In this document: piece after piece, positions 1-64,000 of the stretch
Numbering within the stretch: the first letter of the stretch is position 1
Layout of the letters: each line of letters begins with the position of its first letter
IMG/VR virus record: IMGVR_UViG_3300020474_002475
Coordinates: 53,940 to 117,939 of that record
Source of the DNA: a virus
DNA: 64,000 bases
Reading direction: 5' to 3' (one strand)
Position numbers and translations under genes: made by a program
The notes under the pieces: generated by a model
What the model saw: only the letters and a program-made list of their open reading frames with translations
The model's database searches: none
Told to the model about the DNA's origin: nothing

Positions 1-420
1 GCCGTAGCAAGAACAACCAAATACTATCGGGTACATCACAATAAATTCGATTTAAAGTTGTCTAGAAGAAATCTATTTACTAGAGATGATTATTGCTGCC
101 AATATTGCGGTAAATATTTACTTAAAAATCAATTGACATATGACCACATAATACCAAAATCCAAATTTAAAGAGTCTAAAATGGCAACTACATGGGATAA
201 TGTTGTTACAGCATGCCGTAAATGCAATTGTAAGAAGGGCAATAAAACACCCAAAGAGTCGGGCATGTCCCTTTTAAAACAGCCTGAATGTCCAAAATTT
301 TCGCCCAAGTACTTGCCATGGCACGATCAGGTTACTAATATAGTATATGAATCTAGAACGATATGGGACAAATATATAGAAAGATACTTAAGTACAAATG
401 AAAGAGAAAGATCAAAATAA
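1..420 (+). CDS. HNH endonuclease (McrA/HNH_5-like), 5'-truncated by window edge
   Basis: RRNLFTRDDYCCQYCG...LTYDHIIPKS...WDNVVTACRKCNCKKGNKTP is the classic HNH signature; frame is open back to base 1. Confidence 0.9.
   Translation, partial: AVARTTKYYRVHHNKFDLKLSRRNLFTRDDYCCQYCGKYLLKNQLTYDHIIPKSKFKESKMATTWDNVVTACRKCNCKKGNKTPKESGMSLLKQPECPKFSPKYLPWHDQVTNIVYESRTIWDKYIERYLSTNERERSK
313..341 (+). promoter_or_regulatory. possible sigma70-like promoter
   Basis: TTGCCA-N17-TAATAT in the HNH tail, about 55 nt upstream of the ORF at 398. Confidence 0.3.
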
Positions 421-781
421 GTACTATACTTTTCTAGGAAAAGAAGACTTTATAGACGACAAAGGATTTGCTAGGGCAAAAAACGAATCTAAAGAAGTTT
501 ATGCTAAATGTTCTTTATCTCAAAAGCCTAAACATATAGCATCTAGGAGTAATTTAGGAGTAGATAAAACATCGTATAAGTATTATATTGCTGTCAATTC
601 AAATAAAGAAGCATATAATCCAGATAATCCAAATCAACCCAAAGCAAATTTTATAGATAATGTTTGTAGAAATAATACAAAATTTCAAGAAGTAAATCAA
701 TACATATTTGAAAAATACGTCAACTTTTTAATGACAAAAAATGATGGGTGGATTAGAGAAATTAATAGGGATTTAAAATAA
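398..781 (+). CDS. hypothetical phage protein, paralog of 1418..1786
   Basis: 127 aa ORF coupled to its neighbours; shares YxxLGxEDFxDD...VxAK...FLxTKNxxW with 1418..1786. Confidence 0.75.
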   Translation: MKEKDQNKYYTFLGKEDFIDDKGFARAKNESKEVYAKCSLSQKPKHIASRSNLGVDKTSYKYYIAVNSNKEAYNPDNPNQPKANFIDNVCRNNTKFQEVNQYIFEKYVNFLMTKNDGWIREINRDLK

Positions 782-1126
782 ATGCCAGTTTATACTTTTG
801 AATGTTGTAAATGCAAACATCTTTTTGAATTATTTGCAAGTTACTCTAATTATAATAGTGCAAAAGTCGAATGTCCAAAATGTCAAAGTAAAAAAGTAGA
901 GCGTTCCTATGGTATAGATTTACAGAATATGACGGGAAGTGTTGTTAAATCTGATGCAGATATGAAGTTGGGAGATTTAGCAAACAGAAATAGAGACAGA
1001 ATGAGTGATGATCATAAACAGCATTTATATAATAAGCACAATAAGTATAAGGACCCATCTTTTAATAAGCCTTTACCCAAGGGTATGTCTAGAACAAAAA
1101 GGAAAAACAAAACTAAATGGACATAG
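782..1126 (+). CDS. FmdB-family zinc-ribbon protein (putative regulator)
   Basis: MPVYTFECCKCKHLFE...VECPKCQSKKVER matches the MPxYxYxCxxC...CPxC FmdB pattern. Confidence 0.85.
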   Translation: MPVYTFECCKCKHLFELFASYSNYNSAKVECPKCQSKKVERSYGIDLQNMTGSVVKSDADMKLGDLANRNRDRMSDDHKQHLYNKHNKYKDPSFNKPLPKGMSRTKRKNKTKWT

Positions 1127-1425
1127 AAAGTAAAGTTAAAGAGATCTTACAAGATCCGGAAAAAAGAAAAGAATTTTTGAAGTATGAAGAGTTAGATAGT
1201 ACTCCTAAGAAGCTGATTGATGCTCCTTACGAAATTATTTTTACAGTAGAAGCTAATATAATGGAGCAAAATGAAAAGCACGAAAATGTAAGCTCTAAAT
1301 TAATACATAAAACAAACTTTCATATGCCAGTACCAGAAGGTAAAGAAGCATTAGAATATATGGATGGGTTTTTACAGCACTTTCAAAAGTGTTTACTTAA
1401 CACAGAAGAGAAGATTAATGAGTGA
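1117..1425 (+). CDS. hypothetical protein
   Basis: 102 aa ORF overlapping both neighbours in the operon. Confidence 0.65.
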   Translation: MDIESKVKEILQDPEKRKEFLKYEELDSTPKKLIDAPYEIIFTVEANIMEQNEKHENVSSKLIHKTNFHMPVPEGKEALEYMDGFLQHFQKCLLNTEEKINE

Positions 1426-1786
1426 TATTTTTACAACCGCTAAACAAAAAAATAAACCAAAAGATGATGAATATTATGTATATTTAGGCGATGAAGACTT
1501 TGTAGACGATAATAACAATCTTAGATCTAAGCAAGACGATAACAAGGTTTTAGCTAAAAAAATCTATAGAGACAATGGCGGATACAAACTTATGATAAAA
1601 TGTGATTCGTATAATAAACCATTTGATCCAGATAATCAAATACAGTCCGCAAATAAGACTGTAGCATCGTATAAAAATGGACATAAGTTTATTACAGTTG
1701 GTCAAAAGGCTTTTGATCATTATTTAATGTTTTTACAAACTAAAAACAAATCGTGGCTATTGAATACAGAAAGAGAGTTGATATAA
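1418..1786 (+). CDS. hypothetical phage protein, paralog of 398..781
   Basis: Start moved to ATG 1418 (MSDIF), overlapping the upstream stop; motifs shared with 398..781. Confidence 0.75.
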   Translation: MSDIFTTAKQKNKPKDDEYYVYLGDEDFVDDNNNLRSKQDDNKVLAKKIYRDNGGYKLMIKCDSYNKPFDPDNQIQSANKTVASYKNGHKFITVGQKAFDHYLMFLQTKNKSWLLNTERELI

Positions 1787-2109
1787 TGGCAAGAGTAAGC
1801 AAAGCACAAACATACGCCGTCAGGTGGCTTGATCACGAGAATAAGAATACAGAGGATATTGCATCTGAATTAAATCTCTCTGTTAAACAAGTGGCTAACA
1901 TATTAGAAAAATATGGCAAGTCAGAAGGTTCCGTTGATACTAAACAGCAGCCCGTTTCTGGCGTCAGAAATATGATGAATTCAAAAACAAATAGCAACAA
2001 GGGCGTGACAGTAATGACTCAAGAAGCTTCAATGGCTATTCAAGAAGCCGCAGAAAAAAAACCACCATCCACAGACAGGTCATCTTATATCTATAGTCCT
2101 AATGGTTAA
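1786..2109 (+). CDS. HTH-containing DNA-binding protein
   Basis: TAATG overlap gives start MARVSK; TEDIASELNLSVKQVANIL is an HTH pattern. Confidence 0.65.
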   Translation: MARVSKAQTYAVRWLDHENKNTEDIASELNLSVKQVANILEKYGKSEGSVDTKQQPVSGVRNMMNSKTNSNKGVTVMTQEASMAIQEAAEKKPPSTDRSSYIYSPNG

Positions 2110-2112
2110 TAG

Positions 2113-2529
2113 ATGTATATATCAAAATATTCTAACGGCAAAAAGGTATCTGATGCTCAGTATATCACAGAAATAATATGTGAGCATAAAGCCAAAAGAG
2201 ATAAAAAGGATCTACATTATAGATTCTGGCTTAATAAAGAATGGGAAAAGTTTTTTAAAAGTCAAATAGCTTCTGCGCACAAGCTATTAAAACAATATGG
2301 GGCTCAAGCAATAGTAGCAGCTTTAAATAATCCTAGAACTAGAAATACATATTCTCTTAGATCTAAATATTTAAAGCCAATTATTGAAAGTGAACAAAAG
2401 ATTCTAGATAATAAAAATAATTCTCTATCTAAAGAAATAGAAAGAATTAGTGATCCAACATCATTTAGAAAAGTACAAGTAAAGAAAAACATTTTGTCTA
2501 ATTTAGAGGATATAGATAATGAGCATTAA
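2113..2529 (+). CDS. hypothetical phage protein
   Basis: 138 aa ORF directly upstream of and overlapping the recA-like gene. Confidence 0.7.
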   Translation: MYISKYSNGKKVSDAQYITEIICEHKAKRDKKDLHYRFWLNKEWEKFFKSQIASAHKLLKQYGAQAIVAALNNPRTRNTYSLRSKYLKPIIESEQKILDNKNNSLSKEIERISDPTSFRKVQVKKNILSNLEDIDNEH

Positions 2530-3532
2530 GACAGATATTAAAAAGAACTTTGGCGACAATATTATACTATCCGGTAATTCGGTTATAGATAAAAAAGTAT
2601 TAAATGTATCAATTAGTCCTTCGCTAGACATAGCATTAAATGGAGGTATTCCAGAAGGAAGTTTTATGATATTGACAGGGCAACCTAAATGTGGTAAAAC
2701 TACAACATCTCTCCAGATTGCTGCTTTAGCACAGCAAAAACAATATGCTTATGGAGATTTTGAAAAGGGTAGAGAAGTGTATTTTCTAAACATTGAAGGT
2801 AGGATTAAGAAAAGAGACTTAGCTGGAATTAAAGGATTAGATTTAGATAGATTTCATATCATAGGCTCTAAGACAGGTAAGATTTTACACGCAGAAGAAT
2901 ATTTGCAGATGGCTGAAAAAATCATTAATGAAGTTCCCGGCTCTGTCGTTATTATAGATTCATATTCAGCTCTATGTACAGAATCAGAGATTACTTCAGA
3001 CATGAGTAAAATGCAAAGAGCAGATGGCGCCAAGCTATTAGCAAAATTTTGCAGGAAAGTAGCTAATGTTATACCTGTTAATAAAAATATTGTTATGGGC
3101 ATCACTCATCTTATGGGAAATCCTGGTTATGGCAGCAGTGAATGGAAAGAAAAATCTGGGCAGGCTATTGCTTATCAAACAGATGTAAAAATAAAAGCTA
3201 CATATTTTAAACCGTGGACAGTCGGAAAAGAAGAAACACAGATTGGACAAACAATAGAATGGCAAGTTGTTTGCTCGGCTTTAGGTCCTCCTGGTGCTAA
3301 AATTACTAGTTATATTAGATATGGACAAGGCATAGACAAAGAGATGGAGCTATTTAATCTTGCAACAGATTTGGGAATTATTGACAAGGCAGGAGCTTGG
3401 TATACATTTACGACAGTTAAAGATAGTCCCAAATTCCAAGGAGCAGAAAAGTCTAGAGATTACTTAGCACAAAATCCTAAACTATATACTTCTTTATGGA
3501 ATACTGTTAAAGAGACAATGGGAATTAAATAA
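2519..3532 (+). CDS. recA: RecA/UvsX-family recombinase
   Basis: SLDIALNGGIPEG, Walker A GQPKCGKTT, Walker B VVIIDS, C-terminal GIIDKAGAWY...KFQG. Confidence 0.93.
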   Translation: MSIKTDIKKNFGDNIILSGNSVIDKKVLNVSISPSLDIALNGGIPEGSFMILTGQPKCGKTTTSLQIAALAQQKQYAYGDFEKGREVYFLNIEGRIKKRDLAGIKGLDLDRFHIIGSKTGKILHAEEYLQMAEKIINEVPGSVVIIDSYSALCTESEITSDMSKMQRADGAKLLAKFCRKVANVIPVNKNIVMGITHLMGNPGYGSSEWKEKSGQAIAYQTDVKIKATYFKPWTVGKEETQIGQTIEWQVVCSALGPPGAKITSYIRYGQGIDKEMELFNLATDLGIIDKAGAWYTFTTVKDSPKFQGAEKSRDYLAQNPKLYTSLWNTVKETMGIK

Positions 3533-3939
3533 TGGATGTGATCGACTTAGATGGCAAAATACAAAAATGGGCTTTAACAGGACATATAGCCAAAGGTAGT
3601 AGGCAGAATAAGTCTACTTTACATTTACAAGCAAGAGATGTTATAAAAAATATCCATCCCACTTTACAACTTTTAGAGGAGGTTTCGATACCTTTAAGGA
3701 GAACTGAAACTTTGTACCTTGACTTTTACTTGCCTTTGACTAAAACATGTATAGAGGTGCATGGCGAACAGCATTATAAATTTGTGCAATTTTATCACAA
3801 TAATACTCTTGGCTTTTTAAAACATAAAAAAAGAGATGCCGAAAAAAAAGAGTGGTGTCAAAAAAACGACATTAGATATATTGAGTTTCCATATAATGAG
3901 TCTGTAGAGGAATGGACCAAAAGGATGACTGATGAGTAA
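3532..3939 (+). CDS. DUF559/Vsr-like PD-(D/E)XK endonuclease
   Basis: LYLDFYLP...IEVHGEQHY...KRDAEKKEWCQKNDIRYIEFPY. Confidence 0.8.
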   Translation: MDVIDLDGKIQKWALTGHIAKGSRQNKSTLHLQARDVIKNIHPTLQLLEEVSIPLRRTETLYLDFYLPLTKTCIEVHGEQHYKFVQFYHNNTLGFLKHKKRDAEKKEWCQKNDIRYIEFPYNESVEEWTKRMTDE

Positions 3940-4417
3940 AACAAGCAAAGAAGAATTACAGCATTGGGATGCGGTTTTAGACGAGTATGAGTCGTCTATA
4001 GGTCTTCCTCCATATCTTGATGATAATATGCCAGCAGAAGAATTAAATTCATATTTAACAATGAATCGTAATGAATTAGAAAAATTGACACCTGATGATT
4101 GTGGAGAAATTGCATACAGATTATCACAATTCTGTTTTCATATACAAAGAACAATTAATAGAGAAATAGCTAGACATAATTGGGCTGATGAAAAAATTAA
4201 AGAAGTTATAGCAGACCAAATTAATAATTACAAAGGTTATGGCTATATTGAAAAATCTTTACAGGCGATTAAACATAATGAAAAGGCTTATTCTTTGAGT
4301 CAGATAAAAAGATATGCTAAACAAAGAATGGATAGACTTTCTTACATAGCAAATACAACAAAAAACTTATCGGATATCATAATTTCTATACAACGAAGTA
4401 AGGTGAAAAATGGGTAA
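3932..4417 (+). CDS. helical hypothetical protein, possibly UvsY-like recombination mediator
   Basis: 161 aa amphipathic-helical ORF two genes after recA/uvsX; function inferred from context only. Confidence 0.5.
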   Translation: MSKTSKEELQHWDAVLDEYESSIGLPPYLDDNMPAEELNSYLTMNRNELEKLTPDDCGEIAYRLSQFCFHIQRTINREIARHNWADEKIKEVIADQINNYKGYGYIEKSLQAIKHNEKAYSLSQIKRYAKQRMDRLSYIANTTKNLSDIIISIQRSKVKNG

Positions 4418-4796
4418 TGTAGATACTGACAAACTAAAACAATTGTTGTATGCAATGATAGAAACATTAGATGGAGAAACATCTGAATCTAGTGAAAAAG
4501 TAGAAGAAACAAAAGATGTAAACTCTAATGCTCAACAACCAAAGAATTCTCGTAGAAAAAGATACGGTGGAGAAGAAAATTTATTTTTAAGCATGCCAGA
4601 AAAAGACATGCATAAGGCAGATGTTGAAATAGATAAAAAACTAGCACCTAAACAGTTAACGGCAAGAAACAGAGTTTCTACAGAAATGGATGTCCGATGT
4701 AGAATTTGCGGCAAAGAGCAGAGGGTAAGCAAATCTTTGATAACTGATGGTGCCCATAGATATAAATGCAATGATTGTTCTAGGAGTTCAGGCTAA
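4410..4796 (+). CDS. hypothetical protein with C-terminal C4 zinc finger
   Basis: CRICG...YKCNDC. Confidence 0.7.
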   Translation: MGNVDTDKLKQLLYAMIETLDGETSESSEKVEETKDVNSNAQQPKNSRRKRYGGEENLFLSMPEKDMHKADVEIDKKLAPKQLTARNRVSTEMDVRCRICGKEQRVSKSLITDGAHRYKCNDCSRSSG

Positions 4797-6262
4797 TGAT
4801 ATTGTGTGATCCTGCAGCAGAACGTGCTGTTCTTAGCACCATTATGCAAAATGGTGACAAATCTTACTTGGAAATTTCTGATATAGTAAATGAATCTACG
4901 TTTACTGTTGATAGCAACCAATATTTGTATCAGTGTTTAAAGCACATTTGCGAACAAAGCTCATGCAGCAATATAGATATTGCTTCTGTATTTTCTGCGG
5001 CTCAAGAACTTGGATTATCTCATTTATTAAACACAAAGTCGGAAGCCCAGCATATTAAAGCAATCAAAGATTTTCCTGTAGAAAAAAGCAATCTTAGGAA
5101 ATTTGGTGCAAAAATTAAAAAATTAGAGATTGCCAGAGATCTACATAAACAGCTTAAAGATACACAAGACAAGATTTTAGACATTAACGGAAATGAAAGC
5201 ATAACTTCTATTTTGGGTATAGCAGAAGATTCGATATTTGATTTTTCTTCTAAGTTAAATGATTCAGAATCTGGACCACAAACAATCGGTGAGAATATTG
5301 AAGACTATGTAAAGTATCTAGAAGAAAATCCCATCGAACAAGTTGGTATTTCTACAGGCTTTCCTGTATATGATAAGTCTATTGGTGGAGGTTTGAGAAA
5401 GAGTACCGTAAATGTTATAGCTGCTAGACCTAAAACTGGTAAAACATTGTTGTCTGACAATATGGGATATTATATAGCAAACACCTTGAATATTCCTGTT
5501 TTAAATATGGACACGGAAATGACTAGAGAGGATCATGTTCATAGATTATTGGCTATGTCAACAGAGATAGAAATGAATCAAATAGAGACAGGTAGGTTCG
5601 CAGAATCTCCTAATCTTAAAAAGAAGATATATGAAAGCGCTAATAAAATTTCTAAGATACCATACTACCATAAAAGCATTGCAGGTAAACCATTCGAAGA
5701 ACAATTAGCGGTAATGAGAAGATGGATAGTTAAAGAAGTAGGCTTAAAACCAGATGGTACAGCTAAAGACTGTGTTGTATTTTACGATTACTTAAAATTA
5801 ATGGATACTCAAGGTATGAGTCAAGATCTAAAAGAGTATCAAGTTTTAGGTTTTATGATGACGCAATTACATAATTTTTCTACTAAATATGGCATTCCTG
5901 TTGTCGCTTTTGTTCAGTTAAATAGAGATGGCATTACAAAAGAGTCGACAGATACGGCAAGCGGTTCTGATAGAATTATCTGGCTATGTAGCAATTTTAC
6001 AATATTTAAAAAGAAAACAGATGAAGAAATTGCAGAAGACGGACCAGACAATGGCAATAGAAAACTAATACCAATTATTAGTCGTCATGGCGGAGGATTA
6101 GACGACAATGATTATATAAACTGTCATATGAAAGGCTGGTGTGCTAAAATTGCTGAAGGTCAAACTAGATTAGAATTAACTTCAGGTGGTAGTAATAACT
6201 TTAAAGATGATGGGTTCATAGTAAATGAAAATGATGAAAATGAAAAAATTGAATTCGTATGA
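4796..6262 (+). CDS. dnaB: replicative DnaB-family (SF4) helicase
   Basis: N-terminal AERAVL, GISTGF, Walker A ARPKTGKT, VFYDYLKLM, QLNR, IISRHG. Confidence 0.95.
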   Translation: MILCDPAAERAVLSTIMQNGDKSYLEISDIVNESTFTVDSNQYLYQCLKHICEQSSCSNIDIASVFSAAQELGLSHLLNTKSEAQHIKAIKDFPVEKSNLRKFGAKIKKLEIARDLHKQLKDTQDKILDINGNESITSILGIAEDSIFDFSSKLNDSESGPQTIGENIEDYVKYLEENPIEQVGISTGFPVYDKSIGGGLRKSTVNVIAARPKTGKTLLSDNMGYYIANTLNIPVLNMDTEMTREDHVHRLLAMSTEIEMNQIETGRFAESPNLKKKIYESANKISKIPYYHKSIAGKPFEEQLAVMRRWIVKEVGLKPDGTAKDCVVFYDYLKLMDTQGMSQDLKEYQVLGFMMTQLHNFSTKYGIPVVAFVQLNRDGITKESTDTASGSDRIIWLCSNFTIFKKKTDEEIAEDGPDNGNRKLIPIISRHGGGLDDNDYINCHMKGWCAKIAEGQTRLELTSGGSNNFKDDGFIVNENDENEKIEFV

Positions 6263-7379
6263 CCAAGCCAAGTTAAAGGCTATGTCAGACAGCTTGTGTG
6301 ATAATATAGAAGAACTATTAGATGTCTTAGATGTTACAGACTACAGGATATCTGATAAAATGGTTATTTGTAGTTGTCCAATACACGGTGGAGATAATCC
6401 GTCTGCATTTAATTTATACCACACTGGAGATAGCTATAGGGGCAATTGGAAATGCAGGACTCACAATTGCGAAGAAATATTTAAACCTTCTATACTGGGT
6501 TTTATTAGAGGATGTCTGTCTAATAAAAAGTATGATTGGTCTTCGAAAGAAGGTCAGGTTTGTACATTTAAAGAAACAATAACTTTTGCTGAACGCTTTT
6601 TAGGCAATAAACTTGATGACATAAAAATATCTAGCAAACAAAAAGAAAAAACTAGCTTTGTTAATGTTGTTAAATATATCAATACAAAAAACGAAGAAGA
6701 AACAAATAAAATACCTAGAAGCACAATTGTCTCGTCTCTAGATATACCATCCAAATACTTTATAGAAAGAGGTTTTTCTAAAGACATTTTACTTAAATAT
6801 GACGTAGGAGACTGCAATACAGCAAGCAAACCTATGTTTGGCAGGGCAGTGGTGCCAGTATATGATCAAGATTATAAATATATGGTTGGATGTACTGGAA
6901 GATCTATAGACAATAAATGTAATAAATGTTCATGTTATCATAAAAGTTCGGAATGTCCACCAGAAGATAAGCAATATCTGCATTCTAAATGGAGACATAA
7001 TTTTGGTTTTAAAACACAAAACCACTTATATAACTACTGGTTTGCAAAAGACCATATAAAGAAAACGGGTAAGGTTATATTAGTAGAAAGTCCCGGTAAT
7101 GTATGGAGACTAGAAGAGGCTGGTATACACAATTCTGTCGCCTTATTTGGTGCTTCATTAGCAGATATACAAAAAATGATTTTAGATATATCTGGAGCAA
7201 TGACTATATATACTATTATGGACAATGATGACGCCGGTAAAAAAGCAGCGGAAAATATATATAAAAAATGTGAAAGAATATACAATGTTCATAACATAGA
7301 GCTTGAACAGGCAGATGTAGCTAGTATGAATGTTGATCAAGTTAAGGACTTTATAAAACCAAGGATAGACCATGACTAA
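6240..7379 (+). CDS. dnaG: DnaG-type DNA primase (CHC2 Zn finger + TOPRIM)
   Basis: CSCPIHGGDNPSA...WKCRTHNC; GRAVVPV; TOPRIM LVESPGNVWRL and MDNDDAG; start could be 6225-6240. Confidence 0.9.
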   Translation: MKKLNSYDQAKLKAMSDSLCDNIEELLDVLDVTDYRISDKMVICSCPIHGGDNPSAFNLYHTGDSYRGNWKCRTHNCEEIFKPSILGFIRGCLSNKKYDWSSKEGQVCTFKETITFAERFLGNKLDDIKISSKQKEKTSFVNVVKYINTKNEEETNKIPRSTIVSSLDIPSKYFIERGFSKDILLKYDVGDCNTASKPMFGRAVVPVYDQDYKYMVGCTGRSIDNKCNKCSCYHKSSECPPEDKQYLHSKWRHNFGFKTQNHLYNYWFAKDHIKKTGKVILVESPGNVWRLEEAGIHNSVALFGASLADIQKMILDISGAMTIYTIMDNDDAGKKAAENIYKKCERIYNVHNIELEQADVASMNVDQVKDFIKPRIDHD

Positions 7380-8097
7380 AATTATAGCATTTTCTGGAAA
7401 AAAACAGTCAGGTAAAAATACCTGTGCAAATTTTATATATTCTACATATATGGCAAATCTTAAAATTAGTAAAAAAATACACATCAATGATCTTGGAGAA
7501 ATAGAAGTATCTGATCTCTTTGGTAAAAAAGAATATTCGGGAATATTTAATCCAGAAAGATATGATTCTACAGATTTTATTTTACAACAAGCACTAACAA
7601 AAGTTAATCCTCATATTAAACTTTATAGCTTTGCTGAACCTCTTAAAACGGATATCTGTATTAATATATTGGGACTAAGCTATGAACAATGTTATGGGTC
7701 GGATAATGATAAAAATTCAATAACAGATTTACAATGGGAAAACAAAAACTTAACAGCTAGAGATGTTATGCAAATTGTTGGTACAGACATTTTACGAAAA
7801 ATGAAACCAGATGTTTGGACTAGCGCACTAATAAGAAAAATCAAAAGCGATAACCCCAATCTAGCCATTATTACAGATTGTAGATTTCCTAACGAAGTTG
7901 ATTGCATACAAGACAATGAAGGTGTTGTTATTCGTTTAACAAGAAGTACTAGTGATTCTCAACATAGCAGTGAAACTATCCTAGATAGGAACAATTATGC
8001 GTGGGACAATTTTGACTATGTACTCGATAATAACAATTTGGATATATATAATCAGTCTTTGTCAATAGAAAAAATACTAAAAGAGGTGTTATCATAA
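7372..8097 (+). CDS. deoxynucleoside monophosphate kinase (T4 gp1-like)
   Basis: IIAFSGKKQSGKNT, SFAEPLK, TARDVMQIVGTD, IITDCRFPNE, HSSE. Confidence 0.88.
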   Translation: MTKIIAFSGKKQSGKNTCANFIYSTYMANLKISKKIHINDLGEIEVSDLFGKKEYSGIFNPERYDSTDFILQQALTKVNPHIKLYSFAEPLKTDICINILGLSYEQCYGSDNDKNSITDLQWENKNLTARDVMQIVGTDILRKMKPDVWTSALIRKIKSDNPNLAIITDCRFPNEVDCIQDNEGVVIRLTRSTSDSQHSSETILDRNNYAWDNFDYVLDNNNLDIYNQSLSIEKILKEVLS

Positions 8098-9143
8098 TTA
8101 TTACATATTTTCGTAGTTCTAGCTATAACACACACAATATGTGTGAACAACAATATCTATTTGATTATGTTCTTGGCTATAGATCTCCGTCTAATAAAAA
8201 AGCAGACAAAGGTACAATTGTACACAAAATATTGGAAATATTAGCTTTTGTTAAATTTACCATACAAAAAAATGAACAAACATTTGAAGATGATATTTTG
8301 GGTAAAATCAATGTTTATAATTATGATTTAGACGATATTATTGATAGAGTCTATAATTTTTACACATCGCACTTTACACATCATGAATGGAAAGATGTGG
8401 ACCATAGAGATTGTAAAAAATGGAGTTATAAAGCGATAGAATATGCAGGAGGTATGTTTGATCCTAGAAATAGAACCATCTTATATCCAGAACAAAGATT
8501 TGATATAACAATTGAAAAGCCTTGGGCAGAGTATGAATATGAATTGCCTAGCGGAGAAAAACTAAAAGGACACCTATCTATTAAGGGTACTATCGATTTA
8601 ATTACCAAACCAAGTGACAATACATTAGAAATCGTCGACTGGAAAACAGGGAGAAGACTTGACTGGGCTACAGGACAAGAAAAAACTCAAGAAAAACTAG
8701 AAACAGATCCGCAGCTTATGATATACTATTATGCTGCTCAAAAACTCTATCCTGAAATAGATCATTGTATCGTAACGATATACTTCATTAATGATGGTGG
8801 TCCTTTTAGTATGACATTCGACAAATCGCATTTACAAAAAACGGAAGACTTACTAAGAGAAAAATTTTATAAAATTAAACAATCCAATAAACCTCGACTA
8901 TCTAAAACTTGGAAATGTAGAAAATTGTGTCATTATGGTAAAAATACTTTTCAAGGACATGATAGTATATTGCCGATGCTTGAATATAGAGAAGGTCAAG
9001 TATGTAATCCGGGATATAATATGACGATGTGCGAACAAGTAGCTCATGACATAAAAACTAAAGGTTTAAAAAATGTTGTTGACGAATACACTGTTCCAGG
9101 GTATAATGTAGGACATTACCAAGCTCCTGGAAGTACAGAATGA
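8094..9143 (+). CDS. PD-(D/E)XK exonuclease (RecB/Cas4-like); probable ATA start
   Basis: RSSSYNTHNMCEQQYLFDYVLG, GTIVHKILE, GTIDLI, IVDWKTG, QLMIY, CRKLC. The conserved N-terminal motif lies upstream of the first ATG (8139); SD AGAGGTG precedes ATA 8094. Confidence 0.85.
   Translation: MIITYFRSSSYNTHNMCEQQYLFDYVLGYRSPSNKKADKGTIVHKILEILAFVKFTIQKNEQTFEDDILGKINVYNYDLDDIIDRVYNFYTSHFTHHEWKDVDHRDCKKWSYKAIEYAGGMFDPRNRTILYPEQRFDITIEKPWAEYEYELPSGEKLKGHLSIKGTIDLITKPSDNTLEIVDWKTGRRLDWATGQEKTQEKLETDPQLMIYYYAAQKLYPEIDHCIVTIYFINDGGPFSMTFDKSHLQKTEDLLREKFYKIKQSNKPRLSKTWKCRKLCHYGKNTFQGHDSILPMLEYREGQVCNPGYNMTMCEQVAHDIKTKGLKNVVDEYTVPGYNVGHYQAPGSTE
9079..9107 (+). promoter_or_regulatory. sigma70-like promoter for the polymerase operon
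   Basis: TTGACG-N17-TATAAT, 32 nt upstream of the dnaE-N start. Confidence 0.7.
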
Positions 9144-11014
9144 AAAATTATATTCCATTACATGTTCACAGTCATTATTCTCTATTAGATGGCTTATCTA
9201 AGCCCGAACAAATAGCAAATAGATGCAATAAGATTGGAGTAAATAGCTGTGCTATTACAGACCATGGCTCTATCTCCGGTGCAGTACAAATGTATTCAGC
9301 ACTTAAAGCTAAAAATATAAAGCCTATATTAGGCTGTGAACTGTATTTGGCGTTTAACGACTCCTGTATAAAAACAAAAGAGAATATAAAATTAACTCAC
9401 TTTCTTGTTTTGGCCAAGAACTTAGAAGGTTGGAAAAATTTAATAAAAATAGTTTCTACGTCCAACAGCGAAGAAAACTACTACAGAAAACCTAGACTTT
9501 CTATAGATAAACTTAAAGAACTAGTTACTGGCAAAAATTTAATTAGTTTTTGTGGTCACATGGGATCTTATTTGCCAGATTTAATAGAACAGCATCCAGA
9601 TAATTATAAAAAACATTGCCTAAATTTTATAGACGAGATGAAAGATATTTTTGGTAAAGAAAATTTCTTTTTAGAATCTCAGCTTATGGACAAAGAGTAT
9701 ATGCCTAAGCAGATAGAGCTTTCTGATATAATGAGAGACCTATCGTCTTTATCAAATACCAAAGTCTTAGCGACCCCCGATGCTCATTACGCAGAGCAAG
9801 AGGATGCTATAGATCAAAGAATTCTATTATGCAATAATATTAAAACAACCCTCACTAATATTAACAAAAAAATTATTAATGAAGAAAGTGTTCCTTTTGA
9901 TTGTTTCTTTAAGTCTGATAAGTATTATATTTTATCTCCAGAAGAGATGAATGAATTACATAAAGAAGAAGAAATAGAAAACACACAACTGGTAGATAGT
10001 ATGTGTGAAGAGTATGATATTTTAAATAAGCCCTTATTGCCTCCATTTAGATGTCCTAATGGTCAAAATCCAGATGAGTATTTAAGACAATTATGTAGAA
10101 ATGGATGGAAAGAAAAAATAGCAAATAATATACCAAAAGAAAAACATGAAATGTATACTGATAGAATTAAAAAAGAATTAGAAGTTTTACAAGGTGCTGA
10201 CTTGTCTAGTTACTTTTTGATAGTGTCTGATATAGTAAATCATGTCAGGTCCAATGGCTGGCTTCCTGGTCCAGGCAGAGGCTCGGCTGCTGGGTGCTTG
10301 GTGTCATATTTAATTGGTATTACATCTATTGATCCTATACAATACGGATTGATTTTTGAAAGATTTTATAATTCTGGCAGAAATACAGAAGGTAGAGTTT
10401 CTATGCCAGATATCGATGTAGACGTACCTATTAATAAAAGAGAAAACATCATTTCATATATTCGACAAAGATATGGTAGTGACAAAGTTTCTCAGATGAT
10501 TACTTTTAATACCATGAAAGGTCGTGGCGCATTAAAAGAAGTTCTGCGTGTTTATGGCAATATCAGTTTTGACGAAATGAATCAAATTACTAAATTTATT
10601 CCTGATGAGGCCAAAATAGCAGATGAACTACAAGAAATGAAAGCAGATCATGGGGAAGCATCAATTATTAGATGGGCATTAGAAAACAATGCAGATAAAT
10701 TAAAAGATTGGTGCCACATTTCACAAGATGGCAAAAACAGATTGTCAGGACCACTTGCCAAAAGGTTTGAGCAGGCTATTAGATTAGAGGGCACTAAATC
10801 AAACCAGTCTAAGCATGCCGCCGGTGTAGTTATTAGTAGTCACAATTTGAGTGATATATGTCCGATGATTTACGATACTAAAAACAAAACCACTATAGCG
10901 GGTATGGAGATGCAAGATTTAGAATCCATAGGTATAATCAAATTTGATATTTTGGGAGTAGCTATGCTAGATAAAGTAATGTCCATATCCGATATTTTAT
11001 TAAATGGAGAATAA
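9140..11014 (+). CDS. dnaE: DNA polymerase III alpha, N-terminal subunit (PHP + palm + thumb)
   Basis: LHVHSHYSLLDG, ITDHG, GPGRGSAAG, FERF, MPDIDVD, HAAGVVI, KFDILG, then a stop shortly after. Confidence 0.95.
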   Translation: MKNYIPLHVHSHYSLLDGLSKPEQIANRCNKIGVNSCAITDHGSISGAVQMYSALKAKNIKPILGCELYLAFNDSCIKTKENIKLTHFLVLAKNLEGWKNLIKIVSTSNSEENYYRKPRLSIDKLKELVTGKNLISFCGHMGSYLPDLIEQHPDNYKKHCLNFIDEMKDIFGKENFFLESQLMDKEYMPKQIELSDIMRDLSSLSNTKVLATPDAHYAEQEDAIDQRILLCNNIKTTLTNINKKIINEESVPFDCFFKSDKYYILSPEEMNELHKEEEIENTQLVDSMCEEYDILNKPLLPPFRCPNGQNPDEYLRQLCRNGWKEKIANNIPKEKHEMYTDRIKKELEVLQGADLSSYFLIVSDIVNHVRSNGWLPGPGRGSAAGCLVSYLIGITSIDPIQYGLIFERFYNSGRNTEGRVSMPDIDVDVPINKRENIISYIRQRYGSDKVSQMITFNTMKGRGALKEVLRVYGNISFDEMNQITKFIPDEAKIADELQEMKADHGEASIIRWALENNADKLKDWCHISQDGKNRLSGPLAKRFEQAIRLEGTKSNQSKHAAGVVISSHNLSDICPMIYDTKNKTTIAGMEMQDLESIGIIKFDILGVAMLDKVMSISDILLNGE

Positions 11015-11018
11015 TAAA

Positions 11019-11198
11019 ATGCAAAAAGAATTTAAAGAAGTAAATGTCAATGAAACTTTTAGTGTAAACGGTAAACAATATGTTAAAGTTAACCCAGTTA
11101 AAGTTAGCTGTTGCCGTAGTGTAAACTGTCACGCTGTTAACAGTCCAAAGGATAGGACGTTTTTACAGCCCAACTCGAAGGTAGAGGTGCAAGATTAA
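11019..11198 (+). CDS. small beta-rich Cys-containing protein inside the split-dnaE locus
   Basis: GGAGA SD 8 nt before ATG 11019 (alternative start 11004); SCCRSVNC motif. Confidence 0.65.
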   Translation: MQKEFKEVNVNETFSVNGKQYVKVNPVKVSCCRSVNCHAVNSPKDRTFLQPNSKVEVQD

Positions 11199-11895
11199 TA
11201 GGAATAAGATTTGTGTATTTGACTTGGAAACTGACGGCGTCAATCCAGAAGTTTGCAGTCCTGTACAAATTGCTGCGGTTATTGTGGATCCTTTGAAATT
11301 AGAAATCGTACCAGACTCCGAGTTTAATATTACTCTTAAGCCGGAGTCCCTGGAACAAAATCCTGAATATTGCTATGATGATTCTGATGTTTTAGATTTT
11401 CATGCAAAAGTTAGAGGGGTAAGCAAGGCTAAGATTTTAGAATCTTGGAAGAAATACCAAAAACAGGATCAAGCATGGAAGATGCTTACTAGCTATTTAC
11501 AAATGTATCATACTAGATCAACTAAAAAGAATTGTTTTAGTGCTCCGATTGCTGCTGGTTATAATATTAATAAATTTGATTTACCAATTATCAACAGACT
11601 TAGCAGTAAATATAAAACAGTAAACAAAGAAGGAAAGACCGATTTGTTTTATCCCAGAGATGTTTTAGATATAATGAATGTAATATTTTATTGGTTCGAA
11701 AACAATAATGAACTAAAAAGTTATACATTAGATAATCTGAGAGACTATTTAGGCTTATCAAAAGAAAATGCTCATGACGCACTAAAAGATGTGCAAGATA
11801 CTGCTCAAATAATGATAAGGTTTATGAAACTGTTTAGAAGTATGTCGCCAAAAATTAAATTTAAGGATTCATTTAATAGTACTGCAAATGTCTGA
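11194..11895 (+). CDS. dnaQ: DEDDh 3'-5' exonuclease (DnaQ/epsilon-like); probable ATT start
   Basis: ExoI ICVFDLETDG, ExoII AGYNINKFD, ExoIII HDALKDV. ExoI begins upstream of the TTG called at 11224. Confidence 0.88.
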   Translation: MNRNKICVFDLETDGVNPEVCSPVQIAAVIVDPLKLEIVPDSEFNITLKPESLEQNPEYCYDDSDVLDFHAKVRGVSKAKILESWKKYQKQDQAWKMLTSYLQMYHTRSTKKNCFSAPIAAGYNINKFDLPIINRLSSKYKTVNKEGKTDLFYPRDVLDIMNVIFYWFENNNELKSYTLDNLRDYLGLSKENAHDALKDVQDTAQIMIRFMKLFRSMSPKIKFKDSFNSTANV

Positions 11896-13513
11896 ATATT
11901 ACACTTTTGATTGTGGTTGTAAATTTAAAATACTTGGGAATAGTAAAGAATTTCCTAGTATAGATTTTAAACCGACTTTAGATAATTTAAATTTAGAATG
12001 TTCTAAAACTTGGGACTTAATATCTTCTGGCAATACCAAAGGATGTTTTCAATTAGAGTCTAGACTTGGTCAAACCATGTCAAAAAAACTTAAACCCAGA
12101 AGTATTGAACATTTGTCTGGATTAATCAGTATTCTTCGTCCAGGATGTCTTGAAGCAGTTAGGGATGGTAAAACTGTATCTAATCATTATATAGACAAGA
12201 AGAATGATCAAGAAACTGTAGATTATTATCATCCTGTTTTAAAAGAATGTCTTGAGAAAAGCTATGGCGAAATGATCTATCAAGAACAAGCTATGGAAAT
12301 TGCAAGAGTAGTTTCTGGATTTAATCTGGAAGAAGCAGACATATTAAGAAAAGCAATTGGTAAGAAAAAAGCGGATTTGATGTCTCAGGTAAAGACTTCA
12401 TTTATGGCAGGTGCAACCAAAATGGGTTTAGTAAATAAAGAAACCGCTGAAGAAATTTTTGGTTGGATTGAAAAGAGTCAAAGATATTCTTTTAATAAAA
12501 GCCATGCCGTTAGCTACGCTATGAACGCATATCTCTCTGCATACTCTAAGGCTCACTTCCCCAGAGTATTCTTTGCTTCATATCTTAAATTCGCTAAAGA
12601 TAAAATAGACCCTCAACAAGAAATAAAAGAGCTGGTACGTAATGCTAACGAAATGGATATAACCATCCATACTCCCGATATTAGAGAGCTAAATGAACTC
12701 TTTGCAATTAGACAAGGTAAAATATATTTTGGACTAACCGATATAAAAGGTTTAGGTCAATCTGTATTTAAAAAATTATTAAAGATTGTTGAAAATGATA
12801 ATATAGATATCGGCAAATTATCATGGTATCAAATGCTATATAAGATATTATGTAATATAAATAGCACTGCTACCAAAGCCCTTATTGCATCAGGAGCATT
12901 AGATTATTTCAAAAAAACTCGCACAGAAATGCTATTTGAGTATGATATATTTACATCTCTTACTAAGAAGGAAATCGAAAAAGCAGGAGATATTATAGAA
13001 AACGGAGCAGTTCCTTTAATCAGCATATTAACAGAATTATTAACTAAAAGAGTTAATATAAAAAGACAAGCTATAATAAATAATCTTATAGAAACTATCA
13101 AGCACCCCCCTTATTCTCTTATTGATAAAATAGAATGGCTATCAGATTCAGAAAATACTTTGTTAGGAACATCGATAACTTGCTGTAAATTAGACTCATA
13201 TAATATAGATATGACTAATATGAACTGTAAAGACTTCAAGAAAACATATAAGGTAGAAGATATCATATTGGCTGCCGAAGTGGTTGGGGTTAATGTAACC
13301 AAAACTAAAAATGGTAAAAACCCAGGTGCTGAAATGGCATTTGTTACAGGAGAAGATCAATACGGGATGTTAGATTCAATTATTATGTTTCCAGAAACAT
13401 GGGAAAAATACAGACCTCACGTTTTTGATGGTAATGTTTTAATATTCACGGGCAAAAAGTCAAAAGCAAAAGACAGTCTAATAGTAGAAAAATGCTTTGT
13501 TCCTAAGTCTTGA
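11888..13513 (+). CDS. dnaE: DNA polymerase III alpha, C-terminal subunit (fingers + HhH + OB fold)
   Basis: GCFQLES, SILRPG, IYQEQAM, ADILRKAIGKKK, YSFNKSHAVSY, FGLTDIKGLG, GALD, OB fold EMAFVTGED. Confidence 0.95.
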   Translation: MSEYYTFDCGCKFKILGNSKEFPSIDFKPTLDNLNLECSKTWDLISSGNTKGCFQLESRLGQTMSKKLKPRSIEHLSGLISILRPGCLEAVRDGKTVSNHYIDKKNDQETVDYYHPVLKECLEKSYGEMIYQEQAMEIARVVSGFNLEEADILRKAIGKKKADLMSQVKTSFMAGATKMGLVNKETAEEIFGWIEKSQRYSFNKSHAVSYAMNAYLSAYSKAHFPRVFFASYLKFAKDKIDPQQEIKELVRNANEMDITIHTPDIRELNELFAIRQGKIYFGLTDIKGLGQSVFKKLLKIVENDNIDIGKLSWYQMLYKILCNINSTATKALIASGALDYFKKTRTEMLFEYDIFTSLTKKEIEKAGDIIENGAVPLISILTELLTKRVNIKRQAIINNLIETIKHPPYSLIDKIEWLSDSENTLLGTSITCCKLDSYNIDMTNMNCKDFKKTYKVEDIILAAEVVGVNVTKTKNGKNPGAEMAFVTGEDQYGMLDSIIMFPETWEKYRPHVFDGNVLIFTGKKSKAKDSLIVEKCFVPKS

Positions 13514-13537
13514 CTTTTGCTGAGTACGACATATAAT
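13510..13537 (+). promoter_or_regulatory. sigma70-like promoter for ssb
   Basis: TTGACT-N16-TATAAT followed by an AAGGAG SD before ATG 13586. Confidence 0.65.
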
Positions 13538-13585
13538 AAACTAGTGTTTGGTTTTGGATTTTTAATTTTAAATAAGGAGTTTTCA

Positions 13586-13957
13586 ATGAATCTTGTAATT
13601 TTAAGAGGTAATTTAGCTAGAGACCCAGAAGTTCGCAGAGTGAATACTGGCGGAAAAGAAACCGCTGTAGTGAATTTCACCGTAGCTACTTCTCGTGAAT
13701 ACACGAAGTCTAATGGCGAGAAGGATAAGGTTACTTCTTTTATTAATTGTGAAGCATGGGATACCGGTGCTGAAATCATCGGTGAATCTTTTTCTAAGGG
13801 AGATCTAGTAATGGTAGAAGGATCTTTACGAAATGATTCCTGGGAAAAAGATGGAGTTAAACACAATAGCTTCAAGGTTAGAGTAAATAATTTCTCTAAG
13901 CTTACCAAGCTTTCTAGACATAAGGCAGCTAGCAAAGAAGAGCCTGTTGCATTCTAA
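13586..13957 (+). CDS. ssb: single-stranded DNA-binding protein
   Basis: MNLVILRGNLARDPE...FINCEAWD...KGDLVMVEGSL; short tail EEPVAF; strong SD. Confidence 0.95.
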   Translation: MNLVILRGNLARDPEVRRVNTGGKETAVVNFTVATSREYTKSNGEKDKVTSFINCEAWDTGAEIIGESFSKGDLVMVEGSLRNDSWEKDGVKHNSFKVRVNNFSKLTKLSRHKAASKEEPVAF

Positions 13958-13976
13958 TTATTAGGAATCTTATGAG

Positions 13977-14007
13977 CAAAGGGGCTTCACGGCCCCTTTG
14001 TATTTTT
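13977..14007 (+). terminator. rho-independent terminator after ssb
   Basis: CAAAGGGGC-TTCACG-GCCCCTTTG perfect 9-bp stem followed by TATTTTT. Confidence 0.85.
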
Positions 14008-14009
14008 AT

Positions 14010-15656
14010 ATGAACAAGTTAAAAGTATTAATGTGCTCGGAAGCTAGCTTTTTAAATTCTGGCTTTTCTATATACGCCAAAGAAATATTATCTCGGCTAT
14101 ACGCGACAGGTAAATATGAAATAGCCGAATTTGCTAGTTACGCTGTTGTTAACGACCCTAAAGACAAAGACATACCTTGGTCAATATATGCAAATGCTGT
14201 TAATAATGCAGATCCTAGACATGCCGAATATACTTCTAGAACAGATAATATGTTTGGTAGGTGGCGTTTTGATAAAACCGTTGTAGATTTTAAACCCGAT
14301 GTTGTAATAGATGTTAGGGATTACTGGATGTCTGCTTATCAGGAGCAATCACCAGCTAGAAAATTGTTTCATTGGATATTAATGCCTACAGTAGATTCTG
14401 CTCCACAACAACCGCATTGGATAGATACTTTCTTAAATGCAGATGCGATTTTTACGTATTCGGATTGGGGGGCTGATGTACTAAAAAATCAATCAGGAGG
14501 AAAAATAAATTATATAGACACGGCATCTCCTGGTGTTGATTTGTCTGTTTTTAAAATTAAAGACAAACAAGAGTGCAGAAAAGCAATCGGAGTACCGTCT
14601 GATGCAATAGTAATAGGTTCGGTCATGAGGAATCAAAAAAGAAAACTAATACCAGAATTATTTGTTTCTTTTAAAAAGCTGTTAGATAAATATAAAAAGT
14701 CTAATAATCCACTTGGAGAAAAACTTTTCCTTTATTTGCATACTAGCTTTCCTGATGCTGGGTGGGATATTCCAGAATCAATGAAAGAAAACGGAATTTT
14801 AAATAAAGTTCTGTTTACACAAATTTGTAGAAAATGCAACCATGTTTCATGTGGAGTCTTTCGTGGTCCACAAACGGTGTGTCCTAAATGCTTTACTAGG
14901 AATCAGACATTTCCAAATGTTACTGCCGGTGTAACATCTGAGCAATTATCTACTATCTATAATACTTTTGATATGTATGTGCAGTATGCTATATGTGAAG
15001 GCTTTGGCATGCCGCAAGTAGAAGCTGGAGCTTGTGGTATACCTATAGCTACAGTTGATTATAGTGCGATGTGTGACGTGATAAATAAATTAAACGCATA
15101 TCCTGTAGAAATTAAAACATATTTTAAAGAATTAGAAACTAGAGCCATTAGGGTTTATCCAAACAATGACAGCTTGATATCCACTATAGATAAGTTTATT
15201 AACATGCCTGAACCTATACAATACAAAAAACGTCTTAATACTAGAAAATTAACAGAAAAACATTATAATTGGGACAATATAGCTAAAAAGTGGGAAAAAT
15301 ATTTGGACAGTTTAAATGATAGTGGTTATAGGGCCGATTGGAGTCATCACAAACGAATTAATAAGATAGCTAATGCGGAAGCAAATAGTAATGTGGATGC
15401 ATTAATATCTGTATGTCGTGATAATTTGTTAGATATAAACGCTGCGTCATCTAGTAAAATGTTATCATATTTAAATGACGCTGATTACGGTTTTCAACTT
15501 AATGGCTTAAGCACAAACCCTTTTGATATGAATAAGGTTGCTGAACAAATGAATATATATGTTAGCAATAATAATCAGTTGTGTGATGCTTTAGATAATA
15601 AATTAGCCCTAACAGAAGACTTTATACAATACGCAAAACTAAAAGCAAATAATTAA
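14010..15656 (+). CDS. GT4-family (GT-B) glycosyltransferase with zinc-ribbon insert
   Basis: RNQKRK, EGFGMPQVEAGACG (EX7E motif), YNWDNIAKKW; CRKC...CPKC insertion. Confidence 0.88.
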   Translation: MNKLKVLMCSEASFLNSGFSIYAKEILSRLYATGKYEIAEFASYAVVNDPKDKDIPWSIYANAVNNADPRHAEYTSRTDNMFGRWRFDKTVVDFKPDVVIDVRDYWMSAYQEQSPARKLFHWILMPTVDSAPQQPHWIDTFLNADAIFTYSDWGADVLKNQSGGKINYIDTASPGVDLSVFKIKDKQECRKAIGVPSDAIVIGSVMRNQKRKLIPELFVSFKKLLDKYKKSNNPLGEKLFLYLHTSFPDAGWDIPESMKENGILNKVLFTQICRKCNHVSCGVFRGPQTVCPKCFTRNQTFPNVTAGVTSEQLSTIYNTFDMYVQYAICEGFGMPQVEAGACGIPIATVDYSAMCDVINKLNAYPVEIKTYFKELETRAIRVYPNNDSLISTIDKFINMPEPIQYKKRLNTRKLTEKHYNWDNIAKKWEKYLDSLNDSGYRADWSHHKRINKIANAEANSNVDALISVCRDNLLDINAASSSKMLSYLNDADYGFQLNGLSTNPFDMNKVAEQMNIYVSNNNQLCDALDNKLALTEDFIQYAKLKANN

Positions 15657-15659
15657 TTA

Positions 15660-16619
15660 ATGAATATACTATATATAGGACCATTTCAAAAAAATAATTC
15701 TTTAGGTTATGTCTCTTCTATAATTTTAGAGAAACTATGTCATTTATCTCAGCATAAAATATATGCCCATCCTATATACTCAGGTTATGATAATCACAAA
15801 CTATCTAGTTTACCATATTTAAGATTTGCAGACTTAATTGATTATCCTGATATCAATATACAGCATTGTACAATAAATAGTTTATATATTGATCAAAAAA
15901 GCAAAAATTACTTTATACCAATTCATCCTATGAATTTAAATATACCTAAACAATATTATGAAAAACTAAAGTGTCTAGATAAAATTTTAGTCCATAGCGA
16001 TTTTGAGCTAGATAAATTTTTAAATATAGGTATACAATCTGAAAAATTGGTAAAATTAGAATTACCTAAAATTGAAAGTAGTCCAGCAAAGTTATCATTA
16101 GGCATTTATGATAGCTATAAAAAATATTATTTTATTGGAGACTATTCTAATAATAAAAACATTATTGAGAAACTTATTAAAAACTTTCTAGTAGTGTCAA
16201 AACACCAAAGAGACACGTGTCTTGTGATTGCTTCTGAATGTGACGCTCAACAAAAACAAGACTTAATTAAGTTTTACGAAAAACAAAAAGAAAATATTAT
16301 GGTAAGCAATTACGAAGATAGGGTCTTACTGTTAGTAGACGACGTTGGCTGTGACAGGGTACAGGGGCTGCATAATTGTGCAGATATTTATCTTTGTATT
16401 AATGATGGTCATTACCCTTTAACTGATGCTTCAATGGCTAATTTATCAGACAATATCATTATTAATTACCCTACTGAAGGTTTAGATTCTGAACACATAC
16501 ATAATTCAGTAATTAGCTCTATTAGCAATAATAAAATTATTGACATTCTAAAAAATATTGGAAACAATAATATATCACAAAAATATAAAACAACTAAGTG
16601 GCAAGAGGTTCTATGTTAG
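15660..16619 (+). CDS. divergent GT-B glycosyltransferase-like protein
   Basis: MNILYIGP start, YYFIGDYSNNKNIIEKLIK, LHNCADIYL; canonical EX7E not clear. Confidence 0.55.
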   Translation: MNILYIGPFQKNNSLGYVSSIILEKLCHLSQHKIYAHPIYSGYDNHKLSSLPYLRFADLIDYPDINIQHCTINSLYIDQKSKNYFIPIHPMNLNIPKQYYEKLKCLDKILVHSDFELDKFLNIGIQSEKLVKLELPKIESSPAKLSLGIYDSYKKYYFIGDYSNNKNIIEKLIKNFLVVSKHQRDTCLVIASECDAQQKQDLIKFYEKQKENIMVSNYEDRVLLLVDDVGCDRVQGLHNCADIYLCINDGHYPLTDASMANLSDNIIINYPTEGLDSEHIHNSVISSISNNKIIDILKNIGNNNISQKYKTTKWQEVLC

Positions 16620-17446
16620 ATACAGAATGGTCTACAGGTAATATATTTCAAAAAGCTAGATCAAAATCACAATCTTATACGACTAATGTCCTGTATGAAT
16701 CATATTATAATATATTTGATCAATTACTACAACAGGCGATACCCGATATCTGTTTTGTTCATAAAAATGTAAATAACTCTTTTTTTAACTTTGACTTTAC
16801 TAGTAATAATTCTATATTTATATCACCATCAGAAATTAATAATATATACAACACTTATACAGACTTGGTGATATTTAATCATGAAGATGTGTCAAACATG
16901 AAAAAAGAAGATAAAGCTATTTTGAACCATAACGTCAAAAATGTCAAAGTAATAAATTTTAACAGTAAATCAAATTCAATATTTGCAAATGCTTTAAACA
17001 TAGAATATCCATTTCCGAACCTGTCTTGTAATGTTGACAGGATTAAAGATTTATTGATAATAGATACAAAGCAACATCCTTTTAGCCAAAGCGTACTAGA
17101 ATATGCTAAATTACAAGGCATATCTGCTGACCTTATAAAGAAAGTGGATGCTAATATATCTGAGCTATATACTCAATTCTCTCAATATAAAATTATATTG
17201 GACACATCTCAAAGAATTAATCATATATTGGCATTATTAGCAGGTTGTCATGTAATTACACAATCTAACATAGATGGATATTTCGAAAGCAAATATACAT
17301 TTAAATTTAATGACCACAATGAAATTTTAACTATAATTAAAAAATGTCTATCAAAAGAGACAAAATATCATACAGAAATAGCTGACAGATATTCGTCTAA
17401 AGATTTTAGCAAGAAATTTAAGGAATATATTTATGGAAATAATTAA
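16613..17446 (+). CDS. divergent glycosyltransferase-like protein
   Basis: GAGGT SD before ATG 16613; C-terminal LALLAGCHVIT...RYSSKDFSKKF resembles a GT-B C-domain. Confidence 0.45.
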   Translation: MLDTEWSTGNIFQKARSKSQSYTTNVLYESYYNIFDQLLQQAIPDICFVHKNVNNSFFNFDFTSNNSIFISPSEINNIYNTYTDLVIFNHEDVSNMKKEDKAILNHNVKNVKVINFNSKSNSIFANALNIEYPFPNLSCNVDRIKDLLIIDTKQHPFSQSVLEYAKLQGISADLIKKVDANISELYTQFSQYKIILDTSQRINHILALLAGCHVITQSNIDGYFESKYTFKFNDHNEILTIIKKCLSKETKYHTEIADRYSSKDFSKKFKEYIYGNN

Positions 17447-17846
17447 TATATGTTATGACAAAAATTTTACTTCGGAAGGTTTATCTAATTGTGATATTAG
17501 AAATCTTGATAGCATACCGAACTTTTCTGCACATAAAATCATAATGTCGTTTTTAAACCAATTAGAAAAAAAACAAAGCTTAGATATTATAGAAGGTTTA
17601 TGTAAAAAACTCAGACAGGGAGGGACGCTAACTTTTAATCTGTTAGATTTCGATCAGCTTATTAACTTTTATCAAAATCAAAAAATAAAATTAGACGATA
17701 TTATTATACATACTAACGGTATACAGTGTTTTATTAGCAGGGCTGAAGTTATAAAAATGTTCCATAAAAATTCACAAATGTCTTTAGATAGTATATTATA
17801 TGATGACATATATTCCATTTGTACCGTTTCTAGGAAATCTCTATGA
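17433..17846 (+). CDS. class I SAM methyltransferase-like protein (short/degenerate)
   Basis: DIRNLDSIPNFSAHKI...LCKKLRQGGTLTFNLLDF resembles post-I/II/III MTase motifs; no clear GxGxG. Confidence 0.5.
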   Translation: MEIINICYDKNFTSEGLSNCDIRNLDSIPNFSAHKIIMSFLNQLEKKQSLDIIEGLCKKLRQGGTLTFNLLDFDQLINFYQNQKIKLDDIIIHTNGIQCFISRAEVIKMFHKNSQMSLDSILYDDIYSICTVSRKSL

Positions 17847-18577
17847 ATACTATATGTAAAAGATGTCTTTTTGTAAATCCATCCCCTAGTGAAAAATGTT
17901 TTTTTAATATACCTACTTTACTCAAAAAGTCTGACTATTCTATTAGAGATACAGACGGGTATAATGTAATAGAAAACTACGATTGTTCTTATGCTTTTTC
18001 AAAAGAGCATTATGAAAAACATAAAGAAGAACTACCAGAAAATATGATCGAGCTTATTCAAGAGAAAAATAGGCTTGATTACTACTTGATCATTTCCTTT
18101 GACGATGAAGACAACAATGCAATTATCTCCGAGTGTGATAAAATATCAACACTACACACTATGCCTACGAAAATATCTGTACTTTGCAAAACAGATAAAA
18201 TTAAACCTCTTATACAATATTTCAAAACCCATAAAATATATAAAGACATTGATTGGAAATTGCATAATTTAACAGAAGACTATACAGATGTAGACAAACT
18301 AAAAGATATTTTAAATGTAAATTTAATTAAGACGGTGAATAATATTTGGTATGTACATAGCAGATCTTTAGAAGCCATAACAGAAGATTTAAATTATATT
18401 AATTTTTTAAGCAAAGTAATGAAACCTGAATATCCGGCTATAAGAAAAAACGACGAGAATTTGGACGGGCTGTTTATATCTTCAAACAATCTGAAATTGA
18501 TAAAAAACGAGCACGATCAAGAATATGTAGATTTTTTACAAGAGAATTGTACTCTTGTTAGAAAGTACTATGAGTAA
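17843..18577 (+). CDS. hypothetical protein in the glycosylation cluster
   Basis: 244 aa ORF with ATGA coupling; N-terminal CxxC. Confidence 0.6.
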   Translation: MNTICKRCLFVNPSPSEKCFFNIPTLLKKSDYSIRDTDGYNVIENYDCSYAFSKEHYEKHKEELPENMIELIQEKNRLDYYLIISFDDEDNNAIISECDKISTLHTMPTKISVLCKTDKIKPLIQYFKTHKIYKDIDWKLHNLTEDYTDVDKLKDILNVNLIKTVNNIWYVHSRSLEAITEDLNYINFLSKVMKPEYPAIRKNDENLDGLFISSNNLKLIKNEHDQEYVDFLQENCTLVRKYYE

Positions 18578-19238
18578 TAATTATTTAATACTAATGCCAG
18601 AAATTACTAAAGGTATGAAATCCATAGGATCTAAAGCATTATTAAAGCTCAATAGTAAACTAACCATTTTAGAATATCAAATAAAAAGTATTAAATCTAT
18701 AAACAGAAGAAACAAAATATTTTTAGCGACAGGTTTTCAAAACAATAAAATAGTAAAACTTATTCAAAATTATAAAAATGTATACATTATCTATGAAAAA
18801 AACTATTTAAAATATAATGACACTAAACACCTAATAAACTATATGAAACATCTGAATTCTTTTGAAGATGTATTTATTATCAATAATGGCATTTTATTTA
18901 GAAATGATTGTTTTAAGTCTATAAAAAAAAATGAATCTAAAATTTTTTTACTTGATAAATCCAAAGATAACTTTAATATTGGATGTAGTAATCATGACTA
19001 TGTTTACTTATTTTATGATCTTCCAAAAAAATGGTCAGAATGTGTTTTTTTAAAAAAAGAAGCTTTACAAGAAATATTTCAACTTAACACAAATAAAAAT
19101 ATTGGTCACTATTTTTTGTTTGAAACATTAAACTGCATTAGTGAAACTGTTAATATTAATCCAATTAATACTTCGCATAGAAACATTATGAAATTAAATA
19201 GTCTATCAGATCTTCCAAAGGCGAAAAGATTTATATGA
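18570..19238 (+). CDS. sugar/choline-phosphate nucleotidyltransferase-like (LicC/GlmU-type NTP transferase fold)
   Basis: ITKGMKSIGSKALLKL...TILEYQIKSI...IFLATGF resembles GxGxR..PK.L...ile.qi....iv.Gy, partly degenerate. Confidence 0.65.
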   Translation: MSNNYLILMPEITKGMKSIGSKALLKLNSKLTILEYQIKSIKSINRRNKIFLATGFQNNKIVKLIQNYKNVYIIYEKNYLKYNDTKHLINYMKHLNSFEDVFIINNGILFRNDCFKSIKKNESKIFLLDKSKDNFNIGCSNHDYVYLFYDLPKKWSECVFLKKEALQEIFQLNTNKNIGHYFLFETLNCISETVNINPINTSHRNIMKLNSLSDLPKAKRFI

Positions 19239-19873
19239 AAATTATTATTCAGCAATCTAATTGTAAATTTATAAATAATTTAGATTCTCTACAATACCAA
19301 TCAATATCAGTGAATATTAAAAACAACATATATCAAATAGAACAGATCGAACAACCTGACGTTTATGTACTGATAGCAGAAAAACTTTCTAATGAGGAAT
19401 TACATTTTTGTAGTAATAATCCTAATAAAAAAATATTAATATATAATCAGTCGCCAAAAGACTTAGATGTTCCCAATGCTACAATAATAAGTGATACTGA
19501 ACTACCCTGTCTATATAATCCAAATAGATTTTCAGATAACAAATCAAACAAAGATATAGAATACAGTTACTTTTTAGATAACGATTCTGCTTTACCCGAA
19601 AATTTAACATACGAACTTTTGCCAAATAAAATTAACCATATTAAATTATTTAATAATAGACTAATCGACCATCCACAAAACTTAGGATTGTTGTCAGAAG
19701 ATGATAAGGCAGTAATTTTGAACAGAACTAAAAAATATATCTGCAATAATAATTTTTACGCTATCGAAGCCATAAAATGCGGATGTGAGGTTGTAGATAC
19801 TTCACTAAGCCCGATTGATGTTAATATTGATGATTGTCAAACATATTCTAATTATTTTGAAAGTTTAATATGA
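19235..19873 (+). CDS. hypothetical protein, possible glycosyltransferase fragment
   Basis: NLGLLSEDDKAVILN...YAIEAIKCGCEVV resembles a GT-B nucleotide-sugar-binding motif. Confidence 0.45.
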   Translation: MKIIIQQSNCKFINNLDSLQYQSISVNIKNNIYQIEQIEQPDVYVLIAEKLSNEELHFCSNNPNKKILIYNQSPKDLDVPNATIISDTELPCLYNPNRFSDNKSNKDIEYSYFLDNDSALPENLTYELLPNKINHIKLFNNRLIDHPQNLGLLSEDDKAVILNRTKKYICNNNFYAIEAIKCGCEVVDTSLSPIDVNIDDCQTYSNYFESLI

Positions 19874-20328
19874 AAGAAGATACCGGATTCATTTTATTAA
19901 AGATAACAAATAATACGACCAATGACGTTGTATTTAGCTCTATCTCTAAGTTTATAAAAGATAATCCTTATCAACAAATATGTATTTTCAATAGCTCCAA
20001 TGACAGAATATGTAATGAATTGGTGCCAATAGTACATTTAAATCAAGCAAAGTTTTTTAATGGGAATTTAGTAGTATTCGATACCATGTCACTCTTGTTT
20101 GCTAAAAACTTTCCAAATATAAAAACTATTTTTATGTATGCTTCAGATATATTTTGGTCAAAAAATTCTTACTCTTCATATAAAAACATTGAATCTCTTT
20201 TTAAATTAAGTAATTTAGAATTTATAGCATCAAATCAAGAAACATACGATGTATATCAAACGTGCTGGAAAAAACCTATAGGAATATGCGAGAACTTTAA
20301 TTATGAAAAACTTAAAAAACTCATATAA
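19870..20328 (+). CDS. hypothetical protein
   Basis: 152 aa ORF with ATGA coupling in the cluster. Confidence 0.6.
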   Translation: MKEDTGFILLKITNNTTNDVVFSSISKFIKDNPYQQICIFNSSNDRICNELVPIVHLNQAKFFNGNLVVFDTMSLLFAKNFPNIKTIFMYASDIFWSKNSYSSYKNIESLFKLSNLEFIASNQETYDVYQTCWKKPIGICENFNYEKLKKLI

Positions 20329-21106
20329 CAAACTAAATGAAAAAGAAAAAATAGATATTATTAATCTTTATTATATAAAAAAAGAAAAAAGTTTTGATGA
20401 AATTTCTGAAATGTATAATACTTATCCTAATAGACTAAGAAGAGATGCAAAAAAATTTAATATACCTATTAGAAGTCGAAGCCAAGCACAAAAAAACGCT
20501 TTGAAAAAAGGCAGAACAACACATCCTACAAAAGGGATGTCCAGATCAATAGAGACTAAACAAAAAATAGGTATGGCTGTTTTACAAAATTGGCAAAATA
20601 TGGATGAAAAGAAATTAAAACAAATTAAACAAAAACAAAAAGAAATATGGAATAGTAAGTCAGAAGAAGAAAAAGCCAATTTACAACAAGCTGCTAATAA
20701 TGCAATTAGACTATCTAGTAAAGTAGGATCAAAATTAGAAAAGTTTCTTTTATCAGGGCTGATAGAAAATAATATAGATACTAAGTTTCACTATGAACAA
20801 ACTTTAGTAAATACTAGATTGCAAATAGACCTGTACATACCTAGTATAAATTTGGCAATAGAAGTTGATGGCCCTTCCCACTTTGATCCTGTGTGGGGAC
20901 AAGAGACATTACAAAAGACTAAAACCTATGATGACAAAAAACAAGGACTAATAATTGGTAAAGGTATGAAGCTAGTTAGAATTAAACAGAAGATGGACTT
21001 TTCTATGTCTAGATCTAGATTAATTTTGGATAAATTATTATTCTTGGTGGATCAGATATCAAACAATTTAACGAACGAAGAATTTTACGAAATAAAGGAT
21101 ATTTAA
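20303..21106 (+). CDS. NUMOD3 + DUF559-type endonuclease (free-standing homing-endonuclease-like)
   Basis: HPTKGMSRSIETKQKIG (NUMOD3-like); IDLYIPSINLAIEVDGPSH...DDKK...LVRI. Confidence 0.75.
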   Translation: MKNLKNSYNKLNEKEKIDIINLYYIKKEKSFDEISEMYNTYPNRLRRDAKKFNIPIRSRSQAQKNALKKGRTTHPTKGMSRSIETKQKIGMAVLQNWQNMDEKKLKQIKQKQKEIWNSKSEEEKANLQQAANNAIRLSSKVGSKLEKFLLSGLIENNIDTKFHYEQTLVNTRLQIDLYIPSINLAIEVDGPSHFDPVWGQETLQKTKTYDDKKQGLIIGKGMKLVRIKQKMDFSMSRSRLILDKLLFLVDQISNNLTNEEFYEIKDI

Positions 21107-21784
21107 ATGGCTAAAAAACAAGCAGTTCCATCACCAAAAGATATTGAATGGAATGATTATGTTTTAGGTTTGCTAGAAGATGAAGAGAAAATATCAGATA
21201 ATCCTACCACAGATGGTCTTAGGAGGATTTTTGAAATTGCACTAAATTGTACAGTTATCGAGGCAACATCGGAAGTATGTCAGTCTCCAGATCCAGCAAA
21301 TGGCAATAGAGCTACTGTGGTACATAATCTAGTCTATATTTTAAATGACCCTAAGGTTGATGGGGATTTTAAAAAAATCACCGTAAATGGAGCAGCAGAC
21401 GTCTATTGGGGCAATTGTGACAAGATATATAGAAACCATCCGGTTGCTGTAGCTGAGACAAGAGCTGAAGGTAGAGCTTTGCGTAGAGGACTAAAACTCA
21501 GAAAGGTCGTAGCAGCTGAAGAATTAGCTAAAGAGGTTGAAGATATAGATGGTAGTAATGTAGGAAAAATTACTAATAATCAGATTAATTTCATTGACGT
21601 ACTTGCAAAAAGACTTAATATAAATGTAACTAAAATGCTAGAACTAGAAAATATAGAATCAAAAAATATCTATATTATCGACCATTCACATGCTGTTAAA
21701 GTTATTAGACAATTATCTACTTATCAACAAAATGTAGACAATATACCAGAAACTATATTAGATTATACCTCGGAGTGGAAATAA
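21107..21784 (+). CDS. Rad52/Sak-like single-strand annealing protein (putative)
   Basis: GAAD...HPVAVAETRAEGRALRRGL and C-terminal ITNNQINFI motif. Confidence 0.55.
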   Translation: MAKKQAVPSPKDIEWNDYVLGLLEDEEKISDNPTTDGLRRIFEIALNCTVIEATSEVCQSPDPANGNRATVVHNLVYILNDPKVDGDFKKITVNGAADVYWGNCDKIYRNHPVAVAETRAEGRALRRGLKLRKVVAAEELAKEVEDIDGSNVGKITNNQINFIDVLAKRLNINVTKMLELENIESKNIYIIDHSHAVKVIRQLSTYQQNVDNIPETILDYTSEWK

Positions 21785-21789
21785 ATATT

Positions 21790-22110
21790 ATGAAAGCAAA
21801 GTATAAAGTAGGCGACAAGCTGGAGTTTGAATTAGATGGAGCTGGACAAAAAGAGCTTTTCAAAGAAATAGCAAATATCCAAGAAATTTTTGGAGAAGCT
21901 AAATGCGGAGTATGTGGATCTGAAAATATTAAATTCGTAGTTAGAGTAGTAGATGACAATGAATATTACGAATTAAGATGCATGGACTGCGGAGCTCTGC
22001 TTTCCTTTGGTCAACATAAAAAGGGCGGCACTCTCTTCCCTAAGAGAAAAGATGCTGATGGCAACTATATGAAAAATAATGGCTGGTACAAATACACTGG
22101 TAAAAAATAA
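21790..22110 (+). CDS. zinc-ribbon hypothetical protein
   Basis: CGVCG...CMDCG; last gene of the + arm. Confidence 0.7.
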   Translation: MKAKYKVGDKLEFELDGAGQKELFKEIANIQEIFGEAKCGVCGSENIKFVVRVVDDNEYYELRCMDCGALLSFGQHKKGGTLFPKRKDADGNYMKNNGWYKYTGKK

Positions 22111-22116
22111 ATTTAG

Positions 22117-24426
22117 TTACGCAGAATTTGGGTCTATACCAGAATAAATTGGCTGAAAATCGCCTTCGCCAGTAATTGTATTATCTTTTGAGTAGTAGCC
22201 TATATCTACAAGGTTTGCTACAGTGACATTAGATAGTATGGAATTTTTTCTATATGTTGTATTCATAATATCTTTAATGCCGACATAAGGAGTGTCAACA
22301 CTACAATTTAATGGTGTAAAGCATTCTCCGTCTGTTAAATAATTGTCTTCCCAAAAACTTGGAACATCATTAAAGTTGTTAGTGCTAGTAACGCCACTTG
22401 TCTGTTCTATAGGAATATATTTTCTGGTATATCCACCAGTAACACCATGCGCTACTCTATTATATTCAATGCTTGTCTTACTATAAAAAGCTTGATCTAA
22501 GAAATAATTTGATACTACATTATTATCTCTACTCCATGATGTACTGCCAAAGCCAAGAGCCTGTCCTAATGCGCGAGTAAAAACGTTAACCCAATCTGCT
22601 CTAGAATAAGTAGGGTTTGCGGTACTTCGGTATCCATATCTTCTATTGATGAAAAGATTAAATGACGTAGGGATTCTAAGAGAATCAATTGTAGCAAACT
22701 GTCTGCATTCTTGATCAACGTCCCTAGCTTTAATGCTATTTCCAAAAGCTGCTTTTTCTAATTTTAAACCTTTCCAGCTGGTTCGAAAATTTACACTACT
22801 TTCATACTGAAGCTTGCACGCTTCATATCTTGACTTATCTTTTACTTCATATCTGTAGCCATCATGAGCATCTGTATCCGTTACTTTGTGAAACTCAACC
22901 AAGCTTAGATGTTTATCCCATCTGTCGGCAGCTTCATTTAAAATACCAATCCAGTATTGATCATTAAGGATATCAAAACTATGTCTGTCAAATAAACTTA
23001 CGTCGGTAAGATTTATATATGGGCCATTACTATATCTATCTATATATGCTATTCTGGAAGGAAGAACATTAGTTCTAGTGGCATGTTTTCTGTATACATT
23101 AACTCCACCTTCTTTACCATAATATGCTGCTTTATACCATTCGTTTTCATTCGGTATAAAATATCTAGCAAAATCTGTTCTTGTTAGAGTCTGTAAAGGA
23201 TTACTTAAATCATAAGCTCCTTTATTAGTATTCGTTGTGTCGGTAGAGGTGCATCTATTATGCAACCAATTGGAATATCGTGCTGCTTGAAGCCATGTAA
23301 TACCAACAACAGGTTTGTTGTCTTGGTTTACTACAGGAATATACTTATACTCTATTACTTTTCCGCTATACGTTCTGCCAGTTGCTTCCCTTACAATACC
23401 GTGGCTCATATTAAGCTGTTTCCTATTACTCGCTGGCGTATAATATACTTCAGAATCGTTAGCATATTTAGCAACCTCGTTTAAATATGCACAATATTCA
23501 CTATTAGTAACAACATATTTGCCAATATAGTAATTGTAATTAACACGACCATATCCTGGTGAAAAACCATCAGGATTATTACCGCTAGAATCAATTAAAA
23601 CCATATTTTTTAAATTCAATGTATTGTCATCTGAAACTGTAATAGATAGACCAGTGCCTCCAGCTATTGGAGCTGCGTCCACAACTACTCTGTTATATGC
23701 TACCCCACTAATGGTTGTATAACTAGTAGACAAAGTTTGTACTTTAGTATTATCTTTGAATAATGTAGAATTTTTAATGTCCATCCCAGGTGCAACTGTG
23801 ATTTCACCCAATGATATTTGACCGGATGGAATATTGACTGTGGTATTACCGCTAGTCATTAATACTCCTGTAAGATTAAATACTCTAGATGCTGCAGCCA
23901 GCCTAAAGCCTACAGAATCTGATGGAGAATTAGGAACTGAATACTGTAACGGTGATTCTTTATTTATGTCTCCACTACTAGAAACATAAGAACCTCCTCT
24001 ATTAGAATTACCATAGCCAAAATTTTGACTTGGAGGAATAAAGACGGGTGTTACTGTAGGAGGTCTGATAGGTTGGTCTGGTGGTGGCGGAGGACCTACA
24101 GGCACTCCAGAAGCAAAATTAAATTGACGTTCTATTGGGGCGTCAGATACTTGACGGTTTGCCGGAATAAAAATCTCAGACCCTGTAGGAGTAACAATAG
24201 GTTTAAAAGTATCATTAGCTGAAAACAATACCTTTTTTTCTATATGTTCAGAAACCCCACCTGTTTGATCGTATGTACCAAAAAATGAAGGAGATCCGTT
24301 TGTTCCGACACTAGTGATCAAAATGTTCGATGAATATGGGCCTGGAGCGCCCGTAGCATCACGCAAACCCGAAGGAAAAGGAGATGTAGGGTGACCATAA
24401 TTAGCAGTATTAATATTGTAGCTCAT
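22117..24426 (-). CDS. virion-type protein: circularly permuted FGE-sulfatase domain + inactive M8-like metalloprotease domain
   Basis: GTYDQTGGVSE..RGGSY..VGFRLA precede IGKYVVTNSEY..KPVVGITWLQAARYSNWL..EWYKAAYY; C-terminal TRALGQALGFG...LVDIGY. Confidence 0.75.
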   Translation of the reverse strand: MSYNINTANYGHPTSPFPSGLRDATGAPGPYSSNILITSVGTNGSPSFFGTYDQTGGVSEHIEKKVLFSANDTFKPIVTPTGSEIFIPANRQVSDAPIERQFNFASGVPVGPPPPPDQPIRPPTVTPVFIPPSQNFGYGNSNRGGSYVSSSGDINKESPLQYSVPNSPSDSVGFRLAAASRVFNLTGVLMTSGNTTVNIPSGQISLGEITVAPGMDIKNSTLFKDNTKVQTLSTSYTTISGVAYNRVVVDAAPIAGGTGLSITVSDDNTLNLKNMVLIDSSGNNPDGFSPGYGRVNYNYYIGKYVVTNSEYCAYLNEVAKYANDSEVYYTPASNRKQLNMSHGIVREATGRTYSGKVIEYKYIPVVNQDNKPVVGITWLQAARYSNWLHNRCTSTDTTNTNKGAYDLSNPLQTLTRTDFARYFIPNENEWYKAAYYGKEGGVNVYRKHATRTNVLPSRIAYIDRYSNGPYINLTDVSLFDRHSFDILNDQYWIGILNEAADRWDKHLSLVEFHKVTDTDAHDGYRYEVKDKSRYEACKLQYESSVNFRTSWKGLKLEKAAFGNSIKARDVDQECRQFATIDSLRIPTSFNLFINRRYGYRSTANPTYSRADWVNVFTRALGQALGFGSTSWSRDNNVVSNYFLDQAFYSKTSIEYNRVAHGVTGGYTRKYIPIEQTSGVTSTNNFNDVPSFWEDNYLTDGECFTPLNCSVDTPYVGIKDIMNTTYRKNSILSNVTVANLVDIGYYSKDNTITGEGDFQPIYSGIDPNSA

Positions 24427-24445
24427 CTAATGTCTCTCTTTATGG

Positions 24446-25234
24446 CTAAGAAGTGGTAGGTGTCAAAGTTGGTGTAACGCTTGGGGTTATACTTGGCGTT
24501 ACGCTAATTGTTGGCGTTAGAGTTGGAGTCACACTAATTGTAGGAGTAATTGATGGTGTTATACTAGGAGTGGGTGTAGGAGTAGTAGTCGCTGTAGGCG
24601 TAGCGGCTATGTATCCAAGACTTCTAGAGGTTGGAGTGACAGTAGGCGTTGGGGCAGGAGTGCTGGTAGGCGTTGCTGTCACAGGGACTAGTGTAGGCTG
24701 AATCTTACACTCGGTGTCTGTACAGGTTAAAGTGTATGAATGTGAACTAGAAACATCGGAAGATATAAATACTACAACTTTATTTGCATTGACAGGTTTA
24801 CATAAAGTTACGGTAGCGCTTCCAGATCTCATTCCCGTATCAAATATAATTTCATCTTTATGTCCTGGAATACCAGACTTTTCAGTTCTGGCCACTACTA
24901 CAAATCGGCTAGCAATAGAATATGCATTATATGCAAATGTAAGCTCTATTGCATCATCACTAACTTCATACTGATCTCCGTAGATTTTATATTCAGGATT
25001 AGTTCTTGTTACTGTTTGTCCGCATACTTGAGTAGAAGTTCTAGGATAGTTGTTTACATTATCGTCTTCTGCATCATCTTCTACCGGAATTCCCAGCATA
25101 TGTGCAAGAACTTGGACAAAATCGCCTACTGTTATTTTTCTTGTCTCACTAGTGTTTTTGTCTACTAATATTAATAAATCTTCATTAGAAACATCTAAAG
25201 TTTCAGCAATCGACAACTCTGAAATTTTTGGCAT
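24446..25234 (-). CDS. putative tail-fibre/adaptor protein with Thr/Pro tail
   Basis: N-terminal KISEL...DLLILVD...TRKIT motif common in phage fibre proteins; TP-rich C-terminus. Confidence 0.6.
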   Translation of the reverse strand: MPKISELSIAETLDVSNEDLLILVDKNTSETRKITVGDFVQVLAHMLGIPVEDDAEDDNVNNYPRTSTQVCGQTVTRTNPEYKIYGDQYEVSDDAIELTFAYNAYSIASRFVVVARTEKSGIPGHKDEIIFDTGMRSGSATVTLCKPVNANKVVVFISSDVSSSHSYTLTCTDTECKIQPTLVPVTATPTSTPAPTPTVTPTSRSLGYIAATPTATTTPTPTPSITPSITPTISVTPTLTPTISVTPSITPSVTPTLTPTTS

Positions 25235-25260
25235 GACTTATCCTGTTTTATTAGAGTAAT

Positions 25261-25277
25261 TATTTAATATATACACC
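25261..25277 (-). promoter_or_regulatory. putative late promoter motif
   Basis: GGTGTATATATTAAATA on the - strand at the upstream stop; the motif recurs at other intergenic sites. Confidence 0.5.
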
Positions 25278-25648
25278 TACCATTTATTTATAGGACATTT
25301 TTGGTCTGCCCAAGCCAATTTGCTTATATAGTTTTTACCTTGTTTTAAGGGGCAGCCACAAAGTTTACAGCTGTGATTATGGAAATTCTCGCATTTTACG
25401 CAAATGTCGTATCTCTTGGATATGGTTTCTTCATCACACATTGGTGCTCCAAGAGCTATATGATCAAATGTGGCCAAAGCAAAATTTTTAATTTTTTTAA
25501 TAAAATTGCTCATTGTGCTATCTTTAGATATTGATGTGGTGCATAGATAGACAGGTTCAGATAACTGATATTCTTTAAATAGTAATTCTGTATTACAATT
25601 TTTACACTTAAAATGCATACCGTCATATGTAATAAAATCACATCTCAT
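25277..25648 (-). CDS. small Cys-rich protein (DUF6171-like)
   Basis: RYDICVKC...CKLCGC...KLAWADQKCPINKW; start moved to MRCDF (25648) to avoid overlap. Confidence 0.7.
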   Translation of the reverse strand: MRCDFITYDGMHFKCKNCNTELLFKEYQLSEPVYLCTTSISKDSTMSNFIKKIKNFALATFDHIALGAPMCDEETISKRYDICVKCENFHNHSCKLCGCPLKQGKNYISKLAWADQKCPINKW

Positions 25649-25652
25649 TTTA

Positions 25653-28600
25653 TTAATCCTCAACCTCATAACCTGGATCATATTCATACGGTATCCATTC
25701 AAAAGGGTCTTTGCTTTCATCCAAATCGTCTATATGCTCTAGATTATCCTTGCTTCCAAAATATGATCTAATAATCATTTCATTTTTAATTTTAAAATAA
25801 TCAGGAACCGGCACGTGCTTAAGTTGATTGGTGTCTATACAATGCCACAAAGCCAATACGTTGCTAAATGGCCCTCCGGGGCCGATACTGGGCAAAACTT
25901 TTTCTAAATTTCCATTATAGTCTGCACCATATCTTTCATAGTGAGTATCCAATTTTCTAAGTTTCCTAGGTATAACCTTACTTCTACAAACAAGGTTATC
26001 AGACTCTAATACGGATTCGGGTATGATATCTTTTACTTTTCCTTGATACTCTTGGTATGCTTTACGATAAAGTCTGTTGCCGTCACTATCTCTTTTTTCT
26101 CCTGCATAGTTGTCAAAAAAGTCTTCGTTAGGCACTAAATACTTCTCAGTAACTTCTACTAAAATGTCTGATCGATTTGTATCTGGTCTAATAAAGAAGG
26201 ATCTAGTTGCTGTACCTCCACCATCAGCCATTCTAGGTCCAGGAAATGTAATTTCTTCCCATTGATTAGCTCCTATTCCGTATTTAGCATTGTAATCTAC
26301 TTTTTGTCTAGCTATCTCATTTAATTGAACCTCATATGTAAAAACATTACCTGCATTATCGAATATAATTTCTGGAGATTGAAACCCTCTTGCTTGACTA
26401 GGACAAACATTCTGAGCATCTTGATCTAAAACAGGTATAACCCCCAGATCTCCCGCAACTACTGCTGTTGTTGGAAAACAGGTATATTTGGCTTCTACTA
26501 AAATTTTTATACTGCTATCTTTGGATGTTTTGCACTTTTGGTGCGGATCTATATTAATCCAATAAGATGGAATATCTGTATTTGCATATGATATTATTTT
26601 TATGGGTTCAAAATTATCTGTAGAGTTAAATATAATGGTGCCATGATATCGAATATCTGCATTTCCATATGGAGTATATATTACATTATAAGTTTCCGGT
26701 TCATATATAATACCTACAGTATCTAATATATTTAGTAGCTGATTTCTTTCATTTGTTAAATTAGATAATTCATTTCTCGCATTAAACTTTTGACATTTTT
26801 TAGCCCTATTAGCCACAACATAATCACTAGCAGAAAAACATGCAGCAGCATCTTCAGGAAGAGTATTAACTAATCTTTTCAAAAATGCTATGCTCATATT
26901 TTTATATAAAGTATCTTCATCAAATTCAGCATCTTGTTGATCCAAAAATTTTAATCTGGACAAAATAAATTGAGACGCATCGTTTCCAAAAGAGACTGGA
27001 GTCACGGATTGTTTTCCTATAGCAACTCCTAAATTGTAAGCATAAGAAAATTCATAGTCACCCTCTACACACAGATATCCATTATTATCAATATCTTTAA
27101 AATCTGAATTATTAAGCTCTACTATATTAGGACTATCGGGACCATTGTTGTGTACATTATTTAACAGATGTTCGAAATTATTAGGCCCAACAGTATCACG
27201 AGTAACTGGAACTTCAAGTTTTTCAGATCTATTGTTACTAATATTTTCCCAAGGTGAACCTCCATGTCCTTGAGGTGTGTTAAATACACTACTATCGTTA
27301 TTATCTTTAGTGCTATATATATAATCTGATGAAAGTCTGTCTTTTGGATCAAGAATGTTATAAATATTGTAGGAATAACCAGCAGTTAGAGAATGAGTTG
27401 GTCCATTTGCCATTCCTTGCAAAACAGTACCTTGTTCTTTTTTACTGTTATTTACGATATCTGAACCACCTAAATTATATGCAAAGTTTCTATCAGCTTT
27501 TCTTGTCTCAATCCTATCAGCATATTTGCTGGATGCAGAAAATAGTGTGATTCTATTATTGGGTTTTACATTACATTCTTGATTATTAAAAATGTCGAAA
27601 ATAGTAGGAACATCATTAACTTGCAATTGATTAGAATAGGTTGTAGAATTTATAACGGGTGTTGCAGAACCATAGGCCCCTTTAGGGAAAAGAGTATTAC
27701 CGGGAGGAGTAGCTGGATTTCTAGAATTGTAATGATCAGATTCTTTATCTGACCATATAATAATATTAAAATCTTCTTCAGGTTTGAGTATTATTTCTTG
27801 TCCAGCACCAGGTCTGTTTGTCACAAATTCTAATACCGTATATTCTTTCTTATCCTTTAATATTTTACCTCTAGCCTTTACAATATATTCATCTCCAGAT
27901 AGTGTTTGCACCGTATTGCCAACTTGAAAATAATTGTATGCTCTAGTACCTGCTATTAAACACATATTATTAAGCCTTCTAAGATCTAATGATAGTACAT
28001 TGTTTTGACACAAAACAGGTAAAGGAATATTTGTATTATTTAATAATTCCCAACCTTCTTGTTTTGCAACATATAGGTTATCATTAAAATCTACCAACCC
28101 TCCTTCAGCAGGCAGTTTGTTAATAATCAAACCCTCTGAATTAACTATATTTAAAGACTGTTCTTCTATAGCTCCCATGCCAGAAAAAACATTACCTGTA
28201 AATAAATCTTGTAATTTTCTAACCTCTTCTACCACTGGAAAAACACTTAATTCTGGTATAGTATTTGTTTTAACATATTTTCTAATTTTGCGTTTAAGCA
28301 ATGGTGTGTTACTATATTTATATATAGCAGCTTCTACATCGTACACAAAAGGTCCGTTTGCACCTACTTGTAATAATATTTTATCATGACCACCAAAGCC
28401 TCTTTTAGTATAAACACTTCTGACAAATGCCTCCTTAAGTGCTGCTGCTACTCTTGCTCTTTTAATACTGCTTAAGAATCTTGTAATACCAGCCATAGCA
28501 GATAAAAATGCGCCAAAACCTACACTCAAACCAATAATACCACCCAAAGCTCCCACAGTTAAAGCCGCCAATCCCAAAGCTATAAGCTCTGATGGAAATC

Positions 28601-31600
28601 TAAGTTCTGGAGGTCTTCTTATAAGTGCAAGACTGTTGTCAATTGTTTCTCCATAACTGCATGGATTTAAGTCTGCTAATTTTTGATTAGGTGCGTCTTG
28701 AACAGCTTGTGGTATCTTAAACTCTATATTAGGGTCTGACGATATAAAGTTATATCCTGGTATGTTTGGTTCCCATCCATATTTAATTTGTCCAAGATTG
28801 TCTGTAGGAGTAAAATCATCGGTATCAAAATGTAAAATTAATTCCCAGGAACATAAAGAATTAAAAACACTATCTGATCCTGGTTTAGTAGTTGTGGTAT
28901 CTGTATATGTTTTGCTTGGTAAGTTACTAATGGTGTCCAAACTTGTCATATCATCATCATGAAAGGTCGATATTTGGAGAGTAAAAGTAGTCTCTGAATC
29001 AGGTTTTTCAATTTCTCCTTCTTCTGATGTTATGTCTAAAGCGCCTTGGAAAACAGGCTGATCATAAAATTGAACAAAACTATTAACTGGCAAAAATATA
29101 TCATTATTCTTGATAGCAGTAATGTATTCATCTGCATGAGGATAGCCCGTAGGACTTATAGCAAGAGTTGGTTGTAGCTTTATATAGTTTGTAGTATTAA
29201 CTTTTTGATTGATATTGATCCCAGCGTTAGTATTAAGATTTCTAGGAGTCAGGTGTTTTGAGAATCTATCGGAAAAATGCAACACAGTATCAACCGTATT
29301 GGAATCTACATGTTCTTCATTTAACAAATTCAAAGTATAGGTACCATACCTAGTTAAATTTGTATACTGTAAATGTTCTAAATATTCCGCAATACCACTA
29401 TGGTTCATATAGTTAGAAGGGACATTGACCTTTTCGCTTCTAGAGTTCTTGATTTCTGTCTTTAAGCCCTGATTAGATTTATCAACATTAGACAGAACAG
29501 GAGATGATTTTCTAGACAAAAGAAAGTTAAATGGATCGCTTCTAAAAGTAAATGCCTTCTTTTCCGGTGCGTTACCCTGTATAGTATCTACTAAATCAAA
29601 AGCATCTTGTTCTGGTTCTGTTAGCTTTCGAATTTTTTTACAACTCCTAACATTTAAAGAAATTCTTGTATTTTTTAGATTTACTTGATTTAAAAAGTTT
29701 AATTTAACTTCAATATTTCTAATCTTAGGAAACAGCAGATTACTACCATATATTCTGTCGCCACCATCTCCTGACCCTCCTTTATTTTCTATCCTCCTAC
29801 CTCTAACCCCCATGTCATAACCACCATAGCTTGCTGAAGTAAATTCATCCTGAAGCAAATAATCTTTAGGTTTGTTTAGACCGGGATCACCAAACTGTCT
29901 ATAACCGTGATGCACATCTATTGTATCGTTATCTGTAGTGTCTTGTAAGACCTCAACACTTCCTCCAGGTCTATCCACCATTGTTACATCTAGAGTAGAA
30001 TTTGTCATTGAAATACTTGAAGACTGACTATCTATATCACCTCTTATGGTATTATAAAAACCTTTACCGATAAATGAAAAAGTTGTTCTGTCTCCTGGAT
30101 TAAATTTTAATGCACTGGTTTTATTATGAAAAGGCTCTTTAGTAGTGTTGAAGATAAAACCACTTTCTGGATGAAAAGTTCCTTTACTAAATCTTATATT
30201 CGGATTATTAGCGGGATAATCATTCCTAGAATCTGTATCTGTATATATCTTTGCTTCTCTTAAGTAGCAAACTTTGCTTGCAGCATTTAAAGGATGACCG
30301 AATACAGTATCTACATTTGCTTTGGGAAGAATAAGATCTTTGGTTTTTAAGCCAACAACATCGGTAACTAAAGTATCTTTCATATCAATAGACCCAAAAC
30401 TCATATTAACTCCATAGTCAGATAAGGGTGGCATTGGATGTAAAGTTACCTCACTTTTTCTTATGCCTCTTTTTTGCTTAGGATTATATTCATATTCATT
30501 AAATACATCGGTTTGACCAGGTATGTCTCTATCAAATCGAGTTTCTGTTCTCGCATTTGGCCCCATAATAGTTCTGGTAGTATTATATAATAAATTCCTA
30601 TATACGCTTTTACAACCAGAGTGGTTTCTGTCTCTAAGTCTTTCTAAATTAATTTTATATAATTTTATTACAGTATTATTGGGTCTGTATCTTATGAAAA
30701 ATTCCGTGGCGCTTTCACTAATTTCTTTTACAGGAGAATAGAAAAATTTATTATGCTTGTTTGCGCCGTCTAGTCTGCCTATGTAATACATTCCGTCCAC
30801 CTGACCATCATCATTAGGTGCAGACACACTAGTAGATACAGAAACATAAGAATTACTTTTAACAGGCTGTATAGCACCAAATTTGCTAAACATTAATTGG
30901 GTAATATTGGGAACGAATGATCTGTTATTATCATTAGGGATAATTCTAGCAACAACTCTTCTTCCATCAATAAATTTGTCTAATTCCCCTTCTCTATTTC
31001 TATTAAAAGTCACAGGACTCTTGCTAAAGGTATTATAGTAGTTTGGTGGCACAAAAGCCACTGCCTTATCTACTATTCTCGTACCTGTTTGTTCTTTTGT
31101 AATTGGGTCAATAATCTTTTCTTCAAATTTATAAGCTGGCAACCCGAATTCATCAATCCCTACATTACAACCGGTTTTATTTACTACATAAACATCTACC
31201 GTATCTTTTAGAGCCAATTCTCCTAATGTTACAGTAAGAGCTATTGTAAACTTACCAAATGTTCTAAATTTAAATTTAGGGTTGGGCTCAGTAGCATCTG
31301 AAATTGATAAACCCCTTTGTGGTCCGGATTGTTTGGTCCATTTATATTCTAAACTCCCAATAGAGTAGAAAGGAATAGTGTCTCCGGCTTTATCAAGTAT
31401 CTTTTGAATTAGTGAAAGATCTATTTCATGTTCTATATTAAAAGAACCTGTGGTCAGTCTGTCTACGCCTGGAGCAAAACTGAATCCATTAAATTTTTCT
31501 GGAACACCACATTGAGGATCTGGTATAGTAGCTGGAATATGTATATCAGGACCAGCACTAAAAGAAACATCTTTATCAATCTCATAAAGATCAAACTTTT

Positions 31601-33191
31601 TTGCAATATCAAATAAAGGGATATTATACTTTTTGCTCGCTTCTCCTTTTTCATTAACAACAATCCTATATTCCGTTTTTTTATTATTAAAATTTGTTTC
31701 AAATCTGTAGCCACTATTTCTTCCAGACCTAAAGTCTAATGACATGTTATTATATACAAGATCGTTTGATAAACCTTTAGAACAATGATTTGTCATAACT
31801 TGATTTATATATATATTAGGTTCTATTGATTCTTTGTAAGTAATTTTAGAGTTGTTACTTATTAAAATATGAGGATTATATTTATACATCAATTTATTAA
31901 ATAGGTCTGCAGGATTATTAATAAATCCATAAATAGAATTAGAATGATCAGGATCTACAGTTACTTGATTATTAGAATGCTCCTCACCAGATATAGATAT
32001 TCCTGCAAAGAAATCTCTATTTATATCTCGCAATAAATTCATTTCATCATTATCGTTTTTTATAGGCATTACCGGCTTTGGATTGCCTTCTTCGTCTTCG
32101 GTTTGTTGTAAAGCTTTGTATATTTTTAGCACTTGTGGACCGGGTGTAGAAAAACACTCTTGTGTAATCCTGTCTCGTAATGGATGGGTAGCAAAAAAAC
32201 CAGCTATTTTACGTAAAATTTTAGCCTGACTACTTGAAAATCGTTTTCCTTTATAGGCACCTACTGCATCCAAACCTCTTTTTGAATATTTTTCGTTCTT
32301 ACGAAAATCCCAAGGAACACCGATATGATTATCGTTCCGTCCATTCATTATATCATACATACTCTTAGACAATACGTTATAAATATGTTGATAATCTTTC
32401 CAGAGTGTTGCCGAAATAAAGGTATCAGAACCGAAACCTTTTGCATTAAGCTCGTCTTGTACAGTATTGCTCTCATAGTGTGAAAAAAAGTCTCCATCAG
32501 AAATATAAAGCTGCGCACCTGTTCCCTTTTTTTGATTAAGGGACAAAGAATTATAATCTGGGCTAACAGAATCGTCTCCGGGAAAAGCAGACATAGAAAA
32601 AAACTTAGTATCAGAATCTCCATATACATTAATAAAAGTATCGTCATTATGCTTTATAATGCAATCATTTGTGCCAAAATCATAAGATTTGCCGCTGAGA
32701 GAATTAGCGCTAAAAGATGAAACAACATTAAATTTAATGTTTGATGGACCCAACAGAAAAGAATATATTTGAGGATATTTTATCCATCCAAGTAAACCAT
32801 AAGCAGGATGATTAGGAAAATTAGCATCTGTTAATACCCAGTCTACTACCATGCTGTTTGTAAGCTTCCAGGTATTGCATTTGGGTGCAAAGCTCATAAA
32901 TCTTTCGATACCTAATTGATTGTCTAAAGGTACTGAAAAATTTCTATTAACTTTTTTAGTTACAATTCTACTAGTGCTTCTAGAGATAAATATAGGCTGC
33001 CATATTTCTGCACTAGTATCGACACGGCTAGTCTTTATAGCTCTTCGTAAACGACTATAATTAAAACTAACAGTATTTTCGCTACCATCTCCGTAATCTA
33101 AAAATAGACTATTGTCTTTGGATAGTCGCAAAGTGTATGGCGAAAGATCGTCAGAAAAAGATTTATCTGTGAGGGTGCATCTAGAAGACAT
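25653..33191 (-). CDS. giant (2512 aa) putative virion/tail-tip protein
   Basis: PKD-like segment (YKWTKQSGP..FTIALTVT), P-domain-like strands, internal hydrophobic Gly/Ala segment; located in the structural arm. Confidence 0.6.
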   Translation of the reverse strand: MSSRCTLTDKSFSDDLSPYTLRLSKDNSLFLDYGDGSENTVSFNYSRLRRAIKTSRVDTSAEIWQPIFISRSTSRIVTKKVNRNFSVPLDNQLGIERFMSFAPKCNTWKLTNSMVVDWVLTDANFPNHPAYGLLGWIKYPQIYSFLLGPSNIKFNVVSSFSANSLSGKSYDFGTNDCIIKHNDDTFINVYGDSDTKFFSMSAFPGDDSVSPDYNSLSLNQKKGTGAQLYISDGDFFSHYESNTVQDELNAKGFGSDTFISATLWKDYQHIYNVLSKSMYDIMNGRNDNHIGVPWDFRKNEKYSKRGLDAVGAYKGKRFSSSQAKILRKIAGFFATHPLRDRITQECFSTPGPQVLKIYKALQQTEDEEGNPKPVMPIKNDNDEMNLLRDINRDFFAGISISGEEHSNNQVTVDPDHSNSIYGFINNPADLFNKLMYKYNPHILISNNSKITYKESIEPNIYINQVMTNHCSKGLSNDLVYNNMSLDFRSGRNSGYRFETNFNNKKTEYRIVVNEKGEASKKYNIPLFDIAKKFDLYEIDKDVSFSAGPDIHIPATIPDPQCGVPEKFNGFSFAPGVDRLTTGSFNIEHEIDLSLIQKILDKAGDTIPFYSIGSLEYKWTKQSGPQRGLSISDATEPNPKFKFRTFGKFTIALTVTLGELALKDTVDVYVVNKTGCNVGIDEFGLPAYKFEEKIIDPITKEQTGTRIVDKAVAFVPPNYYNTFSKSPVTFNRNREGELDKFIDGRRVVARIIPNDNNRSFVPNITQLMFSKFGAIQPVKSNSYVSVSTSVSAPNDDGQVDGMYYIGRLDGANKHNKFFYSPVKEISESATEFFIRYRPNNTVIKLYKINLERLRDRNHSGCKSVYRNLLYNTTRTIMGPNARTETRFDRDIPGQTDVFNEYEYNPKQKRGIRKSEVTLHPMPPLSDYGVNMSFGSIDMKDTLVTDVVGLKTKDLILPKANVDTVFGHPLNAASKVCYLREAKIYTDTDSRNDYPANNPNIRFSKGTFHPESGFIFNTTKEPFHNKTSALKFNPGDRTTFSFIGKGFYNTIRGDIDSQSSSISMTNSTLDVTMVDRPGGSVEVLQDTTDNDTIDVHHGYRQFGDPGLNKPKDYLLQDEFTSASYGGYDMGVRGRRIENKGGSGDGGDRIYGSNLLFPKIRNIEVKLNFLNQVNLKNTRISLNVRSCKKIRKLTEPEQDAFDLVDTIQGNAPEKKAFTFRSDPFNFLLSRKSSPVLSNVDKSNQGLKTEIKNSRSEKVNVPSNYMNHSGIAEYLEHLQYTNLTRYGTYTLNLLNEEHVDSNTVDTVLHFSDRFSKHLTPRNLNTNAGININQKVNTTNYIKLQPTLAISPTGYPHADEYITAIKNNDIFLPVNSFVQFYDQPVFQGALDITSEEGEIEKPDSETTFTLQISTFHDDDMTSLDTISNLPSKTYTDTTTTKPGSDSVFNSLCSWELILHFDTDDFTPTDNLGQIKYGWEPNIPGYNFISSDPNIEFKIPQAVQDAPNQKLADLNPCSYGETIDNSLALIRRPPELRFPSELIALGLAALTVGALGGIIGLSVGFGAFLSAMAGITRFLSSIKRARVAAALKEAFVRSVYTKRGFGGHDKILLQVGANGPFVYDVEAAIYKYSNTPLLKRKIRKYVKTNTIPELSVFPVVEEVRKLQDLFTGNVFSGMGAIEEQSLNIVNSEGLIINKLPAEGGLVDFNDNLYVAKQEGWELLNNTNIPLPVLCQNNVLSLDLRRLNNMCLIAGTRAYNYFQVGNTVQTLSGDEYIVKARGKILKDKKEYTVLEFVTNRPGAGQEIILKPEEDFNIIIWSDKESDHYNSRNPATPPGNTLFPKGAYGSATPVINSTTYSNQLQVNDVPTIFDIFNNQECNVKPNNRITLFSASSKYADRIETRKADRNFAYNLGGSDIVNNSKKEQGTVLQGMANGPTHSLTAGYSYNIYNILDPKDRLSSDYIYSTKDNNDSSVFNTPQGHGGSPWENISNNRSEKLEVPVTRDTVGPNNFEHLLNNVHNNGPDSPNIVELNNSDFKDIDNNGYLCVEGDYEFSYAYNLGVAIGKQSVTPVSFGNDASQFILSRLKFLDQQDAEFDEDTLYKNMSIAFLKRLVNTLPEDAAACFSASDYVVANRAKKCQKFNARNELSNLTNERNQLLNILDTVGIIYEPETYNVIYTPYGNADIRYHGTIIFNSTDNFEPIKIISYANTDIPSYWINIDPHQKCKTSKDSSIKILVEAKYTCFPTTAVVAGDLGVIPVLDQDAQNVCPSQARGFQSPEIIFDNAGNVFTYEVQLNEIARQKVDYNAKYGIGANQWEEITFPGPRMADGGGTATRSFFIRPDTNRSDILVEVTEKYLVPNEDFFDNYAGEKRDSDGNRLYRKAYQEYQGKVKDIIPESVLESDNLVCRSKVIPRKLRKLDTHYERYGADYNGNLEKVLPSIGPGGPFSNVLALWHCIDTNQLKHVPVPDYFKIKNEMIIRSYFGSKDNLEHIDDLDESKDPFEWIPYEYDPGYEVED

Positions 33192-33206
33192 TTTATCCTA
33201 TTAAAT

Positions 33207-36200
33207 TTAATTACTTGATATTAAAATCCACTTACCACCATTATAATTAAAAAATCCAGTATTCCCAACTCGAATACCTAACTTATTTTCAAAATTAACT
33301 TTCATAGTTGGCATACTTCCAGCCGCTTTGCCTTGAGCATAGCTCATTTCTATTGTGGCTAAATTACCTATAATGGTACCAAATGCGGTATATGATGGTT
33401 TAGACACTGGCTCATAAAAACCAGAATCACTATCATATCTACATAAAAATTTAGCACCTCTAGGTGCAGTCCAACCGCTTTTATCTTTTACATATACTAA
33501 TCTTCTAGAGCCAACAGGCAACGGCTCTACACTATATTCTAATTCGTCTAAATAGCCTCTAGCAGCAAAAGTTTCATCGTAATGATCTGCTGGCTTAATT
33601 AAATCTTCTTCTAAAGTAATGTATACCATTTTATATAAACTAGCAGCAGATGGAACTGACCAAACTTTTCTTTTAGTATCCCATCTTAAATCTACTGGTC
33701 CTACAGGCCATAAATCAGGTCTTTCCCCAAAATTTAAATAGAACTCATTTAGTCTGGTTTTTTTACTCCAGCTTTTGCCATCCCACGCTTGGGTTTTACT
33801 AATAATATCTCCTTGAAAGCCAACAGTTCTATCACCACTATAATCATCAGATATTACAAAACCTCCTGCGTTTTCCATATTATTTTCATAAGTATAATAT
33901 GTTACATTAGTATCATCTGCTGGAACAGCAGACTCTTCTCCTTTAACAAGTAGTTCGCGGCCAGAACTATAAACTCCACCAAATGGAACGTCTTGATATT
34001 TTACATCTTGACTAGTTTTTATTTTAAGTGCAAATCTTTTAGGTCTACCAATACTATCTATTTCATAAGGCTCTTCTGCTGCATTTGGCACAGGGAAACC
34101 GTCACTGTCGTATCCCCAAGCATGCATAGTTAATGGTCCCCTAAGACCCAAAAATCTTTGATTCATTTGATAATTAGGTAATATAGGTATAGATCCTGTA
34201 TCTCTATTGTCTGTTATATCTTTTAGTTGTAAATCTTCATTATAAAAATCTGCCTGATGACCATCCTTAAAATCATATACGTTATCTGTAATGGTTAAAT
34301 TCTCTTGAGGAATAGCTCCTCTGGCTACTATCTCTATACTATGTCTACATCTATCATAAAAAGGTCTTTCTTTACCAGCTAATTTTAGAGAGTCATGTTT
34401 TCCGTCTGGATGAGCCCCTTGGTAGTTTTGAGTATTGCTGTTTCTAAATTGTCCTTTAGAAACAAGAATTGGATTTAGTGTCAATAAATTAATAGCAGAA
34501 TTACCTGAAGTATTACTGGAACTGCTACCTCCAGTTCCTAAGCTCTTGAATTGTTCCAGTACGTTTAATGTAGATAAATTAGTAATAATATAAGGAGGAA
34601 GTGTTTCGGAAGATTGTCCTGTGGCAGTACTAGATAAGGTATATTTTAATTTTTTATCTTTTCTTTCACATTTATCGCAATATACAAAATCAACAAAATT
34701 TGAAGTATTTCCATCTGTGTAATACTTATATTCGCTTTTTATTTTTTTTGTACCTTTACAAAAGGGACAGGTGTCTAGATCATATTTAGAGTAACTATAA
34801 GTGCTGTTTTTGTGAGTAGGATAAAACGATACAGGAGACAGTAAACCATCAAGACTCATAGCGGACTGCATGCCATAATTTTCGCCTAATTGTGCCCTGA
34901 CTTCTTTAAGTTCGTGCATACCAACATCTGTCCTATATCTCAAATTGTTTAACATCATAGGAATATGTGATTGGGTATTTTCCAATAAGTCTTCTGGTTT
35001 AGCGGATTCATTATCTCCAACATCTTCTGATTTTGGCAAACTGTAATTTTTGGATGCTTCTCCTCGAACCGCAAAACCTTCAGGTTCTACGTATAAAGAA
35101 GATGGAGGTATATAATCTGGCTGAACATCTAAAGATTTTAAAAATGGAGAAGCTTGTCCAATAAAAACAGTAGTAGGACTCCAACCAAAAAGCTTACTAC
35201 TAAAACCAATACTATCGAAATATGAATTTGCTTCCCCCAGCCTTTTGTCTTCTCGTATTTTAAATTGACTTATTTCTGTATTTACAGCCTGCTGTCTGAC
35301 ACTAGCTATTTGTTTATCTCTTTGTACAAGTTCTTTTCCTTGTTTTGTAATTTTGTCTATTTCTGTTTTATTAAAAAGTCCTAATTTTTTTGTGTATGTT
35401 CTTAATGAATAAGTACTAGTAATACCCTGATTGCCTATATTTACCTGTATGTTGGTAATAACCGTTTGAGGTTTTGCTATCTGTGTATCTAGTCTTATAG
35501 TTTCGTATGTTACATCTACATTATTGTTCACTACGGGTTTAGCAGAACTTAAACTAGAACCAAAACTATTAGCGAAACCTATCTCAGAAAAATTTGATAA
35601 TGAATTAGTATTACTTTTAACATCCGTATAAGAATACTGGCTTCTTCCAATATATTTACTAAAATCTACAGACACATTATTAAAACTATCTAAATCAAAA
35701 TTGCCACCTAGATCAAATATTGGCAATCCTGGCATTTGTATCTGAGCTGATTCTATAGTATTCTGATAATTTAATTTAGAATAAGCCTTAATATTGGCTA
35801 TTTTATCCATAAAGGGTGCTCCTCCAAAATTCCATGGAGTCAATTCTTCATCGATTTCTACAGAAGTAGCGCCTATAAAATTATCTATAAGATTTTTAGC
35901 CTGTTCGGTATCAACTGATATATCTGTTGAAGTACAAGTATAAGGTAATTCATTACTTAATTTAATATCTTGACCACCAGGAAATATAGAATCGGGATTT
36001 CGCAAATAATCAACATAGACATTATTAGACCAAGGACCATAAACATAATTATTCATTTTAATTGGTATGCCAGCAAAAAACGGATGAGCAGCTTTAGGGG
36101 CTATTTCAACATGATTAGCAGACTCCTCTGTATCAACGGCATAATTGCCTTTAAAAATGTTAGCAAATGTAGGACTAACAAAATATAATAAATAGGCTAT

Positions 36201-39200
36201 AAATTCATAATCCCAATATTGTTCATTTGTTGTTTTTAAGTACAGTATTAAGTCTTCACTAGAAACATTACTAATAACAGTTCTATTAGGATCTTTTTTA
36301 TATTGAGAACTGCTGGTATTTAAACTTAATCCTGGAGAAACAACTATAGCTTTTGGGAAAAATAAACTTTCAGGTTCAATATATCTCACTAAAGGATCTA
36401 CTTGAGCTTTAACATATAGCTTCTTCATAGTTGTATCATTTATGGGATTCCCCCAAGCGTCTCTAACTGTAGTTTCTTCAAATTCATATTGCGATTGAAA
36501 TTCTTGAGATTCTCCCGGTTTGTCTTGGCTACTTTTAATAATACTCATATCCTGAGTAGGATTGCTGAGAGCCAATATAGGGTCAGGTAATTGACCATTG
36601 CCAGTAACATTTAGATTAACATAGTCAGTAGTAGGTAATGAGGATATATTTATACTGTTAAATATAAAACCATTATCAGGACAAGCGGTTTCTCTTAAAT
36701 TAAGTATTTCATCAAAAACCTGATAACTCCATGCGGGATTTATTTTTTGATCATCCATATCCGCAAGGTTATTATTATATACTTTTTGAGCAAACTCACA
36801 CATCTCTTTTTTAGTATAATCAAAATACTTATTAGAATTATAACCAAGTATCGTACCTATCTTTCCGTCTTTCTCGGCTAGTGCATAATAATTACTTCCT
36901 CCTACGGCAATACTATCATCAATAATATTACCAGGTTCTTCCCAAGCCCCTTCTGATACTGGCTGATAATTATAATATATATCTCCCCCACCCTGAAAAA
37001 CCAAGCTATCTCCTGCTTGTGTCGGTAATGTTAAATAGCTGTATTGTTGATCTTTATACGATGATAAATTAGGCAAAGATACCATATATTGCTTACCGTA
37101 GTAACTAGCTACTTGCTGTACATAAGTATGCAATAGTTGATAATCTTGTAAAGATTTCTGATCTATATAACTAGCTCCATCATTTTTGGCTGGAGCAATT
37201 TCAATTGGTTGACCAAATGGACCAGCTATGTTTCCATGAATAGATCTCCAAAACCAATCGTATTTTTTATTAGCCATCTCAAGAGCTTTGCCAGCGCCTA
37301 TGCCCTCTGATAACAATTTATTATAGTATTTATTTCTATGTCCAAGTCTTAATGCTTCTAATAAATCTGGCCTATACTGTTTAGCAAGAGAATATACTAA
37401 AAAATTATCAAAACCAGCTAGTGCAGCTCTAATTTCGCTTTCACTAAGTAATACATATCCCACCCCTCCTGCAATAATTGTTGGCTGTAAAGGTATGCTT
37501 ATCTGAGGAAATTCAGAAACTTGTATTAACACACATATTTGTCCTGTCCACGTATCTAAATATACTGGTCTAATTTTTCTAAAATCTGTATTCTTTTCCG
37601 ATACATCTAATTTTAACTCTTCGTCTTTAACATAACCAAAGAATGGACATATAGCGTCTTTAAACAAAGGGAAGAATCTTAAGCTTTGTCCCATGACTGA
37701 GCCGTTATTAAATTTAAAGTTGTCAGCAGAGTTGGGGTCATTAGATTCTATAGGGTCTGATTGCAACGCAGTTATACTGTTATAATAGTTTCCAGCATTT
37801 TGAGCAGCCTGCCGAGAGCCAAGTACATCAGCGTCTGAATAGCCACCATCTATAGTGTCAAAATTATTGCCTGCAATTGAATTGGCTATACTCTCGTTGG
37901 CACTATATAAATCTGTTTGATTGGGATTTATGTGTTTTGAGACTATAGGATTGTTAGTAGAAAATGCAGAAGGAAACCGATATTTACCGTGGTGGAATCT
38001 GTTTAGATTTCCTGGATTGTTGCCTAATGCGTCATAGTTTACGAACTCTCTGGTTCTGCTATTAAAAATTAAATTAGTTTGAGTATAAGCAAGTCTTGTA
38101 CTTTTAACCTGTAATAATCTTTGCTGATTGCCGCCTATTACAACGCTTTTTAAATTTTTATCATTTTTTTCTTTACCGTATGAAGCAGAAGATACATTAA
38201 ATCCTTCACACAATAACTTTTTGACTGTATTCGGTATTTTATTAGCTACTGGTTGACTATTTCTAGATATCAACTTCAATTTAATTACATTGAAAATTCC
38301 TGTAGAAGTAGTGACAGGATTTAAATCTATTGTAAAATCATATCCAGACTCTTCCGTTACTTTTGTAATGAAGTCAGTAATACTTATAACCGGTTCTATC
38401 ATGCGGAAGTCGTCTGGTATTACAGAATGTCTTAACTGTTGCAATTCGCTTAGATCTAATACAAATTGACATCTATCAACACCATCAGCAAAAGTTCTGC
38501 TTGGCGGCACTATACCAAAAGTATTAAAACTAGATGAGATATTTTGGAAAGTATCAGTCGTCTGAGGTGTTTTGGTTAGTATTCTAAAAAAGGGAGAAAA
38601 CGCACTTTTAGGGGCATAGCCGCTTTGAATGCTACTAAAACCATTTTCTCCAGCATTACTAGTTAATACAGCCAAAGCATTTATAATGGCATTAACAGAT
38701 ATCCCCTTATCGTTTCTATTAGCTGCTCCGAATGATCCAACACCAAAAGAGTCCATAAAACCGTAAACATTAAATACGTTGGGAATATTACCGTTATATA
38801 ATCTGCCAGTATAATCTACATTATCACCGACCCAATTTCTAGGACCTCCATAAAAACTTTCAGCGCCCTTAATTTTACTATATACAGCACCAGAAAATTT
38901 ATCTAAAATCATATAACAATTAGATAAAACACTTTTCATATCTTCAATCGTAACACTAATAGTGTCTCCAGATTCAGATTGGTTTCTTGTCCAACTTTGT
39001 ATTATACCTCCAAAAGAAAAGTCTCCGGCTTTAAAAAATACAGGACAATTTATAATATCATAACCAGGATTCAAATTAGTTTGATTCTGTTGAAAGATAT
39101 TAATATAAGAACCGTCCCTATTAAGCCTATTTGTTGTGCCTAAAAATCCAGGATCTGGATTAAACCAATATTCTGACAAAAAACAGTTTGTTTTGCCACT

Positions 39201-39563
39201 GTTAGGAATTACAGAAGGATTAGCATGAAATTTGTAGTATACTTTTCCTAATGTTTGCCTGTCTCTTTGATCATAAATAGACGAATCGAAAGGAGTACCG
39301 TCTCGCAACATATAACAATTATCGCCAATACAATCATGATAATGATTACTTGGTAGTTCTCCTCCTTGATAATTAGCAAATTGTGACGCTATAGGAGCTC
39401 CATTGGCATCACAAAAACTAGAAACCTTATCTTCAATCAAGTTTACACTGAGCTGAGATGGTTGGCTACCCCAACCTAAACTAATATTAAAGTTAGATAC
39501 ACTTGCTCCTAAAAACAATGTTTGGGCAATTTTTTTATCTATATTACATTTTTGCGTAGGCAT
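33207..39563 (-). CDS. giant (2118 aa) putative baseplate-hub/tail protein
   Basis: N-terminal FLGASVSNFNISLGWGSQPSQLSVNLIED...FGGIIQSW...ISVTIED beta-strand pattern; CPFC..CDKC; function inferred from context. Confidence 0.55.
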   Translation of the reverse strand: MPTQKCNIDKKIAQTLFLGASVSNFNISLGWGSQPSQLSVNLIEDKVSSFCDANGAPIASQFANYQGGELPSNHYHDCIGDNCYMLRDGTPFDSSIYDQRDRQTLGKVYYKFHANPSVIPNSGKTNCFLSEYWFNPDPGFLGTTNRLNRDGSYINIFQQNQTNLNPGYDIINCPVFFKAGDFSFGGIIQSWTRNQSESGDTISVTIEDMKSVLSNCYMILDKFSGAVYSKIKGAESFYGGPRNWVGDNVDYTGRLYNGNIPNVFNVYGFMDSFGVGSFGAANRNDKGISVNAIINALAVLTSNAGENGFSSIQSGYAPKSAFSPFFRILTKTPQTTDTFQNISSSFNTFGIVPPSRTFADGVDRCQFVLDLSELQQLRHSVIPDDFRMIEPVISITDFITKVTEESGYDFTIDLNPVTTSTGIFNVIKLKLISRNSQPVANKIPNTVKKLLCEGFNVSSASYGKEKNDKNLKSVVIGGNQQRLLQVKSTRLAYTQTNLIFNSRTREFVNYDALGNNPGNLNRFHHGKYRFPSAFSTNNPIVSKHINPNQTDLYSANESIANSIAGNNFDTIDGGYSDADVLGSRQAAQNAGNYYNSITALQSDPIESNDPNSADNFKFNNGSVMGQSLRFFPLFKDAICPFFGYVKDEELKLDVSEKNTDFRKIRPVYLDTWTGQICVLIQVSEFPQISIPLQPTIIAGGVGYVLLSESEIRAALAGFDNFLVYSLAKQYRPDLLEALRLGHRNKYYNKLLSEGIGAGKALEMANKKYDWFWRSIHGNIAGPFGQPIEIAPAKNDGASYIDQKSLQDYQLLHTYVQQVASYYGKQYMVSLPNLSSYKDQQYSYLTLPTQAGDSLVFQGGGDIYYNYQPVSEGAWEEPGNIIDDSIAVGGSNYYALAEKDGKIGTILGYNSNKYFDYTKKEMCEFAQKVYNNNLADMDDQKINPAWSYQVFDEILNLRETACPDNGFIFNSINISSLPTTDYVNLNVTGNGQLPDPILALSNPTQDMSIIKSSQDKPGESQEFQSQYEFEETTVRDAWGNPINDTTMKKLYVKAQVDPLVRYIEPESLFFPKAIVVSPGLSLNTSSSQYKKDPNRTVISNVSSEDLILYLKTTNEQYWDYEFIAYLLYFVSPTFANIFKGNYAVDTEESANHVEIAPKAAHPFFAGIPIKMNNYVYGPWSNNVYVDYLRNPDSIFPGGQDIKLSNELPYTCTSTDISVDTEQAKNLIDNFIGATSVEIDEELTPWNFGGAPFMDKIANIKAYSKLNYQNTIESAQIQMPGLPIFDLGGNFDLDSFNNVSVDFSKYIGRSQYSYTDVKSNTNSLSNFSEIGFANSFGSSLSSAKPVVNNNVDVTYETIRLDTQIAKPQTVITNIQVNIGNQGITSTYSLRTYTKKLGLFNKTEIDKITKQGKELVQRDKQIASVRQQAVNTEISQFKIREDKRLGEANSYFDSIGFSSKLFGWSPTTVFIGQASPFLKSLDVQPDYIPPSSLYVEPEGFAVRGEASKNYSLPKSEDVGDNESAKPEDLLENTQSHIPMMLNNLRYRTDVGMHELKEVRAQLGENYGMQSAMSLDGLLSPVSFYPTHKNSTYSYSKYDLDTCPFCKGTKKIKSEYKYYTDGNTSNFVDFVYCDKCERKDKKLKYTLSSTATGQSSETLPPYIITNLSTLNVLEQFKSLGTGGSSSSNTSGNSAINLLTLNPILVSKGQFRNSNTQNYQGAHPDGKHDSLKLAGKERPFYDRCRHSIEIVARGAIPQENLTITDNVYDFKDGHQADFYNEDLQLKDITDNRDTGSIPILPNYQMNQRFLGLRGPLTMHAWGYDSDGFPVPNAAEEPYEIDSIGRPKRFALKIKTSQDVKYQDVPFGGVYSSGRELLVKGEESAVPADDTNVTYYTYENNMENAGGFVISDDYSGDRTVGFQGDIISKTQAWDGKSWSKKTRLNEFYLNFGERPDLWPVGPVDLRWDTKRKVWSVPSAASLYKMVYITLEEDLIKPADHYDETFAARGYLDELEYSVEPLPVGSRRLVYVKDKSGWTAPRGAKFLCRYDSDSGFYEPVSKPSYTAFGTIIGNLATIEMSYAQGKAAGSMPTMKVNFENKLGIRVGNTGFFNYNGGKWILISSN

Positions 39564-41521
39564 TATGTATTCCTAAAGTCTCTAGATGCATTACATGGCT
39601 GATATACGTAGCCTAATGATAATGTATATTTTCCTTGGGTTGGGTTCCAGTTTTCTTGGTTGTTTACGACAAATACTTTACCTGTATCATTAATTCTTGC
39701 GGGATTAAAGTAAGCAGATTGTTGATCTCCATATGGTTTTAAGCCTTCTATAATACCGGTAATAGTTTGATAAACATAACCCCCATGATACAGAGGACAA
39801 TCAGGACTACTCATTAACAAACCATTCATATGTTTAGGAGGAATAACATTAACTTCAATAGTGATATTTTTCTTGGCCGATGTAATTGTGCCCAAATCTT
39901 GTAATACAGGACCAAGTGTTCTACCAAGAACAAAAGATTCTGCAAAAACATCATTGGGGAAAGTAGTATCAACAGCTATATTTGAACTAATCACACCAGT
40001 AATAAAATTAGGTTTATTATTAAACTGATAAGTATAACTTAAACTTCCTTTTCTGGTATTGTGTGCTTCGCTCGTACTAATGGGTATAATATTAAGTTGT
40101 GCTTCTTTAACATACGTTGGATTCCTAATCTGTGGCGCATTAGAAGTGTCGATCTCAATTGGCACAACACCAAATAGTTCGGCTACAGTACTATTATCTA
40201 AGAACTCTTCTTGATAATAACCGTTATTTAAGCCCATGCTAGCTCTACTATATATGCTAGGTTTTACATCATATAAAAATCCACTTAATGCATTCTCATA
40301 TCTGTTTTTTTGTATACTTGCCTTATCTGAACCTAATACGTTTACAGCTGCAGAGCCTAAAGACGCATTTTCCATTTGGTCGTAGTCAATATTAATCAAA
40401 TTTTCATTATTAGGAGGTAGGCCAGAACCCGACATAGCTGTAAACTGTTTTAATTGTAAACCTCTAACTTCTCCCTTAACGGTCACAGACTTGACATAAT
40501 TTTCATCCGTAGACACATCAATATCGTAGTCCTCGATATACCTAATAGCGGTAGGCATAGCTAACCAGGATTCAGCAACACTATAACTGCCTGCAGAAAC
40601 ACTATAATTAATTGTTCTTACATGATTATATAGATAAGTATCTACATCTAAACCTAAACTAGCATAATTGCCATTACTAGAAAAAGCAGGAACTCCACTA
40701 TTCAAAGTATTAGAAGAATTATTTTCATTGTCAAAAGCTGTAGGTAGCTTAGATTGTACCCATCTTTTAGCTTCCTGAAAAGAAGTATTGAAACCTCCGT
40801 CAGTACATCCGCTAATACCTGTAGGCGGTAATCCTACAGCAGACAGTTTTCTAGAAATCTTATATCTAGGAACGTCTATAAGATCGATTTTATTGTTTTC
40901 TTTGGCAAAGTTTCTGTCTATAGGAACTGTAGAATTAGTTAAAGGACTATGTAATTCTGGTTTACCGTCTATATTTTGAGAATAGTTGATATAAACATAA
41001 TCTTCTAAAGGCTCTATGCTCCAATCGTCGCTTGTATTTTTAACAGAAAACCCGTGTGTTCCTGGTTCAGTAAAGCTTAAATCTATAGTATAGTCAGCAA
41101 CCTGAACAAAATTATCTTCTGAAGATAAATCAATACTATCTACTCTAACATTATTTTGTTTAAAAAAGGCTTCACCATCACAGAATATAGATAAAGTACC
41201 AGCACTACATTCTGAAAAAAGTCTCTTAAGCTCCTCATGAGCTCCTACTAGCCCTTTAATTCCCGTAGTGTCTGGAGTTACATCTTGGACAAAATTTCTA
41301 TTAGGACTTCTAACTATTTTGCCGATTAATTGTATTTTTCTATCTATGCTATCAAGTTGTCCAACATCACTTCTGTTATAGGCACTACTAAGAGATATTA
41401 AAGGAGTTGGTCCAACAATCTTATGTAAACCCGAACCATTAAATTCTATAATTACTTTTGGGTCCGGCAGAGAGACCTCTTGCGTATCAAAATTAAATGC
41501 TTGAAATTTATCATATACCAT
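39563..41521 (-). CDS. putative tail/baseplate structural protein
   Basis: 652 aa beta-rich protein coupled (TAATG) to the 2118 aa gene. Confidence 0.5.
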   Translation of the reverse strand: MVYDKFQAFNFDTQEVSLPDPKVIIEFNGSGLHKIVGPTPLISLSSAYNRSDVGQLDSIDRKIQLIGKIVRSPNRNFVQDVTPDTTGIKGLVGAHEELKRLFSECSAGTLSIFCDGEAFFKQNNVRVDSIDLSSEDNFVQVADYTIDLSFTEPGTHGFSVKNTSDDWSIEPLEDYVYINYSQNIDGKPELHSPLTNSTVPIDRNFAKENNKIDLIDVPRYKISRKLSAVGLPPTGISGCTDGGFNTSFQEAKRWVQSKLPTAFDNENNSSNTLNSGVPAFSSNGNYASLGLDVDTYLYNHVRTINYSVSAGSYSVAESWLAMPTAIRYIEDYDIDVSTDENYVKSVTVKGEVRGLQLKQFTAMSGSGLPPNNENLINIDYDQMENASLGSAAVNVLGSDKASIQKNRYENALSGFLYDVKPSIYSRASMGLNNGYYQEEFLDNSTVAELFGVVPIEIDTSNAPQIRNPTYVKEAQLNIIPISTSEAHNTRKGSLSYTYQFNNKPNFITGVISSNIAVDTTFPNDVFAESFVLGRTLGPVLQDLGTITSAKKNITIEVNVIPPKHMNGLLMSSPDCPLYHGGYVYQTITGIIEGLKPYGDQQSAYFNPARINDTGKVFVVNNQENWNPTQGKYTLSLGYVYQPCNASRDFRNT

Positions 41522-41541
41522 TTATTTTATCCTTAGGCTAT

Positions 41542-44500
41542 CTAAAACAACCCATCTCCATCAGGGCCAACAGAAACAGCTGTAGGAGCATCATTAGATT
41601 GTGTCGCATAAGTATAATAATCTGTACCATTATAGTATGCAGATTTTACCCATTCGTCTTCATCTGGTAAGTAATAATCTGAATTAGCATTTGTGCTAAA
41701 TGTGCCAGTAACTGCGCCATTCAGTGTATATGCCCCATTTTCTGTTGTAGTAAGGTCTTGAGATCCTGTGGGTGCTCCATTATCTAGCCAGTTACAATAT
41801 CTTGCAGCACTATGCCAACTTATATAATTAACAGGATTATTGAATTTGTCTGGTCTACAAACATAAGTATAAGAACCTGAAGAACCGAATCTTAATATGC
41901 CACCAGTTGTCTGACCGGCCATATTGGTATTATATAATGCGTAGGTGTCTGTACTAGCAATACTGTTTAAAAAGTCTACATATTGTGAATTTGTAATTAA
42001 GAATTTAGAAATCATATAAAGATAATCTATTCGACCAATTCCACTAGAATGATTAGCGTTCGACCTATCTATAACGTTTACTAGAGGAATTCTATTACTA
42101 GATGTTCCAGTTTTAGCAGCAATTCTTAAGCCCACATAACTTTTTGGTGCTGTAGGACTATTCAAAGTTCTGCTACTGATAGCGAGATCTAATACATTAC
42201 CGGATCCATACCAACCTCCTCTGGTCACTATATTTCCACTACTGTCTGATGTGCTTGTCCACTCTCTAACTAAACCAGATTGATCAAATGTTCCATAATA
42301 ACTAGGACCACCATTTGTCCCAACATTAGTTACGTTTGCTCCGCTAAACATGGCTCTATTTGTTCTGTTTACAGGAGTAATGGTTGGTGTTACGGTTGGC
42401 GTAATAGTTGGTGTTATACTAGGAGTTATGCTAATAGTAGGAGTAATAGTTGGGGTCAAACTAATAGTTGGTGTGATACTAGGTGTTATAGAAGGTGTTA
42501 CAGAAATTGTCGGAGTAATCGTAGGAGTTAACGAAATGGTTGGGGTTACGCTTATGGTTGGTGTGGTTGTTGGTGTTGCAGTCACGGTTGTTGTTGGAGT
42601 ATTTGTAATAGTAGGAGTTACAGATATAGTAGGAGTTAATGTTGGGGTTAGACTAAGTGTTGGAGTTAATGTAGGAGTTACTGTAATTGTTGGCGTTATG
42701 GTCGGAGTAACAGTATTAGTTACGGTAATAGTAGGAGTTAAAGAAGGAGTAACAGAAACAGTTGGTGTTATAGTTGCCGTTACACTAGGAGTAATACTAG
42801 GCGTAATACTAGGCGTAGGTGTTTGTGTTGGAGTAGGAGTAACCGTAGGTCTAAATGTAGTAACGCAATTTTTTACTAACTGCATTCCTCCATGACCATT
42901 CGAAATAACTAAAAGCCTACCGTCTTCTGATAGAGAAAGATGTTTTGCTTGATAATCTGAATTATTTATGGTTGTGGAAACAGATGGGGCAGTAGGACTA
43001 GAAAGACTATAAGAAGATATGCCAAAATGAGAATTAGCAACAAACAAATTATTATTATTCCAATCTACAGTATTATAAACAGAATTACCAGAAGTGGATA
43101 AAGTTGATTGTATAGTAAATCCTGCCGTATTATTGGCTATAGTGACATCACCCGCTGTGTTGGTAATATAAAGATAGCTATTTGTGGCAGCTATAGATGT
43201 AGGATATAGATAATCATAAGTGGCATTATCTCCTAGAATCTCTGTTGTTGTAACATTACTACTAGTTAAATCAGAAAGAGTAATTCTGTAAAGATTTAAG
43301 CTGGTTGAGCTCCTCATTGCAATATAAACATAATCATCATCATAAATAGATAATGAATTTTTATTATAAGTATTGAATGCAATGTTAACGTTTGGCAACG
43401 AATCATTTAAAACAGTATTATCACTAATGTCCAAAGCTATAAATATACCCTGTTTAGAAATTATGTAAGCATGACTTCTAGTGTCTAATATTTGTATATC
43501 GGCTACGCCTTCGCTAGCGTTTGTTAATATAGATGACAAGCTAATGTCAGTAACAGAAGTTGGATTTAAAGGATCTGATATATTATATACGCTAATGGTT
43601 TTTCCATTGGCTATATACAACCTTTGTCTTTCATGAGATATTGCAATTTTAGATATATTTTGATTTTTTAATATATACTTTTTAACAAAAGGAGTATCTA
43701 AATTAGAAATGTCTACAACCTTAACACCATGATATCCGTCCGCAACATATAATACGGTACTTGCTTGATTAATCAAACACATTTCAGTATCATAAAGAGC
43801 TAAATCAGAATATATATTATTGCAGTTTTTTAATGTTGGAGTAGGCGTCAAAGTTGGTGTTGGACTAGGAGAAACACTTGGCGTAATACTAGGAGTAGTA
43901 GTAACGGTAGGAGTAATACTAATCGTAGGAGTAATAGAAGGAGTAATACTTGGTGTGACACTTGTGGTTGGTGTGATTATTGGAGTGTTGGTTAATGTAA
44001 TAGTGGGTGTAATAGTTGGTGTTGGTGTTGGTGTCGGGCTTGCTGCGAAAAAATCAATATTGATATTAACACAATACAAATAAGCATTATCATTGTCATA
44101 ATTATCTGAATTTGGCAATAGCCACAATCTACCATTCGTATTATCTGGTACACTAAAAGCTTTACTGGATCCTGGGCTGGATGGAGAAACATCTATATCA
44201 AATCTGTTAGCTATGGTTGGATCAACACCTAATGGTAATATTGTAGCATATAATTTATTTATGTTACTATCTGGTAGCCCTTGAACACTAGAGCAAGTAT
44301 CTGTTGAATCCCCAAATAAAGAGATGTTATCCTCTCCACTAATAACGTCTCCGTCTTCAGTAAGCAAAGAAGAACTTTCATTACAAATACAACCTCTAGT
44401 ACTTATAAATACAATATCTTTTTGATGAACATATAAGCCAGTATCTGTCCATACTAATGGGTTGTTGTTTCTGTTGTTTTTAACAGATATTTCTCCGGAC

Positions 44501-44991
44501 AAACACCTTCTAATAAAAGGCTCAGATCTACAATTAGCGATATTGTTTGGTATGTCTGGTAAATTTGTGTCTACTGCGGTACTAGGAGTAGGTGTTGGAG
44601 TAGGTGTGGGACTAGGACTTGTGTTGGTGCTTGATTCTGATTGTATATTGATATCTCCACCCATACCACTGTGATTACCACAATAATAATATATATTGTC
44701 AGGAGTAGATGAGTCTATAGTAATTTCTACGTAAGATCCAGCTGTGCCAGGAATTCCCACACTATTAACGCCATTTACATATTCTGTTCCGGAATTATGA
44801 GTGCCATTACTGGTTGTAGAAAACTTTAAAGGATGATTAGAATTGCTGCTGTCAGACAAATCAAATTTATAGGTATTACCTGCTACAAACGTTAAGTCTG
44901 GACTAACTGCTTCGTTAATATGGTATTTGTTACCATATCCAAATTTGTTGTTAGCGGATAAAACTATAATATTATATAATATATTTGCCAT
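41542..44991 (-). CDS. modular virion-type protein: cupredoxin-like domain, LVIVD repeats, Thr/Pro linkers, permuted FGE-sulfatase domain
   Basis: [17 protein letters not shown]; [17 protein letters not shown]; long TP runs; [21 protein letters not shown] before [26 protein letters not shown]. Confidence 0.8.
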
Positions 44992-45005
44992 AATAATTCG
45001 TATTG

Positions 45006-47174
45006 CTAGTAGGGACTATAGGGGGGTGGAGGAGGAAGATCTGGCGGTGGACTTGCTGGAGGTGGACTTGCTGGAGGTGGACTTGCCGGTGGAGGACTTG
45101 CTGGCGGAGGACTTGCTGGCGGAGGACTTGCTGGTGGATTTATTGGAGGAGTACTTCCTGACGGAGGACTTGGTGGAACTGTGACAGGACTATTACCCCC
45201 AGGAACAGAACCTTCTACAGCTGGTTCTCCCAAAGATACTTCGCAAAGGCCAATAGCTCTTGGAGATGGTGTTGTCCAAGTACCATTTGCACCAACTTTA
45301 TATTGTAGACTACAACACTTATTATCATTTATCCAATTAATTAAATCATTTTGGATGCCAAAGCGAGGTCTAGGATCTAAAGAAACATAGATTCTAAAAG
45401 TGCCGTCTTGTTTTTGCACAATTTTAGTAATATTTTGATCTTCACAATCTACCCTCTCTAATACACATTCTTCTCTATTTCCACAATTTACGACTCTTGA
45501 CTCAGTTATTGTTTTCCCTGTAGACAAAGACGTTAAAGTATATTTTAAAACAAAAGTATTGATTCCTGTACTATGATATATAGTATATGTAATAGCCTGA
45601 TATACTTTGTCATCATGTGCTATAGGCAAAGACTCTGGATTATAAATACTATTAGCAATGCTTCCTGAACCGTTACTAGTGTCTCTAAAATATTTTTGCA
45701 AATTACGAGATTCGAAAGTAATTTCATTATCAAATTGTGTAGACCCTAAATCATTGAAATCTAAAATCTGTATAGCTATTTTACCATATTGGGCGTGTAG
45801 TGCTTCAAGTTTTAATTTATATTTTTGACATGGTACTAGATTATCTAAATTTAAAGTTTTACGAGTATATCTATACTCGCTAGGGATACCTATACTCGTC
45901 AAGGTTGGAGTAGGAGTAGACGTAGGGAAAATTGTAGGCGTTATACTTGGAGTAACACTTATGGTAGGAGTAACTGTAGGAGTTGCAGGAACTGTACCCG
46001 TAATTGATGGCGTTATAGTAATAGTTGGGGTAACAGTAGGAGTAGCAGGTATGGTCGCAGTAGGAGTTGCTGTTACACTAGCTGTCGGTGTAACAGGAGG
46101 GGTAGAGCTAACAGTTGGGGTTAACGTAGGTGTAGGAGTAACTGTTGGCGTAGGTGTTGGAGAAGCGGGAGGAAATACCTGTGCAGTTGTTGTAGATAAA
46201 TCATATACTCTAAGTGTTTTTTGACCACTACTACCTTCAAAATTTACATATAAAAAGTCTTCATCTGGATTATTTGTTTTTATATATATGTTAAAAAGTA
46301 TATCAACATTGGATTTGGTATTGTCGTTATCGTCTATGTCAGCAGGTATTAATATTCGACAATATTGTTCTCTTCCTAAAGAAGTAGCATCCAACCCTAT
46401 AATTTTACCATCCCCAAATTCATTAATTGTGGCTATAAATAATGTATCACTAGCAGCATGATAAGCCGTAGAAACAACTTCTTCAGTATTTGAATCTAGA
46501 AAAGTTCCATTAATAGGAAACATTTCTACTATCGCACTAATATTTACAGGATTAATAGCATTAAATACCTGTTGAGAAAAAGTCTCGTATGTAAAAGCTA
46601 TTCCTGATTTTAACATTGGATAGCATAATAATGCAGGTCCACGATCTTGGGTAGTATTCCCTGACGTAGTACGATACAGTCTTATATGCCTAAAAGCGGG
46701 TGTGGTTATATTAAGATTTAAAAGTCTATTAACATTTGCTCCTAAATCACTTTCTTCAAAAGGCAATATAGAAGAAGGATTATAATCAAAAGTCTTCGGA
46801 CTACCGGGCACGCCAATGCCCTGATTAAACGAACCATTACTTTGGCCTAATGCAACATTTCTATTAGAGTTATAATAATTTATATTAGTGCTTTTTGGTT
46901 TTTTATCTAATATAAATTCATCGCCTCGTCCAACTTTAATCATGCCTCTCTGTACAGTACCCATCGCACCAGCACCAGCTATATGGCTATTTCTTATTCC
47001 AAGCACATTCATATCCGCAGCACTATTGGTAATAGAGTCCGGATCTACTAATAAATCTTGTTCAACAGTAATCTCAGGACTTAACCGTAGCTCATAGACA
47101 TATCTGCCTAAATCCTCGTTTTCGTTTAGCATAAACTCAATACTAGCCGCAAGAGTACTTTTATATGTAGCCAT
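45006..47174 (-). CDS. modular protein with Thr/Pro linker and extensin-like SPPPA tail
   Basis: Probable start ATG 47174 (MATYK), alternative GTG 47198; ends (SPPPA)n...PPPPPYSPY. Confidence 0.7.
45043..45135 (-). repeat. 15-bp tandem repeat encoding SPPPA
   Basis: About 6 copies of ggNggWggacttgcY on the + strand. Confidence 0.85.
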
Positions 47175-47241
47175 TTTTATTCCTGTGTTTGACGCCACGT
47201 ATTGTTTTTTATATTTTTAATATACATAATTTTTAACTTTT

Positions 47242-50200
47242 TTACAGTAATGAACTTTGATCCAAACCTTCACAAGTGCCGCCTTCTTCAAATTCACAAT
47301 TATAAACATTGAATACAGAACCACTAAATCTGTTAGCATCAAAATATTCTGCACAACCAGTTTCGAATATATTCATAAAGTCACCAGTGTCTTTTGTACA
47401 CATAGTATTATCTACAACTGTAGACGTACCAATTAATTTTGAACTACAAATACGAATCCCCTTTTGCCACTTATAGTGTGTGGCGACTCCGTCAGCACCC
47501 ACACTAGATATAACCTGTTGACACTGAGCACAATTTTCACTTCCATTACCAACAGGCGCAGCAGCTCGACAATCAGCTAATAATTGTTCTGTGCGATTAA
47601 AAGTAGAACCTTCAACCGCATATTCTTTTGTGCTACGAATAGTAACGCAATATGAACAGGTGCCAGTAGCTATACTAGCAGGAGCTGATGCGGGAGGAGG
47701 ACTAGGAGCAATCAGATTACTAGGCGTAGGAGGAGTTACTATCGTTTCATCTACTGTAAGATCATGGATATTAATGAAGAAATTTAAACGCGGGTAGGAG
47801 GTGAGCGTACTAGGGACATTCTTTCTATGGTCGCTAATATTAGCATGTAAAACTGAATATAATTGAGAAGCTGTTGCAAGGCTAGAGATATCGCTATATT
47901 TTATAGTTTGTACTAAATCTATACTATTATCGTCCTCGTCATATGCATAATTATATATATTCTGCTCACTAAAGCAAATAAAACATAGGTATCTTAGATT
48001 TTGGTTTGTTTGATAGCCTCCGCTAAAAACTAAAACTTTTGTCATTTTAGCATATTCATTTTCTGTAGTCGTTGTTTCATTTCCGTCTTCGTCTGTTACT
48101 GTGCGAGTAACGTCTTCTGATGGCCGTAAAGTAGTTAAAGGCTGCCAGGAATTACTGCTGCTTCTCCAAAAATAAATTTTAACACCTTGAGACCCATTAG
48201 CTACGGCCATAAGTTGTTTTTCCGAAGATCGATCTATATAATAAGATGAATAATAATCTAAAGAATATGGAGTGTCTTCATAATTAAATTCTTGTATTAG
48301 ATTTAAATTTGTACGATCAACCGTAATCAATCTATCAAGTTGTAATTTCCCTACGTGTCCACTTAGTCCTTGATGTAACAGAACCATTTCTCCTCTAGTT
48401 AAATCTCTTTCTAATAGCATAGCAACGGGACTTGGAAGAGAAGTGAAAGGACTATAAAGAGGAGCATAGTTAACACCATCTACAGTGTCCTCCTCGTAAT
48501 AGCTAGATGCAACAGAACCATCTGATGATATGGGATCTTTACCTAACATCCTAAAAGGTCTAGGCTCACTGTGGGAGTCTACAGAAATTTGTGAGGATGT
48601 AGCACAAGCGACTAATTGTGTACCCTCTTCTTCTATTTCATATATGTATATTAAATTCCTAATATTTCTAGCCGTTCGATCATCAATATATTCTATATCG
48701 TCTGCCTTACGTCGACTGATGATTGTTGAACCATCTGCATTTGTAAGCCACTGATATGCTTTATTATAAACAACATAAAGTAAATTATTATCCAAAACAC
48801 GAATTAAATAAGGCACTGTGGGCGATCTACTTACAAAACCAAAATCTACACTATCTATAGGCAGGTCGTTACCATTCCATACGCTAGGCAGTTGATGAAT
48901 GTTATTGAGTATGACAGATTGAAAATTATTGGAGAGCGAAAATATAGACAAACCTGTTTGATTTCTCAAGGTGTCATTATTGGACGAGTCTTTATATACA
49001 TTATTGCCAGCATATAAAAGTTCGTTCGATCCACTAGTATGTCTTTCTAAACAGGTATAATTAGTGCGTGGATTTGGATTGTAAGAACATCTTTGAGAAA
49101 ATGTTTGAGATGCTTTGTCAAAATATATGCCTTTTATAGTGTCGTGCAGTCCATCTCCATTAGATGTCGTAAAAAAGATAATACTATTGTTTTCGTCGAG
49201 AATAACATTAGCAATAGTGTCCATTCTACTATTATCTCCACTATCTACAATATATTCTGCTATTTTTTTAATGTCTGTTACATCAGATATATCTACAGCA
49301 ACTATTTTAGCTGCGGATACGATATCGGCACCAGAGCCATTAGCGCCAAACGCTTTATCATAAATTAGATATACTATATCCTGTTGTTCATCTGCAAGTA
49401 TTGCCTCAACTTTGCGGGTAGCAATATTATCTGACCAACCAGGAGTTAATGATGTGGTAGTTGTAGAAACATTATCTGAAGAAGAATTATCTCCACCATG
49501 ATAACTTAATGATTGAATATTACTAGACGGTAAAGCAGAGGCATTCGATGGTGTTCCTGGGGGTACCTCATAAGTAACAGCTTCAACATGATCGAAATCT
49601 AATTTAATTGTTGTTTGATTATTATAATCTATTTTCCAAAAATTTATAGTTTTGCCTATGTCAATAGATGTTCTGGTTTCAGTACCGTCTGCAGTTCTAG
49701 CGATCAAAGGATCAAATTGAACAGGATATCTGCTCTGTCCAGCTACGCAAATTATATCAGGTCGATTGTTTTTGTGTTTTACAAATTCTGCTAAATAAAC
49801 TTCCGACAAGTTACAACTTGCATCATTTATGAATTGACTTCCCTCTCTTCGACAATCATTAAACACATATGCAAAAGTATCATCTGCTTTTAGAATATAA
49901 TAAACATCAGGATTCTCTGATTGATTATATAGATCTCTATTTAAATTAAATTCACCCATGATTATAGTATCATGCGTAAAAGTTGTATTTTCTGAATCTG
50001 TACTAGAGAACAAAGATTGTGTTGGTGGGCTAAATTCCTCTGTTGTAGGATTTGTAGCTAAATCATAATTTGTAGGTTGTAAATTATCAACACCTGTAGC
50101 ATTTCTTCGTCTTGGTACCGGAACAATACCGTCGTTTCCACCACCAACATGGCTTCCTCTATTCATAGATAAGAAATAGCTGGGATATTTTTTAGAAAAT

Positions 50201-50331
50201 ATCAGATTAGAGGAATAGGTACTATTTGCGCGATCTCCTAATACTAAACCTATGTGGCCTCTATTAGTATCTAATCGATCAGCATCGGTTGGTATAAAGT
50301 TCGTATAATCTGGAAATTTATATTGTGTCAT
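47242..50331 (-). CDS. large beta-propeller (LVIVD-like) virion-type protein with Cys-rich C-terminus
   Basis: KIVAVDISD, MAVANGSQGVKIY, LLYAGN repeats; Pro linker, then Cys-rich tail. Confidence 0.6.
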   Translation of the reverse strand: MTQYKFPDYTNFIPTDADRLDTNRGHIGLVLGDRANSTYSSNLIFSKKYPSYFLSMNRGSHVGGGNDGIVPVPRRRNATGVDNLQPTNYDLATNPTTEEFSPPTQSLFSSTDSENTTFTHDTIIMGEFNLNRDLYNQSENPDVYYILKADDTFAYVFNDCRREGSQFINDASCNLSEVYLAEFVKHKNNRPDIICVAGQSRYPVQFDPLIARTADGTETRTSIDIGKTINFWKIDYNNQTTIKLDFDHVEAVTYEVPPGTPSNASALPSSNIQSLSYHGGDNSSSDNVSTTTTSLTPGWSDNIATRKVEAILADEQQDIVYLIYDKAFGANGSGADIVSAAKIVAVDISDVTDIKKIAEYIVDSGDNSRMDTIANVILDENNSIIFFTTSNGDGLHDTIKGIYFDKASQTFSQRCSYNPNPRTNYTCLERHTSGSNELLYAGNNVYKDSSNNDTLRNQTGLSIFSLSNNFQSVILNNIHQLPSVWNGNDLPIDSVDFGFVSRSPTVPYLIRVLDNNLLYVVYNKAYQWLTNADGSTIISRRKADDIEYIDDRTARNIRNLIYIYEIEEEGTQLVACATSSQISVDSHSEPRPFRMLGKDPISSDGSVASSYYEEDTVDGVNYAPLYSPFTSLPSPVAMLLERDLTRGEMVLLHQGLSGHVGKLQLDRLITVDRTNLNLIQEFNYEDTPYSLDYYSSYYIDRSSEKQLMAVANGSQGVKIYFWRSSSNSWQPLTTLRPSEDVTRTVTDEDGNETTTTENEYAKMTKVLVFSGGYQTNQNLRYLCFICFSEQNIYNYAYDEDDNSIDLVQTIKYSDISSLATASQLYSVLHANISDHRKNVPSTLTSYPRLNFFINIHDLTVDETIVTPPTPSNLIAPSPPPASAPASIATGTCSYCVTIRSTKEYAVEGSTFNRTEQLLADCRAAAPVGNGSENCAQCQQVISSVGADGVATHYKWQKGIRICSSKLIGTSTVVDNTMCTKDTGDFMNIFETGCAEYFDANRFSGSVFNVYNCEFEEGGTCEGLDQSSLL

Positions 50332-50369
50332 AAATGTTTCTTCTCTAATTAAACCCTTGATTCCTTATC

Positions 50370-50382
50370 AATAAAATACACC
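50370..50382 (-). promoter_or_regulatory. putative late promoter motif
   Basis: GGTGTATTTTATT on the - strand, 1 nt after the upstream TAA. Confidence 0.5.
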
Positions 50383-50383
50383 T

Positions 50384-53300
50384 TTATTGAGCTGGCTCTT
50401 CCTTTCTCAGAAGCATTAAATGGTCTAGCCCATAGCTAATATCTACAAAATCATTAATATTTGCACTTCCTTCAGCAAGCCAAGGGATTCCCATAGCTTT
50501 ATCTACAGCAGCACAAGAATTTCTATATCCTTTATCTAAACCAAAATGAATAAACCGACCGCCAGTATCAATCAATCCAATTCCATCTTTACCTGCTGCC
50601 ACATTCTCCGATCTCAAATAGTAATATGTATATGCAATACTGGTGGCTTCAGTACCTGAATAGGATTTAGTATATCCTGATGGCGTGCTAACATTTGCTT
50701 TTAATGTTCCATCACTATTGACTTCTACAGATAAAATACGAGTGTGTTGTTTGAAAGCCTTAAATACAACCGCATAATTATTATTGATAGTATTGTTGCC
50801 AATAACAGTAACTGTTTTAGCACTAGCATTAACAGCGATGACCTGTCCTTTCTGGCTGCCCGTACCCCAAGCTCTCGTAGGACCTATTTGCAGCCACATT
50901 CCCGACTCTACACCTTCAACACTGTTCAGAGTAATTGTCGTTCTATTATTAACAGAATCATAGACAGAATTTGCAGCAGTTGTTGTGTATAAGAAATTGA
51001 AATTTATAAAATATCCTTTTTTAACTTTTGATGAATATGAACTAGGTATATTGTCTATAAACGATTGATTTTTTACAATACTTCCTCTAAATCCCGTATA
51101 GAAATAAGGAACATAAACAGGAGCAATCATCATTCTACCATCAGCAACATACGGACCAACAGTACCAGTTGAATTATGAGTAGAACTTAATAAATTACCT
51201 GCTTGACCATAAGATCTATCTCCCCAAACCCAAACTCTATTTAAAACATCAACATAACCACAATTAGATTTGGATCTTACTGGAGGCTTATTGGCATCTT
51301 CTCCAGGTTGACAAGCTCTAGTTCTACCATTGGTAGTGCATGGGTATTGATATACATAATGATCAGCACAATTAGATGCAAAAATAAATTTAGCTGGATA
51401 CGCAGATAAATTGGATGTATTCAAAACATTGAAACCATATCTGGCATGATCATTTTTATTTGTATTTGGGTTCAAACCAAGACCCAACTGACCATCAGTA
51501 TTGTCTCCAGTTACTATGATATTTCCGTCTGTATCCATTGCCATAGTGTGATATGGCCCACAAGCAACTTGAGCTATTCTAGCATTTTGATTACTGTTAA
51601 TATATCTAAAAGACGATACGTATGGCACAGAACTAGGTAAGCCTAATTGACCTCTAGCATTGGATCCCATCCCATACATTTTGGAATGTCTTACGATTAT
51701 CACATGGTCTGCTCCAGCAGATATTGAATTAATATTGGTAGGAGGATAAGTATTATTAGGAGCTATAGATTTTTCTAGAATTAATTCTTTTTCATATTTT
51801 ACACATTGATATTGATGACGGGCCGAAGCAGAACTGTCAAAACCAAAAGTATAAAGTTCTCCCCTATCGTCTAGTAAAAATACTGTATATGTCGCTTTAT
51901 CTGCTAAATTAGCTCCTTGATGATTGTATGTCATTATTGCAGCATCTACAAAACTAACATTTACAGGATTATATGTGCTTCCTGATAGAGTATATGCTTG
52001 TATTTTGCGCATATGATCTAACTCATCAGAACCACCACCTGTTGCAGCTGTTTTATATCTAATTATCACTACTCCACTGCCGCCAGATGCTCCAGTGTAA
52101 GCAGAGGATCCACCTCCACCACCACCAGTATTAGCAATGCCATCGGTACCAAGATGTGGAGAGGCATTACTTGCTCCTCCGTCGCCACCACCTCCGTTGC
52201 CACCAAGACCTCTATTAGCAGTAGTATATCCTTGTCTTTCCTCTGGACCTTTACCGGAAGAACCACCGCCACCTCCAGCATAATAAGAATTTGTTCCACT
52301 TATATCAACTTGTAAACCAACTCCTCCATTTGGGTCTGTTCCATAATCGTCGGAACCATTCATATTAGGAGAGTAGCCACCTGTTCCAGCCGCACCAGCT
52401 CCACCACCACCTCCTGTATTTCTAGGATCATTGGTGTTAAGGTTTCCAGTTCTACCTCCAGAATTACCCTGACCAGAAGTTCCCGCACCAGCTGTTGGAT
52501 TATTACCCCTAGAATTATAGGCAGAACCTCCACCAGAACCACCAGAGCCACCATTTCTAGTGTGACCACCATTAGCACTTCCTCCTCTACCACCACCCAA
52601 AGCTGTTAGGGAAACAGAAGGGCCTATAATAGAAGAAGAACCTCCTTGAGTGGCGTTTGACGCTGGACCGGTACCAGCACCTGAACCTCCGGCACCAACA
52701 GTGACATTATATGTGCCACCAGTCATTGTTTGGTTTGTCTCATAAATTAAACCACCACCACCGCCACCACCACCTCTGTTTGCACCACCACCTCCACCAC
52801 CGCCAACAATCAAAATATCAAACTCTGCGTTAGCAGGAGCGTTGTTAATATTAAATACTCCGTTTTGTTTGAAGGTATGTATAGTATATTGTCCAGAAGT
52901 AGTTATTTCGCCACCAGTAGCACTCAAAGATACTAAAGAACCAGCGTCAAATGGTCCATAATTACTATTACCCGTATAATAAGCATCGCCATCACTATCT
53001 ATGGTAATAGTTTGGTATTTACCAGCAATAACTTTTATAGCACTATCGTATTTTGTACTGGTTAAAGCTGGTGGGGTGCCTGATCGAACCATCTTCTTTG
53101 CGATAGAAGTGCTTTGATTCATTAAGCCAATCGAACGATTTTGTGTACATGGTGCATTAGTAGGGTCCGTAGGTCTGCCTAGTCCGCCAGCACTTCCGCT
53201 ACTTATTGATGTAATATCTCTAGGAGAATGATATCCCGCTCCAAGCAGAGTATACTCAAATCGGTCTGAATCGGTATATATTATAGGCGAAGACATCTTA

Positions 53301-56300
53301 TATACTTGTCTATAAGCATTGGCAATTTGTGGTACGCTGCTACTCCTTCTTGGTTGAACTTCTAGAAATATATCTTTCCTATCAGATGCTAAATATGCTG
53401 TAGGTAGTGTTGAGTAAACAGGACTTGTAATATCTGCACTACTAGATGCAGTAGCTGCGCATCCATTAGCTATAAGAATATTTTGATACGATATAGCATC
53501 GGTTCTGTTAGAGAATACTCTATTTAAAGTGCTGTCTGTTGGACAACGAACATTAAAACCTAAAGGAGAAAAATAATCAGGAATAGAGGTAGTAGTTGAA
53601 AGTAAAAATTCTTTAGTGAAGCCATCCTCATTTGTTTTTAATGGACAAACGGCAACGTTATTTAATTGTACAAAATTTCTTAGTTGTCCAGAACCTCCTC
53701 TTCTCCCAAGATCTGCCGTAGTATCAAAAGAAAGTTTTATATTAGAGTTCTCTCTAAAGTAGTGTTCAAAATTAATAATTTTTTGATTCCATACTATCTT
53801 TAAATAGGACAATGTAAAATCATTCTGAGTTCTAGCTAAGTATGTTACGTCATTTGCCGTATTATGGAACGTCCCAGTTTTAAATCCTCCTGTATTATAG
53901 TCTGAAGCATAAAATTGATCATATCTATCAGTATTGTTTTGTCTGTGTATAGCAATTTTCCTTAGCCCTGCACTACCTCTAATGGAAACTGGATTATCAT
54001 CACTACCTTTTATTACAGACGGCTTGCCTTTATCTTTTACGTCGACAACATATACATTGCCTGAACTATCTCCGACATACAACTCGTCCGCAGAATTAGG
54101 ATATATGATCGCAGGTGGTGGCGGAGGAGGAGGAGGACCAGCAGGAGTAGGTGTGGGTGTCGGGGTAGGTGTTACAGATGGGGCAACTGCTACCGTAAAA
54201 TTCGCACCATACAAAATAGGTGCTCTATAGCCTTGACTATTGGCATCTATCTGTGTAGCAGTACTGCTGAATGTTTTGGTTAATGATCCTCCTGTAGTAT
54301 TCTGGAACCAGCCCTGACCGACTCTTGCTTCAATCCAACTGTATGATGGATCATTGACATTATTTAAAGTAAATCCAGATGTAATTCTATTTTCTTGTCT
54401 ACCTATTGGTAAGTTGAAGGACTTATCGGGCATAGTAACAACCAAATTCTGCGTGCTGCTACTATTTAAGCTAGGAATAAGATTGAAACCATGACCTACC
54501 AGTACAGAAAAAGTACCAAACTGAGTAGATCTCATTCCGTTTGAAGCACTAGAAAACTTAATATCTCCAACACTACCAGTTGGAATTTCATCTGATACAT
54601 ATACTTCCCATCTGCCCCAATAGTTACCAAATCCGGTACCAAGAGGAGCCCCTAAAGGCTGTTCTCCATATCTGATACAATTATATTCAGTACCATTAAC
54701 ATCTATAGTTGCTGAAGTACGTACCTCACCTGCAGGAAAATATGTAACCAGACCCCACAAAAAGATACGACGGTTAGGAGATGTAGGTCCTAAAGACTGA
54801 GAGAAAAATGTTTTTACACCAGACTTGCCAAGATAATGAGGGTCTAATGTTCCTAAATATTGTACTGTTCCATTGGTTCCTATAATTGGGGGAGGAGGAC
54901 TTACTGGCGGCGGACTTACTGGCGGCGGACTTACTGGCGGCGGACTTACTGGTGGAGGACTTACTGGCGGAGGACTTACTGGGGGAGGACTTGTAGTAGA
55001 GCATACAGCATTGGTTCGTGTCTTGGTACCCTGTGTGTGTGTCGTGCCTGATATAACACTAGATGGAGTAATTTCAATAGTATATCTATGAGTAGACTGA
55101 AATGGAGGGAATGGACCAGCATAACCATCACCATTCTGTTGAGCTCCCCACGTAATCGAATTAATAGTACCTCCTGAAATTTGTCCACTAGATACAGAGT
55201 TGGCGTTGCCGTTAATATTTATAATATTCCAATGTATACTATCACCAGCGTCAATATCTTTCATAACTAATGAAAAAGTCGTATTACTACTATTACAACT
55301 TCCACCAAAAGTAGTGTTCCAGGTAACAGTAGGAGAGAGATTGCTTCCGCAGCCATAAAAAGGATGGTTATTAACTACATTTAAATTGAACTCAACATTA
55401 CTAACAACAACAGAATTTGTAACTGGAGATGGAGTACTACTAGTAAGTCTAGCTAAAGCCCCTGCAACATTTAATCTACCTTCACTAACAACAGGTCTGT
55501 GTTCTTCCGCGCCCGGTACTAGAGTATGTCTAAAAGCATCAGTCTGAGTTGCCGATTGAATGATAGCATTACGAATATCACTAGCGCTAGCATTTGGTTG
55601 AGCAGCAGCAAGTAAAGAAACAGCACCAGCAACCATTGGGGCTGCCATACTGGTTCCGCTCATATTCCTATAATTTGTATTACTGGTACTACCCAAAGAC
55701 ATAATAGTATGACCAGGAGCAGCAATTTGAACGGACTGCTGTCCATAATTTGAAAAACTTGCACCCTTACCCTCATCTGTCATAGCCGCTACAGCAATAC
55801 CAACAATATCAGGAAAATTATTCTCATTAGCAAACGCTGCAGGCCAGTAGCTCTGCGGGTAATAGCCGACCTGTCCGGTACTGGGGTCAACGTATCTATA
55901 ATCAGGAATATTATCAATATCTACGTTGTCATTACCAGCAGAAAATACATATACAATACCTTGGGCACTACCAGCAGCAAAAGCTCTTCTTTTATTGCTG
56001 TTTTGATTGTGATAAAAGAGTCCCTGTCCACCAAGGCTCAAGTTAACAGCTCTTACATTCACTCCAGCCTGTTTCTGTGCTGTAATGTAATTAATCATCA
56101 GTGCTTGGTCGGCATGTTTGATTAGCATACATCTTGGGCAGGGTGTTCCATCACTTGGAGGAGGGTCGCCGGTACAATAACATTTTGTGACCCCATTCGA
56201 GGTATATGTGCCAGAAAAAACTCTAAACCCTCGACATGTCATAATGCTGACTTGCTGACAAACTCCCGTTACTCCTCTACCATTAGATCCTGTTCCTCCA

Positions 56301-57016
56301 ATAATACCGGCGCAATGTGAACCATGATCTAAGACAGCTTGACGAATAAGCGGGTCTGCATGACTCCCACAAAACTGACCTCCATACTGATTGGGGACTT
56401 CATCATAAGTATCGTCAGGGCCTGCTCCGGTAGCACTAACACCGATTCCATGAACATCATTTGTGAAAGGGTCTCCGCCACTTGTGCGGCCAGGGTTAGG
56501 ATTTGTCCATAGATTATCAACAATATCTTCATGAGTAAGACGAGTACCAGTATCTAATACTGCGCATACAACATTACGATCACCTACCGATGCATTTGCC
56601 CACACAGATTCTACATTTATATGCCAAGGATTATTAGAATTTAAGCCCCATTGTTCATTCCATTTAGGATCATTTGTAAGAGTTTGTATTGGTTGTTCTG
56701 GCAACTCCAAAGCTATAGGGGGAGGTTCGGCAGCAAAATGTTTTACATTTTTGTTTTTGTCTAAGGTGTTGTCAGTATCTATTTTAGTCTGTACAACAAG
56801 TAGAGCTCCTGGCATCCCAAGCGCTAGTGTAACTACATATTCTGGACCAAATAATGCATGTACATCATCAACAGAATTCAAATTAGCAACACACTCTTCT
56901 GTTAAAGTAACATCAAATTCTATAGCATTAGCATGATTAGACAAAAGTAGTGATGGATTTTCTTGTTGAAAATCTCTAAACCACAACATGGAAGGTTTGT
57001 TATAATCTATATTCAT
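50384..57016 (-). CDS. 2210 aa subtilisin (S8) fusion: S8 - PEBP/YbhB - SPPPV linker - Gly-rich domain - RCC1-like repeats
   Basis: Triad VLDTG / HGSHCAG / GTSMAAPMVAG; LVMKDID..HW..GYAGPFPP..HRY; YTIHTF..GGGGG..GSGVVIIRY; ISAGADH..GSNARGQLG, VACGPYHT..GDNTDGQLG. Confidence 0.88.
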   Translation of the reverse strand: MNIDYNKPSMLWFRDFQQENPSLLLSNHANAIEFDVTLTEECVANLNSVDDVHALFGPEYVVTLALGMPGALLVVQTKIDTDNTLDKNKNVKHFAAEPPPIALELPEQPIQTLTNDPKWNEQWGLNSNNPWHINVESVWANASVGDRNVVCAVLDTGTRLTHEDIVDNLWTNPNPGRTSGGDPFTNDVHGIGVSATGAGPDDTYDEVPNQYGGQFCGSHADPLIRQAVLDHGSHCAGIIGGTGSNGRGVTGVCQQVSIMTCRGFRVFSGTYTSNGVTKCYCTGDPPPSDGTPCPRCMLIKHADQALMINYITAQKQAGVNVRAVNLSLGGQGLFYHNQNSNKRRAFAAGSAQGIVYVFSAGNDNVDIDNIPDYRYVDPSTGQVGYYPQSYWPAAFANENNFPDIVGIAVAAMTDEGKGASFSNYGQQSVQIAAPGHTIMSLGSTSNTNYRNMSGTSMAAPMVAGAVSLLAAAQPNASASDIRNAIIQSATQTDAFRHTLVPGAEEHRPVVSEGRLNVAGALARLTSSTPSPVTNSVVVSNVEFNLNVVNNHPFYGCGSNLSPTVTWNTTFGGSCNSSNTTFSLVMKDIDAGDSIHWNIININGNANSVSSGQISGGTINSITWGAQQNGDGYAGPFPPFQSTHRYTIEITPSSVISGTTHTQGTKTRTNAVCSTTSPPPVSPPPVSPPPVSPPPVSPPPVSPPPVSPPPPIIGTNGTVQYLGTLDPHYLGKSGVKTFFSQSLGPTSPNRRIFLWGLVTYFPAGEVRTSATIDVNGTEYNCIRYGEQPLGAPLGTGFGNYWGRWEVYVSDEIPTGSVGDIKFSSASNGMRSTQFGTFSVLVGHGFNLIPSLNSSSTQNLVVTMPDKSFNLPIGRQENRITSGFTLNNVNDPSYSWIEARVGQGWFQNTTGGSLTKTFSSTATQIDANSQGYRAPILYGANFTVAVAPSVTPTPTPTPTPAGPPPPPPPPAIIYPNSADELYVGDSSGNVYVVDVKDKGKPSVIKGSDDNPVSIRGSAGLRKIAIHRQNNTDRYDQFYASDYNTGGFKTGTFHNTANDVTYLARTQNDFTLSYLKIVWNQKIINFEHYFRENSNIKLSFDTTADLGRRGGSGQLRNFVQLNNVAVCPLKTNEDGFTKEFLLSTTTSIPDYFSPLGFNVRCPTDSTLNRVFSNRTDAISYQNILIANGCAATASSSADITSPVYSTLPTAYLASDRKDIFLEVQPRRSSSVPQIANAYRQVYKMSSPIIYTDSDRFEYTLLGAGYHSPRDITSISSGSAGGLGRPTDPTNAPCTQNRSIGLMNQSTSIAKKMVRSGTPPALTSTKYDSAIKVIAGKYQTITIDSDGDAYYTGNSNYGPFDAGSLVSLSATGGEITTSGQYTIHTFKQNGVFNINNAPANAEFDILIVGGGGGGGANRGGGGGGGGLIYETNQTMTGGTYNVTVGAGGSGAGTGPASNATQGGSSSIIGPSVSLTALGGGRGGSANGGHTRNGGSGGSGGGSAYNSRGNNPTAGAGTSGQGNSGGRTGNLNTNDPRNTGGGGGAGAAGTGGYSPNMNGSDDYGTDPNGGVGLQVDISGTNSYYAGGGGGSSGKGPEERQGYTTANRGLGGNGGGGDGGASNASPHLGTDGIANTGGGGGGSSAYTGASGGSGVVIIRYKTAATGGGSDELDHMRKIQAYTLSGSTYNPVNVSFVDAAIMTYNHQGANLADKATYTVFLLDDRGELYTFGFDSSASARHQYQCVKYEKELILEKSIAPNNTYPPTNINSISAGADHVIIVRHSKMYGMGSNARGQLGLPSSVPYVSSFRYINSNQNARIAQVACGPYHTMAMDTDGNIIVTGDNTDGQLGLGLNPNTNKNDHARYGFNVLNTSNLSAYPAKFIFASNCADHYVYQYPCTTNGRTRACQPGEDANKPPVRSKSNCGYVDVLNRVWVWGDRSYGQAGNLLSSTHNSTGTVGPYVADGRMMIAPVYVPYFYTGFRGSIVKNQSFIDNIPSSYSSKVKKGYFINFNFLYTTTAANSVYDSVNNRTTITLNSVEGVESGMWLQIGPTRAWGTGSQKGQVIAVNASAKTVTVIGNNTINNNYAVVFKAFKQHTRILSVEVNSDGTLKANVSTPSGYTKSYSGTEATSIAYTYYYLRSENVAAGKDGIGLIDTGGRFIHFGLDKGYRNSCAAVDKAMGIPWLAEGSANINDFVDISYGLDHLMLLRKEEPAQ
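54892..54992 (-). repeat. 15-bp tandem repeat encoding SPPPV
   Basis: About 7 copies of ggNggNggacttact on the + strand. Confidence 0.85.
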
Positions 57017-57019
57017 AAT

Positions 57020-60000
57020 TTATATTCTTTTTGGTTTTGGTACAATGCTATACGATCCCAAGCGACGGTCTGCAGTAATACTAGAAGCGCCACCTAATGG
57101 TAAATAAGACACTTGTATAGGATTATCAGCATCAGAGACATCCAAAATGTACAATCCAATACTAGATGAAACATATAATAGATCTTTATTATTAGGATCT
57201 ACGCCTATATCATATAAAAGAGTACTTCTTCTATTTGTATTAGTATCAAAATTGCCTAAAGTTGTTTGAGATCTAAAGACGGGTGCAGATCTATTAGAAA
57301 TATCATATACAACAAGTATGCCTTCGTTAGTAGTAACATATAGATAATTATCATCGTTAGAAAGCTGACACTCTATCATTCGACTATAAGGGAAAGCAGT
57401 AACTCCATCACCGACAATTCTACCTGTTGGCCAATCAGGATGATTATATTTTAGGCCAGATAAGGTTGTCATGCTATACGTAGAAATATCAACCTTTAAA
57501 ACAAACATACCATAATTTATATCTATACAATACAAATATATGTTTCCAGCTTTATCGTCTATAACGCGCACATCTCTAACTGAATTAAGCTCAACAGTTG
57601 ATAGATCAGATTCTATTTCAGCCACAGACTTTCTCTTAATGTTATGCAAACCAGAGAACAGCCAGGTGTTGAGATTAGTAGCATCATATTTTATTAGCTG
57701 GATACCATGAGTATGATTAGCCAAAACAATTAAATCTAAACTAGGAATAAGATCCATTCCATAAGCGTATGTATTAAATTTGGCAGAAGCTAAATGTCTT
57801 GAGTAATACAAATTTTGATAATGGGCGTTAACCAAACCCAGTCTACTATCTGCTTGTAAAATTACATTACCATATTTCCCAGAACTAGAATCCCAGTCTT
57901 TATGATTTCTTAGAATCAAAATATCTCCACCCCTAAAACTGTTAGCGGTATCCAACTCTGAAACAGAAGAAATTTCGAAAGGAGCTGTAGGACTTAATGT
58001 TGGTGTTGCTGTTGGGGTGTTTGTTACAGTTGGTGTTACTGTTATTGTGGGCGTTGGAGTATATGTAACGGTAGGAGTAATAGTTGGTGTTGCTGTAACG
58101 GTAGGTGTGATGGTTGGCGTAACGCTAGAAGTAACAGTAATGGTTGGGGTGACACTAGGAGTAACAGAAATTGTTGGGGTAATTGTAGGGGTTACACTAA
58201 TAGTAGGAGTTACAGAAGGCGTTACAGAAATAGTAGGTGTAATACTAGGAGTAATAGATGGAGTAACAGAAATTGTAGGAGTGATAGATGGGGTAACAGA
58301 TATAGTTGGGGTTATTGAAGGAGTAGGAGTAATCGTTGGAGTTATAGAAATTGTTGGAGTAACTGTAGGAGTAATACTTGGAGTAGGAGTAAGTGTAGGC
58401 GTTGGAGTTAGTGTTGGGGTTGCAGTAGTTGTCGGAGTAATACTAGGCGTTGGTGTTACAGTTACCGACGGGGTAGGAGTAAGTGTAGGAGTAGGGGTAC
58501 AAGTAGGAGTAGGAGCATTTATAGGAACAGTATCAGGAAAAGAATATTTTACGATACCATTAATCATACAACAAACTTTTCCTCCTACTTTTACAAATAG
58601 CTGCCTACCAATATTTTCTTCTAAATTAGGTAAATTAAAATCAATATAAAATTCTGAATTAAAAGGACCTTCTGTTGTAATAGCAGTGTTTGGGGTAGGA
58701 CTAGGTGTCGCATTAGGTGTGGGGGTTGGAGTAGGAGTAACAACAGTAACCAGACTGTCATAAGCTGCTTTGGCTTGTAAAATACCTCCTGAAGCAACGC
58801 TATTTTTAACAGAATCTAGAGGTTTAACATTATTTAATATTGCAGTTCTAATTTCTAAAATAGTTTTATTAGGAAAAGCTGCACATAATAAAGCAAAAAC
58901 TCCAGCTACATGAGGAGCTGCCATGCTAGTACCTGATTGTCCAGCATAAGGAATTATTGCTGGATTGCCTGTACGAAGAACAGTACTTAGAATATCTGTG
59001 CCTGGTGCAGATAAATCTACGGTAACAGCACCATAATTACTTCCGGCTGGAGTCCCATCATCTTTAATGTAAGTATGAAGAGCTCCTGTATTAGTATGAT
59101 TAGCTACTACTATAAGACCATCACCCGGTATAGACGCTGGAGTGTAAGGAGTCACATCAATATCAAGAAGATCATTACCTGCAGCAACAACATGCATAAT
59201 ACCTGCTGCTGTAGCTGCCGAAAAAGCCTGAACAATAGAGTTTGGAGGAGTACCAACCCCTCCATAACTATGATTAATGACTCTAACATTATTACCATTA
59301 TTGTTTAAATTAGTAATATAATTTATACAGGTAACCGCATCAATCAAATTTCCGTCTCCATTTTCATCCATAAACCTACAAGCAATTAAATTAGTATTAA
59401 AATTAATACCACTAATGCCATCAGTATTATTACCTAAAGCCCCAATAATACCAGCGACATGTGTACCGTGACCATTAACATCCATAGGATCGCCGGTAGA
59501 AATGCTTTTAGAGCTTTCAACATGGATACCATGTACATCATCAATAAAACCTGAGCCATTATTGTCTATCCCGTCATTAGCAGTTTCTCCAGGATTTACC
59601 CACATATTATTTCGTGATGCAAGACCAGCTATATCTGGATGCAAATAATCTATTCCTGTGTCTACTACAGCGACATCAACGGTTTTGCTACCAGTAAAAC
59701 TATTCCAAACAGATTCTATATCTATACCAAAATTTGGATCATTCAAAGCCCATTGTTGTGAATACAACCTATCATCAGGAGATAGATTGACACTTAATAT
59801 CATATTTGGTTCTACATAATCAATATTTTCATTATTAGATAGTAGCTGTATATCATCTGGTCCTGTTTTTTCAACAGCAACCATACCGGGCAGACCTAGC
59901 CCCTTAATTACAATATATCCGGGCCCTAAAAGATCTTGAATATCTTCTAGAGAACTAACTAGTTTGCAAGCATCTTCTGTTAGTCTTAATACATATTGTT

Positions 60001-60076
60001 TTCCAGACTGTGCTGAAAAAGCTGGTTTTTGTAATTGTTTAAACCATAAAGAGCTTGGCGTGTTATAATTAGACAT
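57020..60076 (-). CDS. subtilisin (S8) serine protease with long Thr/Pro stalk and LVIVD propeller
   Basis: Triad VVDTG / HGTHVAG / GTSMAAPHVAG, oxyanion AAGN; about 190 aa TP run; GILVVYDISN, GLYILDVSDADNP. Confidence 0.9.
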   Translation of the reverse strand: MSNYNTPSSLWFKQLQKPAFSAQSGKQYVLRLTEDACKLVSSLEDIQDLLGPGYIVIKGLGLPGMVAVEKTGPDDIQLLSNNENIDYVEPNMILSVNLSPDDRLYSQQWALNDPNFGIDIESVWNSFTGSKTVDVAVVDTGIDYLHPDIAGLASRNNMWVNPGETANDGIDNNGSGFIDDVHGIHVESSKSISTGDPMDVNGHGTHVAGIIGALGNNTDGISGINFNTNLIACRFMDENGDGNLIDAVTCINYITNLNNNGNNVRVINHSYGGVGTPPNSIVQAFSAATAAGIMHVVAAGNDLLDIDVTPYTPASIPGDGLIVVANHTNTGALHTYIKDDGTPAGSNYGAVTVDLSAPGTDILSTVLRTGNPAIIPYAGQSGTSMAAPHVAGVFALLCAAFPNKTILEIRTAILNNVKPLDSVKNSVASGGILQAKAAYDSLVTVVTPTPTPTPNATPSPTPNTAITTEGPFNSEFYIDFNLPNLEENIGRQLFVKVGGKVCCMINGIVKYSFPDTVPINAPTPTCTPTPTLTPTPSVTVTPTPSITPTTTATPTLTPTPTLTPTPSITPTVTPTISITPTITPTPSITPTISVTPSITPTISVTPSITPSITPTISVTPSVTPTISVTPTITPTISVTPSVTPTITVTSSVTPTITPTVTATPTITPTVTYTPTPTITVTPTVTNTPTATPTLSPTAPFEISSVSELDTANSFRGGDILILRNHKDWDSSSGKYGNVILQADSRLGLVNAHYQNLYYSRHLASAKFNTYAYGMDLIPSLDLIVLANHTHGIQLIKYDATNLNTWLFSGLHNIKRKSVAEIESDLSTVELNSVRDVRVIDDKAGNIYLYCIDINYGMFVLKVDISTYSMTTLSGLKYNHPDWPTGRIVGDGVTAFPYSRMIECQLSNDDNYLYVTTNEGILVVYDISNRSAPVFRSQTTLGNFDTNTNRRSTLLYDIGVDPNNKDLLYVSSSIGLYILDVSDADNPIQVSYLPLGGASSITADRRLGSYSIVPKPKRI
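57990..58515 (-). repeat. Thr/Pro mucin-like low-complexity coding repeat ([14 protein letters not shown] units)
   Basis: Longest of several TP runs; others at about 24450-24690, 42370-42850, 43835-44040, 45900-46165 and 62335-62760. Confidence 0.85.
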
Positions 60077-60108
60077 TAATATTCCACTATCTTAAAAATC
60101 CACATTTA

Positions 60109-60125
60109 TATAAATAATATACACT
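60109..60125 (-). promoter_or_regulatory. putative late promoter motif
   Basis: AGTGTATATTATTTATA on the - strand just after the upstream TAA. Confidence 0.5.
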
Positions 60126-60126
60126 G

Positions 60127-62919
60127 TTAAGGGACAAAATCAATATTTGTATTTAAAATCAAATTCTCCAAATTGTAGCCTCTTTTATCTTCTAATCCTG
60201 TGCCTGTACATTGCAATATTAACGTATCATATTCCTCGTCTGCTACAGCGCCTATGACGTTATTTCGACCTTTTATTGTATGACAAATAAATGCATCCCT
60301 AACTTTGTACTCTTCTGTGCCCATATAAGCATCAATGTCAACACGTTCTCCAACTTGCCAATCTTCTATTGCAGAACCGTCATATTGCAGGCTGTTGGAA
60401 GATCTTCTAACGATAAAATAACAGTCATCGCCAACGCAATTGTTCTTTTGATTATTATAGGTAACAGAAAAAGCTACCCATTTAGAACCAGATGTTTTAC
60501 CAGTTATTGTAGCATTAGAACCAAATACACCCACACCATCCCATTCAGCAAATTCACTGAAACAGGAATTGTCCGAAATATTACAATCTGATATCGAATC
60601 AGGCTCTATTGCTGCGCCTGGGTCTGCAGGAGGTATTAGATTTTTATAATCAATTTGGAAAACTTCATTACTATTAGGAACTCCTAAAATTATATATTTA
60701 TCATCTATAATAGATGTGTTGTCCCATTTGTTAGTAATCGTTCTATTAGTATTATGAAATCTTCTAATAGAACCAAAATTAGAAGCTAATAATGTTGTCA
60801 AGTATGGAGTATTAACACTAGCTTTATACAAATTAAATTTGTAAACACCATCAGACGAAGGAAGTTCTGGATCCCTACTCTGTTGTACTATATAATATAG
60901 AAAGCCGTCTCTACATAAAATACATTTTATTTCAGAATCAGAATATGTTAAAGACATATCGTCTACACACAAGGTATAGTCTGTATTAGAATTACTTGTT
61001 TTTATTTTGTATTCGTAGCCACAACCACAAGAGGTGCTACTAGAAACATGATATTCTATTATATTGTCTGTAGCTTCATCTTGAACTATAAATGCAGGGG
61101 AGTCTGTTCTCTCTGATCTAATATCTTTTAAATATCTGTGGTCAAAATTCACACCAGATAAAGCATTAAAAGCAGGAATTGTTATATTAATACTTGGTAT
61201 AGAAGTGTCTGTTATGCCAGTTAAATTAAAAAGAATAAACGTATTACTTAAACTATTAACATCCAATCCATATATAATATATGTTTTATGATCACTTGAT
61301 TTATTAATTGCTACATTACTCATACCAATCGTTCTGCCATTTATTACTACAGTAATGTCGTGATTAATATCAATATTTACACTTTTGTTAAATTCAATTT
61401 TAATTCCATCTTGCATATTCAAATTTTGTTCAATAGAAACAGTATACCCAAAATCATATGAGTCTAAGAAATAACCCTTTGCGCTGGTAGAAACTCCATC
61501 TTCAGATGTACAATTGTATTCTGTACCATCTATTAATAAATTGTTGTTGTGATTAGACTGTTTAGGCGCACTGTTGAGAATTATTAAACCGCTATTATTA
61601 TTAACTATTGTAGCTAGGTGTTGATAAAAATTAGTAACACTAGAAGCTATACTACTCCAATCTATGCCACAATTTCCTCCTCCGTCTACATCAGTATCGC
61701 AAGTATATGCCAGTTCTTTATAAGAATAATCCAGTTCTTGAGATGAAGAATTAGATGTTAAATACGAGATAATATGATAGCTATTCGCTAAAATGACATT
61801 ATTTTTAAAGCTATAAATTTTGGTAGGACCGCATCTCATACTTAAATCAACAGCTCCAGCACTATAATAAGTAAAAGAATTATCTCCTCCTATATAAAAC
61901 TTACTACTAGAACCATTATTAAACCCATATAAGAATATAGTAGGTTCATTAGCTAAACTATTAGCTCCTAAAAACCATCTGTTTAGATCTGTATTATAAT
62001 GAACACTAGAAATTCTACCAGCAGGATAGGAAGTATAATTCCAACTTTCTAAATTAGAAAAAGAATCAATAGCCGAACGATTAGTATACTGAGAAAAATA
62101 ATTATTTGTAGAAAATAATAAATTCCTTGTATTTACAGAAGAAGAAATATCTGGCAGAGTAGAAGATATAGCATGATTATAATTGTTTAAAGGAGCACAA
62201 ACAGCCAATATGTGATTATTGTTTATAAAAATTTCATCTGTCGGTATGCCATAGTCCATGCTAATGACTTCATAAGGATTACCTTCAGTGTCGTTTAGTT
62301 TAATTTTTTCTATTCCAAATATGTCAAAATTCAATGGAGTAGGAGTAGGCGTAGGAGTTAAAGTTGGGGTTGGGCTCAAAGTAGGAGTTATCGTAGGAGT
62401 AGGGGTTATACTTTGAGTTATTGTAATTGTAGGCGTAACTGTTGGAGTTATAGAAACAGTGGGCGTTACAGATTGTGTTACTGTTGGAGTAGGAGTAGAA
62501 GTACTTGTAGCACTAGGAGTGACAGAAGGAGTTATGGAAATAGTGGGTGTTACTGTAGGAGTAATACTTATTGTAGGGGTAATCGAAGGAGTAACAGATA
62601 TGGTTGGGGTAATTGATGGAGTAATACTAACAGTAGGAGTTACTGTTGTCGTAACACTAGGAGTTGGAGTAGGGGTACGAGTAAGAGTAGGAGTAACGGT
62701 TGTCGTTGGGGTAGGAGTTAATGTTGGAGTAACACTAATTGTTGGAGTAGGCGTTACAGGTATAGAAGATATGATTTCTCCATCACAACAGGCAGATAGT
62801 TCCACATCGGTGAAGATTAGAGAAACATAAGCAGGATCAAAACTACCAACATGTATGTATTCTTCACAATTGTCATAAAGCAGATAGGATTGATCGTTTT
62901 CTGTAATTCTTTTAGGCAT
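60127..62919 (-). CDS. virion-type protein with N-terminal Thr/Pro stalk
   Basis: 930 aa; about 140 aa TP run followed by beta-rich domains. Confidence 0.65.
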
Positions 62920-62949
62920 TGTCCCTACTATTAAAATTTAAGGTTGTTA

Positions 62950-62964
62950 AATATATAATACACT
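62950..62964 (-). promoter_or_regulatory. putative late promoter motif
   Basis: AGTGTATTATATATT on the - strand just after the upstream TAA. Confidence 0.5.
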
Positions 62965-62967
62965 ACT

Positions 62968-63999
62968 TTATGGTATTATGTCTAAATTCGAGTCAATTTG
63001 TGCAGAATACGTGTTTGGTGGCATTGAAGATCCAGACTGACACGTTGTTCTATCTAAATCGACGCACGCTGTGTTGGGGGTGAAAACATGATATGATGTT
63101 GCTGTAGGGCGAAAATGCGCTTCATCGCATTGCCATGAAGCAAAGTTATCGCTACACGCTTTAGTGGAAGATTTATGACCCCACTCTATCTCGTCCTCCG
63201 TTGGAGATAAGCATGCTGAAAACTCGGTGGATCCTGTATCAATATTTGGCGACCATTCTGGCGTAGAACAAGAACACCCATCAGGATCTCCTTGACAACC
63301 AGTGACTTGTTCCCAGTCAGTACCATTATAGGTCCATTCACAAATAGTGTTACACGTAACATATCCCGGAGCTGTATATGAGTATGTCTCGCATGGTGAA
63401 CACTGTACGTCACTAGCTCCGGGACCTGTGTACTGTTCCAGACAATTACTCATTGCTGTTTCCTGATCTGGATAGCCATCAGATTTCTCTTCCATACAGT
63501 AGCAACAAGCCCCATTACTACATCCGTTTGCTCTCGATCCTGCAATAGGATTACAACAACAGACAGGTTGACTGCATGTGCCATCTGGACCTTCCGTTAA
63601 TATAACACCTCCGACAGTATTATCTTCTTCAGTAGGACAACAGTATACGCCAGCTACACAATTATCACCAAAGTTTTCTAAATCGATATCTCCACCAGGC
63701 ACGACGAACACTGGCGGATTATTGCCAATTCCAAGACATTCTGAGCAGTTAGGTGGTGGTGGCGAAGGAGGGAATATTGGCGGTGGCGAAGGAGGCACTA
63801 TTGGCGGTGGCGAAGGAGGCACTATTGGCGGTGGCGAAGGAGGCACTATTGGCGGTGGAGATACTGGAGGTGGAGATACTGGCGGTGGGCTAACTGGCGG
63901 AGGTGACGGTGGTGAAGGAGGCAGTATTGGCGGAGGACTAACTGGCGGAGGACTAACTGGCGGAGGACTAACTGGCGGAGGACTAACTGGCGGAGGACT
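62968..63999 (-). CDS. extensin-like Pro-rich / Cys-rich protein, 5' end beyond the window
   Basis: Frame is open to the window end reading SPPPV SPPPV...; then PPSPPPIV repeats and a Cys-rich domain (GACC, CCC). Confidence 0.75.
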   Translation of the reverse strand, partial: SPPPVSPPPVSPPPVSPPPVSPPPILPPSPPSPPPVSPPPVSPPPVSPPPIVPPSPPPIVPPSPPPIVPPSPPPIFPPSPPPPNCSECLGIGNNPPVFVVPGGDIDLENFGDNCVAGVYCCPTEEDNTVGGVILTEGPDGTCSQPVCCCNPIAGSRANGCSNGACCYCMEEKSDGYPDQETAMSNCLEQYTGPGASDVQCSPCETYSYTAPGYVTCNTICEWTYNGTDWEQVTGCQGDPDGCSCSTPEWSPNIDTGSTEFSACLSPTEDEIEWGHKSSTKACSDNFASWQCDEAHFRPTATSYHVFTPNTACVDLDRTTCQSGSSMPPNTYSAQIDSNLDIIP

Positions 64000-64000
64000 A
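63776..64000 (-). repeat. 24-bp (PPSPPPIV) and 15-bp (SPPPV) perfect tandem repeats
   Basis: attggcggtggcgaaggaggcact x3 at 63776-63847; ggcggaggactaact x4 plus a partial copy at 63929-64000. Confidence 0.9.

Follow-up and report, generated by a model that had tools for sequence, protein, structure and literature searches.

An intein-free, two-gene DnaE with an exonuclease gene between its halves in an uncultured marine phage

According to the sequence evidence, an uncultured marine phage (record IMGVR_UViG_3300020474_002475, 118 kb) carries a full-length DnaE that is genuinely split between palm and fingers and has no intein. The window, that is, the whole stretch of 64,000 nucleotides analysed, carries the two pieces, DnaE-N and DnaE-C, as separate ORFs at the positions given in the initial annotation, which had also correctly recognized a small ORF of 59-64 aa and a DEDDh exonuclease gene packed tightly between them. 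The whole string of PD-(D/E)XK nuclease, DnaE-N, mini ORF, exonuclease, DnaE-C and SSB genes is tightly packed, with junctions that overlap as in coupled genes. The features of the locus are as follows.

8139..9143, + strand: PD-(D/E)XK nuclease gene (Pfam PDDEXK_1, E = 8.5e-17); its stop overlaps the DnaE-N start (ATGA)
9079..9107, + strand: promoter-like TTGACG-N17-TATAAT, 11/12 consensus positions, lying within the nuclease coding region
9140..11014, + strand: DnaE-N, 624 aa (PHP, palm, thumb); aligned with Taq alpha through residue 625
11019..11198, + strand: mini ORF, 59 aa (64 aa from ATG 11004); SH3-like β-barrel model; SCC motif
11194..11895, + strand: putative DEDDh (DnaQ-like) 3'-5' exonuclease gene, 233 aa (Pfam RNase_T); overlaps the mini ORF stop
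11888..13513, + strand: DnaE-C, 541 aa (leader, fingers, HhH, OB-like β domain); aligned with Taq alpha starting at residue 645
13583..13957, + strand: SSB gene (Pfam), the conserved downstream neighbour
13976..14001, + strand: terminator-like hairpin and T run after the SSB gene (11 pairs, 6 GC)

Domain content of the two DnaE pieces

DnaE-N and DnaE-C total 1165 aa and together make up exactly one DnaE, with no domain duplicated or missing. Pfam and PDB alignments place the break between residues 625 and 645 of Taq alpha, in the palm-to-fingers linker. The polypeptide is not continuous at this point: DnaE-N terminates at 11012-11014 with a doubled TAA stop, and DnaE-C opens anew at 11888, overlapping the exonuclease gene by 8 nt. 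Both pieces match single-chain DnaE structures in sequence (E = 6e-81 for DnaE-N, E = 2.4e-47 for DnaE-C). Each half is currently annotated "DNA polymerase III subunit alpha".

The N-terminal piece contains a PHP domain (Pfam PF02811, residues 7-181, E = 2.6e-36) and a complete DNA_pol3_alpha domain (PF07733, residues 313-606, profile positions 1-260 of 260). It had been described as holding all three catalytic aspartates and ending 18 residues past KFDILG, and both statements hold: an alignment of 31 N halves shows D424 and D426 (MPDIDVD) and D603 (KFD) without variation, and their segments align with MPDIDTD and KMDFLG of Taq. Across the same 31 sequences the PHP positions D17, H42, E67, H87, H140, D214 and H216 are invariant, and H8 and H10 nearly so; we take these residues to act as metal ligands.

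DnaE-C restarts with MSEYYTFDCGC just before the fingers motif FQLES (residues 54-58), and the motif RYSFNKSH is uninterrupted at residues 199-206, both as originally read. Pfam identifies DNA_pol3_finger (PF17657, residues 30-178) and HHH_6 (PF14579), while an OB domain is indicated by five β-strands at residues 459-537 of the model and by precomputed PF01336 matches for some relatives. The leader of ~30 residues, modelled as a small β-sheet, has invariant C9-G10-C11 and C38, and CxC is found in 75/75 distinct C-half leaders. About 22 residues of this CxC leader have no counterpart in the unsplit proteins P0011, P0009, P0034, P0008, P0050 and P0077, and the leader is in this respect a new fragment tail absent from unsplit homologues.

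The exonuclease gene and its neighbours

The exonuclease belongs to Pfam RNase_T (E = 9e-10), and its best PDB profile match is the PolC-type exonuclease domain 2P1J (E = 4.9e-6). Residues D10 and E12 (Exo I, DxE), D129 (Exo II, D) and H194 and D199 (Exo III, Hx4D) are invariant in 31 sequences. The mechanical ORF call opens at TTG 11224, which would remove the catalytic D10; from homology and from a Shine-Dalgarno site, AGAGGTG, ending 4 nt upstream, we infer a start at ATT 11194. Annotation that allows only ATG, GTG or TTG mis-calls the start of this gene. The C-terminal tail, of the K(I/V)KFKGSF type, is conserved and is kept in distant loci too. Among isolated phages the best matches come from Bacteroides DAC phages and Chryseobacterium phage MA9V-3 (24-29% identity), and none of them is adjacent to a DnaE. 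A search for fused forms of the exonuclease matched no protein of 409-2000 aa at E<=1e-5, which is weak evidence.

The PD-(D/E)XK nuclease gene is the conserved upstream neighbour of DnaE-N in related loci. At the other end, we place the SSB start at ATG 13583 rather than at the called TTG 13517 because the Pfam match begins at residue 24, and the hairpin at 13976-14001 is likely to be the end of the transcription unit. The initial annotation had set the locus behind one promoter. The TTGACG-N17-TATAAT site is indeed present, but it is not conserved: at least 10/12 consensus positions are kept in 20/80 distinct relatives, in which the underlying (V/I)DEY..PGY codons are preserved, and the promoter was for this reason rejected as a shared feature. 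Promoter-like sites are not enriched in positions 1-20000 either (112 found vs 112.7 +/- 12.6 in shuffles).

The called ORFs of the 118-kb record (minimum length 70 aa within the window and 90 aa elsewhere) include no other DNA polymerase, whether of family A, family B or another type, and neither a clamp nor a clamp loader. Since the record is ~83% complete according to CheckV, a second polymerase or a clamp could sit on the missing part.

Conservation of the split in related phages

The same split point is present in all close relatives. From 160 IMG/VR loci we obtained 96 distinct stretches reaching from the N end to the C start; the exonuclease lies between the halves in 96/96 of them, and the mini ORF is detectable in 85/96. 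Further away, the N..exo..C order is kept in eight distant loci that hold both halves (L167-L170, L174, L175, L177 and L178), with N 38-70% identical; lineages of 38-52% identity still have this order. N-only proteins with the same end point account for 142 of the 150 nearest 50%-identity cluster representatives (best 150). The initial remark that DnaE is normally one chain consequently needs a qualifier, the two-piece form being the commoner one in this phage radiation. Each of the best 120 C-half relatives is a protein on its own: 117 are 539-543 aa long, three carry an intein, and an RNase_T domain is found in none. Matches of the DnaE halves in isolated phages reach at most 35% identity and are mostly single-chain.

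Several relatives carry insertions at this locus: an extra HNH-like ORF lies between the halves in one (L070), LAGLIDADG ORFs lie inside DnaE-N in two (L110 and L175), and inteins or split inteins occur in P0008, P0009 and P0034, with the intein type at YSFNK|C in P0008 and P0034. For the unsplit P0011, no locus was found among viral contigs and metagenome contigs gave only a 31% match (L176); P0127 gave none.

Estimates of dN/dS (NG86), ranging from 0.006 to 0.30, indicate that all four genes are under purifying selection: 0.02-0.09 for N, 0.006-0.046 for the exonuclease, 0.02-0.08 for C and 0.08-0.30 for the mini ORF. The new termini give values of 0.05 (N tail) and 0.15-0.28 (C leader). Relaxed selection on the halves, which had been named as a possible objection to a functional split, is thereby ruled out.

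Alternative explanations

A split gene of this kind might be a broken or decaying gene, or an artefact of assembly, in a phage that uses the polymerase of its host. The lack of a detected clamp or clamp loader in this incomplete record would fit such a reading, which we nevertheless rank as the least credible of all: dN/dS is 0.02-0.09 in both halves, the catalytic residues are invariant, and the identical break point recurs in 142/150 of the nearest clusters (best 150). Misassembly, a concern of the initial annotation, is ruled out by marine metagenome contigs from other studies, which bridge both junctions (10930-11403, 11653-13006 and 11160-14000) with 0-4 differences, and near-identical copies of the stretch occur in 17 runs. 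It is scarcely more plausible that the halves are rejoined into a single-chain enzyme, either by a self-splicing intron holding both inner ORFs or by an unrecognized protein-splicing element. Mobile elements often invade the relatives (inteins in P0008, P0009 and P0034; LAGLIDADG ORFs in L110 and L175), and Rfam can miss introns; the search of 8000-15000 gave no match with E<0.6, a weak negative because the endonuclease-bearing interruption of DnaE-N in L110 was also left unflagged. Against rejoining, and in line with the original claim that no intein is present, Pfam finds no HINT or intein family in either half at E<=0.01, although inteins are detectable in this family, as intein-holding relatives carry PF14890. 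Cys/Ser/Thr-plus-HN termini are absent from the break, which lies ~230 residues upstream of the intact YSFNKSH intein site. Moreover, purifying selection has preserved the N tail and C leader at the protein level, the junctions overlap like those of coupled genes, and the inner genes, which are of cellular type, stay conserved across the range of 38-84% identity. Contigs from RNA libraries are unspliced across both junctions (10592-11423 and 11513-12033), though DNA may be their source and they are no proof of transcripts. The spliced mRNA that had been considered as a way of joining the halves found no counterpart: no joint skipping 11015-11887 was seen in two RNA-library runs (assembled contigs, possibly DNA-derived). 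Short read joints with sides of 20-29 letters lie off the gene borders and were not counted as splicing.

Two further alternatives accept the split and concern what its parts do. In one, the pieces would work apart: N might, for instance, be a PHP nuclease/nucleotidyltransferase module and C a factor that binds DNA. The first two His of the PHP site are missing from some relatives, or an in-frame stop follows HVHS, from which it follows that parts of N evolve on their own; even so, we judge separate working to be improbable, as N and C co-occur, in one order, on every locus reaching both, and add up to exactly one DnaE. In C-family structures, furthermore, the palm Asp triad binds dNTPs only with the help of the fingers. 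The other concerns the mini protein, for which the initial annotation had considered a theta-like role. Theta (HolE) is a helical bundle, whereas the mini protein is modelled as an all-β, five-stranded SH3/KOW-like barrel (pLDDT 94.6), so a theta-like fold is unsupported. Fold searches with this model returned only generic SH3/KOW/Tudor-like barrels (Foldseek E>=0.05), and with a best Z of 4.9, a generic level, no specific family could be named. The 59-aa form, which is the form aligned in relatives, matches phrog_2183 (E = 1e-5) but no Pfam family; in the ESM Atlas it finds only viral hypothetical clusters, and in 50,697 records of isolated phages tblastn gave no match at E<=1. The protein could still be a functional counterpart of theta that binds and stabilizes the exonuclease, given that its ORF immediately precedes the exonuclease gene with an overlap, evolves under purifying selection and has an SCC motif invariant in 62/62 distinct copies. 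We think this unlikely in view of the all-β model, the lack of a Pfam family and the distant lineages L170-L172 and L177-L178, where the mini ORF is undetected and other small ORFs or none occur. In our preferred reading of the locus, the 59-aa SH3-like protein would be a lineage-specific accessory.

A proposed model for the two-piece polymerase

In our preferred reading, which we consider likely, the two-gene C-family DnaE would be the phage's only recognizable polymerase, its pieces associating non-covalently and the DEDDh exonuclease serving as proofreader. A non-covalent complex is most likely because the halves are two separate proteins with nothing to splice them. They would be translated as separate polypeptides from one packed gene string, probably with translational coupling. 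Conservation and the known C-family fold lead us to infer assembly of the two pieces in trans, in which the DnaE-N Asp triad and the DnaE-C fingers would share one active site; the 3-4 subunit replicase suggested by the initial annotation would have this same basis. The exonuclease, as likely proofreading partner, may be tethered by its conserved KFKGSF-type C-terminal tail. A complex prediction with N 400-624, C 1-250, the exonuclease and the mini protein as partner gave no answer (score 0.00, mark 0.32).

How this arrangement came about is a more speculative matter. The two-piece state, with the exonuclease gene caught at the break, may have arisen once, at the base of the radiation, in which case the single chains nested within it would be secondary re-fusions, the C leader and N tail an assembly module born of the insertion, and the KFKGSF tail the docking site of the exonuclease. 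We put this forward tentatively, as a scenario with a chance well below even. The module (CxC...C leader and N tail) is possibly metal-binding.

To our knowledge, family C comprises the bacterial replicases and is treated as single-chain apart from the intein-spliced cyanobacterial case. An abundant radiation of marine and freshwater phages would build its active site from two polypeptides, with the proofreader gene inside the break. Such an enzyme would be a natural experiment on what keeps palm and fingers together in Pol III alpha, structural and engineering studies could use it as a C-family enzyme that is already split, and the N-exo-C gene order may serve as a marker for a large group of uncultured phages.

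Comparison with known systems

The domains and their order, PHP-palm-thumb-fingers-HhH-OB, are those of single-chain DnaE (Taq 2HPI/3E0D, E. coli 2HNH/5FKU). The phage enzyme differs in consisting of two polypeptides, in the ~22 extra residues of the CxC leader, in the exonuclease gene inside its locus and in lacking the region after the OB domain. Split DnaE proteins are known from cyanobacteria and from "fractured" metagenomic loci, where split-intein halves are trans-spliced and, in the fractured loci, a homing endonuclease lies between them (Dassa et al. 2009, PMC2677866). As far as the available part of that paper goes, the fractured loci resemble ours in having two genes with another gene between the halves; in contrast to intein-split DnaE, the phage halves have no HINT signature, the break point is another one, and YSFNKSH is intact.

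Other phages have replicative polymerases in two pieces. gp43 (43A/43B) of Aeromonas phages 25 and 44RR is a split B-family polymerase (Edgell et al. 2010, PMC2988022), and the DNAP-N/DNAP-C complex of PhiKZ is another split polymerase (Basu et al. 2026 preprint, PMC13648687); the accessible portions of these reports describe co-purification and activity, or the structure of a 1:1 complex. Like our DnaE, these are replicative polymerases made as separately translated pieces without splicing. However, as described there, they are of family B, their break lies in another fold, and no exonuclease gene separates the pieces. In Aeh1, NrdA is fragmented by insertion of mobE, and its new N- and C-terminal tails are needed for assembly (Crona et al. 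2011, PMC3045599, in the part available). By analogy with these tails, we propose that the CxC leader is a new tail arising from the break and needed for assembly. The enzyme is a different one, and instead of a homing endonuclease, as in Aeh1 nrdA or gene 43 of phage 25, a DEDDh exonuclease gene and a small ORF encoding the 59-aa barrel separate the DnaE halves.

A further parallel is in the group 2.2 jumbo phages, in which a minimal split Pol III alpha, encoded by distant genes, occurs beside a family B polymerase (Iyer et al. 2021, PMC7824862). Judging from the available sections of that article, both are intein-free C-family modules made as N- and C-terminal proteins, but ours is a full-length DnaE with PHP, HhH and OB domains, encoded by adjacent genes around an exonuclease. 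The supplementary tables of the article might list related split proteins. In the article texts searched, no account turned up of a full-length DnaE divided between palm and fingers with an exonuclease gene in the gap; the portions available of PMC12926913, PMC10674732, PMC3201878 and 10.64898/2026.04.03.716430 hold nothing on such a split.

The E. coli Pol III core (alpha, epsilon, theta) likewise combines a C-family polymerase with a DEDDh exonuclease on a chain of its own and with a third, small protein. In the phage, by contrast, alpha is divided in two, the fold of the small protein is another one, and the exonuclease is only distantly related. If the insertion and re-fusion scenario is true, the phage would have a three-piece polymerase-proofreader core, a kind undescribed for family C.

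Two pieces of one DnaE

The window carries DnaE as two proteins, encoded on either side of a mini ORF and a DEDDh exonuclease gene, with the following arrangement:

8139-9143, +, PD-(D/E)XK nuclease, a member of the replication block
9140-11014, +, DnaE-N, 624 aa; PHP domain and complete Pfam Pol III alpha catalytic model
from ATG 11019, +, mini ORF, 59 aa
from ATT 11194 (inferred start), +, DEDDh exonuclease
11888-13513, +, DnaE-C, 541 aa; fingers and HhH models
from a likely ATG 13583, +, SSB gene, 3' of the preceding four genes
13976-14001, terminator-like hairpin after the SSB gene

Along one 1190-position DnaE profile from PHROGs, DnaE-N covers positions 41-611 and DnaE-C 622-1074, and in an alignment to Taq alpha the former ends at residue 625 and the latter begins at residue 645. 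This puts the cut in the linker that follows the final palm element, the one bearing the third catalytic Asp. Judged from these alignments, the two pieces together are exactly one DnaE, with no part duplicated. All nine PHP-domain positions that we take to be metal ligands are occupied in DnaE-N (9/9), so that a second, PHP-based proofreading activity of this piece is possible. In DnaE-C, the C-terminal beta domain is predicted to have five strands, and the N-terminal leader is modelled as three short strands (pLDDT 72-79). Leader residues C9-G10-C11, F13, F27, C38, T41 and W42 are invariant; CxC is present in 75/75 distinct C halves and CxxTW in 74/75. The CxC part, of about 22 residues, is absent from unsplit relatives.

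The genes are closely packed. The nuclease gene runs into the start of DnaE-N (ATGA), DnaE-N is terminated by two TAA codons, and the mini ORF starts 5 nt past its end with GGAG upstream. The mini ORF stop is overlapped by the exonuclease frame, and the DnaE-C ATG lies within the last 8 nt of the exonuclease gene. A mechanical ORF call had placed the exonuclease start at TTG 11224, which was rejected as it would delete the first catalytic Asp. When start codons were tallied in the upstream stretches of 93 distinct relatives, at the homologous place about 10 codons upstream of this TTG, a script found ATG in 86; ATG also occupies this place in the related locus L131, for which the script had given a TTG further upstream. 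One relative has GTG. In the remaining five, which are the window plus its four closest relatives, the codon is ATT, in each case 4 nt after (G/A)GAGGTG and followed by codons with synonymous changes. From the homologous position, this spacing and the synonymous changes, we infer that the exonuclease begins at ATT 11194.

Conservation, assembly and splicing

The same gene string was found in all 160 IMG/VR loci retrieved with either half (57-84% identity). After duplicates were collapsed, 96 distinct stretches connected the end of N with the start of C; the exonuclease lies between the halves in 96/96, and a mini ORF is detectable by tblastn in 85. The split described in the initial annotation is present in every one of these relatives. 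The gap between the halves measures 864-1012 nt, with the sole exception of L070 (1598 nt), where a 231-aa HNH-like ORF (7881-8576 of that locus) lies between DnaE-N and the mini ORF; the break region is therefore also a landing site for mobile endonuclease genes.

Misassembly as the cause of the split is excluded by contigs from other studies that bridge both junctions: N-mini-exonuclease over 10930-11403 with 0 differences, and exonuclease-C over 11653-13006 and 11160-14000 with 2 and 4 differences, respectively. Near-identical DNA occurs in 17 sequencing runs, and 20 rows from 11 studies contain all or part of the stretch; two runs may be the source. The break is also intein-free, as had been claimed: no HINT/intein family matched either DnaE half, although inteins in relatives are flagged (PF14890), visibly so in P0008, P0009 and P0034, proteins recovered in the DnaE-N scan. 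For an intron, Rfam returned no match with E below 0.6 over window positions 8000-15000, a weak negative because the search was also blank on the LAGLIDADG-ORF interruption of DnaE-N in L110. Contigs of two metatranscriptome libraries, which may derive from DNA and are no proof of a transcript, run unbroken over 10592-11423 and 11513-12033, and none contains a joint skipping 11015-11887.

Selection speaks to the same question. Neither half shows relaxed constraint, and the values for the DnaE-N tail and the DnaE-C leader mark the new termini as constrained coding sequence; we thus rejected their interpretation as intron or intein remnants.

Pairwise dN/dS (NG86) within a set of five, the window plus its four closest relatives; synonymous sites are saturated in most pairs
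DnaE-N: 0.02-0.09
DnaE-N, last 28 codons: 0.05
mini ORF: 0.08-0.30
exonuclease: 0.006-0.046
DnaE-C: 0.02-0.08
DnaE-C, first 30 codons: 0.15-0.28

For the unsaturated pair L001/L002, the values are 0.023 (N), 0.153 (mini), 0.006 (exonuclease) and 0.023 (C).

Distribution and single-chain relatives

DnaE-N was used in a full HMMER scan against 1.84 billion cluster representatives, and the 150 best matches (38-67% identity) were evaluated. Of these, 142 consist of the N half alone and stop no more than 25 residues from the same point, some of them with internal inteins; six extend into the fingers and two bear another tail. A word-index search with DnaE-C returned 3198 clusters at E<=1e-20; among the best 120, 117 are 539-543 aa long, three are 788-802 aa with an intein, and none carries an exonuclease domain. 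In the distant loci L170-L172, L174, L175, L177 and L178 (N 38-52% identical), the order N, exonuclease, C is kept wherever the locus is long enough. The mini ORF was not detected among them, its place being empty or occupied by other small ORFs or a uracil-DNA-glycosylase-like gene. The KFKGSF-type C-terminal tail of the exonuclease is kept in all distant lineages whose locus reaches the end of that gene, and the CxC leader in those reaching the C-piece start, L175 excepted.

The six single-chain relatives form two well-supported clades nested among split forms, both with FastTree (120 rows, leaving out the 2 proteins with another tail and 29 N-only ones whose length falls outside 560-700 aa) and with IQ-TREE quick (40 hand-picked rows). 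Constraining them to one clade, a group defined after the tree had been seen, cost 64.5 log-likelihood units (AU p 0.034). One split followed by two re-fusions is a reading of this tree and not a result, since the group was named post hoc and the tree is unrooted.

Other rearrangements were seen in relatives. P0008 and P0034 are single-chain at this break and end in a split-intein N-fragment directly after RYSFNK/A, the same site as in cyanobacterial split DnaE. In L110 (141-2129 and 2126-5119), a LAGLIDADG intein enlarges the PD-(D/E)XK nuclease (662 aa vs 334), and a 283-aa LAGLIDADG ORF interrupts DnaE-N exactly before MPDIDVD, giving a three-piece DnaE; Rfam found no intron at this interruption. 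The same kind of DnaE-N cut occurs in L175 (4998-7849). Seven distinct relatives have an in-frame stop in the DnaE-N frame directly after the PHP motif HVHS (locus coordinates L034 4094, L039 6022, L051 6022, L057 6019, L072 6016, L073 6022, L134 3277), with TAA immediately followed by GTG in six and TAG followed by AGA in L073. A 12-14 codon ORF therefore precedes the remaining DnaE-N, and the first two PHP-site His are detached or lost. In L070, L097, L128 and L136 the DnaE-N start is replaced (..RPFL(S/G)ESHYSLLDG) and has no HxH motif, which suggests that the PHP metal site was lost in lineages that retain the DEDDh exonuclease.

Exonuclease and mini protein

The exonuclease shows the DEDDh pattern in its invariant residues D10, E12, D129, H194 and D199, and its nearest solved relatives by profile are a PolC-type exonuclease domain and exonuclease I (E 5e-6 to 5e-5). 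The mini protein is modelled as an all-beta barrel of five strands (pLDDT 94.6). The closest structural matches to this model are domain I of EF-P/eIF5A and further barrels of the SH3, KOW or Tudor-like kind, all at a generic fold level only (Foldseek E 0.05, Z 4.9). Family searches matched the protein to phrog_2183 (E 1e-5), a PHROG family with no assigned function, and to no Pfam family; an SCC motif is invariant in 62/62 distinct copies.

Genome setting

The window covers the final 64 kb of a linear 117,939-bp IMG/VR virus record, about 83% complete according to CheckV. From 58 to 22110 every gene lies on the + strand, forming a replication block with called genes for a RecA/UvsX-like recombinase, a DnaB-type helicase, a primase and a dNMP kinase. 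Three homing-endonuclease-like ORFs (HNH and others) are dispersed in it (58-420, 3532-3939, 20303-21106), and a second strong promoter-like site besides the TTGACG-N17-TATAAT of the initial annotation, TTGACT-N16-TATAAT (13510-13537, 11/12 consensus), falls in the 70-nt gap that precedes the likely SSB ATG. On the - strand, 22117-63846 holds a series of very large ORFs (2512, 2118, 2210, 1149, 1029, 1018 and 930 aa), mostly with no family match and a few with tail-fibre or protease-like PHROG matches. A 15-nt unit is repeated four times at the record end (window ~63940-64000), and a related proline/serine-coding repeat stands at its start (record positions 1-60); judged from these, a repetitive gene is probably where the contig broke off. 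Elsewhere in the record, glycosyltransferase and methyltransferase genes are numerous; among them lie a gene for a DUF1559 protein whose N-terminus has a methylation (pilin-like) motif (19399-20331) and an ORF of 2687 aa that includes a cyclophilin domain (2430-10493). The DUF1559 family is typical of Planctomycetota, a possible hint at the host.

Proposed assembly and comparison with known systems

The two pieces most likely work as a non-covalent DnaE. Coupled genes would yield them in near-equal amounts, the pieces would associate with no covalent bond between them, and the DEDDh protein would act as proofreader. In single-chain alpha, the established C-family fold has palm and fingers closing over primer-template and dNTP, and palm (N) and fingers (C) would do so here.

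Split A-family polymerases of marine phages are reportedly known. Known split-intein DnaE genes include 'fractured' metagenomic ones whose halves flank an endonuclease gene (Dassa et al. 2009, PMC2677866), and jumbo phages carry a minimal split Pol III alpha in distant genes alongside a family B polymerase (Iyer et al. 2021, PMC7824862). Our literature search, which covered main texts and abstracts, found no earlier description of a full-length DnaE that is divided between palm and fingers and encloses an exonuclease gene. The assembly proposed here mirrors three two-piece phage enzymes for which function has been demonstrated: in Aeromonas phage 25, gp43A and gp43B purify together and have polymerase activity (Edgell et al. 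2010, PMC2988022), DNAP-N of PhiKZ binds DNAP-C in a 1:1 complex (Basu et al. 2026 preprint, PMC13648687), and in Aeh1 NrdA the tails made at the break are essential to assembly (Crona et al. 2011, PMC3045599).

Follow-up and report, generated by a model that had tools for sequence, protein, structure and literature searches.

The pcnB gene is grouped with infC as a gene that starts at AUU. Such starts do work in bacteria, where they are limited by IF3 (PMC5499595). According to reporter data from E. coli, the yield of an AUU start is lower than that of AUG or GUG by a factor of 6-8, and re-initiation accounts for about half of the initiation at a second cistron (PMC3592434). The AUU and AUA starts described by ribosome profiling in S. 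aureus were all located behind extended Shine-Dalgarno (SD) sequences and reached ~10% of the AUG level (PMC13009471). In evolutionary terms, Belinky et al. (2017) report one switch to AUU among 61,358 ancestral AUG starts (PMC5622118). Starting a protein at AUU with the help of a strong ribosome-binding site is known, but rare, and is missed by standard gene finders. The phage locus studied here is a candidate for this mode of initiation.

Our analysis covered a DNA stretch of 64,000 nucleotides (the window), which carries on its plus strand a gene for a DEDDh (DnaQ-like, RNase_T family) 3'-5' exonuclease (11194..11895; 233 aa plus stop). The phage is marine and occurs in several public metagenomes; its nearest isolates by protein are Bacteroides phages with 29% identity, while a megablast search of 9000-13600 against isolated phages gave no match. 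The exonuclease matches Pfam RNase_T (PF00929; 3.9e-12, 47.4 bits with a cut-off of 24) over profile positions 2-163 of 164, as well as phrog_192 'DNA polymerase exonuclease subunit' (4.5e-23). Five residues, D10, E12, D129, H194, and D199, do not vary among 21 aligned homologues and are all present in the window protein; we take them to represent ExoI (Asp-x-Glu), ExoII (Asp), and ExoIII (His-x4-Asp). The gene is flanked by dnaE-N, with PHP and a pol III alpha domain, and by dnaE-C, with finger and HhH, a gene order that suggests an association of the exonuclease with a split DnaE polymerase.

The frame of this gene is closed on its upstream side by TAG (11182..11184), which is also present in the closely related locus L031, and continues with AGG TGC AAG ATT AAT AGG AAT AAG ATT TGT GTA TTT GAC TTG. 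This codon listing agrees with the initial annotation, which had noted that no ATG, GTG, or TTG precedes the first catalytic Asp and that ExoI reaches across the called TTG: the Asp codon, GAC 11221, directly precedes TTG 11224 (together 11221..11226), which is the first canonical start in the frame. L031, the protein of which is 94% identical to that of the window, likewise has no canonical start before the Asp, and both therefore display the absence of a canonical start upstream of conserved, essential residues that marks AUU- and AUA-start genes. Sequencing or assembly error is excluded by independent contigs and by the same state in L031, L001-L004, and L032-L036. Two contigs from DNA runs of different studies (X3 and X4) show 0 differences and 0 gaps over 10765-11398 and 10765-11403, respectively, and a contig from an RNA library (X19) does not differ from the window in 11142-11225; neither an ATG nor an indel at the start was seen in these sequences, which are assembled contigs and not raw reads. 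X19, though derived from RNA, carries no information on translation. Reassignment of the stop codon was also rejected, given that reading through TAG 11182 extends the frame upstream only as far as TAA 11122, with no ATG, GTG, or TTG in between.

Several lines of evidence place the start of the gene at or close to ATT 11194 (11194..11196). In a codon alignment of orthologues, a check suggested by the initial annotation, the preceding codon, AAG (11191..11193), aligns with the ATG of relatives that read ATG ATT/ATC/ATA AAY, and the ATT aligns with codon 2 of these ATG-bearing relatives. In each of the 29 distinct ATG-bearing relatives, the catalytic Asp follows the start at a distance of 9-11 codons, and its distance from ATT 11194 is 9 codons. 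Likewise, the sequence beginning at ATT, Ile-Asn-Arg-Asn-Lys, aligns with Met-Ile-Asn-Tyr-Asn-Lys of the relatives. The alignment thus supports a non-AUG start, with ATT 11194 as the best candidate. Six distinct sequences lack the ATG (the window, L031, L001, L002, L035, and L003), and the arrangement of SD, four nucleotides, and ATT is kept in each of them; retention of the ATT itself is confounded, as the last T of this codon doubles as the first letter of the stop codon of a small upstream ORF. The four codons after the ATT are free of this overlap, and each of the four changes that occur there within two subclades leaves the amino acid unchanged (in the L001 group AAT/AAC, CAA/CAG, and AAA/AAG; between the window and L031 AAG/AAA), which argues that these codons are translated. 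In L001-L004 and L032-L036, CAG occupies the position of AAG 11191 and TGG that of TAG 11182, so that their exonuclease frame is open further upstream. This open stretch contains an in-frame ATG, located within the small ORF ~24 codons ahead of the ATT and without an SD, from which these lineages could start the exonuclease instead; in the window and L031 it is closed off by the TAG.

Substitution patterns indicate that the exonuclease gene is alive and under strong purifying selection in the ATG-less clade. Among L001, L002, L035, and L003, dN/dS is 0.005-0.017 at dS values of 0.19-1.0, and clade members compared with the window or L031 give 0.03-0.06 (up to 0.057). The window and L031 differ by 105 synonymous and 20 non-synonymous changes, and synonymous sites are near saturation in this clade. 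Conservation includes the residues ahead of TTG 11224, and the PF00929 match starts at profile position 2 with the Val two residues ahead of the catalytic Asp; when the protein is read from the TTG instead, the match begins at profile position 6 and drops from 47.4 to 39.8 bits.

The candidate start is preceded by a strong SD, AGAGGTG (11183..11189), the bases of which also specify Glu-Val at the end of the small ORF. As described initially, it lies 4 nt ahead of ATT 11194 (CAAG between), and the ATT overlaps the upstream stop. The SD provides a 6-nt contiguous match to the consensus at a spacing of 4, a class reached by 5 of 99 genomic first-ATG sites, and a strong SD at this working distance is present in all six ATG-less sequences, with duplex energies of -9.5 to -13.2 kcal/mol. 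Its duplex energy is -9.5 kcal/mol in the window and -13.2 kcal/mol in L001, L002, L003, and L035 (calculated for a generic anti-SD). The corresponding mean of the 29 ATG-bearing lineages is -4.8 kcal/mol, with three of them reaching -10 (again for a generic anti-SD), and this comparison amounts to a single evolutionary event because the ATG-less state of the exonuclease arose once, in one clade. The initial annotation had further pointed to the same AGAGGTG context at a second nuclease gene. The heptamer is not enriched: the window contains 8 copies when 4.55 are expected, and 7 of 100 shuffles reach 8, meaning that it is an ordinary strong SD rather than a special shared motif. Searching the genome for strong SD hexamers with ATH or CTG downstream, along the lines proposed there, was uninformative, with 142 of 191 hexamers having no nearby start and most of them located inside Gly-rich coding repeats. 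A conserved RNA structure around the start was not found (single-sequence z-score of -1.18; 21 of 200 shuffles fold as well). The consensus fold has an energy of -6.4 kcal/mol with a covariation term of -0.05, and a predicted stem that would pair part of the SD is without covariation support.

The small upstream ORF (11019..11198, plus strand; 59 aa) starts at ATG 11019 and ends with TAA 11196-11198, the first T of which is shared with ATT 11194. In 27 of 28 distinct loci, counting the window, a homologue immediately precedes the exonuclease, and its stop codon lies -4 to +17 nt from the exonuclease start. The alignment displays invariant F14, C31, C32, and V55, including a Cys-Cys pair (C31-C32), and the protein matches phrog_2183 (unknown function; 8.1e-06), while no Pfam family was matched. 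Judged by this conservation, the ORF encodes a conserved mini-protein. A predicted complex of this protein and the exonuclease scored 0.00, which is below the mark and has no bearing on binding either way.

Taken together, we consider it likely that the exonuclease is translated by SD-driven AUU initiation at ATT 11194, coupled to termination of the small ORF. In this scenario, the ancestral ATG of the exonuclease would have been lost, leaving AAG 11191, and the next codon, ATT 11194, would serve as a weak near-cognate start codon for the initiator tRNA. The unusually strong SD (GAGGTG, 4 nt upstream) could hold the 30S subunit over the ATT, and, because the TAA of the small ORF overlaps the ATT, ribosomes terminating there may be delivered to the start by translational coupling. 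The predicted product is a full-length and catalytically complete DEDDh exonuclease, one residue shorter than that of the relatives, and its output is probably below the rate provided by ATG, which the stronger SD might partly offset.

A second gene, located two genes upstream of the exonuclease, is probably started in the same way and displays the pattern even more strongly. This PD-(D/E)XK nuclease gene (8094..9143, plus strand; 349 aa) is best read from ATA 8094, which overlaps the stop codon of the dNMP kinase gene (TAA 8095-8097), and not from ATG 8139. The 15 residues ahead of ATG 8139 are conserved in all relatives along with many synonymous changes, and reading from ATA moves the beginning of the PDDEXK_1 match from profile position 13 to 5 and raises it from 62.3 to 66.5 bits. 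The ATA is preceded at 5 nt by the SD AGAGGTG (8082..8088, plus strand), which has a duplex energy of -9.7 kcal/mol. Among 17 distinct sequences, the homologous start codon is ATG in 7, ATA in 7, and ATT in 3, supporting the previous suggestion that both nucleases flanking dnaE-N use non-AUG starts. The tree of these sequences requires at least 4 switches between ATG and non-ATG, at least 3 of which are forced by well-supported branches. SD strength is linked to the start codon here as well: energies range from -5.4 to -12.8 in non-ATG lineages and from -0.1 to -4.0 in ATG lineages, without overlap. A census of starts covering the 70 genes with orthologues in three distant relatives (G003, G004, and G005; 31 of 101 putative genes have none) flagged 16 genes, 14 of which were explained on inspection by an ATG that coincides with the alignment start or adjoins it, by low-complexity repeats, or by cut stretch ends. 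The exonuclease and the PD-(D/E)XK nuclease are thus the only two of the 70 comparable genes to be affected.

Initiation at another in-frame near-cognate codon is unlikely, the chief candidate being ATT 11209 behind AGGA 11200-11203. This 4-nt SD has a spacing of 5, and the resulting protein would have the first strand of the ExoI motif right at its N-terminus and still include the catalytic Asp. However, L031 has ATC at this position and several relatives have ATA, no SD precedes it in L001-type sequences, and a start four codons before the Asp would depart from the position used by all ATG-bearing relatives. The preceding four codons evolve as coding sequence, and their apparent translation favours ATT 11194.

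Even less probable, in our view, is a programmed +1 frameshift of the prfB type at GAT TAA T, which the initial annotation had offered as an alternative and which would generate an SD-assisted fusion of the small ORF and the exonuclease. The geometry resembles that described for RF2, in which an internal SD is followed, after a spacer of 3 nt, by a P-site codon and a stop (PMC5009743). Specifically, GAGGTG is followed by CAA and then GAT, which leaves three bases between the SD and the shift codon; the exonuclease is read in the +1 frame with respect to the small ORF, and GAT TAA is retained in all six ATG-less sequences. In contrast, tRNA-Asp on GAU cannot re-pair on AUU, whereas the RF2 sites covered in PMC5009743 keep CUU_U or UUU_U, and the stop context is TAA T in five of the six sequences and TAA C in one (L003) rather than the weak UGA-C. 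In addition, the two cistrons are separate in each of the 29 distinct ATG-bearing relatives, and a search for the small-ORF domain in longer proteins gave no hits, which counts as weak evidence. At the junction of the PD-(D/E)XK nuclease, the same layout of SD and ATH would call for a -1 or +2 shift; initiation is preferred because one mechanism explains both junctions.

We give hardly any credence to a gene that does not produce the full enzyme, being either silent or started at TTG 11224 to yield a decayed or non-catalytic protein without the first catalytic Asp: the TTG is the only canonical start in the frame and has a weak 3-nt SD match ahead of it, but it is TTA in all five other distinct clade members (L031, L001, L002, L035, and L003) and in the X19 contig (G>A at 11226), and the residues ahead of it are conserved, dN/dS remains at 0.005-0.06 while synonymous sites approach saturation, and none of the five DEDDh residues is lost.

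The initial annotation had raised a possible shared IF3-sensitive control of proofreading and mutation rate. It seems improbable that both nucleases are deliberately kept on weak AUU/AUA starts, such that dosage, proofreading strength, and mutation rate follow the IF3 level or growth state of the host. If true, this would constitute a phage-encoded translational rheostat for replication fidelity, and the repeated switching between ATG, ATA, and ATT with matching SD changes would represent its lineage-specific retuning. In the relatives compared, the start states of the two genes do not go together: of the 17 distinct loci with both genes, 5 pair a non-ATG nuclease with an ATG exonuclease, and the 5 loci with non-ATG starts in both belong to one clade. 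A phage-encoded IF3 or a private initiator tRNA was rejected, given that the IF3_C domain had no match in the phage record and that no tRNA genes were found in the window or in the whole 117,939-base record (estimated to be 83% complete).

These findings are relevant for genome annotation. Gene finders that allow only ATG, GTG, and TTG cut the exonuclease at TTG 11224, which removes the first catalytic Asp, and also cut 15 conserved residues from the PD-(D/E)XK nuclease; because of this trimming, both enzymes would look truncated or inactive after automatic annotation. The comparison further supplies a clear case from nature in which the ribosome-binding site compensates for the start codon: one position is ATG, ATA, or ATT depending on the lineage and the SD is stronger wherever ATG is missing; such switches were almost never seen in the cellular genomes covered by PMC5622118. 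It also offers a testable handle on the level of the proofreading subunit relative to the split DnaE polymerase in these phages.

The closest counterpart of the exonuclease start is infC at the thrS-infC junction of E. coli, in which AUU likewise follows the stop of the preceding cistron behind an SD and limits output as a weak start (PMC3592434; PMC5499595). There, however, the AUU is the sensor of the IF3 autoregulatory loop and conserved across bacteria, whereas the phage start arose by loss of an ATG in one clade; the two also differ in that the stop is located 3 nt before AUU in infC and overlaps the start of the exonuclease (ATTAA). The prfB gene (RF2) shares with the exonuclease junction an SD-like element three bases before the codon preceding the stop and a downstream frame in +1, but has CUU as slippery codon instead of GAU, and the phage junction combines a strong stop context (UAA-U/C) with the lack of a fused relative. 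Similar to the phage genes, cvfC1 (AUU), ccpN, citZ, and infC (AUA) of S. aureus are described to combine a non-canonical start with a long, strong SD at short spacing, and start and SD of these S. aureus genes are conserved among relatives (PMC13009471). The S. aureus starts were mapped by ribosome profiling and reporters, while those proposed for the phage come from comparison; the phage genes encode replication nucleases, and phage lineages alternate repeatedly between ATG and ATA/ATT as start codon. Weaker start codons accompanied by stronger SDs have also been reported by Belinky et al. (2017) for GUG and UUG (PMC5622118). Compared to the rarity of such switches in that study, the PD-(D/E)XK nuclease underwent at least 4 in 17 sequences, albeit over a much deeper divergence.

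The source record comprises 117,939 bases of a virus from marine metagenomes (estimated completeness 83%), and the window, its right-hand 64 kb with a GC content of 34%, carries a replication module. This encodes a DnaB-like helicase (4796-6262), a Toprim primase (6225-7379), a dNMP kinase (7372-8097), a PD-(D/E)XK nuclease (called 8139-9143), the N-half of DnaE with PHP and pol III alpha domains (9140-11014), a small ORF of 59 aa (11019-11198), an RNase_T/DnaQ-like exonuclease (called 11224-11895), and the C-half of DnaE with finger and HhH domains (11888-13513). DnaE (9140-13513) is divided into two genes, one with the palm/pol III alpha domain and the other with the finger domain; the gap between them houses the genes for the mini-protein (the small ORF) and the exonuclease, and gene order is the same in the related contigs examined.

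Downstream of TAG 11182, the exonuclease frame reads AGG TGC AAG ATT AAT AGG AAT AAG ATT TGT GTA TTT GAC TTG. As the initial annotation had claimed, it contains no ATG, GTG or TTG ahead of the Asp codon at 11221, the first canonical start being TTG 11224 immediately after it. Given this order, a protein begun at TTG would lack a catalytic residue: Asp10 and Glu12 (counted from ATT 11194), D129, H194, and D199 are invariant in 21 homologues, and the Pfam score drops from 47.4 to 39.8 bits when the gene is read from TTG. Two further features of that annotation are likewise present, namely AGAGGTG (11183-11189), located 4 nt 5' of ATT 11194, and the overlap of this ATT with the upstream stop, its final T doubling as the T of the TAA that ends the small ORF. 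AGAGGTG occurs 8 times against 4.55 expected, a count reached in 7 of 100 shuffles; it is not over-represented and is simply a good Shine-Dalgarno (SD) sequence. Confirmation of the sequence comes from assembled contigs rather than raw reads: two DNA-run contigs, each from a separate study, match the window without a difference across 10765-11398 and 10765-11403, and an RNA-library contig is unchanged across 11142-11225, with TTA at 11224-11226. This metatranscriptome contig (X19; 835 bases, 26 differences, covering 10700-11423) reaches from the end of dnaE-N through the small ORF into the exonuclease start, and is compatible with a co-transcript in a related strain, although it may instead stem from DNA carry-over.

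Scans of viral and metagenome contigs yielded 58 loci, 55 of which carry the ExoI motif. In 45 loci (29 distinct sequences by start context) an ATG stands 9-11 codons ahead of the Asp, most of these relatives reading ATG ATT/ATC/ATA AAY TAT AAY AAA ATT TGT or ATG GCT/CCT AAT ... CAA AAA ATT TGT. Codon alignment of the orthologues, a check proposed earlier, places AAG 11191 at the position of the relatives' ATG and ATT 11194 at that of their second codon. Ten loci (L001-L004 and L031-L036) lack this ATG like the window, with which they make up six distinct sequences. L031 (94% protein identity) has TAG AGG TGC AAG ATT, and the L001, L002, L035, and L003 types (83-84% identity) have TGG AGG TGT CAG ATT, in which the old start position is unusable because CAG is two positions off AUG. 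At the position of TTG 11224, all five other distinct ATG-less sequences carry TTA. In L001-L004 and L032-L036 no stop interrupts the exonuclease frame where it overlaps the 3' end of the small ORF, and an in-frame ATG lacking an SD lies ~24 codons upstream of ATT; gene finders would be likely to predict a protein of 264 aa from it. In the window and L031, TAG closes the frame in this region.

In the window and L031, four open codons precede the conserved N-terminus (AGG, TGC, AAG, and ATT), of which ATT is the sole single-base neighbour of AUG of a known initiating kind. The four codons after ATT 11194 lie outside the small ORF, and within subclades all four changes found there are synonymous, which argues that these codons are translated and favours 11194 over ATT 11209. 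A start at the latter is disfavoured, as this codon is ATC in L031 and without SD in the L001 type, and the preceding codons evolve as coding sequence. Invariance of the ATT proves little, since its third base is fixed by the overlapping small ORF stop. The SD of ATT 11194 is a 6-nt match at a spacing of 4; a match that long is found at 5 of the 99 first-ATG sites of the genome, and one of at least 4 nt at 43 of the 99 versus 14% of 5000 random positions. SD duplex energies, computed with a generic anti-SD, are -9.5 to -13.2 kcal/mol for the six sequences with ATT, while the 29 with ATG average -4.8 (3 of them reach -10), a comparison that amounts to one evolutionary event because the ATT sequences form one clade. 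On these sequence comparisons, initiation of the exonuclease at ATT appears well supported.

The neighbouring PD-(D/E)XK nuclease had also been assigned a non-AUG start, and here the evidence (conserved upstream residues and start-codon exchange) is stronger than for the exonuclease. Every relative retains the 15 residues encoded ahead of ATG 8139, and the underlying codons have changed synonymously many times, in part by moves between the Ser or Arg codon families. In the window, TAA 8049-8051 is followed by no canonical start in this frame before ATG 8139. The start is ATA 8094, not ATG 8139 (start region 8049-8141; gene 8094-9143). Among 17 distinct sequences, the homologous first codon is ATG in 7, ATA in 7, and ATT in 3, and a protein tree made without the first columns requires at least four ATG/non-ATG switches, at least three of them forced by well-supported branches. 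SD energies do not overlap (-5.4 to -12.8 kcal/mol in 10 non-ATG sequences, -0.1 to -4.0 in 7 ATG sequences). This exchange of start codons with a shift in SD indicates that translation in the phage group can begin at ATA and ATT as well as at ATG. Near-identical proteins are encoded by L055 (ATT) and L054/L076 (ATG), with tree branch lengths of 0 to 0.005. Their start regions differ, ATT standing behind AAGGA in L055 and ATG behind TAAGG in L054 and L076, as does the upstream sequence, which suggests that the start region has been exchanged or evolves fast, independently of the gene body.

A prfB-like +1 frameshift fusing the small ORF to the exonuclease, the alternative named in the initial annotation, is in our view very improbable. 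Its surface layout is like that of prfB, with an SD, three bases, a codon, and a stop, and the downstream frame lies at +1. However, RF2 sites are reported to keep CUU_U or UUU_U for tRNA re-pairing plus a poorly terminating UGA-C stop (PMC5009743), whereas the exonuclease junction has a non-slippery GAU and UAA-U or UAA-C. Moreover, the two genes are separate cistrons in all ATG-bearing relatives, and a search for longer proteins with the small-ORF domain, weak evidence in itself, found none. At the nuclease junction, which shares the SD-ATH layout, the downstream frame lies at -1/+2 relative to the kinase gene, so that two different mechanisms would be needed where initiation covers both junctions.

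In the clade without ATG, comparisons among L001, L002, L035, and L003 give dN/dS 0.005-0.017 at dS 0.19-1.0, and pairs with the window or L031 give 0.03-0.06; the latter two differ by 105 synonymous and 20 non-synonymous changes, indicating saturated synonymous sites. Such low dN/dS at saturated dS argues that the ATG-less state is long-lasting and the protein strongly constrained throughout, which rules out that the gene is dead or that its state reflects a recent error.

Homologues of the ~59-aa mini-protein share an invariant Cys-Cys pair. Counting the window, 27 of 28 distinct loci have such a gene ahead of the exonuclease, and its stop codon falls -4 to +17 nt from the exonuclease start. 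This proximity across loci indicates that tight cistron coupling is ancestral, and the ATTAA overlap in the window is one version of it. The small ORF matches phrog_2183, a family of unknown function; it is placed between dnaE-N and the exonuclease, and its product may be a small subunit of a polymerase-exonuclease assembly. According to E. coli reporter data, re-initiating ribosomes account for about half of the initiation on the second cistron of such junctions, and output from AUU is 6-8 times below that from AUG or GUG (PMC3592434). AUU is reported to be discriminated against by IF3 (PMC5499595), and the AUU and AUA starts described in S. aureus all lie behind extended SDs, with output at ~10% of the AUG level (PMC13009471). 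Read together with the ancestral coupling, this literature leads us to propose that the exonuclease would be made by SD-anchored AUU initiation, fed partly by ribosomes terminating on the small ORF, with the stronger SD making up in part for the lower intrinsic efficiency of AUU.

The suggestion that both nucleases share an IF3-sensitive control, which would affect the mutation rate, fared less well. Both genes occur in 17 distinct loci: 7 have ATG in each of them, 5 (one clade) in neither, and 5 in the exonuclease but not in the nuclease. The two states are thus not linked in relatives, and, judged by these, shared control is not favoured. Neither an IF3 domain nor a tRNA was found in the record at its estimated 83% completeness, nor was conserved RNA structure found around the exonuclease start. 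Recurrent switching accompanied by compensating SD changes resembles drift about a constant low level of expression more than a conserved switch acting on both genes; a regulatory role for the weak starts may exist.

A gene census compared the record with five whole related records, covering those 70 of its 101 putative genes that have orthologues in three distant relatives. It flagged 16 of the 70; inspection left only the two nucleases, whose conserved coding sequence extends 5' of all canonical starts. Elsewhere, the annotated start of a glycosyltransferase-like gene is TTG 13998, but distant-relative alignments begin around ATG 14010, four codons downstream (13998-14012), which is probably its true start. 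For cellular genomes, Belinky et al. report one switch to AUU among 61,358 AUG starts (PMC5622118), so that, by this figure, switching in the phages is unusual in frequency, not in kind. The value of these cases lies mainly in the correction of annotation and in a clean natural case of start codon/SD compensation. Among the papers listed in literature searches on AUU/AUA starts in general, none dealt with starts of this kind in phage replication nucleases. The mechanism proposed for the exonuclease from sequence comparison is the same as that of infC, pcnB, and the AUU/AUA genes of S. aureus. What would be particular to the exonuclease is that ATG was lost and codon 2 took over within the overlap with the upstream stop, and to the nuclease, the repeated exchange of ATG, ATA, and ATT with matching SD strength.
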